A stretch of DNA of 64,000 bases from Gammaproteobacteria bacterium (GCA_963422205.2 CAXMWX010000011.1:1-64000), one strand, 5' to 3'; shown: positions 1 to 64,000, numbered from the stretch's first letter. Made by a program: numbers and translations. Notes: generated from the sequence alone by a model not told the origin.

Positions 1-13
1 CATTTATTCGTTA

Positions 14-81
14 TTAGTTTCTAAATATTTTTTTATAAGAGTAAATCTTAGTTACTAAAAAACGAAATATCAAGTAACTGA
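14..81. promoter_or_regulatory. Putative operator repeats of unit 1 (TTAGTTTCTAA 14-24, TTAGTTACTAA 48-58, CAAGTAACTGA 71-81)
   Basis: Three similar quasi-palindromic 11-mers in AT-rich DNA upstream of the 128-298 regulator. Confidence 0.4.
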
Positions 82-127
82 TGAAAAAACTGTAATATGC
101 AAATTAACTGAACAGTCGGTGACTGAT

Positions 128-298
128 ATGCCTACTAAACACATACCCGACACAACATGGCGAAAAGTCGAAAAAGAAGTAGTAAATGCGGTTATAGAAA
201 CAAAAGAAGCATTAAAACCTACAGAAGTACTTAACTACCTGATCTTAAAAGGAATTGAGAAAAGCAAAGAGGAGGGATACTCAGAAATGAAAAAATGA
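128..298 (+). CDS. Small ribbon-helix-helix-like regulator of filamentous-phage type (56 aa, MPTKHIPDTTWRKVEKEVVNAVIETK...), not in the ORF track
   Basis: Manual translation ATG128-TGA298. Stop overlaps the next start (ATGA). The MPTKHI-x-x-x-TWRKVE start resembles small inovirus repressors (recall, not searched). Confidence 0.65.
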   Translation: MPTKHIPDTTWRKVEKEVVNAVIETKEALKPTEVLNYLILKGIEKSKEEGYSEMKK

Positions 299-549
299 GC
301 GGCACCGCCCTGTACCGCGCCCTGGTTCATGCGGGTGCACCTGAGAATGAGGCGAAAGAAGCCAGTGACAGTATCGATCACACATTCACCGGCAAATTCA
401 ACACCATTGATGAACGCCTGAATAGATTGGAGATCACGGTCACTGAGTTGAAGGTCACAGTCGCTGAGTTAAGGGTGACCAACCGGCTAAATCTGGGCGT
501 CAGCCTGGTCATCCTGCTGTTCATTCTCAAATTGTCGTTCGCGCCCTGA
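295..549 (+). CDS. DUF1640/CCDC90-like membrane-anchored coiled-coil protein, paralog 1 (84 aa)
   Basis: Head LYRALVHAGAPENEAKEA, heptad stalk and C-terminal hydrophobic helix. Paralogs at 1727 and 3319. Confidence 0.75.
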   Translation: MSGTALYRALVHAGAPENEAKEASDSIDHTFTGKFNTIDERLNRLEITVTELKVTVAELRVTNRLNLGVSLVILLFILKLSFAP

Positions 550-589
550 CAGACAAAAAAACAGACAAAAAATAACCGGATCCGGTTAC

Positions 590-618
590 AAAGTGCGGGT
601 GTCATAGGGACCCGCACT
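590..618. other. Putative rolling-circle origin hairpin, copy 1 (AAAGTGCGGGT-GTCATAGGG-ACCCGCACT)
   Basis: 9-bp perfect stem, identical at 2209-2237 and degenerate at 3524-3552. Resembles inovirus plus-strand origin hairpins. Confidence 0.55.
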
Positions 619-748
619 GATTCTGCCCCCCATCCCCCCGTTCATTGAACGAGCGTTCAACAAAAAAACAGGCTGGCCAGGTCAGTTTTGCGGGGTAGTC
701 GGCATCCTGCCCCAGGTCACTCAAGCCCCTGTGACAGGCAAGCTGTCA

Positions 749-951
749 AGGACGCATAATGTGGCACTATGTTCAACAGGCGGTATGGGCTGCACGCTGT
801 CCCCCGTGGCGGCAGGATGATCAGCATAAGGATAGCCACGGGGGACAGCGTACAGGGATGGCCACCCCCGCCTGTCGGGCGGCTCGGCCTTCGGGCTTAT
901 CCATTATCCTGACGGCCTCGCCGTGAACATAATGCCCACATTATGCGTAAT
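749..951. mobile_element. CTX-type ssDNA attP: inverted pair of XerC/D dif-like sites
   Basis: Site A (+, 749-777) AGGACGCATAA-TGTGGCA-CTATGTTCAAC. Site B (-, 951-922) ATTACGCATAA-TGTGGGCA-TTATGTTCACG. Compare E. coli dif GGTGCGCATAA-TGTATA-TTATGTTAAAT. A perfect 17-bp inner stem lies at 794-810/835-851. Confidence 0.75.
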
Positions 952-1130
952 GACCAGCGGCAGGATGCCGGCCTTGCTAACAGACAAATCGACTTTTTTG
1001 GACAGCTGTCCAAATCGATTGGGGGGGGTAGTTAGCTGACGATCGGTGAATGGCCGGTGCTCAACATGCCTTGTCCGTGCGGGCTTTCAGCGATGAGCCA
1101 GCGATACCCATAATAGCCAAAACCCCCTGT

Positions 1131-1397
1131 TCAGCCGTCAATTAGCCACATCCGACCGCCGTATTTTCGATTCTGGGCGTTTTCCGATAGTTCCTCAAGT
1201 GGTTGCTCGGTGATGATGGCCAGGTGAGAGGCGACTATGAGATTGGGTAACAGACGGGCATCTATAGCGAAATGGCTGAAGATATCGCCATCGGCGTTCA
1301 TGATGCGAATATCTACGAAATCGGCCTCATGCTCGCTTTCCTGGACGATATAGCGGTTACCCTCAGTATCCCGGTAGCATGGCGTTTTCCACCCCAT
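1131..1397 (-). CDS. Hypothetical protein (88 aa), sole leftward gene of unit 2
   Basis: ATG with AGGGGG RBS. Divergent from the unit-2 regulator. Confidence 0.55.
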   Translation of the reverse strand: MGWKTPCYRDTEGNRYIVQESEHEADFVDIRIMNADGDIFSHFAIDARLLPNLIVASHLAIITEQPLEELSENAQNRKYGGRMWLIDG

Positions 1398-1437
1398 CGT
1401 GACCCCCTGTGGCCAGTGTTTGGGTGGTTTTGATAGA

Positions 1438-1500
1438 TATGTAACAAGTTACATAAATCAGAATAATCAACACATAACAAGTAACATTGCAACAGGTTAT
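1438..1500. promoter_or_regulatory. Putative operator repeats of unit 2 (TATGTAAC-AA-GTTACATA 1438-1455, ATAACAAGTAAC, GCAACAGGTTAT)
   Basis: Inverted repeat plus two related direct copies in a divergent intergenic region. Confidence 0.45.
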
Positions 1501-1534
1501 TTACAAGTCGGCAAACATAAACTAGAATGCAGGC

Positions 1535-1730
1535 CTGAAACTCAGGCAAAAACTCACAGAAACAGTCCGAATAAGGCATGACAGAGCAACAAAACTAAAA
1601 AAACAAATGCCTGGAAATAACAATAAAATCAGGGGTACAAATCCAAGAAAGTGACTTGGTCAACTTCCTGATTGACGAAGGACTAGAAAAAATAGCTATA
1701 AAAGACAACAATTTAGAGCTGAGACAATGA
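1535..1730 (+). pseudogene. Frameshifted RHH-like regulator of unit 2 (TVRIRHDRATKL / NKCLEITIKSGVQIQESDLVNFLIDEGLEKI)
   Basis: Removing one A from the A7 run at 1597-1603 joins the two frames. Stop overlaps the ATG at 1727, the same arrangement as in unit 1. Start uncertain. Confidence 0.5.
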
Positions 1731-1927
1731 GCGGCACCGCCCTGTACCGCGCCCTGGTTCATGCGGGTGCGCCTGAGAATGAAGCGAAAGAAGCCAGTGA
1801 TATTGTCGATGGAAAGTTCAATGACATTGACAGGCGTCTGACCCGACTGGAAGTCACCAGCCGGCTAAATCTGGGCGTCAGCCTGGTCATCCTGCTGTTT
1901 ATCCTCAAATTGTCATTTGCGCCCTAA
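1727..1927 (+). CDS. DUF1640/CCDC90-like membrane coiled-coil protein, paralog 2 (66 aa)
   Basis: Head and TM anchor identical to 295-549, with a shorter stalk. Confidence 0.75.
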   Translation: MSGTALYRALVHAGAPENEAKEASDIVDGKFNDIDRRLTRLEVTSRLNLGVSLVILLFILKLSFAP

Positions 1928-1956
1928 CAGACAAAAAATAACCCGATCCGGTTACA

Positions 1957-2184
1957 ATGACCATTGCCACCTTTGACACCCTGAAATTCGCCCAGCGCCT
2001 GGAACAGGCCGGACTGGAGCCAAAACAGGCCGCCGCCTTCGCCGAGGCGCAGAAAGAGGCATTGAGTGAGACCCTGGATGACCGAGTCGCAACCAAGGCC
2101 GATATCCAGCTATTACGATGGATGTCAGGCTTCAATCTGGCATTAAGCCTGGGAATATTATTCATTCTCTTGCAGGAAAAATGA
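1957..2184 (+). CDS. DUF1640 (CCDC90/MCUR1-like) protein (75 aa)
   Basis: Canonical FDTLKFAQRLEQAG head, ATKADI neck and C-terminal TM helix. Confidence 0.85.
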   Translation: MTIATFDTLKFAQRLEQAGLEPKQAAAFAEAQKEALSETLDDRVATKADIQLLRWMSGFNLALSLGILFILLQEK

Positions 2185-2208
2185 CAAAATACCGAACGAT
2201 CAAGCGGC

Positions 2209-2657
2209 AAAGTGCGGGTGTCATAGGGACCCGCACTAATTCTGCCCCCCATCCCCCCGTTCATTGAACGAGCGTTCAACAAAAAAACAGACCAGCCAAG
2301 TCAGTTCTGCGGGGTAGTCGGCATCCTGCCTTAGGTCACTAAGCCCCTGTGACAGGCAAGCTGTCAAGGGCACATAATGTGGCACTATGTTCAACGTGCG
2401 TAATGACCAGCGGCAGGATGCCGGCCTTGCTAACAGACAAATCGACTTTTTTGGACAGCTGTCCAAATCGATTGGGAGGGGTTAGCTGACGATCGGTGAA
2501 TGGCCGGTGCCGGTATCCCGCCGCAGCTGCCTGGTGCATTGCTCAAAATGCCTTGTCCGTGTGGGCTTTCAGCGATACCCATAATAGCCAAAACCCCCTA
2601 TTTCGCTGTCAAACCGCCGAAACCGACCGCCGCATTTTCGATTCTGGGCGTTTTCCG
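2209..2657. repeat. Non-coding block, copy 2: origin hairpin 2209-2237, single dif-like site 2367-2395, inner attP hairpin deleted
   Basis: Aligns to 590-1186 but lacks the equivalent of 778-942. Confidence 0.9.
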
Positions 2658-2716
2658 GGGGTGGGCAAGGGTCAGGGTATGGGGTAAATCCCGTAATTAT
2701 CAGCTAAGATGGCCGG

Positions 2717-3185
2717 ATGCGCCTCGCCATCCGCCCCCTGTCAGTCGTCTATCTGCCCGCCATCGCCGGCGCTCTGCAACCTACCCCCCTGCCAGCGAGC
2801 AGCCAGGTGCTGGTGTTTCAGTGTCAGCAGGCAAATGGGCACTGGCGGTTCTCTGATGCGCCGTGTGGGCGAGATGAGGTGGGCGGGCAGCATCTCATTG
2901 AGATGAACGATCCTCTGCCTTCTGCCCCGATGATGCACCAGTACCATGAGTTATTGGCCAGGGAGCAGGCACAGCGAAGCCGGGCCAGGCAACGGCAACA
3001 ACAACGTGAGCAGCGCCGATGGCAGGCGGGCCTGGCGGGCGCAGCATTGCCAGCGCACCAGAGACAGCTTGCAGCGCCACCGCAGTCTCATGGGCTTAGG
3101 TTACCGAGCGGCACAAAGTCAATCCCTGCACGATAGAGAGCGTGCCCTGGTCGAGCGGCGCAATGCGGCCTGCAACGCACGCTAA
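2717..3185 (+). pseudogene. DUF4124-like secreted protein, frameshifted near 3015
   Basis: N-terminal VFQCQQANGHWRFSDAPC motif in frame 2717. The expected C-terminus (C...GY...C) is in frame 2946-3185. Confidence 0.6.
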
Positions 3186-3318
3186 GGTGGCCACCAGATA
3201 AAAACGCAAGGCGAATAAAAGTAACCAACTCATAGCAAAAAGAGCAAATATTTAGAGAAAAACCGATAAAAACGAAGTAGCATAAACCCATGGTCATTGC
3301 CACAAGGAGTAAATATCC

Positions 3319-3492
3319 ATGAGCGGAACTGCTCTATACCGCGCCCTGGTACATGCGGGTGCGCCCGAGGATGAGGCTAAAGAGGCAGCGAGTGAAATCG
3401 ATGATATGAAAACTATTCTGGTTGAATTGCGTGTCACCAACCGAATATTGATTGTTCTGGTACTCACTTCGCTGATTAAGTCTTTCTTCTAA
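3319..3492 (+). CDS. DUF1640/CCDC90-like paralog 3 (57 aa, MSGTALYRALVHAGAPEDEAKEAASEIDDMKTILVELRVTNRILIVLVLTSLIKSFF), not in the ORF track
   Basis: AAGGAG RBS at 3304-3309. Same head as 295 and 1727. Confidence 0.75.
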   Translation: MSGTALYRALVHAGAPEDEAKEAASEIDDMKTILVELRVTNRILIVLVLTSLIKSFF

Positions 3493-3523
3493 TTCAGTAC
3501 AAAACGATGCTGGATCCTGCTGT

Positions 3524-3552
3524 AAAATACGGGCGTCACAAGCACCCGCACT
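3524..3552. repeat. Degenerate third copy of the origin-like hairpin (AAAATACGGGCGTCACAAGCACCCGCACT)
   Basis: 23/29 identical to 590-618 and in the same position just after a DUF1640-like gene. Confidence 0.65.
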
Positions 3553-3734
3553 GCTTCGGGCTACCAAGAACCATAACATCAATCATCGATAAAACACGAT
3601 GCTAAAAGAAGGCGATAGAAAAAAGCAACCTGCATGGCTGTCTAACCCACACTTGAATTTTGCTCAAAATGCGATGATAGTAGAGTCATGCGTAAACCGC
3701 CCTGCACTGCAACCAACCATGAGGTACGACTGCC

Positions 3735-4028
3735 ATGCTGAGAAACATACCTTTGAGTGTCATCTTATCTATGCTGCTATTGCCAGGTGCTGTATCGGCG
3801 GCGGAGAATTACCTCCCCAGCCTGATCACAGCAACGCCTTATGAGGGACGGCAACTGGCGATCAAGCTGGCGAGAAAATCCATCGGCGAAATGCAATCTG
3901 ATGCTGAGATCAAGAAAAAAGTACGGGCTGCCTATGCAGAGGATGGGGCTGTCCTGATCGAAGCGGCCGAGGTGATCGCTATCGAATTCAGCACGATTGC
4001 TGCGGCAAATAATTACTGGCGCAAATAA
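3735..4028 (+). CDS. Hexameric tyrosine-coordinated heme protein (HTHP) with N-terminal signal peptide
   Basis: LPSLITATPYEG...KLARK...VRAAYAED...FSTIAAANNYW matches the HTHP pattern. Confidence 0.85.
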   Translation: MLRNIPLSVILSMLLLPGAVSAAENYLPSLITATPYEGRQLAIKLARKSIGEMQSDAEIKKKVRAAYAEDGAVLIEAAEVIAIEFSTIAAANNYWRK

Positions 4029-4395
4029 ACCCGCACCTGCCCCTGTGCGGTGTGGCTCGTATCAGCGGCGGGTGAAAATCCTGATGGTCTGCTGGCACCA
4101 TGCCGACGCCCCGGCGGCACGTCCTAAGACACCCCCGCTTACAGCAGTGATGGTTGCTCGGCGCCCTGCTCGCTTGGCAGCGGTTGCAGCTTCAATACAC
4201 CGACACCCGGCAGGCGGACCGCCCTTTGTCCTGGCGAGCCACCCGGGCAATACCGGACTTGTCTATACGAAGCTGAGTAAGTGCCGTCCGCCCTGCTCCG
4301 CATCACCTGCTGAAAATCCACCTGTTTGACCCTGGAGTAATTATTCATTACAAGACTGGCCAGGAAGAAAGCACAAAGTCGGCAACAAAAAACCC

Positions 4396-4968
4396 ATGAC
4401 AGAAACCATCATCTATATGCTATTGGCATTGATCGCAGTGGTCATATCCAATCTAATATCAGCAAATTTAAGAAAAACACCGGGGGGAGAACAGCAAAAC
4501 TGGCTAAAGAAAAAACTGCTTACCGGCAACGAACTCAAATGTTTTCACGCAGTGAACCACTGTATAGATGCAGACCAAAACATCTCCTGCAAAGTCAGGC
4601 TGACTGATCTGATTGAGCCAGAGAAAAGACTGAAAAAATCGGAATGGCATAAGCAATTCAACAGAATAAAAAGCAAACATATCGACTTTGTCATCACCGA
4701 CAAAAACACAATGAACACGATCATCGCCATAGAACTGGACGATTCATCACACAGGAGAAATGGCAGAAGAGATAGAGACGATTTCATTAATGCCTGTCTT
4801 AAATCAGCCAACATCAGATTGCTGAGGCTGAACAGCTACAAAACATACATGCCTGAGCGGATAAAGCCCAAAATACTGGAAATAATTCAATATATACTGT
4901 CAGCCAAGGTCTGGAGTTTCATATCGCCAGATTACAAGCTTATGGATTTAATATTCTGTACATACTGA
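4396..4968 (+). CDS. DUF2726 domain protein with N-terminal TM helix
   Basis: LLTGNE, KVRLTDLI, KHIDFVI, IELDDSSH and RDDF motifs. Confidence 0.85.
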   Translation: MTETIIYMLLALIAVVISNLISANLRKTPGGEQQNWLKKKLLTGNELKCFHAVNHCIDADQNISCKVRLTDLIEPEKRLKKSEWHKQFNRIKSKHIDFVITDKNTMNTIIAIELDDSSHRRNGRRDRDDFINACLKSANIRLLRLNSYKTYMPERIKPKILEIIQYILSAKVWSFISPDYKLMDLIFCTY

Positions 4969-5739
4969 GTGGCGAAAGACCGAGTGAATATGGAAGTGCT
5001 CTGACAAAAGAACATTTGGCACAAGCCTTCCGTCTAACAGAGAAGCTTGGAAAAGATAAAAATAACAAACTAAGGAATTTAAAAGAACGGAAGCAATTTT
5101 TCCAAAATATTTATCATGAGTTATGGTTGAATGAAGGAGTATTAAACGAACAAATACTTCCCAGGCGGCGAAACCCACCCCGTTGTTATACAACGCTTCT
5201 TTCTTACCGTTAGCTCCGATCTAGAATCTGAATTACTATCTAAAACCCTATCACCCAGAGACTGGTTGTTAACTGGGCATTCACTAACCCCAGTGATAAT
5301 ATTAGCTCGTGAGATTTGATCCTAGCTATACTCAACTGTGATATTATCAATGTACTGCCTTACCTTTTCTTAAATAACCGATTCGCCAATGTGTAATCGT
5401 ACTATTTATCTAACCTATCTTCATAGGTATTAGAATATGGGCAATTATGATGGAATTGACAAACGCGACGGATTCAAAAACCAGTTTCTTCGGAAGTGGG
5501 GTTTTTAGTCAATACAAGGATATTGTGGTAGCTTTGCTAAAAGATTATATTCCTTTTTGACCAACCTCCACATTTAACTAGGCTAAGGTTTTGAGTCCAA
5601 TTAAATTTCAATAAAACCACCTTGGTACCGGGCTGTGTGATCTGTTTATGCTACCAAATTTGGCCCCTTATTCGAAATCCGACTCTGGCAACAGAGTAAA
5701 CGATTGAGTAAAAACTGACTAATGACGTAAAGAATAAAA

Positions 5740-7017
5740 TCATGGTTCAACTAAAATTAATGACAATGCCGGTACAAAGGTAATCACGAGCAAGGCCAAC
5801 AGCATAACCCCGATCCAGCTAATAACGGCGCGACTCAACTGCTCCAGGCTGACACCTCCCACTTGCGAAGCCATGAACAAATTAGCCCCTAATGGGGGTG
5901 TAATGAAACCTATCGCAAGATTCACCACAAGCATGATCCCAAAATGTATAGGACTCATCCCTAAGGCCGTCACTATCGGCAACAATATTGGCGTTAATAT
6001 GACAATGGCTGCTAAAGTTTCCATAAATGTCCCGACAAGCAACAGTAACAAGTTAATAGACAAAAATATCAACACAGCACTATTCGTTAATGACAGAATA
6101 TAGTCAGCGATCTCCATTGGGATCCGCTCCAACGTGAGTATACGACCAAATGCCACCGACGTACCGATAATCACCAACACTGCCCCAACTAATAAAGATG
6201 ATTCCAGTACGATCTCATACAGTTGTCGAAACGTGATTTCTTTGTAGATAAATAAACTAAAAATCAAACCATAAACCACCGCAACGGCTGCCGACTCTGT
6301 CGGAGTAAAAATACCGGTATAGATTCCACCTAATATAATAATCGGAATCAGCAAGGCCCAACTGGCTTGCTTAATTGCCTGCCATCGCTCACCCCAACTA
6401 TAATGCTTTTCAATACCACTAAACCCATTGCGATAACATTGAAAGATACAATAGATGATTAGCACTAAACCAATGAACACTCCCGGGAATATCCCGGCAA
6501 TGAACATATCCGTCACGGAAACCTCGGCTGTGACGGCATATACAATCATCACCACACTAGGTGGTATGATCACGCCGATTCCACCAGAGGTTGCTACCGT
6601 TGCTGCGGCAAAACTACGGTCATAACCCCGCTTGACCATGCTGGGAATCATGATTAAACCGATTGCAGCTACAGTTGCCGAGCCAGTGCCGGATATAGAG
6701 GCAAAGAAGATGCAGGAAACGATAGTCACCACACCCAAACCACCTGTTACACGTCCCAGAAAAACCTCAGTCAGGTGTAACAATCTTAGCGAGATCCCGC
6801 CCCGACTCATGAGATTTCCTGCCAGAGTGAACAGAACTACGGCCAGTAAGGGAAAGGAGTCTAAACCAGAGACCAAACCTTGAATAAAAAACTCCATGTT
6901 AATAAAAGGCAAGGCCACTATCGTCAGCATGCTGGCAACACCCAATGAGATCCCCACCGGTACACCCAATAAAAGTAAGATAATGAAACTTGAAAAGAGT
7001 ATGGTGGTTGCCATCAC
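5740..7017 (-). CDS. dctM: TRAP transporter large permease (DctM)
   Basis: Hydrophobic 425 aa with SGTGSATVAAIG, IIPPS, FTPTESAA and ITPPLG motifs. Confidence 0.95.
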   Translation of the reverse strand: MMATTILFSSFIILLLLGVPVGISLGVASMLTIVALPFINMEFFIQGLVSGLDSFPLLAVVLFTLAGNLMSRGGISLRLLHLTEVFLGRVTGGLGVVTIVSCIFFASISGTGSATVAAIGLIMIPSMVKRGYDRSFAAATVATSGGIGVIIPPSVVMIVYAVTAEVSVTDMFIAGIFPGVFIGLVLIIYCIFQCYRNGFSGIEKHYSWGERWQAIKQASWALLIPIIILGGIYTGIFTPTESAAVAVVYGLIFSLFIYKEITFRQLYEIVLESSLLVGAVLVIIGTSVAFGRILTLERIPMEIADYILSLTNSAVLIFLSINLLLLLVGTFMETLAAIVILTPILLPIVTALGMSPIHFGIMLVVNLAIGFITPPLGANLFMASQVGGVSLEQLSRAVISWIGVMLLALLVITFVPALSLILVEP

Positions 7018-7541
7018 CTTACTTCCATAAATATACTGTCAACCTCTATACCAATGGCCCTTTGATGCAGGCGCATTAGCAAATGAAGTACGTTGAATAA
7101 AGCACCTATGACTACTGAGCCATAGATAAAGGCAATAGGTACTTCAGTGGCTGGTGCTATCTGACCTAGCTCAAGACTACGTCTAATCACATCCCAACCA
7201 AATAACACCACGACCACAGAGTAAATGAGAAAGATCAAATCGCTAACGTTATATGCCAGCAATCTGAGATCGGATTGCAAATTGTCAATCACTACTCTAA
7301 TACGAATATGCCGATTCTCACGGATACCATAACTTATACTTAAATACATCGCCCAGACAAAAAGAAAACGGGCGATTTCTTCTGCCTCTGATAGGGACGC
7401 ATCAAATAGCCTCAATATAATTTGTATACATATAATGGACGTCATCAACAATATCAAAGTGACAATGCAAACCGGCTCAAAATAGCGGGCAAAAAGAAAA
7501 AATATTTTTTTCATTGGTGTTGTGACATTAATTGGTATCAA
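7014..7541 (-). CDS. dctQ: TRAP transporter small permease (DctQ)
   Basis: EEIARFLFVW and HIRI motifs, 4 TM helices. True start may be MKKIFF. Confidence 0.9.
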   Translation of the reverse strand: MIPINVTTPMKKIFFLFARYFEPVCIVTLILLMTSIICIQIILRLFDASLSEAEEIARFLFVWAMYLSISYGIRENRHIRIRVVIDNLQSDLRLLAYNVSDLIFLIYSVVVVLFGWDVIRRSLELGQIAPATEVPIAFIYGSVVIGALFNVLHLLMRLHQRAIGIEVDSIFMEVR

Positions 7542-8547
7542 TATTTAATATGATCGCATCGAATAATTCAGAACCAGTCTTATTGCGCAAACTATTGCTT
7601 ACGGCTTTGTTAAAACGGTTCTTGAGTTTCTTCCTGACTTCAATGTCAATAGTATTAATCTTAAGGCCTGCCTTTTCTAGTTCTATTATGATATCGCTAT
7701 TAAGTTTTCCCGCCAATAGACGTTGTTCCTTTACAGCCATTTTTGCTGCGCGATTAATGATGGACTGATTCTCCTTACTAAGTTGATCCCAAAATATCTT
7801 GTTAGCAAACCAGACATAGTTCGTATAAATATGTTCACTTAAAGATAAATACTTTTGGACTTCATAGAAGCGTTCAGCATAAACAGAGTACACAGCACTT
7901 TCCTGTGCATTAATCAGACCTTGTTGTAAGGAAGTGAATATCTCTCCCCACGACAACGGTATTGGCATGGTGCCAACCGATTTCCAGGCTTCTATCTGAT
8001 AAGGATTACTCGCCGCACGTATTTTTAATCCTTTGAGATCTTTAAAATGTACTATGGGTCGTTTGTTATTGGTAATATTTCTAAAACCCACCTCCATGAA
8101 ACCCAAGCCGTGAAAACCTTTGCTCTCCATTTTCCTTAAAAGAACTTCACCTATATCACTACTATCCAAAGCACGGTGGGCATGTGCAGCATCACGAAAC
8201 AGATAAAACATGTCAAGCACGTTGAACTCAGGTACGATGGAAGTAAGCAAGACTGAAGCGCCTACCGTCATTTGCAAGTTACCCTGACGGACCAACTCTG
8301 TGGTTTCACGTACTCCACCTAATTGGCGTGCTGGGTAAATCTCTACCCTGATTTTACCTTTAGAGTCCGTTTCCACCTGTTTCTTAAATAAAAGCATCCC
8401 CTGATGTAAAGGTGAGTTTTCTTTACTATCATGTCCAATGCGGATGATATTCGCTGAATAAGAGTAGGAAGAAAGTACATACCCGAGGAGCGTGCCCACG
8501 CATCCTACTAAAAAGATAGCTAATAGTAGGTTTTTAGGACGGCTCAT
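7528..8547 (-). CDS. dctP: TRAP substrate-binding protein (DctP)
   Basis: IYPARQLG, GFRNITNNKRPI, DLKGLKIR and EIFTSLQQG motifs. Confidence 0.95.
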   Translation of the reverse strand: MSRPKNLLLAIFLVGCVGTLLGYVLSSYSYSANIIRIGHDSKENSPLHQGMLLFKKQVETDSKGKIRVEIYPARQLGGVRETTELVRQGNLQMTVGASVLLTSIVPEFNVLDMFYLFRDAAHAHRALDSSDIGEVLLRKMESKGFHGLGFMEVGFRNITNNKRPIVHFKDLKGLKIRAASNPYQIEAWKSVGTMPIPLSWGEIFTSLQQGLINAQESAVYSVYAERFYEVQKYLSLSEHIYTNYVWFANKIFWDQLSKENQSIINRAAKMAVKEQRLLAGKLNSDIIIELEKAGLKINTIDIEVRKKLKNRFNKAVSNSLRNKTGSELFDAIILNIDTN

Positions 8548-8590
8548 TTCATTTATAGGCTTGGAGTAAAAATATTATCCAAAGAATCTC

Positions 8591-10873
8591 TTATACCTTT
8601 ACTTCCTTTTTTAAGTCTATCTCAACCTCGACACGGTTTATTTGCTGTGTAAATGGAAAGCTTCCTTTGTATTCACGGCTAATTGGAGAATGTGGATTTT
8701 CGCCACAGCGTAGTCCTGAATTCAATACATAGATTGGCCACATCTTTGGAAATTCTTTGGAGGCTATCGTTTCCCCATCAAGCGAAAAAGTGACTTTGGC
8801 AGAATGCTTACCAGTTTTATGGAACTCAAGCCCTAAAGCATGCTTTCCTTTCGGGATCCGTTTAGTTGACTTGATCTTGTATTTACGATTACGAATATAG
8901 ACATAAGTGCAAACCAAATAGCCATCTTGCATATACCACTCATAGCCCGCTGCACTATCTCCGACGGCAAAAATAACCCCCTCGGCTTTATTACTGGATA
9001 GTTCAACATCCGCACGAAAACGACTATCAACACTGTATATATCCGGAACGCTTAAACGATCCAATCGGGTTATCTTCGGGTAAAATACATAATGCGAGCG
9101 TCGTCGCGGCACCGAATTTTCATGTAATTTATGCCTGTCATCATCCATAGGCAAGACACCATAACGTCGTGCCTCACTGAACCAAAGAGCGATCAAGCTT
9201 TGCAAACGTTCTGGTTCTGCTTTTGCAAGGTTATTTAACTCCGCAAAATCTTTTGCTGCGTGGTATAGCTCCCATGTGTCTTCCTCAAAAGGCACACCAA
9301 ATTGATGACGAGTAACGGCCTTCCAACCCTTTTGCCAAATCGCCCTATCACCCATGGTTTCAAAATATTGGACTGTCTTCCGGGTCGTCGCTTTGGGTTT
9401 ATCAAAAGCGTAAGCAAAGCTGCTTCCCTGTATAGGCAATATTTTTTCTCCCTCTATTTCTTTCGGGAAAGGTTTATTGATCATGTCCATCAAGGTCGGT
9501 ACCAAATCGATGGCATGATGGTATTGTTCGGCAATGTGTCCTTCGGGTAGTTTGCCATTTGGCCAACTCATAATCAGCGGCGTACGAATACCGCCTTCAT
9601 AGGTATCGGCCTTATACCATTTCAATGGTGTATTACTGACCTGTGCCCAGCCACGGGAATAGCCCATGAATGATTGATCTGTTCCCTGTAAATCAAGACT
9701 CTCAATAAGTTCTTTAATCGATTCTTTTTCTTTCTGATAGGCAACTCGCCGTACATCAAAACGCCCTTCAATCGGACCGCCAAAAGATGCACCATTATCG
9801 GAGAGTACAACGAATATTGTATCATTGTATTGTTCTTCCGCTTTAAGGAAATCAACCAAGCGTTGTATTTGTGCATCGGTATGCTCCAGAAAAGCGGCAT
9901 ATACCTCCTGTTGTCGTGCAACGATGCGTTGTTGGTCTCCGGATAACTCTTCCCAAGGAGGCACATCAGCATTGCGTGGTGCCATCCGGGACCCTTTCGG
10001 TACTAATCCCATCTTTAATTGTTTTTCAAAACGTTCCTGTCTAATTGCATCCCAACCGCGCTGATACTTCCCGAGATAACGTTCGATATAGTCAACTGGA
10101 GCATGTAAAGGAAAATGACAGGCGCCAAACGCGAGATGCAGAAAAAAAGGATTGTCCGGGTTGGCTGCAATATGGTCCCTGACATAAGCAATGGAACGAT
10201 CAGACAGGTCGGCACTCAAGTGATAGTCATCTGTCTTTTCAGGGTAAGCCGCAGAGGTATTCTCGAACATTTCCGGATGCCAATGATCAGCGGCCGAACT
10301 ATGAAAACCATACCAGCGATCAAACCCACGTTGTACCGGCCAGTGGTCAAAAGGCCCCGTACCATTCTGGTCACCAAGAGGCGTTAAATGCCATTTACCA
10401 GTCGCCAGAGTGGAATAACCTTCAGGACGAAGTATTTCAGCAAGTGTCGCTGCATCTTCGCGGATCCAACCCTTGTAGCTAGGGTGATCACGTCCCCATT
10501 CAGCGATATTCCCTACCCCCACAGCATGTGCATTGCGACCTGTTAGTAGACAAGCACGAGTAGGCGCACACAAAGCAGTCACATGAAAATTATTAAAGCG
10601 AGTACCGTCTGCTGCGATTTGATCCATACAGGGAGTTTTATGCTCAGCACCGTAACAACCCAGATCGCCAAACCCGACATCATCCAAAATCACCATGACA
10701 ATATTCGGCTTGCGTTTGAGTTCTCTCGGGGACCAACCGCCTGCACCGATCGAGCTTCGACCTTCAGCTTCTGTAGTTTCTGTGGCTACTGCAGATGTAT
10801 GATTCGGACCTAAAGCCACTACGGTCGAAGCAAGCGCGGTTGTCTGAATAAACTTACGTCTGCTAAATTTCAT
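8591..10873 (-). CDS. Tat-exported arylsulfatase (Cys-type, FGly-dependent) with C-terminal beta domain
   Basis: SRRKFI Tat motif, PNIVMVILDDVGFGD, CAPTRACLLTGR and GKWHL. Confidence 0.95.
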   Translation of the reverse strand: MKFSRRKFIQTTALASTVVALGPNHTSAVATETTEAEGRSSIGAGGWSPRELKRKPNIVMVILDDVGFGDLGCYGAEHKTPCMDQIAADGTRFNNFHVTALCAPTRACLLTGRNAHAVGVGNIAEWGRDHPSYKGWIREDAATLAEILRPEGYSTLATGKWHLTPLGDQNGTGPFDHWPVQRGFDRWYGFHSSAADHWHPEMFENTSAAYPEKTDDYHLSADLSDRSIAYVRDHIAANPDNPFFLHLAFGACHFPLHAPVDYIERYLGKYQRGWDAIRQERFEKQLKMGLVPKGSRMAPRNADVPPWEELSGDQQRIVARQQEVYAAFLEHTDAQIQRLVDFLKAEEQYNDTIFVVLSDNGASFGGPIEGRFDVRRVAYQKEKESIKELIESLDLQGTDQSFMGYSRGWAQVSNTPLKWYKADTYEGGIRTPLIMSWPNGKLPEGHIAEQYHHAIDLVPTLMDMINKPFPKEIEGEKILPIQGSSFAYAFDKPKATTRKTVQYFETMGDRAIWQKGWKAVTRHQFGVPFEEDTWELYHAAKDFAELNNLAKAEPERLQSLIALWFSEARRYGVLPMDDDRHKLHENSVPRRRSHYVFYPKITRLDRLSVPDIYSVDSRFRADVELSSNKAEGVIFAVGDSAAGYEWYMQDGYLVCTYVYIRNRKYKIKSTKRIPKGKHALGLEFHKTGKHSAKVTFSLDGETIASKEFPKMWPIYVLNSGLRCGENPHSPISREYKGSFPFTQQINRVEVEIDLKKEVKV

Positions 10874-11180
10874 ATGTTCTCCTTATTGTTATATTCAACA
10901 TAGATAGTATTACTCATAAGAGAATAGGAAATGCTTAGACAATCCGGCTAGCCTTAATAATAGCCATTCATTGTTGATTCGTCATAAACATAAAAAACGC
11001 CACTTTGATTTTAAGGGTTTTGTATGCATGCTAATTAGAGCTGGTTCCCTCACATATTATTAATCATCAGGTAAATAATGCTTGAATAAGGGATCCAACA
11101 GACGAGAGATATAGTTACCCCCAAAACCTGGAAACATCGCAATGTGGATGTCTCCAGGAAAGGAGGCGAGGGATACGCTT

Positions 11181-13580
11181 TTAGAAGTTATAACCAACTC
11201 GGAAACCATACATCCTGGGTTTACCCCAGGATACCTGAATGATATCGCTACCACCCACGATAGTATGTTGGAGAACCGCTATATTGCTTACATTTTCCAC
11301 ATAAGCTTGTGCATTCCAATGTCCATCATGAGACTCCCAATATAGTCGCATATCTAATTTTGCATAGGCATCCTGTTTAGCCAAATCAAACTGTTGCAGT
11401 CCCGTCGTAAAATGACTACCGGAATAAGCAAGCTGCATATGTGGGGTGAAGACCCCCATTGCTGTAGACAGACTATAGGAAAGACCTACATTACCAGAGG
11501 CCGTTGGCGCCCACGGCGTATCCCGACCATCAAGGGAAATATTTCCATTCGCATCCAACGGGAGTGTACCTGCCGATTGAAAGCGATTGGAGGCACCAAA
11601 GGTATCATAGCTTGAGTCCATGTAGGCCATATTGGCAACCATTGTAAAGTTGTCGGTCACCAAAGCTTTCAGATCAACTTCAATGCCCATTGCAGTCAAT
11701 GAACCACCATTCGTTTTTACCGTGAGAGATTGGGCATCGAGTATACCGGCCAACATATCGTCAAATTCATTTCGGTAAGCGGCAATATTTAACTCCAGAC
11801 GGTCATTAAGCAGACGGTTTTTCAAACCAATCTCGTAGGCGATTACTTTCTGTGGATCATATGTCGTACCATTATTGTTGTAACTCCCTGCTAGAAAACC
11901 CGTAGATACGCTTGCATAAAGCAGGCTATCTTCGAAAACATCAAGTTCTCCGCCAACTTCCCAGGTAACTTTACTCCAAGACTCATTGCTACTAGCAGAC
12001 GGAGCACCTATAGTTGTTTGACCTAGCACACCTGTGCTACGCATTATTCTTTGACCGAAATAATCCATTTTATTCCTGCTATATCGAACACCAGCACTCA
12101 CACGTGCGCTATCTGTCACTCGATAAATACCGTGAGCGAATACTCCGAAGGTCTCATTCTCCAACTCACTCGGATTACCTGCAAACTGATTAGGACATAC
12201 TGCATTCGGGTTAGTTGGATCAGCGACTGCGGCAGTCGCAATACTACCAAATGCGTTACCACAGTTGGCCAAAGCAGCTATTGGCGTGTTTGCTGCAACT
12301 TCTGCAGCAGTGGCTGCAAAACCAAGCCAGGTCCTTAGAAAAGCATGCGTCATGTCTTCTTGGGAATAATACAGTCCCGTTACCCAGTCCAATTTTTCTG
12401 TTTCACCAGATATTTGTAATTCAGTACTCCAATATTCGGTATCATCAAGACGGCTTTCTTCCAATAATCTCCCCTCGCTGTAGTCACCATCCACTTGAGC
12501 CAGGTTGAAGTAATCGGTATAGGCGCTCAATGATTTAATTGAAATATCGCCGACATACCAATTTATCTCCAGTGCTGTGGTATCTTCCTGAACATCGCGA
12601 ATAAAATCACTGTCACGATAGATTTCCCAAGGTCCTCGATCTCCGCGCGTACCTAATGAACCACCACGAGAGTTGACTGGATCATGAATACCATTTGCAA
12701 CGGTCTGGCGTTGGGTTATAGGTATTACGGATGTTGGATCGGGGTCACGTAGTGTTCCGCGTGATTGATAACCATAAGCACCAAGAGCACTACCACCAGA
12801 GTCGTAATGGAAATGTGAAACTAAAATACTTAAATTCTCACTAGGTTCCCACAGGGCAGAACCACGTATAGCTACATCATCAACTTCACCTAAATCATTA
12901 CTGGCCCCCAGGTTTTTAATCCAACCATCGGCATCATTCCAGGAGCCGGCAAGACGGACAGCAAAATTATCTTTTATTGCGGCGTTTACAAAACCTTGAG
13001 CTTTTCTCTTTTCAAAGTTACCAACTGTAAAATTGATGGCACCTGCAATGGGGGCTTCTGTATCCGGCTTATTGGTTTTAACCAGTATGGCACCACCTAG
13101 GGTATTGCGCCCAAACAGGGTACCCTGGGGACCTTTTAATACTTCAACCGACGCCACATCAAGAAACGCATTACCGCCCTGAGCAGCGCGAAGTCGATAA
13201 AGTCCATCAACAAATACACCATTCGGTACCGGTTCCGCACGATCTGTGTTTTCAGCGTCGGCACCTCGTATAGATATTTTGTAATCGTTGCCACGCTGAG
13301 CAAACGCCAGTCCGGGAGTAATCAACTCCAAACGTGAAACATCTTCAATACCCGCTTTATCCAGTGCTTGGCTATCAAACGCATTGACTGATTTACCAAC
13401 ATCCTGAGCGTTTTGTGTACGTTTAGTCGCGGTAATAACCACTTCTTCAAGAATAATTTTTGCCTGAACTTGTGCCGTGACTGCCAAGCCAAACCCAAAA
13501 ATGAGTGAACTAAGTGACGCAGATAATAAATTGTTAATCCTTAAGTGTTCCCATATGGATTGAGATCTTATCTGGATCAT
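11181..13580 (-). CDS. TonB-dependent outer-membrane receptor
   Basis: EEVVITATKR TonB box, VEVLKGPQGTLFGRNT plug motif and C-terminal GYNF. Confidence 0.95.
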   Translation of the reverse strand: MIQIRSQSIWEHLRINNLLSASLSSLIFGFGLAVTAQVQAKIILEEVVITATKRTQNAQDVGKSVNAFDSQALDKAGIEDVSRLELITPGLAFAQRGNDYKISIRGADAENTDRAEPVPNGVFVDGLYRLRAAQGGNAFLDVASVEVLKGPQGTLFGRNTLGGAILVKTNKPDTEAPIAGAINFTVGNFEKRKAQGFVNAAIKDNFAVRLAGSWNDADGWIKNLGASNDLGEVDDVAIRGSALWEPSENLSILVSHFHYDSGGSALGAYGYQSRGTLRDPDPTSVIPITQRQTVANGIHDPVNSRGGSLGTRGDRGPWEIYRDSDFIRDVQEDTTALEINWYVGDISIKSLSAYTDYFNLAQVDGDYSEGRLLEESRLDDTEYWSTELQISGETEKLDWVTGLYYSQEDMTHAFLRTWLGFAATAAEVAANTPIAALANCGNAFGSIATAAVADPTNPNAVCPNQFAGNPSELENETFGVFAHGIYRVTDSARVSAGVRYSRNKMDYFGQRIMRSTGVLGQTTIGAPSASSNESWSKVTWEVGGELDVFEDSLLYASVSTGFLAGSYNNNGTTYDPQKVIAYEIGLKNRLLNDRLELNIAAYRNEFDDMLAGILDAQSLTVKTNGGSLTAMGIEVDLKALVTDNFTMVANMAYMDSSYDTFGASNRFQSAGTLPLDANGNISLDGRDTPWAPTASGNVGLSYSLSTAMGVFTPHMQLAYSGSHFTTGLQQFDLAKQDAYAKLDMRLYWESHDGHWNAQAYVENVSNIAVLQHTIVGGSDIIQVSWGKPRMYGFRVGYNF

Positions 13581-13831
13581 AACAATACCCCCTTAATGAT
13601 TGATAACAGTAATTCAAGGATTAATTTCGTGAGAGTGTTATTCAGATGTCACACCTTTACCCCCTCATCTCATCAAGTTATTCGATAGATCATGTTTATA
13701 CAAAATGTATTTCCAATGCAAGTTTTTTAATTTTAAATTCATGATTTTATTATTTATTATGTATTAAATTTCAATTTAATCAATTATTTAAAGATTTTCT
13801 TATTAACGCATTCAAAGTGATAAATATATTA

Positions 13832-14290
13832 GGGACTGTACCAGATAACTATCCCATATGACGTTTAACCCATTGATTCAATTGCTTTAATTGGATATTT
13901 GGGTCACTGTTGTTACATCGCCACTCACATTCCTTCAAAAATAGACCAAAATGCTCCCTCGGAACACCATTGAATTTCCGCAAATGTCGCTTGGCCTGAT
14001 TCCAGAAGTTCTCGATCCCATTGATGGGGTGATACCGGTCTGCAAACCGCTTTGAATGATTAATGCGATAGTGCTCGAACTCACTGACATCGGGCACGTT
14101 ATCGCCTCGCCAGCCATCACTGTAGACCATGCTGTCAGGAATCACCTTACGTTCAATGATCGGGTATAAAGTCCGACTGCTGGCATCAGAATGATCTTGG
14201 TGTCGACCTTGCCTCCGTGCTTCAACAGACCGAATACCGGCACCGTGCCAGCGCACCGCCGACAATGACCGCCCTGCCCCTTGCCCCAAG
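13832..14290 (-). mobile_element. IS1595-family (IS1016-like) remnant: truncated, frameshifted transposase plus one terminal IR
   Basis: INGIENFWNQAKRHLRKFNG...FLKECEWR. VPVFGLLK is in another frame upstream. IR-like GGGACTGTACCAGATAACTA at 13832-13851. Confidence 0.85.
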
Positions 14291-14493
14291 TCGCTCCCGC
14301 TGCTTAACCGAGGCATAAAAAGCATCCATATCTATATGAATGATCGTGCGATTTTGCACGATAGCCAGTGTTTTTTACAGACAAATTCTACTACAATTTG
14401 CACATTCAAAACCTGCCCATGCAAGCAAACATGCTAACACAAGCAGTCCATGTCATATTTTCATACATACCAGCTCAGTCTGACGAGGCACCT

Positions 14494-17400
14494 ATGGCAA
14501 AACTCATTCGTGTAGTTACTTTTCTCATCCCCCTGCTGACAAGCCACATCGCCCACGCTGATCTGGCTGCGGCCAACCAGTCCTTGCGAGCGGGTGATTT
14601 TACCGCCGCCGCGAACGAGTTTCAGCGCCTGGCCGAAGCGGGCGATGCCAGCGCCCAGGCACAGTTGGGTTATCTGTATTATACCGGCGAGGGCGTGCCG
14701 CAAAGCTATACCGAGGCGGTCAGGTGGTACCGCAAGGCGGCAGTGCAGGGCGATGCCGATGCCCAGTATAACCTGGCGGTTGCCTATGCCTTTGCCGAGG
14801 GCGTGCCGCAGGACTACGCCGAGGCCGCTTCGTGGTACCGCCGTGCAGCCGAACAGCAACATGCCATCGCACAATACAGCCTGGGTATTTCCTATGCGTA
14901 TGGCGAGGGCGTTGAACAAAATGCGGCCGAGGCGGTCAGGTGGTTTCAGCGCGCTGCCGAGCATGGCTATGTCCGCGCACAAGTCCTGGTCGGCAGCCGA
15001 TACCATACCGGCGATGGCGTTGAACAGAGCTTTGCAGAGGCGGCAAAATGGTATCGAAAAGCCGCCGACCGGGGCAACGCCGCCGCGCAGTACAACCTGG
15101 GCTCGCTGTATCGCTCCGGCAACGGCGTAGCACAGGATTACAACCAGGCCATGCGCTGGTACCGAATGGCCGCCGATCAGGGGTATGCTGCCGCACAGAA
15201 TGAGTTGAATAGCCTGGAACGTACCCTGACCGGCATAGCCCGAAAGAAATCCACCCCCCAGAACGCCACCTCCCGGAGCGGGCCGGTGACACCGCCGCCC
15301 ACGGCCAGCAGCCCACCTGCCGACACGACGACCAAGCCGCTATTAAGCGTTGAGACAGACACTCTGTTGGAGTTACCCGTTGCCTCTTCCGCTGCCCAAA
15401 CAGCTGTCCAGGCCGCCCCGCTTCCTCTGACAGCAGAACAAGACACCCCGGCCACACCGGCAGGACAACCTGCTGATGAGCAAACCGGCACCGCAGCCGA
15501 TACCAGTGCAGATAGTGGAACAGCGCAACGAAAGCGGCGCGGTTTTTTTGCCCGTTTGTTTGGCAAATCCCCCGGGCCAGATGCCGATGAACCGGATGCA
15601 GAAAATGCCGCTGCTTCTCAAGACGAGGCGGCTGACGCCGCCCCTGCCCTGACCGATAGGGGTGCCGATGCCACTGCAGCAGATGAGGCCAGTGCTGAAC
15701 AGGTGGTTGAGGTATTGACACCGCCCGAAACGAATTTAGACGAAGCCCCGGCAAATGAGACCTTGGCAAATGCGTTCCTGGATAGCGGCGATGACCTGCC
15801 GCCCGTTGCTGCCGCCGATGATGATGCAGATAGCATGGAAACCACGGCCATGACAGATGATGAGATGGCCAGCCGACCCAGACGCATGGGTTTCTTCTCC
15901 AGGCTGTTCGGCCGAGGGAAAGCACAAGCAGCGGAGGAGACTGTGGCCGATACACCCCTCATGGCAACAGAGGAACACGCCTTGTCAGCCGCCCCGGATG
16001 CCCCCGACCAGCCAGAGACACAGACCGCCCTGACCCACGGCATTGCTCTGACAGATGAACGTGAGGATGATGTCCTTCTTGCCCGGGCCGAGGCCCTGGA
16101 TGAACCCGCCGGGATGACCGAAGCACCGCCTGCCGCCATGTCTGAAGAGGCGATGCTGGCAGATGCCACGGCAACCGATACTGTGGGCGATGATGCCGGG
16201 GACGATTCTGAAATCACCGCCGAACAGTCAACCAGGAAAGCCGGGGTTTTCGCCCGTCTGTTTGGCCGTGGAAAACAGCCGGTCCCGGCCGAGGATGCTG
16301 AAACTGCGCCGACCGAGGTACCCGGAGAAGAACAGGTGCTGTCAGCCATCTCAGATGAATCAGGCCAGTTTGAAACACAGAAAGAGCAGATGCTGTTAGC
16401 CGCCTCGGATGCGCCCGGTCAGCCTGACACCGAGAGCGCCGCCGCCGGTGAATCCGCATCGAAGGCCGTACCATCAGCCGCAGTCACCCCGGCAGAACAA
16501 ACAGATACAGCGACAGAAACAGTGCAGAGAAAAGGTTTTTTCTCGCGTTTATTTGGCAAAAAAGTTGATACCGATGCGGCGACAGATAACCCGCCCGAAG
16601 ATGAGGCGATGGCAAAGGATACAACGACCAACGGTGCCACCATCGATGAATCCCTGCTGCAAGAAGAAGCGGCTGAACAGGAAAAAGAGAAAGCCGGTTT
16701 TTTTGGCCGATTATTCAGCCGGGAGCAATCTGTCGGTGCCGACCCGGGCCTGGCCGGGAATGATGCAGACAGCAAAACGGCGCAAGAACAACCGGCCGTT
16801 GAATCAATATCCGCCGATGCGGATGTCATGCAGGCCGCACAGGCCGCATTAAAAGACAGAAATTACGATGAGGCATTTCGTGCCTTTCGCTCTATGGCAG
16901 GCCAGGGGGATGCCGTTGCCATGTACTGGGTCGGCTCTTTGTATCATCAGGGGCTGGGCACGGTGCAGGATCATGGTGAGGCGGCGCGCTGGTATACCCG
17001 TGCAGCAGAGCGCGGCAATGCTGATGCCCAGTATAGCCTTGGCAGCATGTTCCTGATGGGGGAAGGCATGACACCGGATGATGAGCAGGCACAATACTGG
17101 TATGCAAAAGCGGCCGAACAGGGACACAATACCGCCCGGCATAACCTGAACAGCCTGGAGAAAGTCGCCCGTGAAAAACGTATCCCGGAAGAAGAAAGTG
17201 ATGATGCAGAGTTACTGACAGGCAGCGGCATCGGGGGTGAGACCATCATCAACGAAGCCGCCGAGACACAGGCGGCAACCACCGATGCGACCCCCAGTCC
17301 AACCCCTGAGAAAAAAGGCTTTCTCTCCCGCCTGTTCGGTGGCAAAGATAAAGAGGATGCTGAAGTCACACCGCCAGACGAACCTGCTGATCAAACGCCA

Positions 17401-17919
17401 GCCAGCCCGGAGTTATCAGCCGCCGTTGCTGAACTGGAACAGGCATTTGCCGCCAGAGATGAGGCGCCTGCCACGCCTGCCAACTCACCGGAGGCCGACT
17501 ACAACAACGGCCTGGCCTATTCCCTGGGCGATGGTGTCGCACAGGATGAGACCAGGGCCTTTGCCCATTTCAGCGATGCTGCCGAACGCGGGCATACCGA
17601 GGCCCAGTATCGACTGGGGATAGCCTATGCGTATGGTGAAGGCACGGGGCAGGACTTGCAACAAGCCGCCCGTTGGTATCAAAAAGCAGCCCAAAAAGGC
17701 CATGCAACCGCGCAACGAAACTTAGGATTGATGTATCTGCACGGCGATGGGGTGGCTGAAAACAAATCCCTGGCGCTCGCCTGGTACAGCATCCTGGCCG
17801 ACAATGGCAATCCGCTGGATAGCAGACGCCGTGATGAGTTACGCGCCGAACTCGGCAGCGATGAAATTCAGGAAGCAGAAAGGCTGCAACAGGAAATCCA
17901 GGCGAATATTCCCAGGTGA
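14494..17919 (+). CDS. Large secreted Sel1-repeat protein with acidic low-complexity linkers
   Basis: Signal peptide MAKLIRVV...AHA after a GAGG RBS. Three blocks of AQYxLGxxYxxGxGV...AxxWYxxAAxxG repeats. Confidence 0.9.
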   Translation: MAKLIRVVTFLIPLLTSHIAHADLAAANQSLRAGDFTAAANEFQRLAEAGDASAQAQLGYLYYTGEGVPQSYTEAVRWYRKAAVQGDADAQYNLAVAYAFAEGVPQDYAEAASWYRRAAEQQHAIAQYSLGISYAYGEGVEQNAAEAVRWFQRAAEHGYVRAQVLVGSRYHTGDGVEQSFAEAAKWYRKAADRGNAAAQYNLGSLYRSGNGVAQDYNQAMRWYRMAADQGYAAAQNELNSLERTLTGIARKKSTPQNATSRSGPVTPPPTASSPPADTTTKPLLSVETDTLLELPVASSAAQTAVQAAPLPLTAEQDTPATPAGQPADEQTGTAADTSADSGTAQRKRRGFFARLFGKSPGPDADEPDAENAAASQDEAADAAPALTDRGADATAADEASAEQVVEVLTPPETNLDEAPANETLANAFLDSGDDLPPVAAADDDADSMETTAMTDDEMASRPRRMGFFSRLFGRGKAQAAEETVADTPLMATEEHALSAAPDAPDQPETQTALTHGIALTDEREDDVLLARAEALDEPAGMTEAPPAAMSEEAMLADATATDTVGDDAGDDSEITAEQSTRKAGVFARLFGRGKQPVPAEDAETAPTEVPGEEQVLSAISDESGQFETQKEQMLLAASDAPGQPDTESAAAGESASKAVPSAAVTPAEQTDTATETVQRKGFFSRLFGKKVDTDAATDNPPEDEAMAKDTTTNGATIDESLLQEEAAEQEKEKAGFFGRLFSREQSVGADPGLAGNDADSKTAQEQPAVESISADADVMQAAQAALKDRNYDEAFRAFRSMAGQGDAVAMYWVGSLYHQGLGTVQDHGEAARWYTRAAERGNADAQYSLGSMFLMGEGMTPDDEQAQYWYAKAAEQGHNTARHNLNSLEKVAREKRIPEEESDDAELLTGSGIGGETIINEAAETQAATTDATPSPTPEKKGFLSRLFGGKDKEDAEVTPPDEPADQTPASPELSAAVAELEQAFAARDEAPATPANSPEADYNNGLAYSLGDGVAQDETRAFAHFSDAAERGHTEAQYRLGIAYAYGEGTGQDLQQAARWYQKAAQKGHATAQRNLGLMYLHGDGVAENKSLALAWYSILADNGNPLDSRRRDELRAELGSDEIQEAERLQQEIQANIPR

Positions 17920-18036
17920 ATATTCAAGGGACGACGCATTGATCGTCTGCAATACAACGGCATAGCTGTTTATCTGCCCTCAACCACCGCCTCTGCTGGC
18001 TGCCCTGGCAAATGTCGCTGGATTCATCGACAGCAC

Positions 18037-19410
18037 CTACATGTCATCCAGCGCAGCAACGGCCTGCTGCAAGGTCGGCACCGCCAGCACGGTCATGTCG
18101 GCTATATCCTGCCGTGGTGCATTGGCCGTGGGTATGATTGCCTTTTTATACCCGTGTTTTACCGCCTCTTTCAGGCGCTCCTGACCATTTTGCACCGGCC
18201 GCAATTCGCCCGACAGCCCCACCTCGCCAAAGACGATCAGCGCTTTATGAAGCGAGCGATGCTGCAAGCTGGAAATGATCGCCACCACGATGGCGAGATC
18301 AGCCGCCGTCTCGGTCAGTTTGACCCCACCGGCCACATTCACATACACATCCTGATCAAAGGTGGCGATCCCCACATGCCGGTGTAACACCGCCAACAAC
18401 ATCGCCAGGCGGTTATGTTCCAGGCCAACTGTCACCCGCCGTGGATTGCCCAGGGATGAGCTGTCAACCAGCGCCTGCACTTCAACCAGCAATGGCCGGG
18501 TGCCCTCACGGGTGACCAGGATAACCGTCCCTGGCACATCATGATCATAGCCCGATAAAAAAATTGCTGACGGGTTGGTGACTTCTTTCAGCCCCTTGTC
18601 TGTCATGGCAAATACGCCCAGCTCATTCACCGGGCCGTAACGATTTTTCACCGCCCGCAACAGGCGATAGCGGCTGTTGGTATCGCCTTCAAAATACAAC
18701 ACCGTATCCACCATGTGTTCTAACACACGCGGCCCGGCCAGGCTGCCTTCCTTGGTGACATGCCCGACCAAAAATACACTGGTGTGGTGGTGTTTGGCAT
18801 AGCGCACCAGGCGAGCCGCACATTCCCGCACCTGGGCGATTGAGCCGGGTGCCGATTGCAGGCTATCGGAAAACACGGTTTGAATTGAGTCGATCACCAG
18901 CACCTCTGGTCTATGGGCAATGGCCGTGTGCAGAATGTTTTCCAACTGATTTTCGGCCAATACCAGTATGTCATCTTTTGCCAGTTCCAGTCTGGCGGCG
19001 CGCAGGTATATCTGCTGTATGGATTCTTCCGCACTGACATACAGCGTGCGGAGATCCGCCTGTTCACTCAAGGCGGCCAGTGCCTGTATCAGCAGGGTTG
19101 ATTTGCCAATGCCGGGATCGCCGCCTATCAAAATGACCGAGCCATTCACCAGCCCCTGCCCCAGTGCGCGATCCAACTCGGACAGGCCGGTGGCAATACA
19201 CGGCTGCTCTACGCCATTAACCTCATCCAGGGTCATGACCTGGCTGCTCCCCGCCAGTGATTGAAAACGCTCGCTGATGGGTGATTTTTTCTCGACGATG
19301 ACTTCACGCAGGCTGTTCCATGCCTGGCAGTCCGGGCACTGCCCCGCCCATTTCGCCACGCTGCTGTCGCATTCGCTGCACTGATATTGCGTCTTAATGC
19401 GGCTCGCCAT
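18037..19410 (-). CDS. radA: DNA repair protein RadA/Sms
   Basis: C4 zinc finger, GDPGIGKST and KNRYG. Start set at MASRIK. Confidence 0.97.
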   Translation of the reverse strand: MASRIKTQYQCSECDSSVAKWAGQCPDCQAWNSLREVIVEKKSPISERFQSLAGSSQVMTLDEVNGVEQPCIATGLSELDRALGQGLVNGSVILIGGDPGIGKSTLLIQALAALSEQADLRTLYVSAEESIQQIYLRAARLELAKDDILVLAENQLENILHTAIAHRPEVLVIDSIQTVFSDSLQSAPGSIAQVRECAARLVRYAKHHHTSVFLVGHVTKEGSLAGPRVLEHMVDTVLYFEGDTNSRYRLLRAVKNRYGPVNELGVFAMTDKGLKEVTNPSAIFLSGYDHDVPGTVILVTREGTRPLLVEVQALVDSSSLGNPRRVTVGLEHNRLAMLLAVLHRHVGIATFDQDVYVNVAGGVKLTETAADLAIVVAIISSLQHRSLHKALIVFGEVGLSGELRPVQNGQERLKEAVKHGYKKAIIPTANAPRQDIADMTVLAVPTLQQAVAALDDM

Positions 19411-20482
19411 GTTCAACGAACTCCAGCCGCTTGTGTACCGAGCACAGTATCTCATAGGGCACTGTGCCGGCATGTTGCGCCAGCTCCTCTACCGGCAGCC
19501 CCGGCCCCCACAAGATGACTTTTGCACCGGGCCTGGCCGCCGGACAGCTTCGCAAATCGACTGTCAGCATATCCATCGAGGCATAACCCACCGTGCTGCA
19601 ATGTTTGCCATCGACCAGCACAGGCGTGCCGGAGCGTGCATGCCTGGGGAAACCATCGCCATAGCCGGCCGCCACGATGCCGACCGGCATATCCACCGGG
19701 CAACGCCAACTGGCGCCATAGCCGACGGGCTCGCCCTGGCGCAAATGTTTAACGGCGATCAATGCAGACTGAAACATCATGGCCGGCATTAACTGATAAT
19801 CTGCCGCCTGTTTGCCGTCCACGGCAGAGACGCCATACAGGATCAGCCCGGGCCTGACCCAGTCATAAAAACTGTCCGGCCAGGCCAGCACGGCGGCCGA
19901 GTTAGCCAGTGATTTTTCATAATCATGGCGGTGCGTGAGATCAGCGAAACAACGCAACTGCGCCCTGGCCAGCGGGCTGTCCGGCACATTGGCGGTGGCG
20001 AGATGCGACATCAGATGCAGCCGATGAATATACTCATCACAGGAGGCGATATCAGCCAGCAGTTCGGTGAACGCTGTCGGTGAGAAACCCAGCCTATGCA
20101 TACCGGTATCCACCTTCAACCAGACATTAAAGGCCGCACCCGGCCGGGCCTGCTTGAGAAAAGCCAGTTGTTCGTCGGTGTGGATGACGATATCCAGCGC
20201 CAGTTTTTCTATATCAGGCAGTTCAGCAGCGGCATACGGGCCTTCCAGCAGCAGAATTTTTTGCCTTATTCCGGCCGCCCGCAGTTGCTCTGCTTCCTCA
20301 ATACAGGCCACGCCGAAACCATCGGCCTGTTGCAGCGCCCGGGCAACCCGTTCAATCCCGTGACCGTAGGCATCGGTCTTGACAACGGCGAGTATCTTGC
20401 AGCCAGGTGTGCGTCTTCGAATGATGGCCAGGTTATGTTTCAGGGCAGCCAGATTGATCAAGACCTTTGCAGGCCGGCTCAT
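19394..20482 (-). CDS. alr: Alanine racemase
   Basis: AVVKTDAYGHG, DTGMHRLG and GYGDG. Confidence 0.97.
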   Translation of the reverse strand: MSRPAKVLINLAALKHNLAIIRRRTPGCKILAVVKTDAYGHGIERVARALQQADGFGVACIEEAEQLRAAGIRQKILLLEGPYAAAELPDIEKLALDIVIHTDEQLAFLKQARPGAAFNVWLKVDTGMHRLGFSPTAFTELLADIASCDEYIHRLHLMSHLATANVPDSPLARAQLRCFADLTHRHDYEKSLANSAAVLAWPDSFYDWVRPGLILYGVSAVDGKQAADYQLMPAMMFQSALIAVKHLRQGEPVGYGASWRCPVDMPVGIVAAGYGDGFPRHARSGTPVLVDGKHCSTVGYASMDMLTVDLRSCPAARPGAKVILWGPGLPVEELAQHAGTVPYEILCSVHKRLEFVEHGEPH

Positions 20483-22896
20483 TCATTCATGCTCCGCATA
20501 AAAGGCTGTTCAGGAATGTAGTTTTCAAAGCGGGTGTGCTGGCTGAGGAAGGCCAGCTTGACAGCGCCGATCGGGCCATTGCGCTGTTTGCTGATAATGA
20601 TCTCGGCCAACCCTTTATCCGGGCTCTCCTCATCGTACACTTCGTCACGGTAAATAAACACAATCACATCGGCATCCTGCTCTATTGCCCCGGACTCGCG
20701 CAGATCTGACATCACTGGCCGTTTGTTTGGCCGCTGCTCCAGGCTGCGATTTAACTGCGACAAGGCAATGACCGGCAGGCTCAACTCTTTTGCCATGGCT
20801 TTCAGCGAGCGGGATATCTCGGATATCTCGATCGCCCGGTTCTCCGTGGTGCCGGGTACCTGCATTAATTGCAGATAATCAACGATCACCATGTCCAGGC
20901 CATGCTCGCGATAGATACGGCGGCAGGAGGCACGCAGCTCGGCCGGGGTAAGCGCCGGGGTATCATCAATAAACAGCCGGGCATCCTTGAGTATCTCAAC
21001 CGCTGAGGTCAGGCGCGGCCAATCATCATCGTTGAGCTTGCCAGTGCGTACCTTCTGCTGATTGATCCTGCCAAGCGATGACATCATACGCATCGCCAGT
21101 TGCTCGCCCGGCATCTCCATGCTGAACACCGCCACCGATTTTTTTTCCTTGATGACGGCATGTTCGGCAATATTGATCGCCAGCGCCGTGTTATGCGTGA
21201 CCACATAATCATCAGTCAAGTAGAGTTTGTCCGGGTGCGTGACGGCAATACACTGCGCCTCGGCCTGCCTTGCAAATTCTATGGAGTGAATGACTGGCAT
21301 GGTGCGTTTTTTTATGTCGACAATGCGGCGGGATTTTTTTGCTTCGGCTGAAAATAACAACGCCGGTTGGTGATACTGTATCTCGGCTCTCCAGCCTGCC
21401 CTGCCCCGTTGCCTGTCATATCGTTGTTCTCCATGATGAGGATCAAATGCTGGCGGCGGTTCTCTCCTCGCCCACCCGCCTACCGAGCGAACCAGCTCAA
21501 TGACATCATCAACCAGACGCTCGCTGAGGGCAGCAAAACCCACACCATCCTGTGATTCAATCCAGCCGCCTGTACCCAGCAGGCCCCGCAGCATCGCCAG
21601 GCGTGCCGGCCTGGCGGCCGTTTTATACAACACCGGTATGTAGAGCGACTCGGCGGCCAGATGCCATAAGCCCAATGCCTGTAGCGCATCTTGCAGGCCG
21701 CTCGACCAGAGGGTGCGCTCCAGCAGGGCGTGCTGTGCGCTTACGGCAGCATTACCGCCTGTGGCGTGCCGTTGATACGCCGTCCCCGAACAGGCGGATA
21801 ATGGCTCGCACAAATCCGGGGCGGCGGCAAGATGGCCTGTGCCGAGCATGGCCCCCAGCACCCGGGGAGGCAGTGGCAGGACAACCTGATGCCCGAACTC
21901 GCCGTTACACTGGTCTATCCACAGCCGTCCCTGATAGCATCTCTCACTCAAATATTGCTGAATCTGGCGGGTGGATAACACGCGGGGATGAGGCCAGCCC
22001 GCATGATGCACCCGCCATAAATGCTCATGACAGGCTTCTGTGCGGCGACCATCGGAAAACGTCAGGCGATAGATATCCTTGATCCCTTGCGGATAAATTG
22101 CCGCCACCCGGGACTGGCGGCCATCGATCGAAGCCAGTTGATCGCCCATTTTCAGATCACCCATCGCCCGCCAGCCGTCAACCGTGCGGATCCTGGCATC
22201 CAGCGGTTGCGCCTTGCCCATAGAGGGCCGGCCAGCAACGATGATCAAGTCTGAATCCTGTAGACCGGCGGTTTTCTCATCAAGGTCATCAAAGCCGGTC
22301 GCGATACCGGTGATCGGGCTTTGCTTGTGATATAACTCATCCACGCGATCCAGCGCCGTGCCAAGCAGCGTTTTGATCAACGTGTAGGAGCGCCGCCCGC
22401 GGGCCGTTTTCTCGGCAATCTCAAACACAGACTGCTCGGCAAAATCGAGAATTTCATCGCTGTTCCTGCCCATGGGGTTAAAGACAGTCTCATTGATCTC
22501 GCCCGTGGCGGTAATGAGTTGACGTAATACCGAGCGCTTGCGAACGATATCGGCATAGGCCCCGATGTTACTGGCGCTGGGAGTTTTCTCGGCAATCCCG
22601 GCAAGATAAGCCAGACCGCCAGCATCATCCAGCTGCTGGTGTGACTCCAGCCATTCGGCCACGGTCACCAGATCAAACGGCCGGCCGGCATTATCCAGGG
22701 CGGCGATGGCATGATAAATCAGCCGGTGATCCTGACGGTAGAAGTCATCTTCGCTTAAGATCTCAACCACTTTTATCCAGGCATCCCGGTCCAGGAAGAT
22801 GCCGCCTAATACCGCCTGTTCAGCCTCAATGGAATGCGGCGGGATCTTCAGCGACAGGGTCTCTGGGTCAGCCGGCGAATAAGCGGTGTCTGACAT
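20479..22896 (-). CDS. dnaB: Replicative helicase DnaB containing an intein
   Basis: PPHSIEAEQ, GRPSMGK^T, DYLQLM and DLRESGAIEQDAD. Confidence 0.97.
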   Translation of the reverse strand: MSDTAYSPADPETLSLKIPPHSIEAEQAVLGGIFLDRDAWIKVVEILSEDDFYRQDHRLIYHAIAALDNAGRPFDLVTVAEWLESHQQLDDAGGLAYLAGIAEKTPSASNIGAYADIVRKRSVLRQLITATGEINETVFNPMGRNSDEILDFAEQSVFEIAEKTARGRRSYTLIKTLLGTALDRVDELYHKQSPITGIATGFDDLDEKTAGLQDSDLIIVAGRPSMGKAQPLDARIRTVDGWRAMGDLKMGDQLASIDGRQSRVAAIYPQGIKDIYRLTFSDGRRTEACHEHLWRVHHAGWPHPRVLSTRQIQQYLSERCYQGRLWIDQCNGEFGHQVVLPLPPRVLGAMLGTGHLAAAPDLCEPLSACSGTAYQRHATGGNAAVSAQHALLERTLWSSGLQDALQALGLWHLAAESLYIPVLYKTAARPARLAMLRGLLGTGGWIESQDGVGFAALSERLVDDVIELVRSVGGWARREPPPAFDPHHGEQRYDRQRGRAGWRAEIQYHQPALLFSAEAKKSRRIVDIKKRTMPVIHSIEFARQAEAQCIAVTHPDKLYLTDDYVVTHNTALAINIAEHAVIKEKKSVAVFSMEMPGEQLAMRMMSSLGRINQQKVRTGKLNDDDWPRLTSAVEILKDARLFIDDTPALTPAELRASCRRIYREHGLDMVIVDYLQLMQVPGTTENRAIEISEISRSLKAMAKELSLPVIALSQLNRSLEQRPNKRPVMSDLRESGAIEQDADVIVFIYRDEVYDEESPDKGLAEIIISKQRNGPIGAVKLAFLSQHTRFENYIPEQPFMRSMNE
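21190..22212 (-). mobile_element. 341-aa class 3 intein with degenerate LAGLIDADG endonuclease, inserted in the DnaB Walker A motif
   Basis: Starts AQPLD, ends VVTHN/T. WCT signature present: HLW, AQCIAV, THN. Confidence 0.9.
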
Positions 22897-22917
22897 GGGT
22901 GTTTACGTCAAACCGGA

Positions 22918-23370
22918 TCAGTCGCCTTCGGCAACAACATGCAGTGTGATCGTGGCATCCACCTCGGTGTAGAGATGCAGGTCGACATCATAGTCCCCCA
23001 GCATACGAAACGGCCCGTCAGGCAGCCTGACTTCCTGCTTGTTCAGCACCACCCCGGCCTCGGTAACGGTGCTGGCGATATCGGCGCTGTTGACCGAGCC
23101 GAACAGCTTGCCTTCAGCACCGGCTTTTCGGGCAATCGTAATCTCTAACGTGTTCAGTTTCTCTGCCCGTGCCGTTGCTGAGGTTAAGGCATCGGCCTGT
23201 GTACGTTCCAGTTCAGCCCGCCGGGCTTCAAACCGGGCGATATTTTCGCCGCTGGCAACAACCGCCTTGCCCTGGGGAATCAGGTAGTTTCTGCCATAAC
23301 CTGGCTTGACCTTCACCTGATCGCCCAACTCGCCCAGTTTGCGTATTCTCTCCAGCAGGATAACGTCCAT
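22918..23370 (-). CDS. rplI: 50S ribosomal protein L9
   Basis: MDVILLERI...[18 protein letters not shown]. Confidence 0.97.
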
Positions 23371-23465
23371 CGTAACGACCTCGTGTGTTATAAATTTCGA
23401 AGGCACAAAAAAAGACACAGCAGGGGAAAAATCATATCACTAATCCCCGGTGGCCGATATGCCGG

Positions 23466-24368
23466 CTACTGCCGATCATCATCGCCCTTGCTGTCAGCCT
23501 TTGTCCGCCAGGTATGAGCGAGACCAAGACAGGCGATCAGCAGGATCATTTGCGGCAGCAACAATAAACAATACATGGCAACCAGCCAGCCCCTGTGCAT
23601 GTTGTTGGTACTGACAAACCGGTGGGCAACCGACAGGCCCAGGACGGCATACAGTAGCAGCAAGATGACCATGAGGTCTCGTAACCACAGCGGCGTCAGC
23701 TGAGGCTGTAATACCATCATGATGACGATCACCAGCGTGAGATAAGCCAGCGGCCTTGGCAGCCTCAAGCGGTAGAATTCTGCCCGGAACCCGCCCGGAT
23801 TGAATAACAACGCCTGCCACCAGCGGGCAAACAACATGGTCATGACCAGGTTGACAAACAGGCAGGAGATGAATACGGTGGTGATTAACGGGCTGGTCAC
23901 TTCATAGATTTCCTGCAAGCGTGCCGCCATCTGTGCATCTACGGCAACCGCCTGCAACTCCTGAAACCATTGCTGCCACCAATACATCAGCTGCTCTCGC
24001 ATTGAATGTATGTACAGCAAAAATACCAGGCATACCGCCCCGGCCGCCAACAACATCAGCCCCTGTGCCTGCCCGGTACGCAATACAACCGAACACACCA
24101 CCACCGGCAGCCAGACGATGGCAGCAAAGCTGGTCGGCAGGACAGGGGTCAGCTTCAGCAGGCTGGTCAGTAATAACAGCACCAGCAGACTGCCAAGCAA
24201 CACCTGTATGCCCGCACTGCCGCCCTGGCGCAGACTCACCAGTGCCAGCGGGGCGCCGCTTAACATGTAGGCCAATGGCGAGAGTAACTGTGATAACACA
24301 GTCAGCAGAGTGGTGACGGCAATCGCATGAAGGCGGCTGTGCAGAAGAAAATTAGCCAGTGAATACAT
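23466..24368 (-). CDS. DUF2232/YybS-like membrane protein
   Basis: ARWWQALLFNPGGFRAEF. Usual position between rpsR and rplI. Confidence 0.8.
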   Translation of the reverse strand: MYSLANFLLHSRLHAIAVTTLLTVLSQLLSPLAYMLSGAPLALVSLRQGGSAGIQVLLGSLLVLLLLTSLLKLTPVLPTSFAAIVWLPVVVCSVVLRTGQAQGLMLLAAGAVCLVFLLYIHSMREQLMYWWQQWFQELQAVAVDAQMAARLQEIYEVTSPLITTVFISCLFVNLVMTMLFARWWQALLFNPGGFRAEFYRLRLPRPLAYLTLVIVIMMVLQPQLTPLWLRDLMVILLLLYAVLGLSVAHRFVSTNNMHRGWLVAMYCLLLLPQMILLIACLGLAHTWRTKADSKGDDDRQ

Positions 24369-24421
24369 GGGTTCTGCCGCTTGCTTGGCTGACGGTCGGC
24401 AATAGCAAAGGGACTGATCAG

Positions 24422-24646
24422 TTAATGCGAATCACTGTAAGGCAGCAACGCAAGATAGCGTGCCCGCTTGATGGCCGTTGCCAGTTGCCGCTGGTATTTT
24501 GCCTTGGTGCCGGATATCCGGCTGGGGACGATCTTGCCTGTCTCGGTGATGTACTGTTCGAGTATGTGCAGGTCTTTGTAATCGATCTCGGTAATGCCCT
24601 CAGCGGTGAATTTGCAGTAGCGCTTTCTACGGAAATAACGTGACAT
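24422..24646 (-). CDS. rpsR: 30S ribosomal protein S18
   Basis: [16 protein letters not shown] and [10 protein letters not shown]. Confidence 0.98.
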
Positions 24647-24649
24647 GAT

Positions 24650-25213
24650 CTACTCCCCCCTGGCCTCAGTAATAGCGGCTTCAGCAACGGCTTGTTCAGA
24701 TGGCTTCTCTTCAGTATCGACAGTCTCAGTCTCTGGCCCTGGCTCCTCTCCCGCCGCCTCATCCGGCCCGCCCTGTTTATTCTCCTCAATATTTTTTCCC
24801 CGAGTATTTTTCTCTGGGGTATTTTCCTGCTGGCCATCGGGTTGCTGATCACCTCGTTCCTGGGCAACATCGGGGCGGGTATTGTCTTCCTCTTCCTTGC
24901 TTCTGGCGAGCACAGATCGCCCGGTTATCGCCTTGTCCTTTTTGATAATCAGATCCCTGATAACCGCATCATTAAAACGAAACGCACTCTCTAATTGATT
25001 CAACGTGGCCTGATCGCATTCAATGTTCATCAGCACGTAGTGCGCTTTATGTATTTTGTTGATGGGAAAAGCAAGAATACGACGACCCCAGTCTTCCAGG
25101 CGGTGAAGGGTACCATCGGCAGATTCGATCATGGCACTGTACCGATCTATCATCGCCGGCACCTGCTCGCTCTGATCCGGATGGACCAAAAACACGATCT
25201 CATAATGTCTCAT
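24650..25213 (-). CDS. rpsF: 30S ribosomal protein S6 with long acidic tail
   Basis: [24 protein letters not shown]. Confidence 0.98.
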
Positions 25214-25350
25214 GCTTGTATCCTCATGGCAGTAAGCCTCCCATCGGGTATGTGGTGAGGCAAGGATTGAAAGCGCATTATCTTAGGGTAGAAGGGTAAC
25301 GATTGCAACACGGCTGTCCTGCCCCCGTCTGGCTGGCAAGAGACGGGCGC

Positions 25351-26112
25351 TCAGGGGCAAGCCCTCATCACCGCCTGCCGACTTCGAAGTTGATAAAGAC
25401 AGACACCGGTGGCCACCGAGACATTCAGGCTGGCAACCTCGCCCAGCATCGGAATACGCACCAGATAGTCACATTGCTGGCGGGTGTTGTGTCTAAGACC
25501 TGAACCCTCAGCCCCCATGACCATAACAAGCGGCTGCTCTGGCAGGAAATCAAACAGGCTCATACTCGCCTTCTCATCCGCCCCTGCCACCCAGTAACCG
25601 GCTTCTTTGAGTTGTTTTAATGCCCGGGAAAGATTCGTGACCACGATCATATTCATCGTTTCAACAGCACCACAGGCCACTTTTCGCACGCTGGCATTTA
25701 CCGGTGCCGAGTTATCCCTGGTCAGGATAACCGCCTCAACGCCAGCGGCATTTGCGGTGCGGATACAGGCCCCCAGGTTATGCGAATCCTGCAGGCCATC
25801 CAGGGCAAGGAGAAGTGAGGTTTGTGTGATCGCAGCATCACATAGTTGCTGAATGCTGGTGTTGACGTTTGCCATTCGGGTGCGGGCGAGGATCCCCTGA
25901 TGCCGGGTACTGCCGGTCAGGCGGTTGATCTGTGCTGAACTGATTGCCTGAATCGTGACCGAGCGCGCCCGGCATTGATCGAGGATGGCCTGCAAACGTC
26001 GGGATAATTTTTTCTCCTTGACAAAACAGACTTCGAGGATCGAATCCGGCCGGCTGTCAAGCACCTGTGCGACTGTGTGATAGCCATAAATGTAATCCGC
26101 CCGTTTGCTCAT
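25351..26112 (-). CDS. rlmB: 23S rRNA Gm2251 methyltransferase
   Basis: HQGI, DSHNLGAC, GAEGSGLR and SLNVSVA. ATGA overlap with rnr. Confidence 0.95.
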   Translation of the reverse strand: MSKRADYIYGYHTVAQVLDSRPDSILEVCFVKEKKLSRRLQAILDQCRARSVTIQAISSAQINRLTGSTRHQGILARTRMANVNTSIQQLCDAAITQTSLLLALDGLQDSHNLGACIRTANAAGVEAVILTRDNSAPVNASVRKVACGAVETMNMIVVTNLSRALKQLKEAGYWVAGADEKASMSLFDFLPEQPLVMVMGAEGSGLRHNTRQQCDYLVRIPMLGEVASLNVSVATGVCLYQLRSRQAVMRACP

Positions 26113-28232
26113 CGTCTCGGCAGACACTCCAGATCAATCTTGCGCTCATCTGCATTCACCTGGATGACCTCAACCCGAATTCGATCGCCTAAATAATAAC
26201 GCCTGCCGTTCGCTTCCCCGGTCAGGCTGTGGGTGATTGGATCAAAGTGATAATAATCCCTGGGCAGACGGGTGACGTGGATCAAGCCTTCCACACAGAC
26301 ATCGTCAAGTTCCACAAACAGGCCGAAGCCGGTCACCCCGGAGACCGTGCCGTGATACCGGTTACCCACCTTGTCCAGCATGAATTCACATTTCATGCGC
26401 TGGCTGACATCACGGGTCGCCTCATCTGCCCGTCGTTCGGTCATGCCGGCATGAGCGCCCAGTTGATGTATCTCCGTTGCCGTATAATGGCCGGGCTGTT
26501 TTTGCTTGAGCAAACGGCGGATGGCGCGATGTGCCAGCAAATCGGGATAGCGCCGTATGGGCGAGGTGAAGTGTGTGTAAGCGGCAAATGCCAGGCCAAA
26601 ATGCCCTTTGTTTTTCGCCTCATAAACGGCCAGCGGCAGGCTACGCAATAACACGGTTTCAATCAGGCGTTTATCGTCCCGGCTCTGAACAAGCGCCATG
26701 ATCCTGGCATAATCCCGGGTTTTCGGCGCCATGCCGCCAGCCAGTTGCAGACCAAGCCCACCCAGAAACGCATTTAACTGGGTTATCTTTTCTTCGGCCG
26801 GGCGATCATGGTTTCGAAACAGTACCGGCAGCTTCGCCTGTAGTAACGATTCGGCGGTTGCAACGTTGGCAGCCAGCATAAACTCTTCAATTAACCGATG
26901 TGCATCATTTCGGCTGAGGGCATGAATATCGACAATCTGTCCCTCGGCATCAAACTGCATGACCGTCTCAGTCGTTGCGAAATCAAGCAGGCCCAGATCG
27001 GCACGGCGGGCGTGCATCGCCTGGTATAAGGTGTGCAGCAGGCCGATCTCCTTGGCCATGCCGTGCGCTTTGTCTCTGCCCTGTATGACCTTATCGACCT
27101 CATCATAAGTCAGCCGGGCAACTGAGCGTATGATGGCCGGATAAAATTCATGCCCCTCCACCCTGCCACAATCGCTGACCGCCAGCTCACACACCATGGC
27201 ATAGCGGTTGGCCGCCGGTTTCAGCGAGCAGAGTTCATTGGCGAGCTTCTCCGGCAGCATGGGGATCACGCGGTTCGGGAAATACACCGAGTTACCCCGT
27301 AAGGCGGCCTCTTGGTCGAGGGCCGTGCCGGCTTTGACATAATGGGAAACATCGGCAATCGCCACCAGCAAACGCCAGCTTCCACCATCACGCCGACAGT
27401 AAACCGCATCGTCAAAGTCCTCTGCCTTGGCACCGTCAATCGTAACAAAGGGCAGCGTACGCAGATCACGCCGCTGTTTATTTGCCTTGATGGTGGTTGA
27501 TAAGCCATCCGCTTCAGCCAGCACCTCATCAGGCCAGCGGTGCGGTATATCATAAGCACGTAACGCAATATCCACCGCCATATCAATAGAGGAGGTATTG
27601 CCAAGCACTTCAATCACGCCGCCGATGGGTTGTGTGTGTTTGTCCGGCTGTCTGGTGATTTCTGCCACGACCACATCGCCCTGCCTGGCACCCAGAGTCT
27701 TGTCAGACGGGATGAGGATATCCTGATGAATGCGCCTGTTATCCGGCACCAGAAAACCGATACTTTGCTCTCGGTAATATTTGCCAACGACAGTGTTATT
27801 GGCCGCCTCGATGGTTTCAACGATCAGTGCCTCACGCCGCCCATGCCGGTCAATCCCCCCCTGCCTGACGATGACATGATCACCATGCAGCACCTTACGC
27901 ATCTCACGCAGGGACAGATACAAGTCATCCCCCCCCTCATCCGGGCGGATGAAGCCATAGCCATCAGGATGCGCCATGATGCGGCCTGCGATGAGATCCA
28001 TTTTATTTAACAAGCTGTATCCCTCGCGACGATTGCGGACGATTTGACCATCACGCAGCATCGCTTTAAGACGCTTGTTCAATGCCGCTCGCTCGGCCGA
28101 GGTGACGACCTTGAGCGCCTGGGCTATCTCATCGAGCTGCTTCGGGGCGCGGGATTTTTTCAATAAACGCAGGATGTCTTTGCGTTGCGGGATGGTGACG
28201 GCATACTGTGCCTGTGGTTTCCGATTGGGCAT
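26109..28232 (-). CDS. rnr: Ribonuclease R
   Basis: HPDGYGF, TIDG..DFDDAV, HFTSPIRRYPD and an S1 domain. Confidence 0.96.
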   Translation of the reverse strand: MPNRKPQAQYAVTIPQRKDILRLLKKSRAPKQLDEIAQALKVVTSAERAALNKRLKAMLRDGQIVRNRREGYSLLNKMDLIAGRIMAHPDGYGFIRPDEGGDDLYLSLREMRKVLHGDHVIVRQGGIDRHGRREALIVETIEAANNTVVGKYYREQSIGFLVPDNRRIHQDILIPSDKTLGARQGDVVVAEITRQPDKHTQPIGGVIEVLGNTSSIDMAVDIALRAYDIPHRWPDEVLAEADGLSTTIKANKQRRDLRTLPFVTIDGAKAEDFDDAVYCRRDGGSWRLLVAIADVSHYVKAGTALDQEAALRGNSVYFPNRVIPMLPEKLANELCSLKPAANRYAMVCELAVSDCGRVEGHEFYPAIIRSVARLTYDEVDKVIQGRDKAHGMAKEIGLLHTLYQAMHARRADLGLLDFATTETVMQFDAEGQIVDIHALSRNDAHRLIEEFMLAANVATAESLLQAKLPVLFRNHDRPAEEKITQLNAFLGGLGLQLAGGMAPKTRDYARIMALVQSRDDKRLIETVLLRSLPLAVYEAKNKGHFGLAFAAYTHFTSPIRRYPDLLAHRAIRRLLKQKQPGHYTATEIHQLGAHAGMTERRADEATRDVSQRMKCEFMLDKVGNRYHGTVSGVTGFGLFVELDDVCVEGLIHVTRLPRDYYHFDPITHSLTGEANGRRYYLGDRIRVEVIQVNADERKIDLECLPRR

Positions 28233-28340
28233 GGCTTATCATTGACAAGGGGTGGTGTGGTCGGTAAAGTCCGCCGACTGCAAGGCCAAGTATGTCATAG
28301 AATAGAGGAATGTGTGGTATCTATTTTACCTGCAACTCAT

Positions 28341-28427
28341 GCCGAGGTGGCGGAATTGGTAGACGCGCTAGCTTCAGGTGCTAGTGGGGGCAACCCCGTG
28401 GAGGTTCAAGTCCTCTCCTCGGCACCA
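28341..28427 (+). tRNA. tRNA-Leu(CAG)
   Basis: GCCGAGG/CCTCGGC acceptor stem, anticodon loop TTCAGGT, long variable arm, GTTCAAG T-loop and encoded CCA. Confidence 0.97.
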
Positions 28428-28589
28428 CCATCTAGCTGTCGGGATGGTAATGGGCGCACAAGTTGATTTAACTTCTCTCATCTGCCATCTCGTGATAATA
28501 GCCCTGGTGTCAAGCGCCTTGTGCCTGATTAATAATGCAGCGGATGCTGATAGAAGTAGAAGCCCACGAACTGCACCTGAACCGTGCGG

Positions 28590-29214
28590 TTAGCTGGATT
28601 TAAGTAGAGGCTCGAAAATTTTATCCAGGTGGCTTTCACATTGACGCGCTGTCAAGATTCCGAATCTGGAGAGATGGGGCACACGTACCATCATTGCCCC
28701 GTTATCAAACCCGTAGTGATACGCATATTTGCATGCGACATTGCCCCAGCCCGTTTCCACACTTTTCTTTATCATTGTCTTTGGTAGCACCTTGAGGATA
28801 GCTTCTGCTGGGTCCTTGCCGACACAGATAATCTTTTTGGGCCTGTACTGCTTAAAATACGGTATCCAAATCTCTTTGAGACAAAAATCTATAGTGGCAT
28901 CACGCATTTGCTTATCCATCGTAGACCAGCTTGGATGCCTGTATGGCGAGAGTGGCGCCTGCATCACTTTAAGGGAGCTCCAGTTCAGGAACTCAAACAT
29001 GCGCTGATATTGAGTTTGGAGCGGGCGGCCCCCTTGGGGTCTTCCGCGCCAGCTTTCATGGATATAAGCGCTCTTACCCTCATCAGTAAAGCCGGTCCGA
29101 CCCAAAAGTAGATAAAGGCGAAGCCAGGAAGCGATAGCCACGCCCCAGCTCTTCGTATCCTAAATCTTTATAGCCCCGTTCGATTGTTGCTTTACGATCC
29201 CTGATATTGTTCAT
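28590..29214 (-). pseudogene. Uracil-DNA-glycosylase-like superfamily protein, apparently broken by a frameshift or deletion near 29090
   Basis: PKKIICVGK and PHLSRF motifs in 28590-29141. N-terminus MNNIRDRK...GYRFLASP is in another frame from ATG 29214. AT-rich. Confidence 0.5.
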
Positions 29215-29342
29215 TGGAGTTGCCTTGTGTGATTTTTGAAGGCTTTATATAACTATGCAAAGGTGCTGTAAACCTCTGGCATCGGCTATCACTTACGCTA
29301 TTCTCATCGTGTTCGTGAAAAATATTCTGCTCCCCTGATGGG

Positions 29343-30647
<1,305 letters not shown>

Positions 30648-30722
30648 TCATAGTATGGATGAAGTGTTGACAGGAATACTTATCCAAAAAGATGGTTTGA
30701 GACGATGCGATGAGGGCAGTGT

Positions 30723-31907
30723 TTACCGTATCTGTTGCAACTGCCAGCGCCCCTGCACAAGTACCAGTTCACGATCACAGGCCATCTCTTTTTTGCCGCC
30801 CGCCTGCCCGGGTAATTCACAGATCACCACCTCGCCCCCGGCCCGCAACTCATCAATCGCCTCATGCAGCCCCGGCACATCCGAACTTGGGGCAAAAATG
30901 CCCGGTGCTGTGGTGTAGGTGTGCGGGCTGAGTTCAAACAAACGCCTGGCATCGGTGCTGAAACCTGTCGCTGGTCGAAGCCGACCGAAGGCGGCACCAA
31001 TGCCATCATAGCGACCACCAAAGGCAATGCCCTGGCTCTCGCCGGGGACATAGGTGACAAAAGCAAGGCCGCTGTAGTAGTGGTAGCCGCCTGATTCTGT
31101 CAGATCAAAATACAAGGGCGCATTTTTCATGCGTTGAATTACGCCCTGGGCAATAGCCGTCAATTCTGCAAAGCAATCCATCACGACCTCACCGGAGTCT
31201 GCCAGCAGGGGCTTTATCTCATGCAGCACGGTCACATCGCCGGTCAGGTTAATCAGTTGCAACAAGACCTCTGAATGCCTTGTTGTTTTTGACCAGTCCC
31301 TGAAGCAGACGGCAAGCTCGCCAGCCGCCTTACGCCGCAGGCAATCAAACACCTCAGCTTCCTGTGCTGAGTTAAGCTCCAGATTATCGATCAGACCGCG
31401 CAGCAGCCCGATATGGTTGAGATCCACATGCAGCTTGCCGAGGCCCGTGTCATGCAGCGTCTTCAGCATCAGCGTGATGATCTCCACATCGCTTTGAAAA
31501 CCCGCATGACCGTATAACTCCGCCCCGACCTGTAACGGGGCACGGGTGCCGCCCTGTTCAGATGGCAAGGTATGCAGCACCGTCCCCAGATAACACAGCC
31601 GTGTCGGTATGTCCTGTTTCAGCTTGTGTGCATCGATCCGGGCGACCTGTGGTGTGGTGTCTGCCCGCAGCCCCAGCATCCTGCCGTTAAGCTGATCTAT
31701 CATCTTGAATGTCTGGAGTTCCAGATCCTTGCCGCTGCCGGTCAGCAGGGAATCGACGTATTCAACCAGCGGCGGCATCACCAGCGCATAGCCCCAAGTA
31801 CGAAACGAATCGATCAGCTGGCGGCACAGCCGATCCAGTGCCGCCGCATAAGGCGGCAACACCTCTTCTATGCCTGCCGGCATTAACCACCTGTCATCGG
31901 CGTTCAT
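30723..31907 (-). CDS. hisZ: ATP phosphoribosyltransferase regulatory subunit
   Basis: WLMPAGIEEVLP, LRADTTPQVARIDAH and GGRYD. Upstream of purA. Confidence 0.95.
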   Translation of the reverse strand: MNADDRWLMPAGIEEVLPPYAAALDRLCRQLIDSFRTWGYALVMPPLVEYVDSLLTGSGKDLELQTFKMIDQLNGRMLGLRADTTPQVARIDAHKLKQDIPTRLCYLGTVLHTLPSEQGGTRAPLQVGAELYGHAGFQSDVEIITLMLKTLHDTGLGKLHVDLNHIGLLRGLIDNLELNSAQEAEVFDCLRRKAAGELAVCFRDWSKTTRHSEVLLQLINLTGDVTVLHEIKPLLADSGEVVMDCFAELTAIAQGVIQRMKNAPLYFDLTESGGYHYYSGLAFVTYVPGESQGIAFGGRYDGIGAAFGRLRPATGFSTDARRLFELSPHTYTTAPGIFAPSSDVPGLHEAIDELRAGGEVVICELPGQAGGKKEMACDRELVLVQGRWQLQQIR

Positions 31908-32095
31908 CAACGTACCAGGTACAGCATCGCCAGCCCGAATAACATGCTGCACAAGCCCAGCACCCTGAGCGTGCTCTTGCTCATCTGGCTGGCAAGTAAA
32001 AACATCCTCTTCAGGCCATTGGGATTGAGGAAAGGCATGATGCCTTCGATGATAAAAACCAGCGCCACCGCAGAGAGCAAATCAGTCCACATCAT
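31907..32095 (-). CDS. yjeT: DUF2065 (YjeT) membrane protein
   Basis: ALVFIIEGIMPFLNP. Synteny after hflC. Confidence 0.9.
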   Translation of the reverse strand: MMWTDLLSAVALVFIIEGIMPFLNPNGLKRMFLLASQMSKSTLRVLGLCSMLFGLAMLYLVR

Positions 32096-32139
32096 CCGGC
32101 TGATGGCAGGCTGCAACTGTTTTTAGAGATCGTAACAAA

Positions 32140-32157
32140 GCCGGGGGGAAGCCCGGC
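32140..32157 (-). terminator. Possible intrinsic terminator after hflC
   Basis: GCCGGG/CCCGGC stem followed by TTTGTT on the minus strand. Confidence 0.4.
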
Positions 32158-32179
32158 GTTCTGATAGTAAAATCACGAC

Positions 32180-33058
32180 TTATCTGCCTTGCATACCATT
32201 GCCCTGCATATTATTAAAGTAGCGGAAAAATTCCGAGTCCGGCTCTAATAACAGAATATCCTGGCCATTGCTGAAGCTGTTACGATACGCATTCAGACTT
32301 CTGTAGAGCGTATAGAACTCCTCATCTTTGCCAAATGCAGAGGCGTAGATCTCGGTCGCCTGGGCATCACCTTCACCACGGATGGTCTCTGCATCCCGAT
32401 AGGCATTCGCCAGAATGATCTGTCTTTCCTTATCGGCATTCGCCCGAATGCGCTCGGCCGCTTCCTCGCCACGGGCGCGAAAGTCCTTGGCCACACGGGT
32501 GCGCTCGGCACGCATGCGATCATAGACTGAGTTGCTGACCTCCTCCGGCAGGTCGATGCGCTTGGTGCGGACATCCACCACAGTCACGCCCAACTCATCC
32601 AGCAGTTGTGCCGTCGTGCCCTCAACCACCTCCAGGATCTCGCCGCGCTCGCCAGCCACCACCTCCTGCACCGTGCGCTTGCCAAACTCATCACGCAGGG
32701 CGCGGTTGATGCGCTGGCTTAACAGATCGTTGGCGGCGTCTATATTGCCCTTGGTTGCGGTGTAAAAGGTTTCCACATTGGAGATGCGCCACTTGACATA
32801 GTAATCCACCAGCAGGTCTTTTTTCTCTACCGTGAGAAAACGTTCAGCCTGCTGATCCAGATTAAGCAGGCGGTTATCGAACTTCTGTATCGTATTGACG
32901 ATCGGGATCATAAAATGCAGGCCGGGTTGATAGCCGGAATCATCAATCTCGCGAAACTTGAACAAGATGGCCTGCTGGGTTTGCTGAACACGAAAGGTAA
33001 ACAGATAAAACAACACCGCCGCGGCGATAACAAGGCCCAAGGCTATTCTGGTATGCAT
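32180..33058 (-). CDS. hflC: FtsH modulator HflC
   Basis: SPFH domain, VYDRMRAER and FYTLYRSLNAY. Confidence 0.96.
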   Translation of the reverse strand: MHTRIALGLVIAAAVLFYLFTFRVQQTQQAILFKFREIDDSGYQPGLHFMIPIVNTIQKFDNRLLNLDQQAERFLTVEKKDLLVDYYVKWRISNVETFYTATKGNIDAANDLLSQRINRALRDEFGKRTVQEVVAGERGEILEVVEGTTAQLLDELGVTVVDVRTKRIDLPEEVSNSVYDRMRAERTRVAKDFRARGEEAAERIRANADKERQIILANAYRDAETIRGEGDAQATEIYASAFGKDEEFYTLYRSLNAYRNSFSNGQDILLLEPDSEFFRYFNNMQGNGMQGR

Positions 33059-33060
33059 GA

Positions 33061-34233
33061 TTATCTTGCCCCCCTGGTGCGGTTAGTCAAGCGATCGCGT
33101 ATGTCCTGCACCGTGCGACCGGCCGATTCGCTGTCCACAGTACGCGGCACATTAAAACCCGATGTGCCACTCGGCGGATTGTTCAATAGCTTGTCAATAG
33201 GTAAATACATCAGGCTGTTACCCCCCTCGGCATCAAGCAACACCTTGTTGGTGTTGGTCAGCACCGATTCGATGGACTCGATATACAGGCGCTTGCGGGT
33301 GATCGCCGGCGCCCGTGAATACTCAGCCAGCAGCTGGTTGAAGCGGGCGGCATCACCCTCGGCGCGGGCGATGCTCGATGCCTTGTAGCCATTGGCCTCT
33401 TCCCGCACCCGGGCCGCTTCACCCCGGGCACGAGGTATGATGTCGTTGCGGTAGGCCTCGGCCTCGTTCACCAGTCGTTGCTCATCCTCACGGGCCTTGA
33501 TTGCATCATCAAACGCGGCTTTTACTGCATCCGGCGGCTTGGCCGGCTGCATCTCCACGGTCACCACCAAAATACCCGCGGCATAGTCTTGCAGGATCTT
33601 CTGTATCAAGGCTTTTTGCCGGGAAGCAATCTCGCTGCGTCCCTCGGTCAACACAAAGTCGAGCTTGCTCTTGCCAATCACTGAACGTACCGCCGATTCG
33701 GTCACCTGTCGCAAGGTCTCTGCCGGTTGTCTCACATTAAACAGGTAATTGAAGGGATCGTTGATACGCCACTGCACCGCCACTTCCACATCAACGATAT
33801 TCTCATCCTGGGTCAGCATGGAGGCACGATGATTGATCGAGCGCACCTGGCCAACATTCACGCGCACCACCTCATCGATCGGCGTTGGCAGGGTGAAGCG
33901 CAGCCCCGGGTTGAGCGTGGTGACATAACGACCAAAGCGCTTGACCACCCCCCGCTCCTGCTGATCTATCTGATGCGTTACGTTATAGGCAATGACAAGC
34001 CCGACCAGCACAAGCAGAATTACCCAGATAATCGCCGGGCTACCACCCCCACTGCCGTGTTTCGTTGTAGATGATTTTTTGCCAAACAGACCACCAAAGC
34101 CTGCCTGCATTTTTTTGACAATCTCATCCAGGTCGGGCGGCCCCTCATCCTGGTTACGGCCACCCCACGGATCTCTGTTGGGATCTTTACGGGGGTCTTT
34201 ATTTTTTTTATCTGGCGGTTCGTTCCAGCCCAT
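33061..34233 (-). CDS. hflK: FtsH modulator HflK
   Basis: MGWNEP, GPPDLDE, MLTQDENIV and AFDDAIKAREDE. Confidence 0.96.
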   Translation of the reverse strand: MGWNEPPDKKNKDPRKDPNRDPWGGRNQDEGPPDLDEIVKKMQAGFGGLFGKKSSTTKHGSGGGSPAIIWVILLVLVGLVIAYNVTHQIDQQERGVVKRFGRYVTTLNPGLRFTLPTPIDEVVRVNVGQVRSINHRASMLTQDENIVDVEVAVQWRINDPFNYLFNVRQPAETLRQVTESAVRSVIGKSKLDFVLTEGRSEIASRQKALIQKILQDYAAGILVVTVEMQPAKPPDAVKAAFDDAIKAREDEQRLVNEAEAYRNDIIPRARGEAARVREEANGYKASSIARAEGDAARFNQLLAEYSRAPAITRKRLYIESIESVLTNTNKVLLDAEGGNSLMYLPIDKLLNNPPSGTSGFNVPRTVDSESAGRTVQDIRDRLTNRTRGAR

Positions 34234-34273
34234 TTTTTATCCTCAGCTAACTGTGAATGAAAACTTCAGCACA

Positions 34274-35608
34274 TCATGGTATCACAAACCGGGAGGCGTG
34301 CGGTCGCATTACCTGTTCCGGCTTGAGACCATTTTCCTGGCATAACCGCTGCAATACCGCAGGGGCGACCTCGATCTGCATCAACCAGTCGCCGTTCGCT
34401 GCCACCTCTTCGGCATGTACCCTGGCACAGGCAAACAGCCCGGCACGAAGCCTGCCGGCGGTGGCGGGCAGCTTGAGGTCATGTGCAAAACGATCGCCAC
34501 CAACCGCCGCAGCCAGCCGCTGTTTCAAGCTGGCAATCCCGACCCCGGTCCTGGCCGATACCCAGGCTTTACCTGTGCTGCCATTCCCCGATCTTTCGGC
34601 AGGCAGGTTATCTGGACACAGATCGATTTTATTGTAGACGATGATCTGCGGTATGTGCTGTGCGCCCAATGCCTGAATGACCTGATTAACCTCCGCAATG
34701 CGTAACTGGCTGTCCTCATTGACAGCCACCACATGTAACAGCAGATCAGCCGCCCGCACTTCTTCCAGTGTGGCATGAAATGACTCGATCAAATCATGCG
34801 GAATATGGCGGATAAAACCGACCGTATCGCTGAGTAATATGCCGGTGTTGTGCTGCAATTCAAGCCGTCTGATGGTGGGATCAAGCGTGGCAAATAATTT
34901 ATCTGCCGCATACACATCCGCACCGGTCAGGCGATTGAACAAAGACGATTTACCGGCGTTGGTGTAACCCACCAGGGATGCCTGCAAAAGTCGGCTTCTC
35001 TTGCGTAGACGCTGGCCCTGCCGCCGCTGGCGCTTGACCTTCTCCAGGCGGGCATTGATCGTCTTGATGCGCTTGCCCAGCAGGCGCCGGTCGGTCTCCA
35101 GCTGCATCTCGCCCGGGCCACGAAGGCCAATGCCGCCTTTTTGTCTTTCCAGGTGCTGCCAGCCCCTGACCAGACGGGTAGAGAGATGCTGCAACTGTGC
35201 CAGTTCAACCTGCAATTTACCCTCATGGCTGCGGGCGCGTTGTGCAAAAATATCCAGAATCAGACCGACGCGATCAAGCACCCGGCAGCTAACGATTTTC
35301 TCTATATTTCGCTCTTGTGCCGGCGTTAAGGCATGGTTAAACACGATCAACTCAAGCTGCTGCTGCCGGGCCTGCTGTGCCAACTCATCCACCTTGCCGC
35401 TGCCGATAAAGCAACGGGGGTCTGGCACGGCACGGCTGCCCTTGATGATGGCTGCCGGTGTGATACCCGAGGACTGGGCAAGCAACAGAAACTCATCAAA
35501 CTCCTCGTTGTACTGTGGGCTGCGGAAATTGATGTGAACAAGCGCCGCACGCACGCTGGCCCTGGCAGTGGCCTTGGCCCCGGCAGTAGCGTTGACATCA
35601 CGTCTCAA
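34274..35608 (-). CDS. hflX: GTPase HflX
   Basis: GPGEMQLETDRR, GYTNAGKS and DTVGF. Confidence 0.96.
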   Translation of the reverse strand: MRRDVNATAGAKATARASVRAALVHINFRSPQYNEEFDEFLLLAQSSGITPAAIIKGSRAVPDPRCFIGSGKVDELAQQARQQQLELIVFNHALTPAQERNIEKIVSCRVLDRVGLILDIFAQRARSHEGKLQVELAQLQHLSTRLVRGWQHLERQKGGIGLRGPGEMQLETDRRLLGKRIKTINARLEKVKRQRRQGQRLRKRSRLLQASLVGYTNAGKSSLFNRLTGADVYAADKLFATLDPTIRRLELQHNTGILLSDTVGFIRHIPHDLIESFHATLEEVRAADLLLHVVAVNEDSQLRIAEVNQVIQALGAQHIPQIIVYNKIDLCPDNLPAERSGNGSTGKAWVSARTGVGIASLKQRLAAAVGGDRFAHDLKLPATAGRLRAGLFACARVHAEEVAANGDWLMQIEVAPAVLQRLCQENGLKPEQVMRPHASRFVIP

Positions 35609-35629
35609 AATGCAACACCGTATCCAGCG

Positions 35630-35869
35630 TTATTCGGCACTCTCATCATCGATGCGAGGCAGTTTGATGTTCCTTGTCGGGACGATTGTTGAAACAGCAT
35701 GTTTGTAGACGATCTGACTGATTGAATTTTTCAACAGGATGACGAACTGATCAAACGATTCGATCTGCCCCTGTAACTTGATGCCATTCACCAGATAAAC
35801 AGAAACAGGAACACGCTCTTTCCTTAAATTGTTAAGAAACGGGTCCTGTAGTGTTTGCCCCTTGCTCAT
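35630..35869 (-). CDS. hfq: RNA chaperone Hfq
   Basis: [17 protein letters not shown] and [10 protein letters not shown]. Confidence 0.98.
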
Positions 35870-35939
35870 GACTGATCTCCTTTACTGACATGATAGTTAT
35901 GCTTCAAACAAATACTGAAAATCCCAACATGGCAGTATA

Positions 35940-36896
35940 TTACAAAGTGTTGCTGAAAGCCGGATATTTGTTGATTTCAGATAAAATTTTATTCGCAATG
36001 CCGGTATCGCCAGCAGCCAGCCAGATGGTGTCTGCCTCCGCCCGGAACCAGGTAAGCTGCCGTTTGATGAGTTGCCGTGTGGCGGCGATGGCCTGATCAC
36101 GCATCGTCTGATAAGAGGATTTGCCTGCCAGATGCTGCCAGACCTGACGATAACCCACCAGGCGCATGGCATTCAGGCCGGGGTGCATATCCTCCCGCCG
36201 GTAGAAGCCATGCACCTCATCCAGCAGGCCCTGGGCAAGCATCCGCTCAAACCGTGCGGCCACCGCCTGGTGCAATACCGCCCTCTCGGCAGGTGCCAGG
36301 ACAAACTTCACCAGGCAGGCGTTCAACGGGGCCACTCGGCCGGCGGCCAGCAAGGCGGACAGGGGCTTGCCCGTGATGACATAAACTTCCAGGGCGCGCT
36401 GGATCCGTTGTGGATCATTGGGGTGGATACGTGCTGCACTCGGCGGGTCAATCTCAGCCAGCCTGGCGTGCGCCCTGTGCATCCCCCATTGCTGCATCCA
36501 GGCCGACAGCCGGGCACGAGTCGCCGCATCGGTGGTGGGCAGCGTGGAAAACCCCTGCTCTAAGAGACGAAAATACAAGCCCGTCCCCCCCACCAGCAAC
36601 GGGATATTGCCCCGTTTTCGAATCGCCTGAATGGCCGCCAGCGCATCCCGGCAAAACCGGCCGGCAGAGTAGTTTTCCGTCGGCTCGCAAATATCGATCA
36701 AGCGGTGCGGGGCGATGGCCTGTTCGGCCGGTGTCGGTTTGGCTGTGCCGATATCAAGGCCACGGTAGACCAGGGCGGAATCCACACTGATGATCTCTAC
36801 CGGCAGATGTGCCTGCAATGCCAGCGCCAGCACCGTCTTGCCGCTGCCTGTTGGCCCCATCAGACCGATAAGCGGTAATTCAGGACGGCCTTGCAT
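35940..36896 (-). CDS. miaA: tRNA dimethylallyltransferase
   Basis: GPTGSGKT, DSALVYRGLDIGTAKP. Start set at MQGRPE. Confidence 0.96.
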   Translation of the reverse strand: MQGRPELPLIGLMGPTGSGKTVLALALQAHLPVEIISVDSALVYRGLDIGTAKPTPAEQAIAPHRLIDICEPTENYSAGRFCRDALAAIQAIRKRGNIPLLVGGTGLYFRLLEQGFSTLPTTDAATRARLSAWMQQWGMHRAHARLAEIDPPSAARIHPNDPQRIQRALEVYVITGKPLSALLAAGRVAPLNACLVKFVLAPAERAVLHQAVAARFERMLAQGLLDEVHGFYRREDMHPGLNAMRLVGYRQVWQHLAGKSSYQTMRDQAIAATRQLIKRQLTWFRAEADTIWLAAGDTGIANKILSEINKYPAFSNTL

Positions 36897-38599
36897 TGAG
36901 TAAACTGGCCAGCTGTTCGGCATCGAGAACACGCCAGAGCCCGGGATGTTCTTTTGTCTGTGTGTCCAGCGTGGACTCCGCCATCCAGCCAAGACACATC
37001 ACAGCTTGTGACGGGGTGATGTTCGCAACACGCATCAACACACTCTGGCACATCGCTGCGATGATCCCAGGGCAGCTGGCATCTGTGGTGTTGCTGCCAT
37101 TTAAGGCCCCCGCCTATCGCCGTCAGTAAATCTGCAATATTTCCCTCTTCCAGCAGCGCCGGAATCGCCTTTATCTGCACGGTATTGATGCCCGTCAGGC
37201 GAATATGCACCCCCAGCCGCTCCAGGCGGTGCTGATGGGTTTCGAGTAGTTGAAAATGCGCTTGTGTGACCTGTTGCATAACCGGCACCAGCAGCGGCCG
37301 GTGTTTGATGGCATCCTGTTCAAACTGCATCTGCAAGCGTTGTTCAAGCAGCACACGCCACAGGGCCAGGGCATCGATCAACCAGCCAGCCTCACCACGT
37401 TCGACTATCAGATAGCGGCCGGCCAGCAGCAGAACCGGCCCCTGTTCAGCAAACAATGAAGCTGACCGGGCGCTGGCTACATTGGCAGCCGATGGGGGCC
37501 GGCGGGATAACAGCGCTGGCGGCGAGTATGGCGGCAGCGGCCGCTCGGCTATTTGCTGGCTATCCGATGCCGGCGGTATGCAGTAGCTGGTGGCCTCGTC
37601 CAGGACGACTCGCAAGCTGCTGTGGATGAAGTTATGTATGTCCCTCGGCTGCTTGAAACGTACCTCGCTCTTGGTCGGATGGACGTTAATATCCACCCGC
37701 ACCGGGTCTACCTCCAAATACAGTATCCAGGTGGCATAGCGCCCCTGGGGCAGCCGGTCGGCATAGATCATCCGAATGCTGCGTGCCAGCCGCGGGTCAC
37801 GAATTAGCCTGCCATTGATAAACAGGTACTGCATGTCAGACTGGCTACGATGATGATGCGGCTGCCCCAGCCACCCCCAGATACTGGTGTTTTCCTGCTG
37901 GCAATTAACACGCACGGCATTATCGAGAAACGCCTTGCCCATGATCTCCGCCACCCGCTGCTTTGGGTCAGCGCTGCTGTCACGGCAGTTCATGATCATT
38001 TTATTGTTATGCACCAGCCGGATGCGGTTTGCCAGCCGACTCAAGGCCAGACGCTTGACCATCTCATGCACATGTAAAAATTCGGTGCGCTCCGCCCGAA
38101 GAAATTTTTTTCGGGCGGGGGTCGGCTGGAATAAATCATCCACCGCCACGCTGGTGCCTGCCGGATGCGCTGCCGGTTGCAGGTGTCTGTAGTTACTGAC
38201 CGGATCGATGGCCAGTGACCATCCGGTCTCTGCCGCCTGAATACGGCTGTTGAGTTGAAAACGCGCCACGGCGGCGATACTGGCCAGGGCTTCACCACGA
38301 AACCCCAGGCTGCTGATACAATCGAGATCACTTTGCGCCCGCAGCTTGCTGGTGCTGTGCCGGTCAAGGGCTAATTCCAGGTCTGCCGGATGGATACCAT
38401 GCCCGTTATCACGCACCAGAATATGCCGTGTCCCGCCCGCTTCCAATTCGATCATGATGTCATCGGCACCGGCATCAAAGGCATTTTCCAGCAATTCCTT
38501 GACCACCGAGGCCGGCCTTTCAACCACCTCACCGGCGGCGATCTGGTTTGACAGCGTCCGGGGTAATTTTTGGATGCGGGGCAGCGTCATCGTCATCAC
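36880..38599 (-). CDS. mutL: DNA mismatch repair protein MutL with apparent frameshift at the C5 run 37107-37111
   Basis: NQIAAGEVVERP, GFRGEAL and VDINVHPTK. A MutL-like C-terminus (..HPGLWRVLDAEQLASLL) continues in an alternative frame to TGA at 36880. Confidence 0.9.
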
Positions 38600-38697
38600 C
38601 CGGCAAGAGTAGATTCCTCATCCGGGAAAGTCCAGCACAGGCCGCCCGGATGCGAATCGCTCGCCGGCCCATTGGCCCGCAAGCACAGGCGGACAAC

Positions 38698-40023
38698 TCA
38701 GCCGCCCGAGGATGACGGGATTCTCAACACCTGGCCTATTCTGATTCGATCGCCCCGGATCTGGTTGATCTGCTTCAAGCGGGCGATGCTCACCCGGTAC
38801 TGCGTGGCAATGTCAGACAGGGTATCGCCACGGGTGATGACATGTTGCCGGGCGATGTGTTGCCGGGCCGCCAGCAAAGTGCCTTCGGGGGCGCTGGTGT
38901 AAAAATAGCTTCGCAGGCCGCTGACGATGGCTGTCGTGAGTTTGTCCTGGTGGGTTTTACTTAACAGCTTGCGCTCTTCCTGCGGGTTGGAAATAAATGC
39001 TGCCTCAATCAGAATAGAGGGAATATCGGGCGACTTTAATACCGCAAAGCCCGCGGATTCAACCCGCCGCTTGTGCAGCTTGCCTACCGATTTCAAGCCG
39101 CTCAACACCTTCTCGGCCACATCAATGCTCGCTTCCAGACTGGCCGACTGCGATAAATCCAGCAACACCGAGGCCAGCATGTCATCTTTATCATCCAGCT
39201 TCACACCGCCGATCAGATCCGAGGCATTTTCCCGCTGTGCCAGCCAGCGCGCATGCACACTGCTGGCCCCGCGGGTGGATAAGACATATACAGAAGACCC
39301 CTTGACCCGCGAATCCTTAAACGCATCGGCATGGATGGACATAAACAGATCAGCCCGATATTTGCGCGCCAGCTTGATCCGTTTTTTCAGGCTGAGATAG
39401 TAATCGCCTTCACGTATAAGCACCGCCCGCATTCCGCGTTCACGATTGATTTTTTTGTCCAGACGTCTGGCTAGTTGCAGAACAATGTCTTTCTCCCAGC
39501 TGCCTTTAGGGCCACGCGCCCCCGGGTCTTCCCCGCCATGGCCTGCATCAATGGCAATGATGACATCACGCAGTGCCGCTGTCGGTACCTCATCGGCAAT
39601 AAGCCGAGCGGGTGCGGCCTCCTCCTCTTCCTCGCCATACAGATCGATGACCAGACGATGACCGTAGCGCTGATTCGGGGTTAATTGAAAACTCTTTACC
39701 CGAGCAAATTTTTTCAAGTCCAAGACAACACGCAGGTGCTGCTGATGGGGCGCACTTCGAAGGCGTTGCAGGAACTTGTCCTGTGGTGTTGGCTGGGTCA
39801 GTCTGGCGGGTGCGCTGATGTCCTCGATATCGACCACGACCCGAAAAGGATTATCCAGTGATTCCAGTCGATAGCGGACACGCTCGCTGACATCAAATAC
39901 CACCCGGGTGCTGTCCGGGGCAGACCAGATACGAACAGTTTTGAGATCACTATCTGCCCCCTGACTGTGGGCCGATACCAGCAAAAAACCCAATGAAAAA
40001 CAAGCAGTTAGTAAAAATCGCAT
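38698..40023 (-). CDS. amiB: N-acetylmuramoyl-L-alanine amidase (AMIN, Amidase_3, LysM)
   Basis: IDAGHGGEDPGA, SIHAD and a C-terminal LysM. Upstream of mutL. Confidence 0.93.
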   Translation of the reverse strand: MRFLLTACFSLGFLLVSAHSQGADSDLKTVRIWSAPDSTRVVFDVSERVRYRLESLDNPFRVVVDIEDISAPARLTQPTPQDKFLQRLRSAPHQQHLRVVLDLKKFARVKSFQLTPNQRYGHRLVIDLYGEEEEEAAPARLIADEVPTAALRDVIIAIDAGHGGEDPGARGPKGSWEKDIVLQLARRLDKKINRERGMRAVLIREGDYYLSLKKRIKLARKYRADLFMSIHADAFKDSRVKGSSVYVLSTRGASSVHARWLAQRENASDLIGGVKLDDKDDMLASVLLDLSQSASLEASIDVAEKVLSGLKSVGKLHKRRVESAGFAVLKSPDIPSILIEAAFISNPQEERKLLSKTHQDKLTTAIVSGLRSYFYTSAPEGTLLAARQHIARQHVITRGDTLSDIATQYRVSIARLKQINQIRGDRIRIGQVLRIPSSSGG

Positions 40024-40128
40024 GAAACTCTGACCCGTTTGCATTGACAATGGTCATCATAATTTCAATTTTTTATTAAGAAATCAAGCTATCTCAGTGT
40101 TTTTTATGGGTTTATATTTAATTCTTGT

Positions 40129-40590
40129 CTAAACAAGCGCCCTGACTTCGGCCAAAGCCCTCTGGCCCAGCGCCGTTCCCGCCGTGCATGATAAGTCCCT
40201 GCCGGGGTTTTGCATGCACAGCACAATCTCAAGATCAGCCCGGCCCAGCAAACCCGCCGCCCGCTCCGGCCACTCCACCAGAGAACAACTCGGCGGGTCG
40301 AAATAGTCACGATAGCCGATCGAATCCAGCTCAGCGGCATCGGCCAGGCGATAAAAATCAAAGTGATAGATGGCATGCCCCTGCAACTGATACGACTCAA
40401 CCAGGGTATAGGTCGGGCTTTTGACCGCCCCCTCATGCCCCAGGCTACGCAGCAGGCCACGCACGAAGGTGGTCTTGCCCGCCCCCAGCGCTCCTTGCAG
40501 ATGAATGTTTATCCCCTGCCCGACATACCTGCCGAACAAACCGGCAAAGGTCTGCAAACTGGCCTCGCTGCGACAGTGAAGCCTCAACAC
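40129..40590 (-). CDS. tsaE: tRNA threonylcarbamoyladenosine biosynthesis ATPase
   Basis: GALGAGKTT, VKSPTYTLVE and HFDFYRL. Confidence 0.96.
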   Translation of the reverse strand: MLRLHCRSEASLQTFAGLFGRYVGQGINIHLQGALGAGKTTFVRGLLRSLGHEGAVKSPTYTLVESYQLQGHAIYHFDFYRLADAAELDSIGYRDYFDPPSCSLVEWPERAAGLLGRADLEIVLCMQNPGRDLSCTAGTALGQRALAEVRALV

Positions 40591-42135
40591 CTAGACATTC
40601 ACCAGCCGCCGGATATGGGGCAACAGATCGCTGGCGAGCAGGCCACGTTCACCCGCACGGGCAGCCGCATCGCCGGCGGCGGCATGGACGTACACCGCCA
40701 GACAGGCCGCCTCGCCCCCCGACTGACCCTGGGCGAGCAAGGCGGCAATCATCCCCGACAACACATCGCCCATACCGCCGCTGCCCATGCCGGGGTTACC
40801 GGCGGTGCAGATATAGATGGTCTCATCGTCACCCTTGACCAGGCTGCCCGCCCCCTTGAGGACGATCGTTGCGCGGTATTTTTGCTGCAACTCGGCAATC
40901 GCCTGAAACCGATCCTGCTGTATGGTCATGGTGTCGGTCTGCAACAGCCGGGCGGCCTCACCCGGGTGTGGCGTCAGCACCCGATCACCAGATGACGTGC
41001 CAGTCAGACGGGTTGCTTCACTCGCTTCTTCGGCAAGCAAATTTAACGCATCGGCATCCAGCACCAGCGGCACGGTTGCCTGCAAGGCCAGAGTGAGCAA
41101 CTGCACCGCCCAGGCAGAGCGCCCCAGCCCCGGCCCGATGAGAATCACATCCGCCCGCTCTGCCACCGCCTGCACCTCGGCGACCTCCTCTGCCGCCACC
41201 GTCATCAGCTCAGGGCGATGGATGGCCAGTGTGCGGGCATGTGGCTTGCGGGTGGCGACCGTGATAAGCCCGGCCCCGGTGCGGGCGGCGGCCGTGGCGG
41301 CCAGGCAGACTGCCCCCAGATAACCGTAATCACCGCCGATAACCAGCACATGGCCGTGCCGGCCCTTGTGGGCGGTGCGTTCACGTGGTGCCAGATACTG
41401 CCGGCGTATACCCTCTTGCAGGCGGTACCTGCTGGCGGCCACCTGCTGATAGAGGGCATCCGGCAGTTGCAAATCGGCAAATAACAACTCGCCCACGCAA
41501 TCCGGGCCAGAGGCGGTCAACAGACCCTGCTTGATTCCAACGAAGGTAATCGTCTGGCTGGCCGCCACAGCCGTGCCGAGGACAGCCCCGCTATCGGCAT
41601 CCAGACCTGAGGGCAGATCCAACGACACCACCGGCACAGCGGCCTGGTTGATGAGGGTGATGGCATCGAAATAAGCCCCGGTAACAGGACGTGTCAGCCC
41701 GGTGCCGAGCAGCGCATCCACGATCAGTTCGGCAGCTGCCAACTGCTGCCGGTCAAGTGCCATCGAGACCTCGGCAGATTGACAATACAACTCGGCAGCC
41801 TTGAGGGCATCGCCGGTCAGCGACCGGGGCGGGCTTAAGGCGATGAGCTGAACATCCAACCCCGCCTCTCGGCCAAGCCGGGCAACGATATAACCATCAC
41901 CGGCATTGTTACCGCCACCACACAGAATCAGCAGTGATCGGCAGGCCGGGTAGCGGGCGGTGATCACAGCGAAGGCCGCGGCCCCGGCGCGCTGCATCAA
42001 GGCAAGGCCGGGTATGTCATGCGCTGTCATCGCCAAGTGATCCAGCATGCGTACCTGCGCGCGGCTGTAGACGGCTGCCGGGATGTCGGCGGTGAACAGT
42101 TGGCTGTCGTGATTCAGGCCGCTGTGCTTCAGCAT
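40591..42135 (-). CDS. nnr: Bifunctional NAD(P)HX epimerase/dehydratase
   Basis: [28 protein letters not shown] and GMGDVLSG. Confidence 0.95.
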
Positions 42136-42671
42136 GTAAAAAAGACGTCTCGGTAGTAGTGCAACTCGTCAATGGAATCGCGAATGTCCTGCATCGCCAG
42201 GTGGGCTGATTTTTTTTGCCACGGCGTGATGTCTCTGCCCCAGCGTTGCGCCAGCTCCTTGACCGTGCTGACATCGAGGTTACGGTAGTGGAAAAATTTT
42301 TCCAGAGCGGGCATGTGCCGGTATAAAAACCGCCGGTCCTGACAGATGCTGTTACCGCACATGGGCGAGGTGTTCTCCAGCGCATGGCACCGCAAAAAAT
42401 CCAGCGTTTCGGCCTCGGCCTCGGCCAGGTTGCACGTGCTTTCCCGCACCCGTTGCAACAGGCCGGACTGGCTGTGCTGGCGGGTGTTCCATTCATCCAT
42501 GGCCTGCAACACAGGCTCGGCCTGATGAATCGCAAACACCGGCCCGTCAGCGAGAATGGTCAACTCCCTGTCGGTGACGATGGTGGCAATTTCAAGGATG
42601 AGATCGCTGTCGGGGTCAAGCCCGGTCATTTCCAGATCTATCCAAATCAAATTCTCTTCAGAGACGCTCAT
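42129..42671 (-). CDS. orn: Oligoribonuclease
   Basis: [21 protein letters not shown] and DVSTVKEL. Confidence 0.97.
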
Positions 42672-42777
42672 GCCGCTGTCCTGCCCCGGATGATCAAAAT
42701 TAAGTCATCATTTTAACTATCGTCTTAATACGAAATATACATGGGCATTGCAAACAGAATTTTATTACACTGTCGGC

Positions 42778-44016
42778 ATGAATAATTTCAGCTATGTCTT
42801 CCTGTTGTTTTTGGTGACGGGTGTATTTTTGCAATGGTATCTGTGCCGGCGGCATATCCGGCATATCCAGGCACACCGGGATGCGGTGCCGGCGGCATTT
42901 AAGGATAAAATCCCCTTATCGGCACACCAGAAGGCGGCGGATTATTGTACGGCCAAAACAGCCACGACCATGACCGAGCTCATCATCAGCGCCAGCCTGC
43001 TGTTGATCTGGACCTTCGGCGGGCTGCTGGAGTTTGTCGATCAGGCGGTGAGGATGCTGGCATTATCCGAGCTATGGACTGGCACGGTTTTTATGCTGGC
43101 GGTGATGTACAGTGCGGCTGTTTTTGATATGCCCATGTCGCTGTACCGGGCATTTGTGCTGGAACAGCGGTACGGTTTTAACAAGATGACCGCCCGACTA
43201 TTCATCACCGACATGGGCAAAAATGCCGTGTTGCTGCTGTTGATCGGCACCCCCATGATCATGCTGGTGCTCTTTATCATGGCGCATGCCGGCGGCTACT
43301 GGTGGCTGTATGTCTGGCTGACATGGCTGGGTTTCAGCCTGTTTATGCTGTGGGCTTACCCGACATTTATCGCACCGCTGTTCAATCAATTCAAACCGCT
43401 GGAAGATGCCGAGTTGAAGACCCGCATTGAAAACCTGCTCAGTCGTAACGGCTTCACCAGCCAGGGTATTTTTGTCATGGACGGCTCGGCACGCTCTACC
43501 CACGGCAATGCCTATTTCACCGGCCTGGGGGATAACAAACGTATCGTCTTCTTCGATACCCTGATCGGCGAGTTGAGTTACGATGAGATCGAGGCCGTGC
43601 TGGCGCATGAGCTGGGGCACTTTAAATGCAACCACATCAGAAAACGCATCGGTGTGATGGCGGTGGTGTTTTTACTGGGGTTTGCCCTGCTGGGCTACCT
43701 GCTCAATATGCCATGGTTCTACCACGGGCTGGGCGTCACCACAGCGAGCGATTACATGGCCCTGACGCTGTTCTTTATGGCAGCGCCCGCCTTCACCTTC
43801 GTGCTGCAACCGGCATTTTCCTACACCTCCCGCCGGCATGAGTTTGAAGCTGATGACTTTGCCGCCGAACAGGCACAGCGTGATAACCTGATCCGGGCGC
43901 TGGTGAAGCTGTACCGGGAGAACGCCAATACCTTAACGCCCGACCCGCTGTACTCGGCCTTCCATGATTCGCATCCGCCAGCACCGGTCAGGATCGCCCA
44001 TTTAACGGCGAGGTAA
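42778..44016 (+). CDS. M48 (Ste24-like) membrane metallopeptidase
   Basis: NAYFTG, AHELGH, EFEAD and SHPP. Confidence 0.94.
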   Translation: MNNFSYVFLLFLVTGVFLQWYLCRRHIRHIQAHRDAVPAAFKDKIPLSAHQKAADYCTAKTATTMTELIISASLLLIWTFGGLLEFVDQAVRMLALSELWTGTVFMLAVMYSAAVFDMPMSLYRAFVLEQRYGFNKMTARLFITDMGKNAVLLLLIGTPMIMLVLFIMAHAGGYWWLYVWLTWLGFSLFMLWAYPTFIAPLFNQFKPLEDAELKTRIENLLSRNGFTSQGIFVMDGSARSTHGNAYFTGLGDNKRIVFFDTLIGELSYDEIEAVLAHELGHFKCNHIRKRIGVMAVVFLLGFALLGYLLNMPWFYHGLGVTTASDYMALTLFFMAAPAFTFVLQPAFSYTSRRHEFEADDFAAEQAQRDNLIRALVKLYRENANTLTPDPLYSAFHDSHPPAPVRIAHLTAR

Positions 44017-44105
44017 ATCCGGCCCCAAAAATCAAGCCAGGAAATCAAACCCGAAAATCAAACCCGGAAACCAGGTCAAGAAATCAGCCCTGAGAATCAG
44101 ACGCC
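44015..44105. repeat. Degenerate 13-bp tandem repeat, about 7 units (consensus near GAAATCAAACCCG)
   Basis: Units AAAATCAAGCCAG, GAAATCAAACCCG, AAAATCAAACCCG, GAAACCAGGTCAA, GAAATCAGCCCTG, AGAATCAGACGCC. Confidence 0.7.
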
Positions 44106-44173
44106 GGGCCAATCGCCATCATAACATCCTGTACCCGTGCGGGCAGAATCACCCTGCCCGGCATGTATCGTTA

Positions 44174-44794
44174 TCATGAACCCACGTCCTGCCGGCCGGC
44201 CAGGGCATGTGACAAGGTGTTGCTGTCAATATATTCCAACTCGCCTCCCAGGGGCACGCCGTGGGCGATGCGGCTGACTTTGACCGCCGCCGGCCGCACC
44301 ATTTCGGTGATGTAATGCGCCGTGGCCTCACCTTCAATGGTCGAATTGGTGGCCAGGATAATCTCGTTGACCTCGCTGGCGGCAAGGCGCTCAGGCAGGG
44401 CATCCAGGCCCAACTCCGCCGGGCCGATGCCATCCAGCGGCGATAAATGCCCCAGCAAGACAAAATAGACGCCCCGGTAGCCGGCTTCCTCCATCGCCTG
44501 CACATCCGCCGGCGACTCGACGATGCAAAGCTGCGCCTGCTCTCGTTTGCCGTTATCACAAATGCCGCATAAGTCATTTTCGGTAAAATTGCGGCAACGC
44601 ACACAATGGCCGACCTGCTGCATGGCCTGTGCAATCGCCTCGGCCAGATGCCTGCCGCCGGCACGGTCACGCTGCAACAGGTGATAGCTCATGCGCTGTG
44701 CGGACTTCCTGCCCACACCGGGCAAACAACACAGCGCCTTGATGAGTGTATTCAGGCAGACAGAGCCGGACATACCCGTTTCGTTGGGCCTCAC
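44174..44794 (-). CDS. recR: Recombination mediator RecR
   Basis: [12 protein letters not shown]4 zinc finger, Toprim CIVESPAD and EGEATA. Confidence 0.97.
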
Positions 44795-45096
44795 AAGGGC
44801 AGCTTGAAACCGCCAGTCAATGCCGACTGCTTTTCCTGTACCACCTTCTCAACCCGCCGGTTGGCATCGTTGATGGCGGCAGCAATCAGGTCTTCCAGCA
44901 TCGCCTTGTCCGATTCATAAACCGCATCGTCAATCGTCAGGCGTTTCACATCATGCTGCCCGGTCATCACAACTTTTACCAGCCCGGCACCGGCCTCGCC
45001 AGTGACTTCAAGACTGGCCATATCCCGCTGCATTTGCTCAACCCTGGCCTGCATCTCCTTGGCCTGCTGCATGATATCGCCCATGCCAAATTTCAT
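44791..45096 (-). CDS. ybaB: YbaB/EbfC nucleoid-associated protein
   Basis: [22 protein letters not shown]. Between dnaX and recR. Confidence 0.95.
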
Positions 45097-46709
45097 CGTT
45101 CCTGCTCCCCGGTGCCGGATACCAGCCGGGTGGCCTCCTGATCGATAGTGCCGTCAAACGTGGTCAGGAGGTGCTGCACATGGTTATCGTCCTGAATGGA
45201 TTGCACTGCCGCCTGTCTCGCCTCCGCCGCTTTTCTGCTCTGCATTTGCACCGGGTTCTCATGAGTACAATCATCCACGGTGATCAGCAGCCGGATCTGC
45301 TCCCCCAGATGCTGCCTGATGGCCTCCTGCAAGCGTTCTTTTTGTGCAGCTTTTAGCAGATATTCCTGCCCCGGCGGTAACACCAGGTGGATTTTTTCGC
45401 TGTCATACGCTTGCAGGGAGCAGTGAGCGGCCAGTTCCCTGGCCAGCCCGGTCAGCGCCATCTGTTCTATCAGCTTCTGCCAGCCCTCGCCACTCACAAC
45501 GGGCAGAGGATCATCGGCTTGCGTTTGTTTGGCTTGCGTTGGCGCTGCGACCGGCGCACGGTTGGTACTGCCAGCCACCGGGTCATCACGGCGTCTGCCG
45601 GGCTGATCCTGACCTGCCGCAGGCGGGCTTGCCTTCCAGGGCTGGAACGCCAGCAGCCTGATGATGGTCATTTCAAACCCCATGCGTGAGTCCGGTGCCA
45701 TGGCGATATCCTGCCTGCCATGCAGCAGGATCTGATAGTACAACTGGATATCCTCGGGGGTAAGTTTATCCGCATACGGCTTGATAGCCGGATCGATCGT
45801 ATCCGTCTCTGGCAGTAACACCTGTGCTACGGCAATCTGATGCAGCAGGGCGAGCAACTCGGCCAGCACCGTATCATAATCCGGTGCCGTCTCCGCCATG
45901 CGGGTGATCTGCTGTATGACCTCGGCGGGTTTGTTGGCAATGATATTATCCAGCAGGGCAAACAGCGTGTCCTGCTTTAAGGTGCCCAGCATGGTGCTGA
46001 TCGCCGCTTCAGTCAGCTCGCCCCGGGCATAGGAAATGGCCTGATCCAGTATGCTCAAGGCATCCCGCATACTGCCCTCGGCGGCAATCGCAATCAGCCG
46101 CCCTGCCACGGCATCACAGCCGATACCTTCGGCTTTCAGAATGCTTATCAACTGCTGTTCAATCTGCTCACTGGTGAGGTGTTTGAGGTTAAACTGCAAG
46201 CAGCGTGACAGGATGGTGATCGGGATCTTTTTGGCCTCAGTCGTTGCCAGCAGAAATTTCACGTGTGGCGGGGGTTCTTCCAGCGTCTTTAACAAGGCAT
46301 TGAAACTGTGATTGGAAAACATGTGTACCTCGTCAATCAGGTACACCTTATAGCGGCCCGAAGTAGGCGCATACTGGACGTTATCCATCAAATCACGGGT
46401 CTCTTCCACCTTCGCCCGGGAGGCGGCATCCACTTCAATCAGGTCGATAAAACGCCCCTCATCAATACCCAGACAGGCACCGCACTCACCGCAAGGCTTT
46501 GAGCTGACACCGGCTTCACAGTTAAGGCACTTGGCCAGGATGCGCGCCAAGGTGGTCTTGCCGACACCACGTGTGCCGGTGAACAGGTAGGCATGGTGCA
46601 GGCGATCTGTATCCAGTGCATTAATCAGCGCTTGCAAGACATGCGACTGCCCTACCATATCCTGAAACAGACGGGGACGCCATTTGCGCGCCAGGACTTG
46701 ATAACTCAT
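45093..46709 (-). CDS. dnaX: DNA polymerase III subunit gamma/tau
   Basis: MSYQVLARKWRP, GTRGVGKTT, IDEVHM and SRC. Confidence 0.98.
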   Translation of the reverse strand: MSYQVLARKWRPRLFQDMVGQSHVLQALINALDTDRLHHAYLFTGTRGVGKTTLARILAKCLNCEAGVSSKPCGECGACLGIDEGRFIDLIEVDAASRAKVEETRDLMDNVQYAPTSGRYKVYLIDEVHMFSNHSFNALLKTLEEPPPHVKFLLATTEAKKIPITILSRCLQFNLKHLTSEQIEQQLISILKAEGIGCDAVAGRLIAIAAEGSMRDALSILDQAISYARGELTEAAISTMLGTLKQDTLFALLDNIIANKPAEVIQQITRMAETAPDYDTVLAELLALLHQIAVAQVLLPETDTIDPAIKPYADKLTPEDIQLYYQILLHGRQDIAMAPDSRMGFEMTIIRLLAFQPWKASPPAAGQDQPGRRRDDPVAGSTNRAPVAAPTQAKQTQADDPLPVVSGEGWQKLIEQMALTGLARELAAHCSLQAYDSEKIHLVLPPGQEYLLKAAQKERLQEAIRQHLGEQIRLLITVDDCTHENPVQMQSRKAAEARQAAVQSIQDDNHVQHLLTTFDGTIDQEATRLVSGTGEQER

Positions 46710-46790
46710 CAGATTATGCCGACCTCAAAGCCGCCTGCCGCGTTTCTCCGTGGCGGCAGGCCGGTGCTGTTGTTACAGTGAATACAAGAA

Positions 46791-46902
46791 GCGACCTGCA
46801 TCGTTCTGCACCCGGCACCCGCATCCACTGCTACCGCTGCTCCCTTCCGGGCCTGACGGGGTTCACAACTTCGCGCTGCTGAGGAGACCGACACAGGTCA
46901 CC
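46791..46902 (-). ncRNA. ffs: Signal recognition particle (4.5S) RNA
   Basis: Minus strand GAACCCCGTCAGGCCCGGAAGGGAGCAGCGGTA (helix 8, GGAA loop). Terminal stem GGTGACCTG/CAGGTCGC. Upstream of dnaX. Ends approximate. Confidence 0.9.
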
Positions 46903-46989
46903 CGGCGATCATACCACACCTAATCCGGCAAGTTCAGAGTTCGGCGCCACGGATTAAGAAGCCGCCGACATCAGCCAGCGAGCCAGGAC

Positions 46990-48183
46990 TCAGGTCATGA
47001 TCCTGGCGATTGAGTCAGCCACATACGCCACATTGCCCGGTTTGATTCCGGCCAGATTGATACGGCCGTTCTCCGGCAGATAAATGCTGTAATCACTCAC
47101 CAGGCGGGCGGCCTGCTGTTGGCTGATCCCCAGCAGCGAAAACATGCCGTATTGTTGTTTAAGAAAATGAAAATCCCCCACCGCCCGACTGCCAAGTGCA
47201 TCTGCCAACAGTTGGCGGTTTCCAGTCAGGCGATCACGCATCACATCCAGCTCTGCCAGCCATTCGGCTTCAAGCGCATCATCGCTGAGGATAGAGGAGA
47301 CCAGCGCCGCACCATGGTGGGGCGGCACCGAGTACATCGTGCGAACGATATGGTAGGCATTGCTGAAGGCAGCCTGGGTGGCCGCTTGATCTCTTCCCAA
47401 GATAAGCAAGGCGCCCACCCGGTCACGATAAAGCCCAAAGTTCTTGGAACAGGAATAGGCCAGCATGGCCTCCGGCACAGCGGCGAGCAAGCGGCGCACC
47501 GGCTTGAGATCATCGCTGATGGGCAGGGCAAAACCATGGTAGGCAATGTCGATAAACGGGATCAGGCCCTTCGCTGTGCATAATGCCGTCAAGTCGGCCC
47601 AATGCGCCTCACTGAGATCAGCCCCGGTCGGGTTGTGACAACTGCCATGCAGCAGCACAATATCGCCAGCCTCGGCACGATCTTCAAGATGCGAGAGCAT
47701 CGCCTCGGCCAGCACCGCATGGCTGGCGTTGTCGTAATAGGGATAGCCCTCCAGTTGCATACCGGTAGCCGACAGCAGCGGGGCATGATTCGCCCAGGTA
47801 GGTGAGCTGGTCCAGATGGTCACCGTCGGGCTGGCACGGCGAATCAGCTCGCCTGCCACCCGCAGCGCACCGCTGCCGCCGGGCGTCTGTAACAGGCGCA
47901 CGCGCGCCGTCCCGATGGCGGTCAGGGCATCACCCAGGATCAACCCGCTGATGCGTTCGGCAAACTGTGGATCACCGGCGGGACTGAAATAAGTCTTGGT
48001 TGTTTCGGTCTCATGGCGGATAGCCTCGGCCTTTTTAATCGCCGTTAATATGGGCGTCTCACCCGCCTCATCCTGATACACCCCCACCCCCAGATCCACC
48101 TTATCGGGATTGGCATCCGCCCGGTACAGATCGATCAGTTTCAGGATGGAATCCGGGGGCACCCGTTTCAGTGTCTCGTACAT
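46990..48183 (-). CDS. tyrB: Aromatic amino acid/aspartate aminotransferase (TyrB/AspC family)
   Basis: KVDLGVGVY, TPGGSGALR, HNPTG and SCSKNFGLYRDRVG. Confidence 0.9.
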   Translation of the reverse strand: MYETLKRVPPDSILKLIDLYRADANPDKVDLGVGVYQDEAGETPILTAIKKAEAIRHETETTKTYFSPAGDPQFAERISGLILGDALTAIGTARVRLLQTPGGSGALRVAGELIRRASPTVTIWTSSPTWANHAPLLSATGMQLEGYPYYDNASHAVLAEAMLSHLEDRAEAGDIVLLHGSCHNPTGADLSEAHWADLTALCTAKGLIPFIDIAYHGFALPISDDLKPVRRLLAAVPEAMLAYSCSKNFGLYRDRVGALLILGRDQAATQAAFSNAYHIVRTMYSVPPHHGAALVSSILSDDALEAEWLAELDVMRDRLTGNRQLLADALGSRAVGDFHFLKQQYGMFSLLGISQQQAARLVSDYSIYLPENGRINLAGIKPGNVAYVADSIARIMT

Positions 48184-48185
48184 GA

Positions 48186-49814
48186 CTAGCCTGCCTTTCG
48201 CATATTTTTTATGCCGTCCACAAAACGGTTCAGTGTGGTTGACATCAGCCCGCGCTGCAAACGAATATCAATTAATCGAAATGTTGAATCGTCCTGAAAA
48301 GCCGTGTCCATGGCCGCATATAATTGCCCCCTGGTGGTCACACTGTCGCCACGGCCACCGATCGCCTCGGCGATGGCGGCAAAATTCAGGGTATCGAGAT
48401 CATTAAAGCCGGATTCGGGCTGGAACGCCCGGAGCATCTCCCAGCTGCTGTTATTAAATACCAGCACAATGGGAGACCAGCCGTAGCGCGGACAGTTTAG
48501 CAATTCAATACCGGTCATCTGAAAAGCGCCATCACCCACCAACACCAAAGGCCGCCTGCCGGTGGCCGCCTGCACACCCAGGCCCGCCGGCACACCATAG
48601 CCCATCGTGGCATAGTATCCCGGGGCAACCAGTTCAGTATATTCGATATCCATGGCGGTAAACAAACAATCGCCCATATCCGCCGCTATCGGCAGTGGCC
48701 CATGCTGGCTGAACATATCGTTCACGGCGGTGGCAATATCGGTCGGCGTGATCGGTGCATCATCCACACAGAGCTGCCCGGGGAAGTCAAACACGGGCAC
48801 GGAGGGGATTGGCCTGGCGGGCAGCTTGCTGTTTAACGCCAGCACCAGCTCCTTGAGAGGGATCGCCGGGTAGGTGTGATAGGCCAGCGAGACAGCGCCT
48901 TCATAGGCCGTGATGGTCTTTCTCAAGTCAATTTTTTTCTCGGAGATCCCGAAATTGGTATCCGATAACAACACGCCCAATAAAAACAAGCCATCGGAGG
49001 ATTCCACCAGGCGGGTTAATTCCGGCTCCCCGGCCACTCCCATATACGTGCCCTTGAGATCCACCGCCTGCCCGGCCAGCAGACCCCGGCCCATGAAGGT
49101 GGTGGCCACCGGGATCCCCAGCTTCTGACTTAGCTCGGTCACCGCCTGTTCCAGCCCGTAACGACGTATCTCAACACCGACCATCAGCACGGGCGAGGCC
49201 GCCTGTTCCAGGATGGCAATGATCTCATCGGTACAGGCATTTAAGGCATCTTTATCTACCTCGGTGGCGGCTAGCGGCGGCGGGATGGCCGCACAGGGTT
49301 CAAACACCTTGTCCCGCGGCACTTCAATATAGACCGGGCGAGATTCAGCAAGGCAGTTTCGCAACACCCTGGCAATCTGCGCCGGTGCCTGCTGCACGTC
49401 ATCTATCACCACCTGATCGCAGGTCACTTCCTTATACACCTGCAACTGCGAGTTGAGTTGCTTTGCCTGATGATGCACCAGCAGGCCCGTCGATCTGTCC
49501 GCCTGCCCCGGCCCGCCGGAGATCACAATCACAGGCGCCCGCTCGGCATAGGCAGCGGCGATCGGGTTGACCATATTAAAAGCACCGGCGCCATAGGTCA
49601 CCGCCGCCACAGACGGCTTGCAATGAAAGCGGGAGGCGGCATCGGCGGCAAAGCCCACGGCCGGTTCGTGGCTCAAGGTATACAGCGGTAACTGCCGGCT
49701 CTCCTCTATGACTTTGAACAGCGGTAAGGCAAAATCACCGGGGATGCCAAATATCTCCCTGGCACCGTAAGCCTTCAAGGCCACAAGCAACTGCTCGGCA
49801 AGATTCATGCTCAC
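48186..49814 (-). CDS. ipdC: Indolepyruvate/phenylpyruvate decarboxylase (Azospirillum type)
   Basis: FGIPGDFALP, LSHEPAVGFAADA, DMGDCLF and GDGAFQMTG. Confidence 0.9.
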   Translation of the reverse strand: MSMNLAEQLLVALKAYGAREIFGIPGDFALPLFKVIEESRQLPLYTLSHEPAVGFAADAASRFHCKPSVAAVTYGAGAFNMVNPIAAAYAERAPVIVISGGPGQADRSTGLLVHHQAKQLNSQLQVYKEVTCDQVVIDDVQQAPAQIARVLRNCLAESRPVYIEVPRDKVFEPCAAIPPPLAATEVDKDALNACTDEIIAILEQAASPVLMVGVEIRRYGLEQAVTELSQKLGIPVATTFMGRGLLAGQAVDLKGTYMGVAGEPELTRLVESSDGLFLLGVLLSDTNFGISEKKIDLRKTITAYEGAVSLAYHTYPAIPLKELVLALNSKLPARPIPSVPVFDFPGQLCVDDAPITPTDIATAVNDMFSQHGPLPIAADMGDCLFTAMDIEYTELVAPGYYATMGYGVPAGLGVQAATGRRPLVLVGDGAFQMTGIELLNCPRYGWSPIVLVFNNSSWEMLRAFQPESGFNDLDTLNFAAIAEAIGGRGDSVTTRGQLYAAMDTAFQDDSTFRLIDIRLQRGLMSTTLNRFVDGIKNMRKAG

Positions 49815-50022
49815 ATCTCACGGTAAAATGAGTCAGGTCATCTTAATACATATCGCCACGGATTAAATTATTTTTACAGCAACATCTGGCAGCTTTGCAA
49901 ACGCAGTATGACAGCGGGAAATAACCCCGCTGCTTTGGCGAGTATTTTATGTCTTTGCGGCGGGGCAAGGGCAATGCTCCGGCAGGTTTGCCGTTCGTAC
50001 CCTTCTGTCGCTGCCAGCATCC

Positions 50023-50322
50023 TCAAGGCGTATCGTCGGTACGATTTGCATAGGTGTCCAGTTGCTCTGCTGTGGCCGTCTTTTGATATTTTTCCTTCCA
50101 TTGACTGTACGGCATACCATAGATGATCTCCCTGGCGGCCTCATAGTCTATCTTGATATCTCGTTGCTCTGCCGCCGCCTGATACCATTTTGATAAACAG
50201 TTACGGCAAAACCCCGCCAGGTTCATCAAATCAATATTCTGTACTTCTGTGTGCTCACGCAGGTAGGAGACCAGATGTCGAAATGTGGCGGCTTCCAGTT
50301 CACGTTGTGTTTGGGTATCCAC
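50023..50322 (-). CDS. DUF1244 protein
   Basis: VQNIDLMNLAGFCRNCLSKW, YGMPY. GGAGG RBS before GTG. Confidence 0.9.
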   Translation of the reverse strand: MDTQTQRELEAATFRHLVSYLREHTEVQNIDLMNLAGFCRNCLSKWYQAAAEQRDIKIDYEAAREIIYGMPYSQWKEKYQKTATAEQLDTYANRTDDTP

Positions 50323-50423
50323 GACAATCACCTCCGTCTTGTTGCAAGGATGAGAATGGCGCTATTATAGCCTGCTGAACGTAAAACAATACGATTAATC
50401 AAGCGGTCGGAGCCGATAAAACA

Positions 50424-51752
50424 TTGCCGGGGAAAAACTTGCATCGCATTGTCATCATAGGGGGTGGGGCCGGTGGTTTGGAGCTGGCCACACGCCTGGG
50501 ACACAAGCTGGGCAGGAAGAGGCGCGCCCACATCACCTTGATTGACGCCACCTTGACACATCTGTGGAAACCGCTGCTGCATGAGGTCGCCGCCGGTACC
50601 CTTAACTCGCACGAAGATGAGCTAAGCTATCTGGCACAGGCACACTGGAATCATTTTACCTTCCGGCTGGGGCGGGTAGATCACATAGACCGCAGCAGGC
50701 GGCACGTCAGCACAGCGCCCACGCTGGATGAGGATGAGAACGCCTATATCCCGCGCCGGGACTTTCCCTACGACACCTTGATCATCGCGGTCGGCAGCAT
50801 TTCAAACGATTTTCATATTGCCGGGGTAGCACAGCACTGCCATTTTATTGATCAGACGAATCAGGCGGAGAGCTTTCACCAGCATCTGTTGAAGGCCTAT
50901 TACACCGCCGATACCCAGAAGGATGAGCTGCGCGCCGGCCAGCTGCATATCGCCATTGCCGGTGCGGGTGCAACCGGTGTTGAACTGGCGGCCGAGTTGT
51001 ACCGCTCTACCCGGGATCTGATCACCTACGGCCTTAATCGCATTCAGCCGGATAAACATCTGAAAATCACGCTCATAGAAGCTGCGGAGCGGATCCTGCC
51101 GGGCCTGCCGCCAAGACTCTCGCAGCAGGTGACCGATAATCTCAGACGAATCGGCATTGAGGTCGTGACCAATGAGCAGATCAGCAAGGCAACAGCAGAT
51201 GCCTACATCACGGCCAGTGGCAAGGCAATCCCCGCACAGATTAAAGTGTGGGCTGCTGGCGTTAAGGCGCCGGATTTTCTTAACAGGATTGACGGGCTTG
51301 AGACCAACAGGATCAATCAACTCCTGGTCAAGCCAACGCTGCAAACGACCCGGGATGAGGCTGTTTTTGCCCTTGGCGATTGTGCGGCCTGTCCGCTGGA
51401 AGATGGATCGGGCACGGTGCCGCCACGGGCACAGGCGGCACATCAGCAGGCCACATTGCTGGTGCAGACAATGCAGCATCGCCTCGCCGCCAGGCCGCTG
51501 CCGAGCTATCGCTATGTGGATTACGGCTCACTGATCACGATGAGTCAATACGCTGTTGTGGGCAGCCTGATGGGCAATATCGCCCGGCTTTGGTCAAGCC
51601 GGGTCTTTGTTGAAGGCACACTCGCCCGCCTCGTCTATCTCTCGCTCTACAAACTGCATCAACTGGCCTTGTTTGGTGTTATCCGCATCACGCTGCTGAC
51701 CGTTGCCAATATCTTGACGCGCAAGGTGAAGCCACGCATGAAGCTGCACTAG
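50424..51752 (+). CDS. ndh: Type II NADH dehydrogenase
   Basis: GGGAGG, WKPLLHEVAAG, GAGATGVELAAE and VPPRAQAAHQQA. Confidence 0.93.
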   Translation: MPGKNLHRIVIIGGGAGGLELATRLGHKLGRKRRAHITLIDATLTHLWKPLLHEVAAGTLNSHEDELSYLAQAHWNHFTFRLGRVDHIDRSRRHVSTAPTLDEDENAYIPRRDFPYDTLIIAVGSISNDFHIAGVAQHCHFIDQTNQAESFHQHLLKAYYTADTQKDELRAGQLHIAIAGAGATGVELAAELYRSTRDLITYGLNRIQPDKHLKITLIEAAERILPGLPPRLSQQVTDNLRRIGIEVVTNEQISKATADAYITASGKAIPAQIKVWAAGVKAPDFLNRIDGLETNRINQLLVKPTLQTTRDEAVFALGDCAACPLEDGSGTVPPRAQAAHQQATLLVQTMQHRLAARPLPSYRYVDYGSLITMSQYAVVGSLMGNIARLWSSRVFVEGTLARLVYLSLYKLHQLALFGVIRITLLTVANILTRKVKPRMKLH

Positions 51753-51794
51753 CCGCTGCCCGGCGATACCGCACCATGGCAGCCAGGCACACCT

Positions 51795-53219
51795 TTATAC
51801 CTCATCCAGCTTATGCTTCTTGATCCGGTAACGTAAGGCCATGCGGGTGATCCCCAGCGCCCGGGCCGCCTTTGAGACATTGCCATCGGCCCTGGCAAGT
51901 GCCTGGCTGATCAATGCCAGCTCGGCGGCATCCAGGGTCATGGGCTCTGCACCGGTCAACGGCGGCGGCTCGGCTGTATGCCCCATCGGCAGGGATAAAT
52001 GCTGTGGCTGTATCTGCCCTTCCCCACAGATCAGCACCGCTCTCTCCATCATGTGTTTTAACTCACGCACATTACCCGGCCAGGCATAGGCTGCCATCGC
52101 CGCCCGGGCCGCCGGCGAGATAGCGACCTCGGTCAAGCCATAGCGTACCATGTTGATCTGGCAAAAATAATCGGCCAGCAGATCAATATCCCGCCCCCGC
52201 TCCCGTAATGCCGGCATGTCGATCGTCAGCACATTCAGCCGGTAGTAAAGATCAGAACGAAATTTGCCTTCTGCTGACAGCTGCTTAATGTCCCGATTGG
52301 TGGCAGCAATGATCCAGGCGGCGACCGATCTTTCCTGTGTCGTGCCAACCCGGCGCAGCGTTCTGCGCTCCAGCACAGCCAGCAGCTTGGCCTGCAAATC
52401 CAGCGGTAATTCACCCATCTCATCCATGAACAAGACGCCATCCTCCGCCGCCTCAATCAGGCCGGTGCGTGATACATGGGCGCTGGTAAAAGCGCCTTTT
52501 TCATGCCCGAACAGCTCGGCCTCTATCAGGTCTTTCGGCAGGCTGGCACAATCCACATGCACAAATGGCTTGTCACAGCGTGAACTTCTGGCATGCAGCA
52601 AGCGGGCAATGACATCCTTGCCAGTACCCGTTTCACCCAGGATCAGGATGGTCGGCGGGATAGTGTCGGTGGCACGGGTCAGCTGGTTGATCCGCTCAAC
52701 CTGGCGTTTAATATCGTCCACCCTGGCCGACTCGCCGAGAAAAACCACGGCCTCGGCGGCATTTTGCTCTCGCTTGCTGGAGAGGGTCAGTTTTTGAGAA
52801 AGCCGGTCACGATCCAGCACCTTGTCGATGTTGATCATCAACTCATCCAGATCAACCGGCTTTTTCAGATAATCCGAAGCGCCCAGCTTCATGGCCGAGA
52901 CCGCATCCTCAATCTCACCATAGGCCGACATCACCACCACCGGAATCGACAGGCGCAACCCCGCCCGCATGGCCGATAATAAATCCAGCCCGGAGCCATC
53001 CGGCAGGCGCATGTCCAGCAACACCAGATCAGGGGTGCTGGTCTTGATGCGACGCATCGCCGATTCCAGACTCATCGCCAGGTCGGTCTTGAAGCCGCTA
53101 TGGGTCAAGCGCTTTTGCACGGCCCTGGCAAAGACTTTCTCATCTTCAACAAGCAGGATTTTTTTTTCAATCACCGGCACTTCGGTTGAAGTCACGGCAG
53201 GAAAGGTATTTTCATTCAT
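51795..53219 (-). CDS. Sigma54-dependent (NtrC-family) response regulator
   Basis: REC domain, GETGTGKD, GAFTSA, WPGNVREL and a Fis-type HTH. Confidence 0.95.
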   Translation of the reverse strand: MNENTFPAVTSTEVPVIEKKILLVEDEKVFARAVQKRLTHSGFKTDLAMSLESAMRRIKTSTPDLVLLDMRLPDGSGLDLLSAMRAGLRLSIPVVVMSAYGEIEDAVSAMKLGASDYLKKPVDLDELMINIDKVLDRDRLSQKLTLSSKREQNAAEAVVFLGESARVDDIKRQVERINQLTRATDTIPPTILILGETGTGKDVIARLLHARSSRCDKPFVHVDCASLPKDLIEAELFGHEKGAFTSAHVSRTGLIEAAEDGVLFMDEMGELPLDLQAKLLAVLERRTLRRVGTTQERSVAAWIIAATNRDIKQLSAEGKFRSDLYYRLNVLTIDMPALRERGRDIDLLADYFCQINMVRYGLTEVAISPAARAAMAAYAWPGNVRELKHMMERAVLICGEGQIQPQHLSLPMGHTAEPPPLTGAEPMTLDAAELALISQALARADGNVSKAARALGITRMALRYRIKKHKLDEV

Positions 53220-53239
53220 CGTGTTGTACCCGTGAATCT

Positions 53240-54685
53240 TTACGTAGTGGTGAGGGTGACACAGGTGCCCGTCGGCTTGATGTTGGTAAAAGCGATGTCC
53301 CAGCCGTGACTCTGACAGATCTTAAAGGCAATCGGTATGCCTAGGCCCGTGCCAAACTGCTTGGTTGACGGGCCCGGTTCCAGATCGCCCGGCCTGGGTT
53401 CAAACGGCAGGCCGGGGCCGTGATCCTGCAAGCGGATAGACAGCCGGTTATCTCTCTCATCAATCGCAACGGTAATCTCGCCTGCCCTGGGCGAGGCATC
53501 GGCCGCATTGATCAGCAGGCCGTAAATCGCCTGCTCCATGAGGTCGGGATCGACAGCGATTTCTCGCCCACATTCCCAGCCTTGCCTCACGATATGCAGA
53601 TTTTTATCATGCAGCTTGGGCGTCAGCAGGGCGATGGCCGCATCCAGCAGCACCGTTACCCGAACCTGTTTAAGCACCGGTTGCAGCGGATGCAGGTAAG
53701 AGACCAGGGCATTCACCCAGCGGCCTAACCGATCCGTGGTATCGATGATCGCCTGCCTGCTCTCATGCAATTCGTCGGTGTTATCGACATCCTCAAGTAC
53801 CTGGGCGGTTGCCCGAATGCTGGCGAGTGGATTACGGATATTATGCGCCACCACCGGCACCAGCGCCCCCAGGGCCGCCTGCCGCTCCTGCTGGATCAAG
53901 GCCTGCCGGCTGGTTTTAAGCTCGGCGGCCATCTGGTTAATCGACTGGGCAATCCGTTGAATCTCGTTCACGCCCTGTTCCGGTATTCGGTGTTCAAGAT
54001 CCCCCCGGCTGATGGCCGATGCGCCCACGGTGATGGTGGCCACCTGATTGACAAAGCGGTTGCGAATGACATAACTGGTATAAAAAACGATGATCAGGGT
54101 AAGCAAAAAAATGACTGGGATGAGGACCGGGGCATACTGTGTCCAAAACCTGATCTTCCTGTCGATCGCTGCCAACTCCACGTTAAAATACGCCTTGAAC
54201 TCAAGGTAATTCATCTCAAATTCCCGCATCATCGTCTTTGAGAACTCCGGATCCAGCAGTTTAATCCGTATCACATAGTTCGCTGCATAAGGATCACCAA
54301 AGATCTTGTTCATCTCTTTCTGAATCTTGCGGTAGGCACTCTGTAATGACTGAATGACCTCGGTCTCCTCCCGCAACACCGCCGTCTGCCGAAGCTGATT
54401 AAAATGCCGATCTATACTCCTGGAAAATTCGGTATACACCGCCAGCGCCTCGAAATCTTCCAGCACCCGGGCCTTGATGACTTCCTGCAGCTGAATGAAT
54501 AATTCGCCCCGGATCTGCTCTGCCAGATAAATGGAATTATTCAGGCGAATGGACTCTGCCGAGGTCTGCTGCCACAGGTTGGCAGAGAAACCGCTTAACA
54601 AGGCCGTCACGGTTACCAGACACAAAAAGGCGACTTCATGCAGGAGCAGCAACCGCCTTAAAGACAGGGCGTTTTCAGCAGACAT
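53240..54685 (-). CDS. Sensor histidine kinase (periplasmic sensor, HAMP, HisKA, HATPase)
   Basis: Two TM helices, AHNIRNPL, DHGPG and GTGLG. Confidence 0.93.
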   Translation of the reverse strand: MSAENALSLRRLLLLHEVAFLCLVTVTALLSGFSANLWQQTSAESIRLNNSIYLAEQIRGELFIQLQEVIKARVLEDFEALAVYTEFSRSIDRHFNQLRQTAVLREETEVIQSLQSAYRKIQKEMNKIFGDPYAANYVIRIKLLDPEFSKTMMREFEMNYLEFKAYFNVELAAIDRKIRFWTQYAPVLIPVIFLLTLIIVFYTSYVIRNRFVNQVATITVGASAISRGDLEHRIPEQGVNEIQRIAQSINQMAAELKTSRQALIQQERQAALGALVPVVAHNIRNPLASIRATAQVLEDVDNTDELHESRQAIIDTTDRLGRWVNALVSYLHPLQPVLKQVRVTVLLDAAIALLTPKLHDKNLHIVRQGWECGREIAVDPDLMEQAIYGLLINAADASPRAGEITVAIDERDNRLSIRLQDHGPGLPFEPRPGDLEPGPSTKQFGTGLGIPIAFKICQSHGWDIAFTNIKPTGTCVTLTTT

Positions 54686-54705
54686 ACGCTGAAGTATACC
54701 TTAAA

Positions 54706-54723
54706 CTGGTTGATATCAACCAG
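54706..54723. promoter_or_regulatory. Perfect 18-bp palindrome CTGGTTGATATCAACCAG, candidate upstream activator site
   Basis: About 100 bp upstream of the sigma54 promoter and next to the kinase start. Confidence 0.5.
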
Positions 54724-54818
54724 ATAAAACAGCACGCTGAACCAGCAGGCACGCACTGCGTTTCTACCTGTAATATTTAACGCTTTGTTTTATATATTTT
54801 TTTATCCAATGAACCTGT

Positions 54819-54833
54819 TGGCACGATCTTCGC
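54819..54833 (+). promoter_or_regulatory. Sigma54 -24/-12 promoter for pqqA (TGGCACGATCTTCGC)
   Basis: TGGCAC with exact GG-N10-GC spacing, preceded by an AT tract. Confidence 0.75.
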
Positions 54834-54914
54834 TAGGATGTTGCCGTGCTGCCTGTTAGGCGTACACCGTGCAAGCGGTTCAACCCGAAACCAACAACTT
54901 GGAGGAGACATCTG

Positions 54915-54989
54915 ATGAAATGGGATACACCTGCATACAGCGATATCCGTTTTGGCTTTGAAGTGACAATGTACATCAACAACAAATAA
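54915..54989 (+). CDS. pqqA: PQQ precursor peptide (24 aa, MKWDTPAYSDIRFGFEVTMYINNK), not in the ORF track
   Basis: W-x-x-P and R-x-G-F-E-V-T-M-Y (ExxxY) signature. GGAGGAG RBS. Confidence 0.95.
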   Translation: MKWDTPAYSDIRFGFEVTMYINNK

Positions 54990-55020
54990 GTCTATTGACA
55001 CCAGCCAACATGCTGTAACC

Positions 55021-55048
55021 AAAAAGGGGCGCCATGCCCCTTTTTTTT
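55021..55048 (+). terminator. Intrinsic (possibly bidirectional) terminator after pqqA
   Basis: A5-GGGGC-GCCAT-GCCCC-T8. Confidence 0.85.
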
Positions 55049-55152
55049 CGAAAACCCACCTGTAACAAACAAATATTTGCTGAAAAATCAATAACAAACT
55101 ATGATGATCTACTTATCTTTTGAGCTGGGTTTTTGAGCGATATGACAACCTC

Positions 55153-55752
55153 ATGAGCAAGTTTAGCGTGCATAAATTGACGCATTCGCCCGTGCTTCAT
55201 GCGGCCAGATGGTGTGCCATTGTCTGGCTTGGCATGGTGAGTTTTAAGGCCGGGACAACGGCGGACTATCATCTTGAGATTTCCAAGAGCCAACGTCTCT
55301 TGCAGCTAAAGCAGGCCGAGAGAGTGATCAGGGAATACGCCATCGCCCACGGCAAAGGCGGCAAGGGCACCAAAAGACGCCTCGGTGATAACCGCACACC
55401 CCAGGGCACCTACCAGGTCGTCAAGTTCAAGGCCGACAGCAAATTTCACTTTTTTATCATGCTGAATTACCCCAGCCTGCTGGATGCCTGGCATGGCTAT
55501 CAGGATCATGTCATTGATGCCGTTGATTTTAAGAATATTGCCACGGCCTACAAGCACGGGCATCTGCCGCCGCAATCCACCGCCCTGGGGGGGTATATCG
55601 GTATCCACGGCATCGGTGAGACGACACCGGAGAAGCTGGAGATACACAGGGTGCATAACTGGACTGAAGGCTGTATTGCCTTGCGTAATGATGAGATTCT
55701 GGAATTAAAAGAGCTTGTCACCATCGGGACACGGGTTATCATTTCTGAATAA
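55153..55752 (+). CDS. L,D-transpeptidase (YkuD family)
   Basis: GDNRTPQG, IGIHG...NWTEGCIAL. Confidence 0.9.
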   Translation: MSKFSVHKLTHSPVLHAARWCAIVWLGMVSFKAGTTADYHLEISKSQRLLQLKQAERVIREYAIAHGKGGKGTKRRLGDNRTPQGTYQVVKFKADSKFHFFIMLNYPSLLDAWHGYQDHVIDAVDFKNIATAYKHGHLPPQSTALGGYIGIHGIGETTPEKLEIHRVHNWTEGCIALRNDEILELKELVTIGTRVIISE

Positions 55753-55793
55753 TGCCCTTGCTGATCAACACAACCTGATGGCGGGCATCGTCC

Positions 55794-56567
55794 ATGCAAA
55801 AACAACCGCACCATTTATTTCTCATCTGGCTCATGCTCATGAGCATCGTGCTATTCGGCCTGTTTATCGCCTGGCATGAAAACGCCCTGGGGCTGCTCTA
55901 TCTTGGCGATAAAAGCCGGATTTCCTGGGCGATCACTCTTCTGTTCGTACTCATCACCTTATACAGCGCCCGCCGCATGTTTCTTATCTCAGAAGAGATC
56001 AACTTGTCCGACTGGGTATACCAGATGATAACCGCCAACAGGGATGCCGGATTACACACCGATGCCGGCCATATTTATCTGGCCGAGCATGTCAAGCTGC
56101 CACAGTGTATGCTGACCACCTTCCTGCTGGATATGGTCTACGAAAAACAGCAGCACGACATGGCAGAGAAGCCGAGCCAAAAACAGGAGCCCTCTGCCGA
56201 TTTGCTGGAAGTCTATGAAGCCAGATTAAAAAATCCGCATAACATCGGCTGGTTTTTCAGCGATATCATGATCAAGCTGGGCCTGCTCGGCACCATCATC
56301 GGGTTTGTGTTAATGCTTGGCTCGGTGGTCAACGTTACCGACTTTGATGTCAGTACCATGCAGAATATCCTCAAACAAATGAGCGCTGGCATGGGCACCG
56401 CCCTGTACACCACCTTTGCCGGCCTGGTGTGCAGCATCATCACAGCAACGCAATTTCATCTGCTGGATCAGGGCGCCGATGAGCTGGTAGAACAGGCCAA
56501 GCAGTTGACCTACGTCCACCTGCTGCCGGGCTATGATAAAAACTCCCCAGCAAAAACCCATGAATAA
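55794..56567 (+). CDS. MotA/TolQ/ExbB-family ion-channel subunit
   Basis: KLGLLGTIIGF and GMGTALYTTFAGL TM motifs. Confidence 0.88.
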   Translation: MQKQPHHLFLIWLMLMSIVLFGLFIAWHENALGLLYLGDKSRISWAITLLFVLITLYSARRMFLISEEINLSDWVYQMITANRDAGLHTDAGHIYLAEHVKLPQCMLTTFLLDMVYEKQQHDMAEKPSQKQEPSADLLEVYEARLKNPHNIGWFFSDIMIKLGLLGTIIGFVLMLGSVVNVTDFDVSTMQNILKQMSAGMGTALYTTFAGLVCSIITATQFHLLDQGADELVEQAKQLTYVHLLPGYDKNSPAKTHE

Positions 56568-56573
56568 AAACCC

Positions 56574-57170
56574 ATGAACAAACGACACAAACGCTATCAA
56601 TCCGACCCGTTTACTGATCTGCTGTTTAATGCCCTGCTGGGTTTTACGTTTTTGTTCCTGGTGGCCATCATGTTCATGAACCCGGAAGCAAAATCCGGCA
56701 TCATCGATCCCAAGGCCGAATATATCCTGACGATTACCTGGGAGGATAACAGCCCGGATGATATCGACACTTGGGTGGAAGACCCGGACGGCCGGGTAGT
56801 CTGGTTTCGTAATCCGGAGGCCGGCCTGCTGCATTTAGACCGGGATGATCGCGGTATGCTGAACGATATCATCATGATCAATGGCGAGCCTAAGGAAAAC
56901 CCCTTAAATCAGGAAATCGTCACCTTGCGCGGGGTGGTACGGGGCGAGTATGTCGTCAATCTTCACTATTATGCCTCAGAGACCGGTCAGGCGGTTGATG
57001 TCAATGTCAGGCTGGTGAAGGTGAATCCGGCCCTGGAAGTGATCTACTATGATACCGTCACAATGGGAAAAGCAGGCGATGAGAAGACCGCCCTGCGCTT
57101 TAACATTCATTTTGATGGCGGCATATCAAACATCAACCAGTTGCCTAAATCACTGGTTTCTTTAGGCTGA
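56574..57170 (+). CDS. Single-TM partner with MotB/ExbD-like Asp (PFTDLLF) and a periplasmic YfaP/DUF2135-like domain
   Basis: N-terminal TM containing Asp. ITWEDNSPDDIDTWVEDPDG, LDRDDRG and VNLHYY. Confidence 0.65.
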   Translation: MNKRHKRYQSDPFTDLLFNALLGFTFLFLVAIMFMNPEAKSGIIDPKAEYILTITWEDNSPDDIDTWVEDPDGRVVWFRNPEAGLLHLDRDDRGMLNDIIMINGEPKENPLNQEIVTLRGVVRGEYVVNLHYYASETGQAVDVNVRLVKVNPALEVIYYDTVTMGKAGDEKTALRFNIHFDGGISNINQLPKSLVSLG

Positions 57171-57188
57171 ATCTTAAGGGGGAGCGGC

Positions 57189-57710
57189 GTGTTTACACTG
57201 GGTGTTATCGGGCTGGTATCGGCCTATATTCTGACTGTGCTGTTACTGCTCAGCATCAACTTATATGCCAATATTTCATGGAAAATAAAAGCCATCTCCA
57301 TCATTGCGGCAACCTGTCTTTATGCCATCACCTATCAATCCATCCCCCCTCTCCTGGGCTGGCCGACGGCAGATGAGCTACCGACAAGATTCAGGCTGGT
57401 GGCCGCCGATGTCCAGCAGCCCGACAAACAAACCGGACAAAAAGGGATGATTTTTCTCTGGCTTAAAGACCTGGAGGATCTCTCGGTGACTGCCCGGCCC
57501 CGCGCCTATCAGATTGCCTACAGTGACCAGCTGTATGAGTTGGTCATCAAAGCGAAATCGAAAATGGAGAAAGGGATGCCACAGCTAGGTGAATTTAAAA
57601 AACCAGAACAAGATACTATCCGATTGGTTGATGATCTGAATCGCCTGGGACAGGAAGCCTTTAATATCGAGTTCTATGACTTGCCCGACCCACTCATTCC
57701 AGAGAAATAA
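57189..57710 (+). CDS. Conserved-looking membrane protein (2 N-terminal TM helices), third gene of the motor-like operon
   Basis: GGGGAG RBS, hydrophobic N-terminus, LLGWPT and PRAY motifs. Confidence 0.6.
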   Translation: MFTLGVIGLVSAYILTVLLLLSINLYANISWKIKAISIIAATCLYAITYQSIPPLLGWPTADELPTRFRLVAADVQQPDKQTGQKGMIFLWLKDLEDLSVTARPRAYQIAYSDQLYELVIKAKSKMEKGMPQLGEFKKPEQDTIRLVDDLNRLGQEAFNIEFYDLPDPLIPEK

Positions 57711-57737
57711 CACGCCCCTGATCGCATCACACACGCC

Positions 57738-60428
57738 ATGACCGAAGGCACCAAAGAAAAACGATTCTTAACCGAGCTCGAAGCCCTGTTCACCGGCGCT
57801 GAAGTGGAGGGCGATTCCGGCTTTGTCAATCTGATGCAGATGAAGCGGCGCTATTTTCAGTCCCTGCGCCCGCAACTGATGGCCGAGATCGACCAGCGCG
57901 CCGAAAAGCAAACCAGCTTCCGAGAAGAACTGTTCGACAAGCTCTACACCTTCTTTCAACGCTATTTTTGCGAAAGCGGCTCCATCTATTTCCGCCACCT
58001 GCCAGCCTTTGCCAAAACCTACGAACGCGTCTACGAAGACGGCCAGGATGTCGCCCTGTCGTGGAAGACGCAGATGCTTTACTACGTCAAATCCGATGTA
58101 CTGGTGCGCTCCATAACGGTGGAATTGAACGAGGAAGGCGCACCACAGAAAACCAGGCGATTTTATTTTGACGCTTCAAAATTTGAAGGCAAACAGAACA
58201 ACGAAAAGCGCGAATTTGTGTTCAGCTTTGCACAGGTGAAAGAAGAAAAACAGGGGCAGGTGGTGCATCTCAACGTGGCCTATTCACAGCGCGGCAACAG
58301 AACCAACACCGGCGACATCGTGAAACAGGCGGGCAAAGACGGCGCAGCCCTCACCGAGGAACAACTGCAAAAAGCGATCGGCGTGTTTCGCCGTCAGACC
58401 GAAGCCGATTTTTTCATCAACAAAGATGCGAAGGGGTTTTTACGCGAGCAGTTTGACCTGTGGATGTATCAATACATCTTTTCCGAGCAAACCATCTTTG
58501 AAGAGAAGCGCATAAAACAGCTTCAGGCAATCAAAGAAACAGCATACTTCATCATTGACTTTATCGCACAATTCGAAGATGAGTTACGGCGTGTATGGGA
58601 AAAACCGAAGTTTGTCCGCAAGGTAAACTATGTGGTGACGCTGGACAAATTGACAGATGAAACATTGCAAAAAATAATAACGCACAAGGGCGTAAAAGCA
58701 CAGATCAAAGAATGGCAGGCGCTCGGCATGGTGGATGATGCGTTTTCCATGCAGAGCCTCTTCAACGGGCAAGGAAACCTGTACAGAGAAAACGGCATGG
58801 GCGATGACTATAAATATCTGCCGCTGGATACCAAACATTTTAAGGATTTGGAACTGGAAATCCTTGATGATCTCGGCAATCTGGACGAAGCGCTGGACGG
58901 CGAACTGGTACACAGCGAGAACTGGCAGGCATTGAATACCTTAAAAGCGCGGTATCAGGGGAAGGTGAAATGTATTTATATTGATCCGCCTTATAATACT
59001 GATGCGTCAGCAATTCTCTATACAAATAGTTACAAGGATTCATCCTGGCTTTCTCTAATGGAAAACCGCTTATCGCTATCCAAACAATTTCTATGGAAAA
59101 ACGGTATTTTGTGCTGTGCTATAGATGATGAGGAGTTTTTGCTTCTGAAACAAATAACGGATTCTTTGTTTACAAAAAATCTGGGGATTGCCACTGTCCG
59201 TTCAAATCCAGCAGGCCGTAAAACAAAAGGAAAACTGTCGCCATCGCATGAATATGCCATGTTCATTGGCGAGTCGGAAAACTCTATCCTCGGCAGTTTG
59301 CCAAAAACTAAAAAATCTCTTGACCGTTATCCAGAAAGAGATGAGCAAGGTCAGTTTGCCTGGGCAAGTTTTGTGCGTTCAGGATCTGGTGATAGGCGAG
59401 AAGATCGCCCAAAACTACATTATCCGATTTTTGTTAATAGCAAGAATAAAATCAGAATACCAAAAATGGAATGGGATACAGATACGGGTGAGTACAATTT
59501 ACAGGAACAGCCTCGGGATGATGAAACTGTCGTTTATCCGTTTCGCGAAATTGATGACAAGCTGATAGAGGGAAGATGGCATCGTGGCTATCAGCGAGTT
59601 ATAGATGAGCCAGAAGAATTCCGTGCTTCCCGTTCATCTGAAAACAGAGTTTCCATTCATTTCAAAACCCGTATGGACTTACACTCTATGCCCACGACTT
59701 GGTGGAGTGAAAATGAATATGCCTCTTCTAATTATGGCACTGGAGAGTTGAAAAAACTTTTTAGTTATGGCGATTTTGATTTCGCAAAGGCACCTAGATT
59801 AGTTCAGGATTGCCTGATAACAGCAGGGGCAAATGAGAATAATATAAACATTTTAGACTACTTCGCCGGTTCCGGCACCACTGCCCATGCGGTGATCAAT
59901 CTCAATCGGGAAGACGGCGGCAGGCGAAAATACCTGCTGATTGAAATGGGCGAGTATTTTCACACTGTTCTGCTACCGCGTATCAAGAAGGTGGTGTATT
60001 CCAAAGACTGGCGCGAAGGCAAACCCGTCTCCCGTGAAGGCAGCAGCCATTTTCTGAAATACTACACCCTGGAACAGTACGAAGAAACCCTGAAAAACTC
60101 GCATTATGCGGACGGCGACCAACTGGAGTTGGACAGCACAAAATCGCCGTTTGAGCAATACGTTTTCTTTGGCGATGACAAGCTCGCCCAGGCCGTTAAG
60201 CTGCAAAAAAACGGCAAGCTGAAGATCAACCTGCATCATCTTTACAAGGACATAGACATCGCCGAATCCCTGGTCAACATCCTCGGCAAAACCATCCGCA
60301 AACGCACGGCAGAGCGCGTCACCTTTGCCGACGGCAGCAGCGAGAAAACCAACCCGTCAACCATGACCGAACAAGAAAAACAACATTTTATATCACTCAT
60401 CAAACCTTATCTGTGGTGGGGGGAGTGA
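57738..60428 (+). CDS. mod: Type III R-M methyltransferase (Mod)
   Basis: IYIDPPYN, LDYFAGSGTTAHAV. Followed by a res-type helicase. Confidence 0.9.
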   Translation: MTEGTKEKRFLTELEALFTGAEVEGDSGFVNLMQMKRRYFQSLRPQLMAEIDQRAEKQTSFREELFDKLYTFFQRYFCESGSIYFRHLPAFAKTYERVYEDGQDVALSWKTQMLYYVKSDVLVRSITVELNEEGAPQKTRRFYFDASKFEGKQNNEKREFVFSFAQVKEEKQGQVVHLNVAYSQRGNRTNTGDIVKQAGKDGAALTEEQLQKAIGVFRRQTEADFFINKDAKGFLREQFDLWMYQYIFSEQTIFEEKRIKQLQAIKETAYFIIDFIAQFEDELRRVWEKPKFVRKVNYVVTLDKLTDETLQKIITHKGVKAQIKEWQALGMVDDAFSMQSLFNGQGNLYRENGMGDDYKYLPLDTKHFKDLELEILDDLGNLDEALDGELVHSENWQALNTLKARYQGKVKCIYIDPPYNTDASAILYTNSYKDSSWLSLMENRLSLSKQFLWKNGILCCAIDDEEFLLLKQITDSLFTKNLGIATVRSNPAGRKTKGKLSPSHEYAMFIGESENSILGSLPKTKKSLDRYPERDEQGQFAWASFVRSGSGDRREDRPKLHYPIFVNSKNKIRIPKMEWDTDTGEYNLQEQPRDDETVVYPFREIDDKLIEGRWHRGYQRVIDEPEEFRASRSSENRVSIHFKTRMDLHSMPTTWWSENEYASSNYGTGELKKLFSYGDFDFAKAPRLVQDCLITAGANENNINILDYFAGSGTTAHAVINLNREDGGRRKYLLIEMGEYFHTVLLPRIKKVVYSKDWREGKPVSREGSSHFLKYYTLEQYEETLKNSHYADGDQLELDSTKSPFEQYVFFGDDKLAQAVKLQKNGKLKINLHHLYKDIDIAESLVNILGKTIRKRTAERVTFADGSSEKTNPSTMTEQEKQHFISLIKPYLWWGE

Positions 60429-60431
60429 ATC

Positions 60432-61619
60432 ATGTATAACGATACTAAATTGTTGACAATAATTTCTCAGGGGGAGAGCGACAATGTGGAGTTTACGCAA
60501 TCTGCCAAAGACCTGGACAAAATCAGAGAAGCGATATGCGCCTTTGCCAATGACTTGCCTGACCATCGAGAGCCTGGTTTTATTTTTATTGGAATTAAAG
60601 ATGACGGAAGTTATGCCGATTTAGCCATTGACGACAAACTGTTGCAAACACTTGGCGGCCTGCGGGACGATGGTAAAATTCTCCCTTTCCCCATGATGGA
60701 AGTCAGCAGGAGATTACTAAACGACCACGAAGTTGCAGTAGTACAGGTGGAACCCTCCGTGAATCCGCCGGTAAAAAGTGACGGTCGATGCTGGATTAGA
60801 ACCGGCCCAAGACGCAGCCAGGCAACCGCTGAGGATGAGCGCCGCTTGACGGAGAAACGCCACTGGGGAAGCCTGACTTATGACATGCAGGGGGTAGCTG
60901 GTGCGTCCGTGGAACATGATCTGGACTTGCGAAAATTCGAAGTTGAATACCTACCCAACGCCGTTTCACAGGAAGTCCTGGAAGGAAATAAACGTAATTT
61001 GAAAGAACAATTACAAGCACTGCGCCTGACATCAGAGGATGGAACACCAACGGTTACGGCGATCCTGATGCTGGGTAAATTTCCTGCTTCCTGGTTTCCG
61101 GGGGCGTATATTCAGTTTGTTCGCTACGACGGTGACAAGGTTACCGACCCTGTTAAGAGTCAAAGGGAAATACACGGCACCTTGTCCGATCAACTTACTG
61201 AGATAGAAAAGATTTTTAATACAAATATTGCAGTTGCGCTTGACGCTGGCCGTGAGATTCATGTGGAAACACCGGATTATCCGGTTGTTGCGTTACGCGA
61301 GCTTATTCGCAATGCCGTTATTCACAGAAACTACAACGGCACTAATACCCCGATTCGATTTCACTGGTTTGAAAACAAGATAGAAATTATCAGCCCAGGT
61401 TCTGTTTATGGCGTGGTCACGCGGGAAAACTTTGGCAGTCCCGGCATTACTGACTACCGCAACCCCACCATTGCCGAGGCGATGAAGAATATGGGGTACA
61501 TGGAGCGGTTCGGCACCGGCATAGACAAGGCGCGTAGAGCGCTGGAGGAGAATAGCAATCCAGCGCCGAAATTAACCGCCGAGGATACATTTATTTTTGT
61601 TGAAATCAGGAAGTCATAG
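60432..61619 (+). CDS. Schlafen/AlbA_2 domain fused to HATPase_c_4 (RecG_C-like) domain
   Basis: ESDNVEF, AICAFAN, IFIGIKDDG. ALRELIRNAVIHRNY, RNPTIA and GTGI. Confidence 0.85.
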   Translation: MYNDTKLLTIISQGESDNVEFTQSAKDLDKIREAICAFANDLPDHREPGFIFIGIKDDGSYADLAIDDKLLQTLGGLRDDGKILPFPMMEVSRRLLNDHEVAVVQVEPSVNPPVKSDGRCWIRTGPRRSQATAEDERRLTEKRHWGSLTYDMQGVAGASVEHDLDLRKFEVEYLPNAVSQEVLEGNKRNLKEQLQALRLTSEDGTPTVTAILMLGKFPASWFPGAYIQFVRYDGDKVTDPVKSQREIHGTLSDQLTEIEKIFNTNIAVALDAGREIHVETPDYPVVALRELIRNAVIHRNYNGTNTPIRFHWFENKIEIISPGSVYGVVTRENFGSPGITDYRNPTIAEAMKNMGYMERFGTGIDKARRALEENSNPAPKLTAEDTFIFVEIRKS

Positions 61620-62626
61620 TGAAAACTATTGCATTTTTTAACAATAAAGGCGGCGTTGGGAAGACATCCCTTGTCTATCATCTTGCCTGGATGTTTGGTG
61701 AAATCGGCAAGCGCGTTATTGCTGCGGATTTTGATCCACAGGCCAATCTCAGCGGTATGTTCCTGAGTGATGCGACAATGGCTGAAATGTGGCAAACGGG
61801 GAAAAGGAAAACAGTTGATGCAGCCATAGCGCCCCTATTCGAGGGCACAGGAGATATTTCAAGCGAATCTTACATTGAGGAAGTTGATGAACGTATTGGT
61901 TTGCTGGTAGGAGACCTTGAGCTTTCCAAACGCGAGGATGATTTATCCGAGCAATGGCCGAAGTGTATGGATGGGGCCAAGCGCGCATTTCGCGTCACCA
62001 CCGCTTTCGCGCGACTGCTCGCCAGCGCAGGTAATCAATTCGAGGCAAACCTGGCACTGGTTGACGTTGGCCCGAATCTGGGCGCCATCAACCGGGTCGC
62101 GCTGATAGCCAGCGACTACGTGGTGATACCGCTTGCGCCCGATTTGTTCTCGTTGCAGGGTTTACGCAATGTGGGTCCTGTTTTGAAGAGTTGGGAAGAT
62201 AACTGGAAAGAACGCATCGGGAAAAAACCCGAAGAGTTGGATATCGAACTTCCCGGCGGCGGGATGGTGCCGCTCGGATATATCGTCATGCGCCACACAA
62301 CTATATCGAGCCGACCTGTTAGAGCATATTTAAAGTGGATCAAAAAAATACCGAATGACTACGAACAGTTTGTCAATGGTACGTCTGGAAAAAATAACGT
62401 ATCTATTGAGGATGATCCCAATCTTCTGGCACATCTAAAGGATTACCGCTCGCTTATGCCCATGGTGCAGGCGGCGAACAAACCCATGTTTATGCTGAAA
62501 CCCGCTGATGGGGTAATTGGCGCACAGCAACAAGCTGTCACAAATTGCTATCGGGACTTCAAAGTTCTTGCAGAGAAGATTATCAGCACGATAGAACAAA
62601 AAAGTAATGACTTTACCACTGCTTGA
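61619..62626 (+). CDS. ParA/Soj-like ATPase
   Basis: NNKGGVGKT, DFDPQANL and DVGPNLG. Confidence 0.9.
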   Translation: MKTIAFFNNKGGVGKTSLVYHLAWMFGEIGKRVIAADFDPQANLSGMFLSDATMAEMWQTGKRKTVDAAIAPLFEGTGDISSESYIEEVDERIGLLVGDLELSKREDDLSEQWPKCMDGAKRAFRVTTAFARLLASAGNQFEANLALVDVGPNLGAINRVALIASDYVVIPLAPDLFSLQGLRNVGPVLKSWEDNWKERIGKKPEELDIELPGGGMVPLGYIVMRHTTISSRPVRAYLKWIKKIPNDYEQFVNGTSGKNNVSIEDDPNLLAHLKDYRSLMPMVQAANKPMFMLKPADGVIGAQQQAVTNCYRDFKVLAEKIISTIEQKSNDFTTA

Positions 62627-64000
62627 ACAAATCGCCCAATCCCTCAACTACGGCGAGCTGCTGGAGGTCTGGCGTGTTCCTGATATAGAAAACTTTTCCG
62701 TTGAAAAAACGTTGTATGACTACCAGAGGGATGCGCTAGAAAAAGCCGCCCGTGCGCTTTATCTGTATTACGGTAAAGACAACAATGACTGGCAGGCTGA
62801 TGAGGCCGCCACCGTCAATGAGGATCGCAAGCGGCATTTTTATGGCCTGTATCACCATGCCGATTTTGCCGCCGTGAAAAAATACGAAACCCGGGCCGAC
62901 AAAAATAACGGCAGGCAAAACCCGGTGTTTCGTATTCTGGCCGAGTATATCCGCCCTTTCGGAGAGGAGATTCCCTATTACAATCTCGTCAACCGGATAT
63001 GCTTTTGGATGGCGACTGGCAGCGGCAAAACGCTGGTGATGGTCAAGTTGATTGCCTATTTACATGCCCTCATCAAACACGGCGAAATTCCGCCGCACAA
63101 CATCCTGATTCTTGCGCCGGGCGATCATTTGCTCGGACAGATCAGGCGCACGGTGGCGGAATTTAATCGAACCGGTCTGCATATTGACCTTGTGCCGCTG
63201 CGTGACAGTCACCGCCCCCGGCAGGGACGGCTGGGCGATGCGCTCACGGTTTACTACCATCGCAGCGACAACATTGCCGATGTGCAGAAAGAGGCGCTGA
63301 CCGATTACCGCACCTATGAAAACGAGGGTCGGTGGTATGTGTTGCTGGATGAGGCACACAAGGGCGGCAAGGAGGACTCCAAACGGCAGGCCTATTATGC
63401 CGTTATGGCGAGGGCGGGATTTCTTTTTAATTTTTCCGCCACCTTTACCGACAACGAAGATGTTGTGACGACCGTTAAGAAATACAATCTGGAGGAGTTC
63501 ATAAAAAACGGCCATGGCAAAAATATCTATGTGAACGAGGGCGAATACACGGCTTTTCAAAAAAATCATAAGGCAAACGACGGGGACATAAGCCGTGAGG
63601 AGCGGCGGGAAATTGTCCTGCAATCGCTGATCACGCTGGCCTTTATCTGCGGGCGTGTTGAAGAGATCAGAGCAAAGAGCGGCATTGCCGATTGTTATCA
63701 CACGCCGCTCATGCTCACCCTGGTGAACTCGGTCAACACCGTTGAAAATGACTTGCAGGCGTTTTTTCAGACCTTGCGAGAAATTGCCACCGGCGAAGTG
63801 GATGAAGAGCTTTTCCGGCAGGCGAGAAACAAACTGCACCGGGACTTAAAAAACGGACGATTCATGTTCGGAGAAAACAGCAATAAAAAAAACGGCAATA
63901 AAATAAGTGCAGACGATGCGGCAGCCGTGCAGAACATCACCCTGGCCGATTTACGCAAAGCCGTATTCATCAGTGACAGACAAGGTGCCATCCAGCTTGT
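62607..64000 (+). CDS. res: Type III R-M restriction subunit (Res), partial, runs off the window
   Basis: ATG 62607 MTLPLLEQ. LYDYQ, FWMATGSGKT, LDEAHKG and FSATF. Not in the ORF track because the window holds no stop. Confidence 0.88.
   Translation, partial: MTLPLLEQIAQSLNYGELLEVWRVPDIENFSVEKTLYDYQRDALEKAARALYLYYGKDNNDWQADEAATVNEDRKRHFYGLYHHADFAAVKKYETRADKNNGRQNPVFRILAEYIRPFGEEIPYYNLVNRICFWMATGSGKTLVMVKLIAYLHALIKHGEIPPHNILILAPGDHLLGQIRRTVAEFNRTGLHIDLVPLRDSHRPRQGRLGDALTVYYHRSDNIADVQKEALTDYRTYENEGRWYVLLDEAHKGGKEDSKRQAYYAVMARAGFLFNFSATFTDNEDVVTTVKKYNLEEFIKNGHGKNIYVNEGEYTAFQKNHKANDGDISREERREIVLQSLITLAFICGRVEEIRAKSGIADCYHTPLMLTLVNSVNTVENDLQAFFQTLREIATGEVDEELFRQARNKLHRDLKNGRFMFGENSNKKNGNKISADDAAAVQNITLADLRKAVFISDRQGAIQL

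Follow-up and report, generated by a model that had tools for sequence, protein, structure and literature searches.

The window analysed here is a 64,000-nt stretch of DNA from a Gammaproteobacteria bacterium, and its first ~3560 nt are made up of three related units in tandem. A 96-nt segment into which a small gene begins is present at 283-378, 1715-1810 and 3307-3402 (identity 100, 91 and 69%), and the noncoding segment 558-1186 has a second copy at 2177-2657. Units 1 and 2 each have their own operator-like repeats (14-25/48-59 and 1442-1454/1475-1487). No rep, coat or Zot gene was found within 1-3560 by ORF and profile searches. Duplication during assembly would be one explanation for such repeats, as the region is located at a contig end, beside a collapsed or tandem repeat. 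We consider this extremely improbable: the units are 69-94% identical to each other but never identical, each has unique sequence (ORF88, regulator 2, a DUF1640-type gene), and Logan contigs from two runs cover 1-323, 1074-1755, 1870-2268, 2488-2671 and 3163-4000 with 0 differences, the unit-specific junctions among them, with the second and third of these segments bridging unit 2.

Unit 1 (1-940) opens with a divergent promoter/operator region of prophage copy 1 (1-118), with the repeats given above and an inverted repeat at 50-56/73-79. Promoter-like sites, the counts of which do not exceed those in shuffled sequence, are located at 73-45 on the minus strand of this copy and at 1500-1528 in unit 2. 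Next come an intact 56-aa regulator gene (128-298, plus strand) and small gene 1 (295-549, plus strand), which encodes an 84-aa protein with a conserved N-terminal 24 aa, a coiled coil and a C-terminal membrane helix. The regulator matched phrog_5219 (E 4e-19), as did 5 of 5 homologues, and it is a candidate immunity repressor located where rstR would be. The first-pass annotation had placed RHH-like genes in units 1 and 2. A regulator gene is indeed intact in unit 1, but the unit 2 copy is a pseudogene and no RHH profile was matched: the regulators had no Pfam or PDB profile match at E<=10, phrog_5219 being the only one.

The left edge of the window very probably connects unit 1 to a complete phage. 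Bases 1-3 are the complement of an inovirus rep ATG and the contig ends at the same place; Logan contigs extend 25-26 nt further left. In the same genome, contig C2 carries a tandem ~7.6 kb inovirus with a gene II/G2P-type rep (PF05144/PF05155; C2 3133-4266), coat and Zot genes. Profile matches on C2 were PF05155 (5e-21), PF05144 (2e-5), phrog_702 (9e-85) and, for Zot, PF05707 (5e-24), with a weak match for the major coat protein (E 0.004). The best deposited matches of the Rep are <48% identical, and none of the 10 C2 ORFs of 80 aa or more that were scanned matched an integrase family. The two C2 phage copies differ solely in the regulator region. Read in reverse complement, window 1-1060 aligns with C2 3135-2092 at 97.3% identity; small gene 1 is longer by 21 nt (one heptad), through an insertion that the C2 copies lack. 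Because the regulatory/att end of C2 matches the window so closely, unit 1 is most likely the regulator/cargo/ori/attP end of a full-length prophage, with rep to zot lying beyond the contig end. It is thus very probably not a miniature element, as had been thought from the window, and the proposed loss of rep and capsid genes holds for units 2 and 3 but very probably not for unit 1, which abuts rep.

Three dif-like sites were found, at 750-777 (plus), 923-951 (minus) and 2369-2396 (plus), with spacers of 7-8 nt instead of 6. The first two, sites A and B, flank an inner hairpin (790-855) in the attP of unit 1 (700-970, minus strand), which in the phage (+) strand is predicted to fold as a forked hairpin (ssDNA MFE -96.9 versus -53.5+-4.2 for shuffles, z -10.4, 0/200). 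Dif-like sites had been described for both units 1 and 2; both have them, but unit 2 retains one site rather than two. The G000 assembly, to which the window belongs, contains no canonical dif. In two public runs, both from one study and possibly the assembly's own data, one contig each links the phage XerC arm, in window-like sequence that starts at 938, to the central region and XerD arm of a dif; the chromosomal flank of these contigs is also missing from G000. The XerD arm matches that of dif in two related genomes, G043 and G007, and only the central region differs. Homologous prophages adjoin a dif of this kind in both relatives: in G043 it forms the left boundary of an array in which three reps share one orientation and 5 junctions carry att sites, and in G007 the order is att-rep...zot-dif. 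The host encodes XerD (388 bits, TIGR02225) and XerC (367 bits, TIGR02224), both above cut-off. The run contigs and the two relatives point to integration at the host dif, which is re-created on one side.

We therefore take window 1-~3560, with a probability of about 0.78, to be the oldest end, farthest from dif, of a series of CTX-type integrative filamentous phages (IMEX) that inserted at the chromosomal dif. The link between C2 and the window, as well as the number and order of full copies, rest on contig-end logic, since dif and its flank are absent from the G000 assembly. The initial description of the region as CTX-like, Xer-integrating inovirus material is borne out by rep, coat and Zot on C2 and by the regenerated dif that run contigs show at the left end of the array; the check it proposed, for rep, zot and dif left of the window, was thus positive. 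The phage (~7.6 kb) would carry rep-ssb-coat-pIII-pVI-Zot on one strand and, on the opposite strand, the small regulator, a small tail-anchored membrane protein, the double hairpin described below and an attP of two inverted dif-like sites. In the packaged (+) strand attP would fold into the forked hairpin, host XerC would exchange one strand pair with dif, replication would complete the insertion, and a working dif would be re-created on the zot side. Each new copy would thus enter on the left and shift older copies to the right. In CTXphi, dif is likewise re-created on one side, which makes tandem insertion possible, and new genomes arise by rolling-circle replication between tandem copies (PMC4439123). 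The CTX, VGJ and TLC types are tabulated in PMC4246890.

Units 2 and 3 are rep-less deletion derivatives. They would be older copies in which internal deletions removed rep and every virion gene while the small membrane-protein genes stayed intact. With dif on the left of the array, the rightmost units would be the oldest, and the rightward decay noted at first pass fits this, regulator 2 being broken and hairpin 3 decayed. Unit 2 (941-2396; 1.46 kb) is bounded by Xer sites, from the XerC-arm half of site B to site A2. It carries a hybrid form of an 'X' repeat (1021-1186; no ssDNA structure, z +2.0), from which a DUF4124-like gene and an iteron-like region were deleted between two X copies. 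An orphan ORF, ORF88 (1131-1397, minus strand), occupies the place of rep...zot; a search of 5.8e9 clusters returned only its self-match, and its single representative match was discarded as a repeat artefact. The operator-like region (1438-1487) has two copies of TAACAAGT(T/A)ACAT 33 nt apart and a palindrome at 1438-1455. Compared with an intact 66-aa homologue (L051:10941-11141), regulator 2 (1536-1730, plus strand) has ATG changed to CTG and a +1 insertion in an A-run, lesions also present in the Logan contigs. Small gene 2 (1727-1927, plus strand; 66 aa) is intact and is followed by a short DUF1640/CCDC90-like gene (1957-2184, plus strand; 75 aa), inserted between a palindrome (1939-1954) and the unit 2 hairpin (2211-2237; z -4.30, 0/200 shuffles as good). 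Relative to unit 1, a 161-nt deletion at site A2 (2369-2396, plus strand) has removed the loop along with most of site B; the att of unit 2 is a plain deletion and no Xer product.

Unit 3 (2397-~3560) starts with a segment (2397-3192, plus strand) containing an XerC-arm remnant, a long-form X (2474-2700) and a DUF4124-like gene (2717-3136), which is 85% identical to C2 2210-1463; the match to PF13511 is weak (E 0.093 for the window copy, 0.0068 for the C2 copy). An AT-rich remnant follows (3193-3318), in which no repeats were found; over its final ~20 nt it is similar to the terminal part of the regulator region in C2 copy B. Small gene 3 (3319-3492, plus strand; 57 aa) is intact, with a KSFF-type C-terminus. 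Downstream, 3524-3552 shares 76% identity with the hairpin region of C2 but has lost the ability to fold (MFE -3.3, z +1.2, 184/200 shuffles fold as well). The module of small gene plus hairpin originally seen three times thus recurs with all three small genes and hairpins 1 and 2, the third hairpin having decayed. No Xer-type junction was found at the right border (3553-3735). A stretch 134 nt past hairpin 3 (3686-3697, minus strand) matches the XerC-arm half of site B at 9/10 bases in the expected orientation, with a rough chance of about 0.01 for a stretch that was chosen after the fact; it may be what is left of the XerC arm that first bordered the array on the right, although this is uncertain.

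The double hairpin of unit 1 (573-618) combines a GATC-centred palindrome (573-588) with a 9-bp stem hairpin (592-618; z -5.25, 0/200 shuffles as good). It is also present in G043 (7 copies), G007, G086, and phages OP433453.1 and OR621025.1, and its occurrences span 5 host or phage lineages; of 12 copies examined by folding, 11 form the structure, all except that of unit 3, and compensatory changes in the stem indicate covariation. In G086 it is 40 nt from the rep start. Its position and conservation suggest that this element is most likely ori(+), where Rep recognises and nicks the DNA. In CTXphi, the RstA nick falls in the loop of the ori(+) hairpin (PMC4439123). The two phages, Alteromonas phage phiAFP1 (OP433453.1) and Pseudomonas phage 17897 (OR621025.1), encode the closest deposited Reps (46-48% identity), and in both a divergent small regulator is followed by the same double hairpin. 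phiAFP1 also resembles the window in having two inverted dif-like sites, but differs in that its hairpin follows the regulator with no small membrane gene in between. The relevant passages of PMC9769780 mention neither an origin hairpin nor dif.

Given two intact hairpins 1619 nt apart with a complete attP between them, unit 2 might be a rep-less satellite, or mini-IMEX, rather than a dead relic. A helper Rep would nick at hairpin 2 and terminate at hairpin 1, releasing a 1,619-nt (+) circle with the DUF1640-type gene, small gene 2, ORF88 and X, together with the whole attP at the unit 1/unit 2 junction, which the helper would package and which would be Xer-integrated at the dif of a new cell. 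CTXphi genomes are made ori to ori across adjoining elements (PMC4439123). The array of G043, a different genus, ends in a homologous rep-less unit with an intact regulator 2, small gene, hairpins and site A. This module is 83% identical in nucleotide sequence between the two genera, where chromosomal alignments give 68-77% and rep 69-72%, a pattern that fits mobility better than inert decay. G043 also has a ~320-bp unit of hairpins and attP adjoining dif, at the position of the newest insertions. Against this, the window's regulator 2 is broken as a pseudogene, a survey of 125 other family genomes turned up the module in only 1 (leaving aside a 31-nt match in G127), no packaging signal was identified, and the left parts differ between the two units (ORF88 and X in the window, 140 nt in G043). 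Nor was a hairpin-to-hairpin back-joint seen among the run-contig joints, although contigs drop rare forms. We regard this explanation as unlikely. It is doubtful that minimal rep-less satellite IMEXs of ~1-1.6 kb form a lineage that spreads between genera, with unit 2 and its counterpart in G043 as members; such elements would consist of a regulator, a tail-anchored small protein and the ori double hairpin, be copied ori to ori by a helper inovirus Rep and borrow a neighbour's attP hairpin. If such a lineage did exist, the small G043 unit beside dif would be its extreme form.

The products of the three small genes share the N-terminus MSGTALYRALVHAGAPE and belong to a family of tail-anchored coiled-coil proteins found in 28 of 121 related genomes, often in tandem copies. 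The recurring genes had been labelled DUF1640-like, a label we abandon: 0 of 26 family members matched PF07798 at E<=1, and hhalign against a DUF1640 trio gave a probability of 2.6%. The only DUF1640-type ORF in the array is that of unit 2 (1957-2184), for which PF07798 scores E 3.8e-5 and 24.1 bits, below the cut-off of 33.5; it is 59-66% identical to its paralogs, one of which passes the cut-off (34.6 bits).

The first-pass annotation saw three miniaturised satellites at dif, with membrane coiled-coil cassettes kept by selection, for example for superinfection exclusion. The small genes are indeed intact amid decaying neighbours, with pairwise dN/dS of 0.115-0.32 (0.115 between genes 1 and 2). 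In Vibrio, CTX-I relics in IMEX arrays have lost phage functions and kept accessory genes, such arrays being present in 12.6% of the Vibrio genomes studied (PMC12715192). Cargo in those relics lies between zot and xafT, averages 1.9 kb and comprises defence or virulence genes (PMC12715192), unlike the slot here, between regulator and ori, with its 57-90 aa membrane coiled-coil proteins. However, unit 1 abuts rep, low dN/dS may stem from life inside active phages, and the genes are so short (57-84 codons) that chance survival is likely. Furthermore, rep was nearby at only one of 27 small-gene loci checked, many of which reach only 1.5 kb each side, and among 45 loci (265 kb) hairpin or dif-like patterns occurred only in the two dif arrays. 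The family is mostly chromosomal in relatives and away from phages; because of this, phage-borne accumulation of cassettes, as first suggested, would be at most a minor route. Selection for such cassettes in three satellites is therefore improbable. We propose instead that a variable slot separates regulator and ori, that the small genes are its cargo and that they share a transcript with the regulator in lysogens; that their products exclude related phages is a guess.

The array follows the CTXphi order of att - ori hairpins - antisense regulator - divergent promoter - rep. As described in PMC4246890 and PMC4439123, CTXphi/RS1 arrays at dif1 of Vibrio cholerae are likewise without an integrase, attP consists of two inverted dif-like sites pairing in (+) ssDNA, dif is re-created on the zot side, tandem copies are heteroimmune, and defective or satellite units stand beside full copies. 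Unlike CTXphi, the Rep here is gene II/G2P-type, rstB, rstC and ctxAB are absent, att spacers are 7-8 nt, and the host is an uncultured gammaproteobacterium. Relatives in the host family carry MAG labels. An RS1-type satellite, in which rstR, rstA and rstB are kept and virion genes are absent, was rejected for units 2 and 3: RS1 keeps rstA, but these units have no Rep. The TLCphi satellite is likewise a small IMEX beside CTX-type prophages at dif, but it encodes a replication protein of its own, Cri, together with XafT, and its dsDNA is integrated via XerD (PMC4246890, PMC6744903); the window units, by contrast, encode neither Cri nor XafT.

The array is thus a known arrangement, an IMEX array at dif, in a new bacterial group. 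For the assembly, this means that its dif region is missing and that C2 very probably belongs with the start of C13. It also widens the range of CTX-type Xer-dependent phage integration to an uncultured gammaproteobacterial family, in which dif harbours relics alongside heteroimmune tandem prophages. For this Rep clade, the conserved double hairpin provides a testable ori(+) candidate, the cargo slot repeatedly holds small membrane coiled-coil proteins, and an unnamed protein family (MSGTALYRALVHAGAPE...) emerges that is widespread in the host family.

The best reading of window positions 1 to ~3560 is an array of phages integrating via the host XerC/XerD recombinases (IMEX), with two relics at its right end. 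That a module recurs here, as the first-pass annotation had claimed, was borne out by self-comparison of the sequence, which yielded three copies of a 96-nt stretch containing the start of a small gene (283-378, 1715-1810 and 3307-3402; 100, 91 and 69% identity) and a noncoding block at 558-1186 that recurs in several pieces at 2177-2657 with 78-99% identity. An assembly artefact as the source of these repeats is excluded by the existence of unit-specific Logan contigs from two public sequencing runs, X1 and X2. Logan depths, which are not copy numbers, were about 2000-7600 for phage-shared parts, 776 for unit-2-specific sequence and 484 for the chromosomal flank in X2, and 20-44, 4.7 and 6.9, respectively, in X1. 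With the XerC-arm halves of B-type sites taken as unit borders, unit 1 runs to 940 and consists of its operators, a regulator of 56 aa that is intact, small gene 1, a double hairpin and a complete attP. Unit 2 (941-2396) follows with a hybrid X repeat, ORF88, its own operators, a broken regulator, small gene 2, a short DUF1640-like gene and site A2, and unit 3 (2397 to ~3560) with a long-form X, a DUF4124-like gene, an AT-rich remnant, small gene 3 and a decayed hairpin.

The window is G000:C13:1-64000 and so begins at an end of contig C13, and its positions 1-1060 are the reverse complement of 3135-2092 on C2, another contig of the same genome, at 97.3% identity (BLAST of window 1-3600 against the genome). 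C2 (16,842 bp) is itself a head-to-tail repeat (1-2838 versus 7625-10462, 100%; 3132-9204 versus 10771-16842, 99.85%). Every unit, ~7.6 kb long, carries genes for a Rep of the gene II type (PF05155, 5e-21; PF05144, 2e-5; phrog_702, 9e-85) and a Zot/pI protein (PF05707, 5e-24; phrog_1675, 2e-46), along with a 488-aa pIII-like ORF and a weak major-coat match (E 0.004), and no integrase was found among the 10 C2 ORFs scanned. The rep start codon lies at C2 3133, and its complement makes up window bases 1-3; rep and zot, which the first-pass annotation had proposed seeking left of the window, are carried by the homologous C2. Logan contigs of both runs continue for 25-26 nt beyond window position 1 before breaking off, which fits a repeat edge. 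A pattern scan of genome_contigs and viral_contigs returned no relatives of this Rep. Differences between the C2 copies are limited to a stretch of about 300 bp that separates rep from the small gene (2838-3132 and 10462-10771), where each carries a different small regulator, giving the tandem prophages two different types of immunity region. Heteroimmune CTX variants show this same pattern. The copy-A regulator of C2 contains two frameshifts, absent from the Logan-contig indels listed, which may be assembly errors.

Unit 1 carries two inverted dif-like sites, A (750-777, plus strand) and B (923-951, minus strand). When the phage (+) strand, which is the rep-sense strand and the window minus strand, was folded as single-stranded DNA over 690-980, the two sites paired with each other as part of a long forked hairpin (-96.9 kcal/mol versus -53.5±4.2 for shuffles, z -10.4). 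A canonical XerD arm was found nowhere in the source assembly. One contig in each public run is identical to the window from 938 onward and continues leftward into ~255 nt of other sequence, a chromosomal flank absent from the assembly; read on the other strand, the last bases of this flank add a 6-nt central region and a canonical XerD arm to site B's XerC arm. For CTX-type arrays, a re-created dif is expected on the zot side (as described in part of PMC4439123). The junction is such a site and places dif left of the window, where the first-pass annotation had proposed seeking it. The host encodes XerD and XerC (388 and 367 bits, both above curated cut-offs). GC skew is negative throughout the window's contig, which would fit a contig that begins at the terminus and is no proof of it.

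Rep occurs in 4 of the 126 genomes of the host family, this one counted. A complete MAG chromosome (G043, OZ000552.1) holds three rep genes within 18 kb, oriented as in our genome; this array is bordered on its left by a canonical dif and has phage A-type sites at five junctions. All three rep copies (G043:C1:1421725-1439853; L043, L045-L049) are interrupted at aa ~94-108, with one TGA inside each, which could reflect a programmed shift, readthrough or shared inactivation. Adjoining dif on the same chromosome (about 1421264-1421590; L050 11264-11590) lies a ~320-bp unit made up only of the double hairpin and a complete A-loop-B attP, and a second duplicated hairpin block is found at L051 807-1290. 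A further relative, G007, has one prophage in which att, rep...zot and dif succeed one another; a duplicated phage fragment of 389 bp comes next. No usable synteny with relatives was found around the right flank, and the flanks of the G043 dif map to the interior of contigs C7 and C13 in our genome.

Both relic units begin with X, a repeat of ~170-230 nt that in the phage lies on either side of the DUF4124-like gene (window 1021-1186 and 2474-2700; about 867-1062 and 1997-2210 per C2 unit; also G000:C8:58949-59045). A role for X as ori(-) or packaging signal was rejected, as its single-stranded folds are worse than those of shuffles (z +1.9 and +2.0). The hybrid X of unit 2 arose when the DUF4124-like gene and an iteron-like region were lost. 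The place of rep...zot in this unit is taken by the orphan ORF88, with no homologue among 5.8e9 clusters; its single match among 1.84e9 representatives was taken as an artefact, a 5388-aa repeat protein aligning only to residues 3-31 at 29-36% in every repeat. The short DUF1640-like gene is inserted exactly between palindrome and hairpin, and site A2 is without the loop and most of B. In unit 3, the DUF4124-like gene is 85% identical to its phage counterpart, and the AT-rich remnant follows a deletion. Decay thus rises away from dif, in agreement with the prediction of the integration model.

The main rival to two relics takes the unit-2 type for a rep-less satellite that can be mobilised. The G043 array ends in a homologous unit whose 83% identity exceeds that of every chromosomal alignment (68-77%) and of rep (69-72%), and a 1.6-kb circle with a complete attP would result if copying ran ori to ori, from hairpin 2 to hairpin 1. 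However, relative to the intact G043 homologue, the unit 2 regulator is broken by two lesions (ATG to CTG, and +1 in an A-run), with the same sequence in Logan contigs; no circle junction was seen in those contigs, and the module was found in only 1 of 125 other genomes, plus a 31-nt match in G127. An array with two relics remains our preferred reading.

No recognisable Xer junction was found at the right border; the sequence at 3686-3697, with 9/10 bases like the XerC arm, is no more than a candidate remnant. The first chromosomal genes right of the array are those for a secreted hexameric tyrosine-coordinated heme protein (3735-4028; PF11534, 1.8e-31) and a DUF2726 protein (4396-4968; PF10881, 3.1e-31). 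Further right, a ~50-nt stretch (5452-5504) has counterparts of 83-87% identity in five genomes from other genera and on another contig of our genome (C12); it ends in a terminator-like stem and T-run and matches no tRNA or Rfam family. PDB profile and Pfam searches returned nothing for a ribbon-helix-helix (RHH) fold in the regulators, promoter and terminator scans were not above shuffles, and no tRNA or Rfam elements were found in 1-10000 and 1-8000, respectively.

The hairpin proposed earlier as an origin is the second half of a conserved pair. A palindrome centred on GATC (573-588) forms the first half, and the second (592-618) has a stem of 9-12 bp and a loop like GTCATAGG. Folding upheld this hairpin in units 1 (z -5.25) and 2 (z -4.30) and did not do so for the third copy (z +1.2), for which 184 of 200 shuffles fold as well. 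Further copies of the pair are present in the G043 array (seven), G007 (one) and G086 (one, 40 nt from the rep start), as well as in the deposited Alteromonas phage phiAFP1 and Pseudomonas phage 17897, the inoviruses with the nearest Reps (46-48% identity). Folds of 11 of 12 copies beat shuffles (z -2.7 to -7.3), unit 3 being the exception. Stem arms vary by paired changes (AGTGCGGGT/ACCCGCACT in our genome, AGTACGGGT/ACCCGTACT in G086, TAGTCGGGTG/CACCCGACTA in G043). The first palindrome, with compensatory changes in 5/5 pairs, was the sole element called by MAFFT/RNAalifold, in which the second stem was masked by a 1-nt register shift and was judged from single folds. An integron attC reading of the hairpin was dropped, since the same double hairpin occurs in complete inovirus genomes. 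From its position, conservation, covariation and retention in rep-less units, we infer that the double hairpin is a candidate Rep site. The ori(+) of CTXphi has several inverted repeats, with RstA nicking the apical loop of one hairpin (part of PMC4439123); the double hairpin goes unmentioned in the searched passages of the phiAFP1 paper (PMC9769780).

MSGTALYRALVHAGAPE is common to the three small ORFs (84, 66 and 57 aa); after it, each has a coiled coil, whose length varies, and a hydrophobic helix at the C-terminus. Their assignment to DUF1640 did not hold, the two being unrelated by profile comparison, and the family has no Pfam domain. It comprises 25 members at E<=0.01 among 31 candidates (5.8e9 clusters searched) and is found in 28 of 121 host-family genomes with up to 16 matches per genome, including a tandem run of five within 1.2 kb in G114. 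Across 27 loci, many spanning just 1.5 kb each side, Rep lies near a small gene only at the G043 array, and across 45 loci (265 kb) the two dif arrays are the only places with hairpin or dif-like patterns. Pairwise dN/dS was 0.115 for genes 1/2, 0.22 for 1/3 and 0.32 for 2/3 (50-66 codons); for gene 3, synonymous sites are close to saturated. In related phages, the slot between regulator and hairpin holds other small membrane coiled-coil proteins, with a 54-aa protein in G007 and a 90-aa N-terminally anchored protein and a DUF1640 gene in G043, and is empty in phiAFP1. These other occupants, together with the host-wide family, indicate that the small genes are cargo from a host-wide pool.

Family members vary in length by heptad-sized indels, and small gene 1 has a 21-nt insertion (432-452; one heptad, ITVTELK) relative to the C2 copies. 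A solitary 62-aa paralog without hairpin or dif-like site (G000:C10:32283-32471; L003 2283-2471, minus strand) lies near an IS1595-like transposase and a DNA methyltransferase. A separate cluster (L002, G000:C8:56000-63000) may be a further relic or cargo pool. It combines two DUF1640 genes with a coiled-coil gene (78 aa, N-terminally anchored) that resembles what one G043 phage carries as cargo, and also contains an X-like fragment, an ORF similar to PAPS reductase and two ORFs for RHS-type C-terminal toxins, which are followed by small ORFs.

Tandem IMEX arrays with re-created dif, heteroimmune copies and cargo-keeping relics are described for Vibrio (parts of PMC4246890, PMC4439123 and PMC12715192). 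The array reported here is of the same kind, differing in its host family and its gene II-type Rep. Its value for follow-up lies in the conserved double hairpin, the cargo slot and a possible rep-less satellite lineage.
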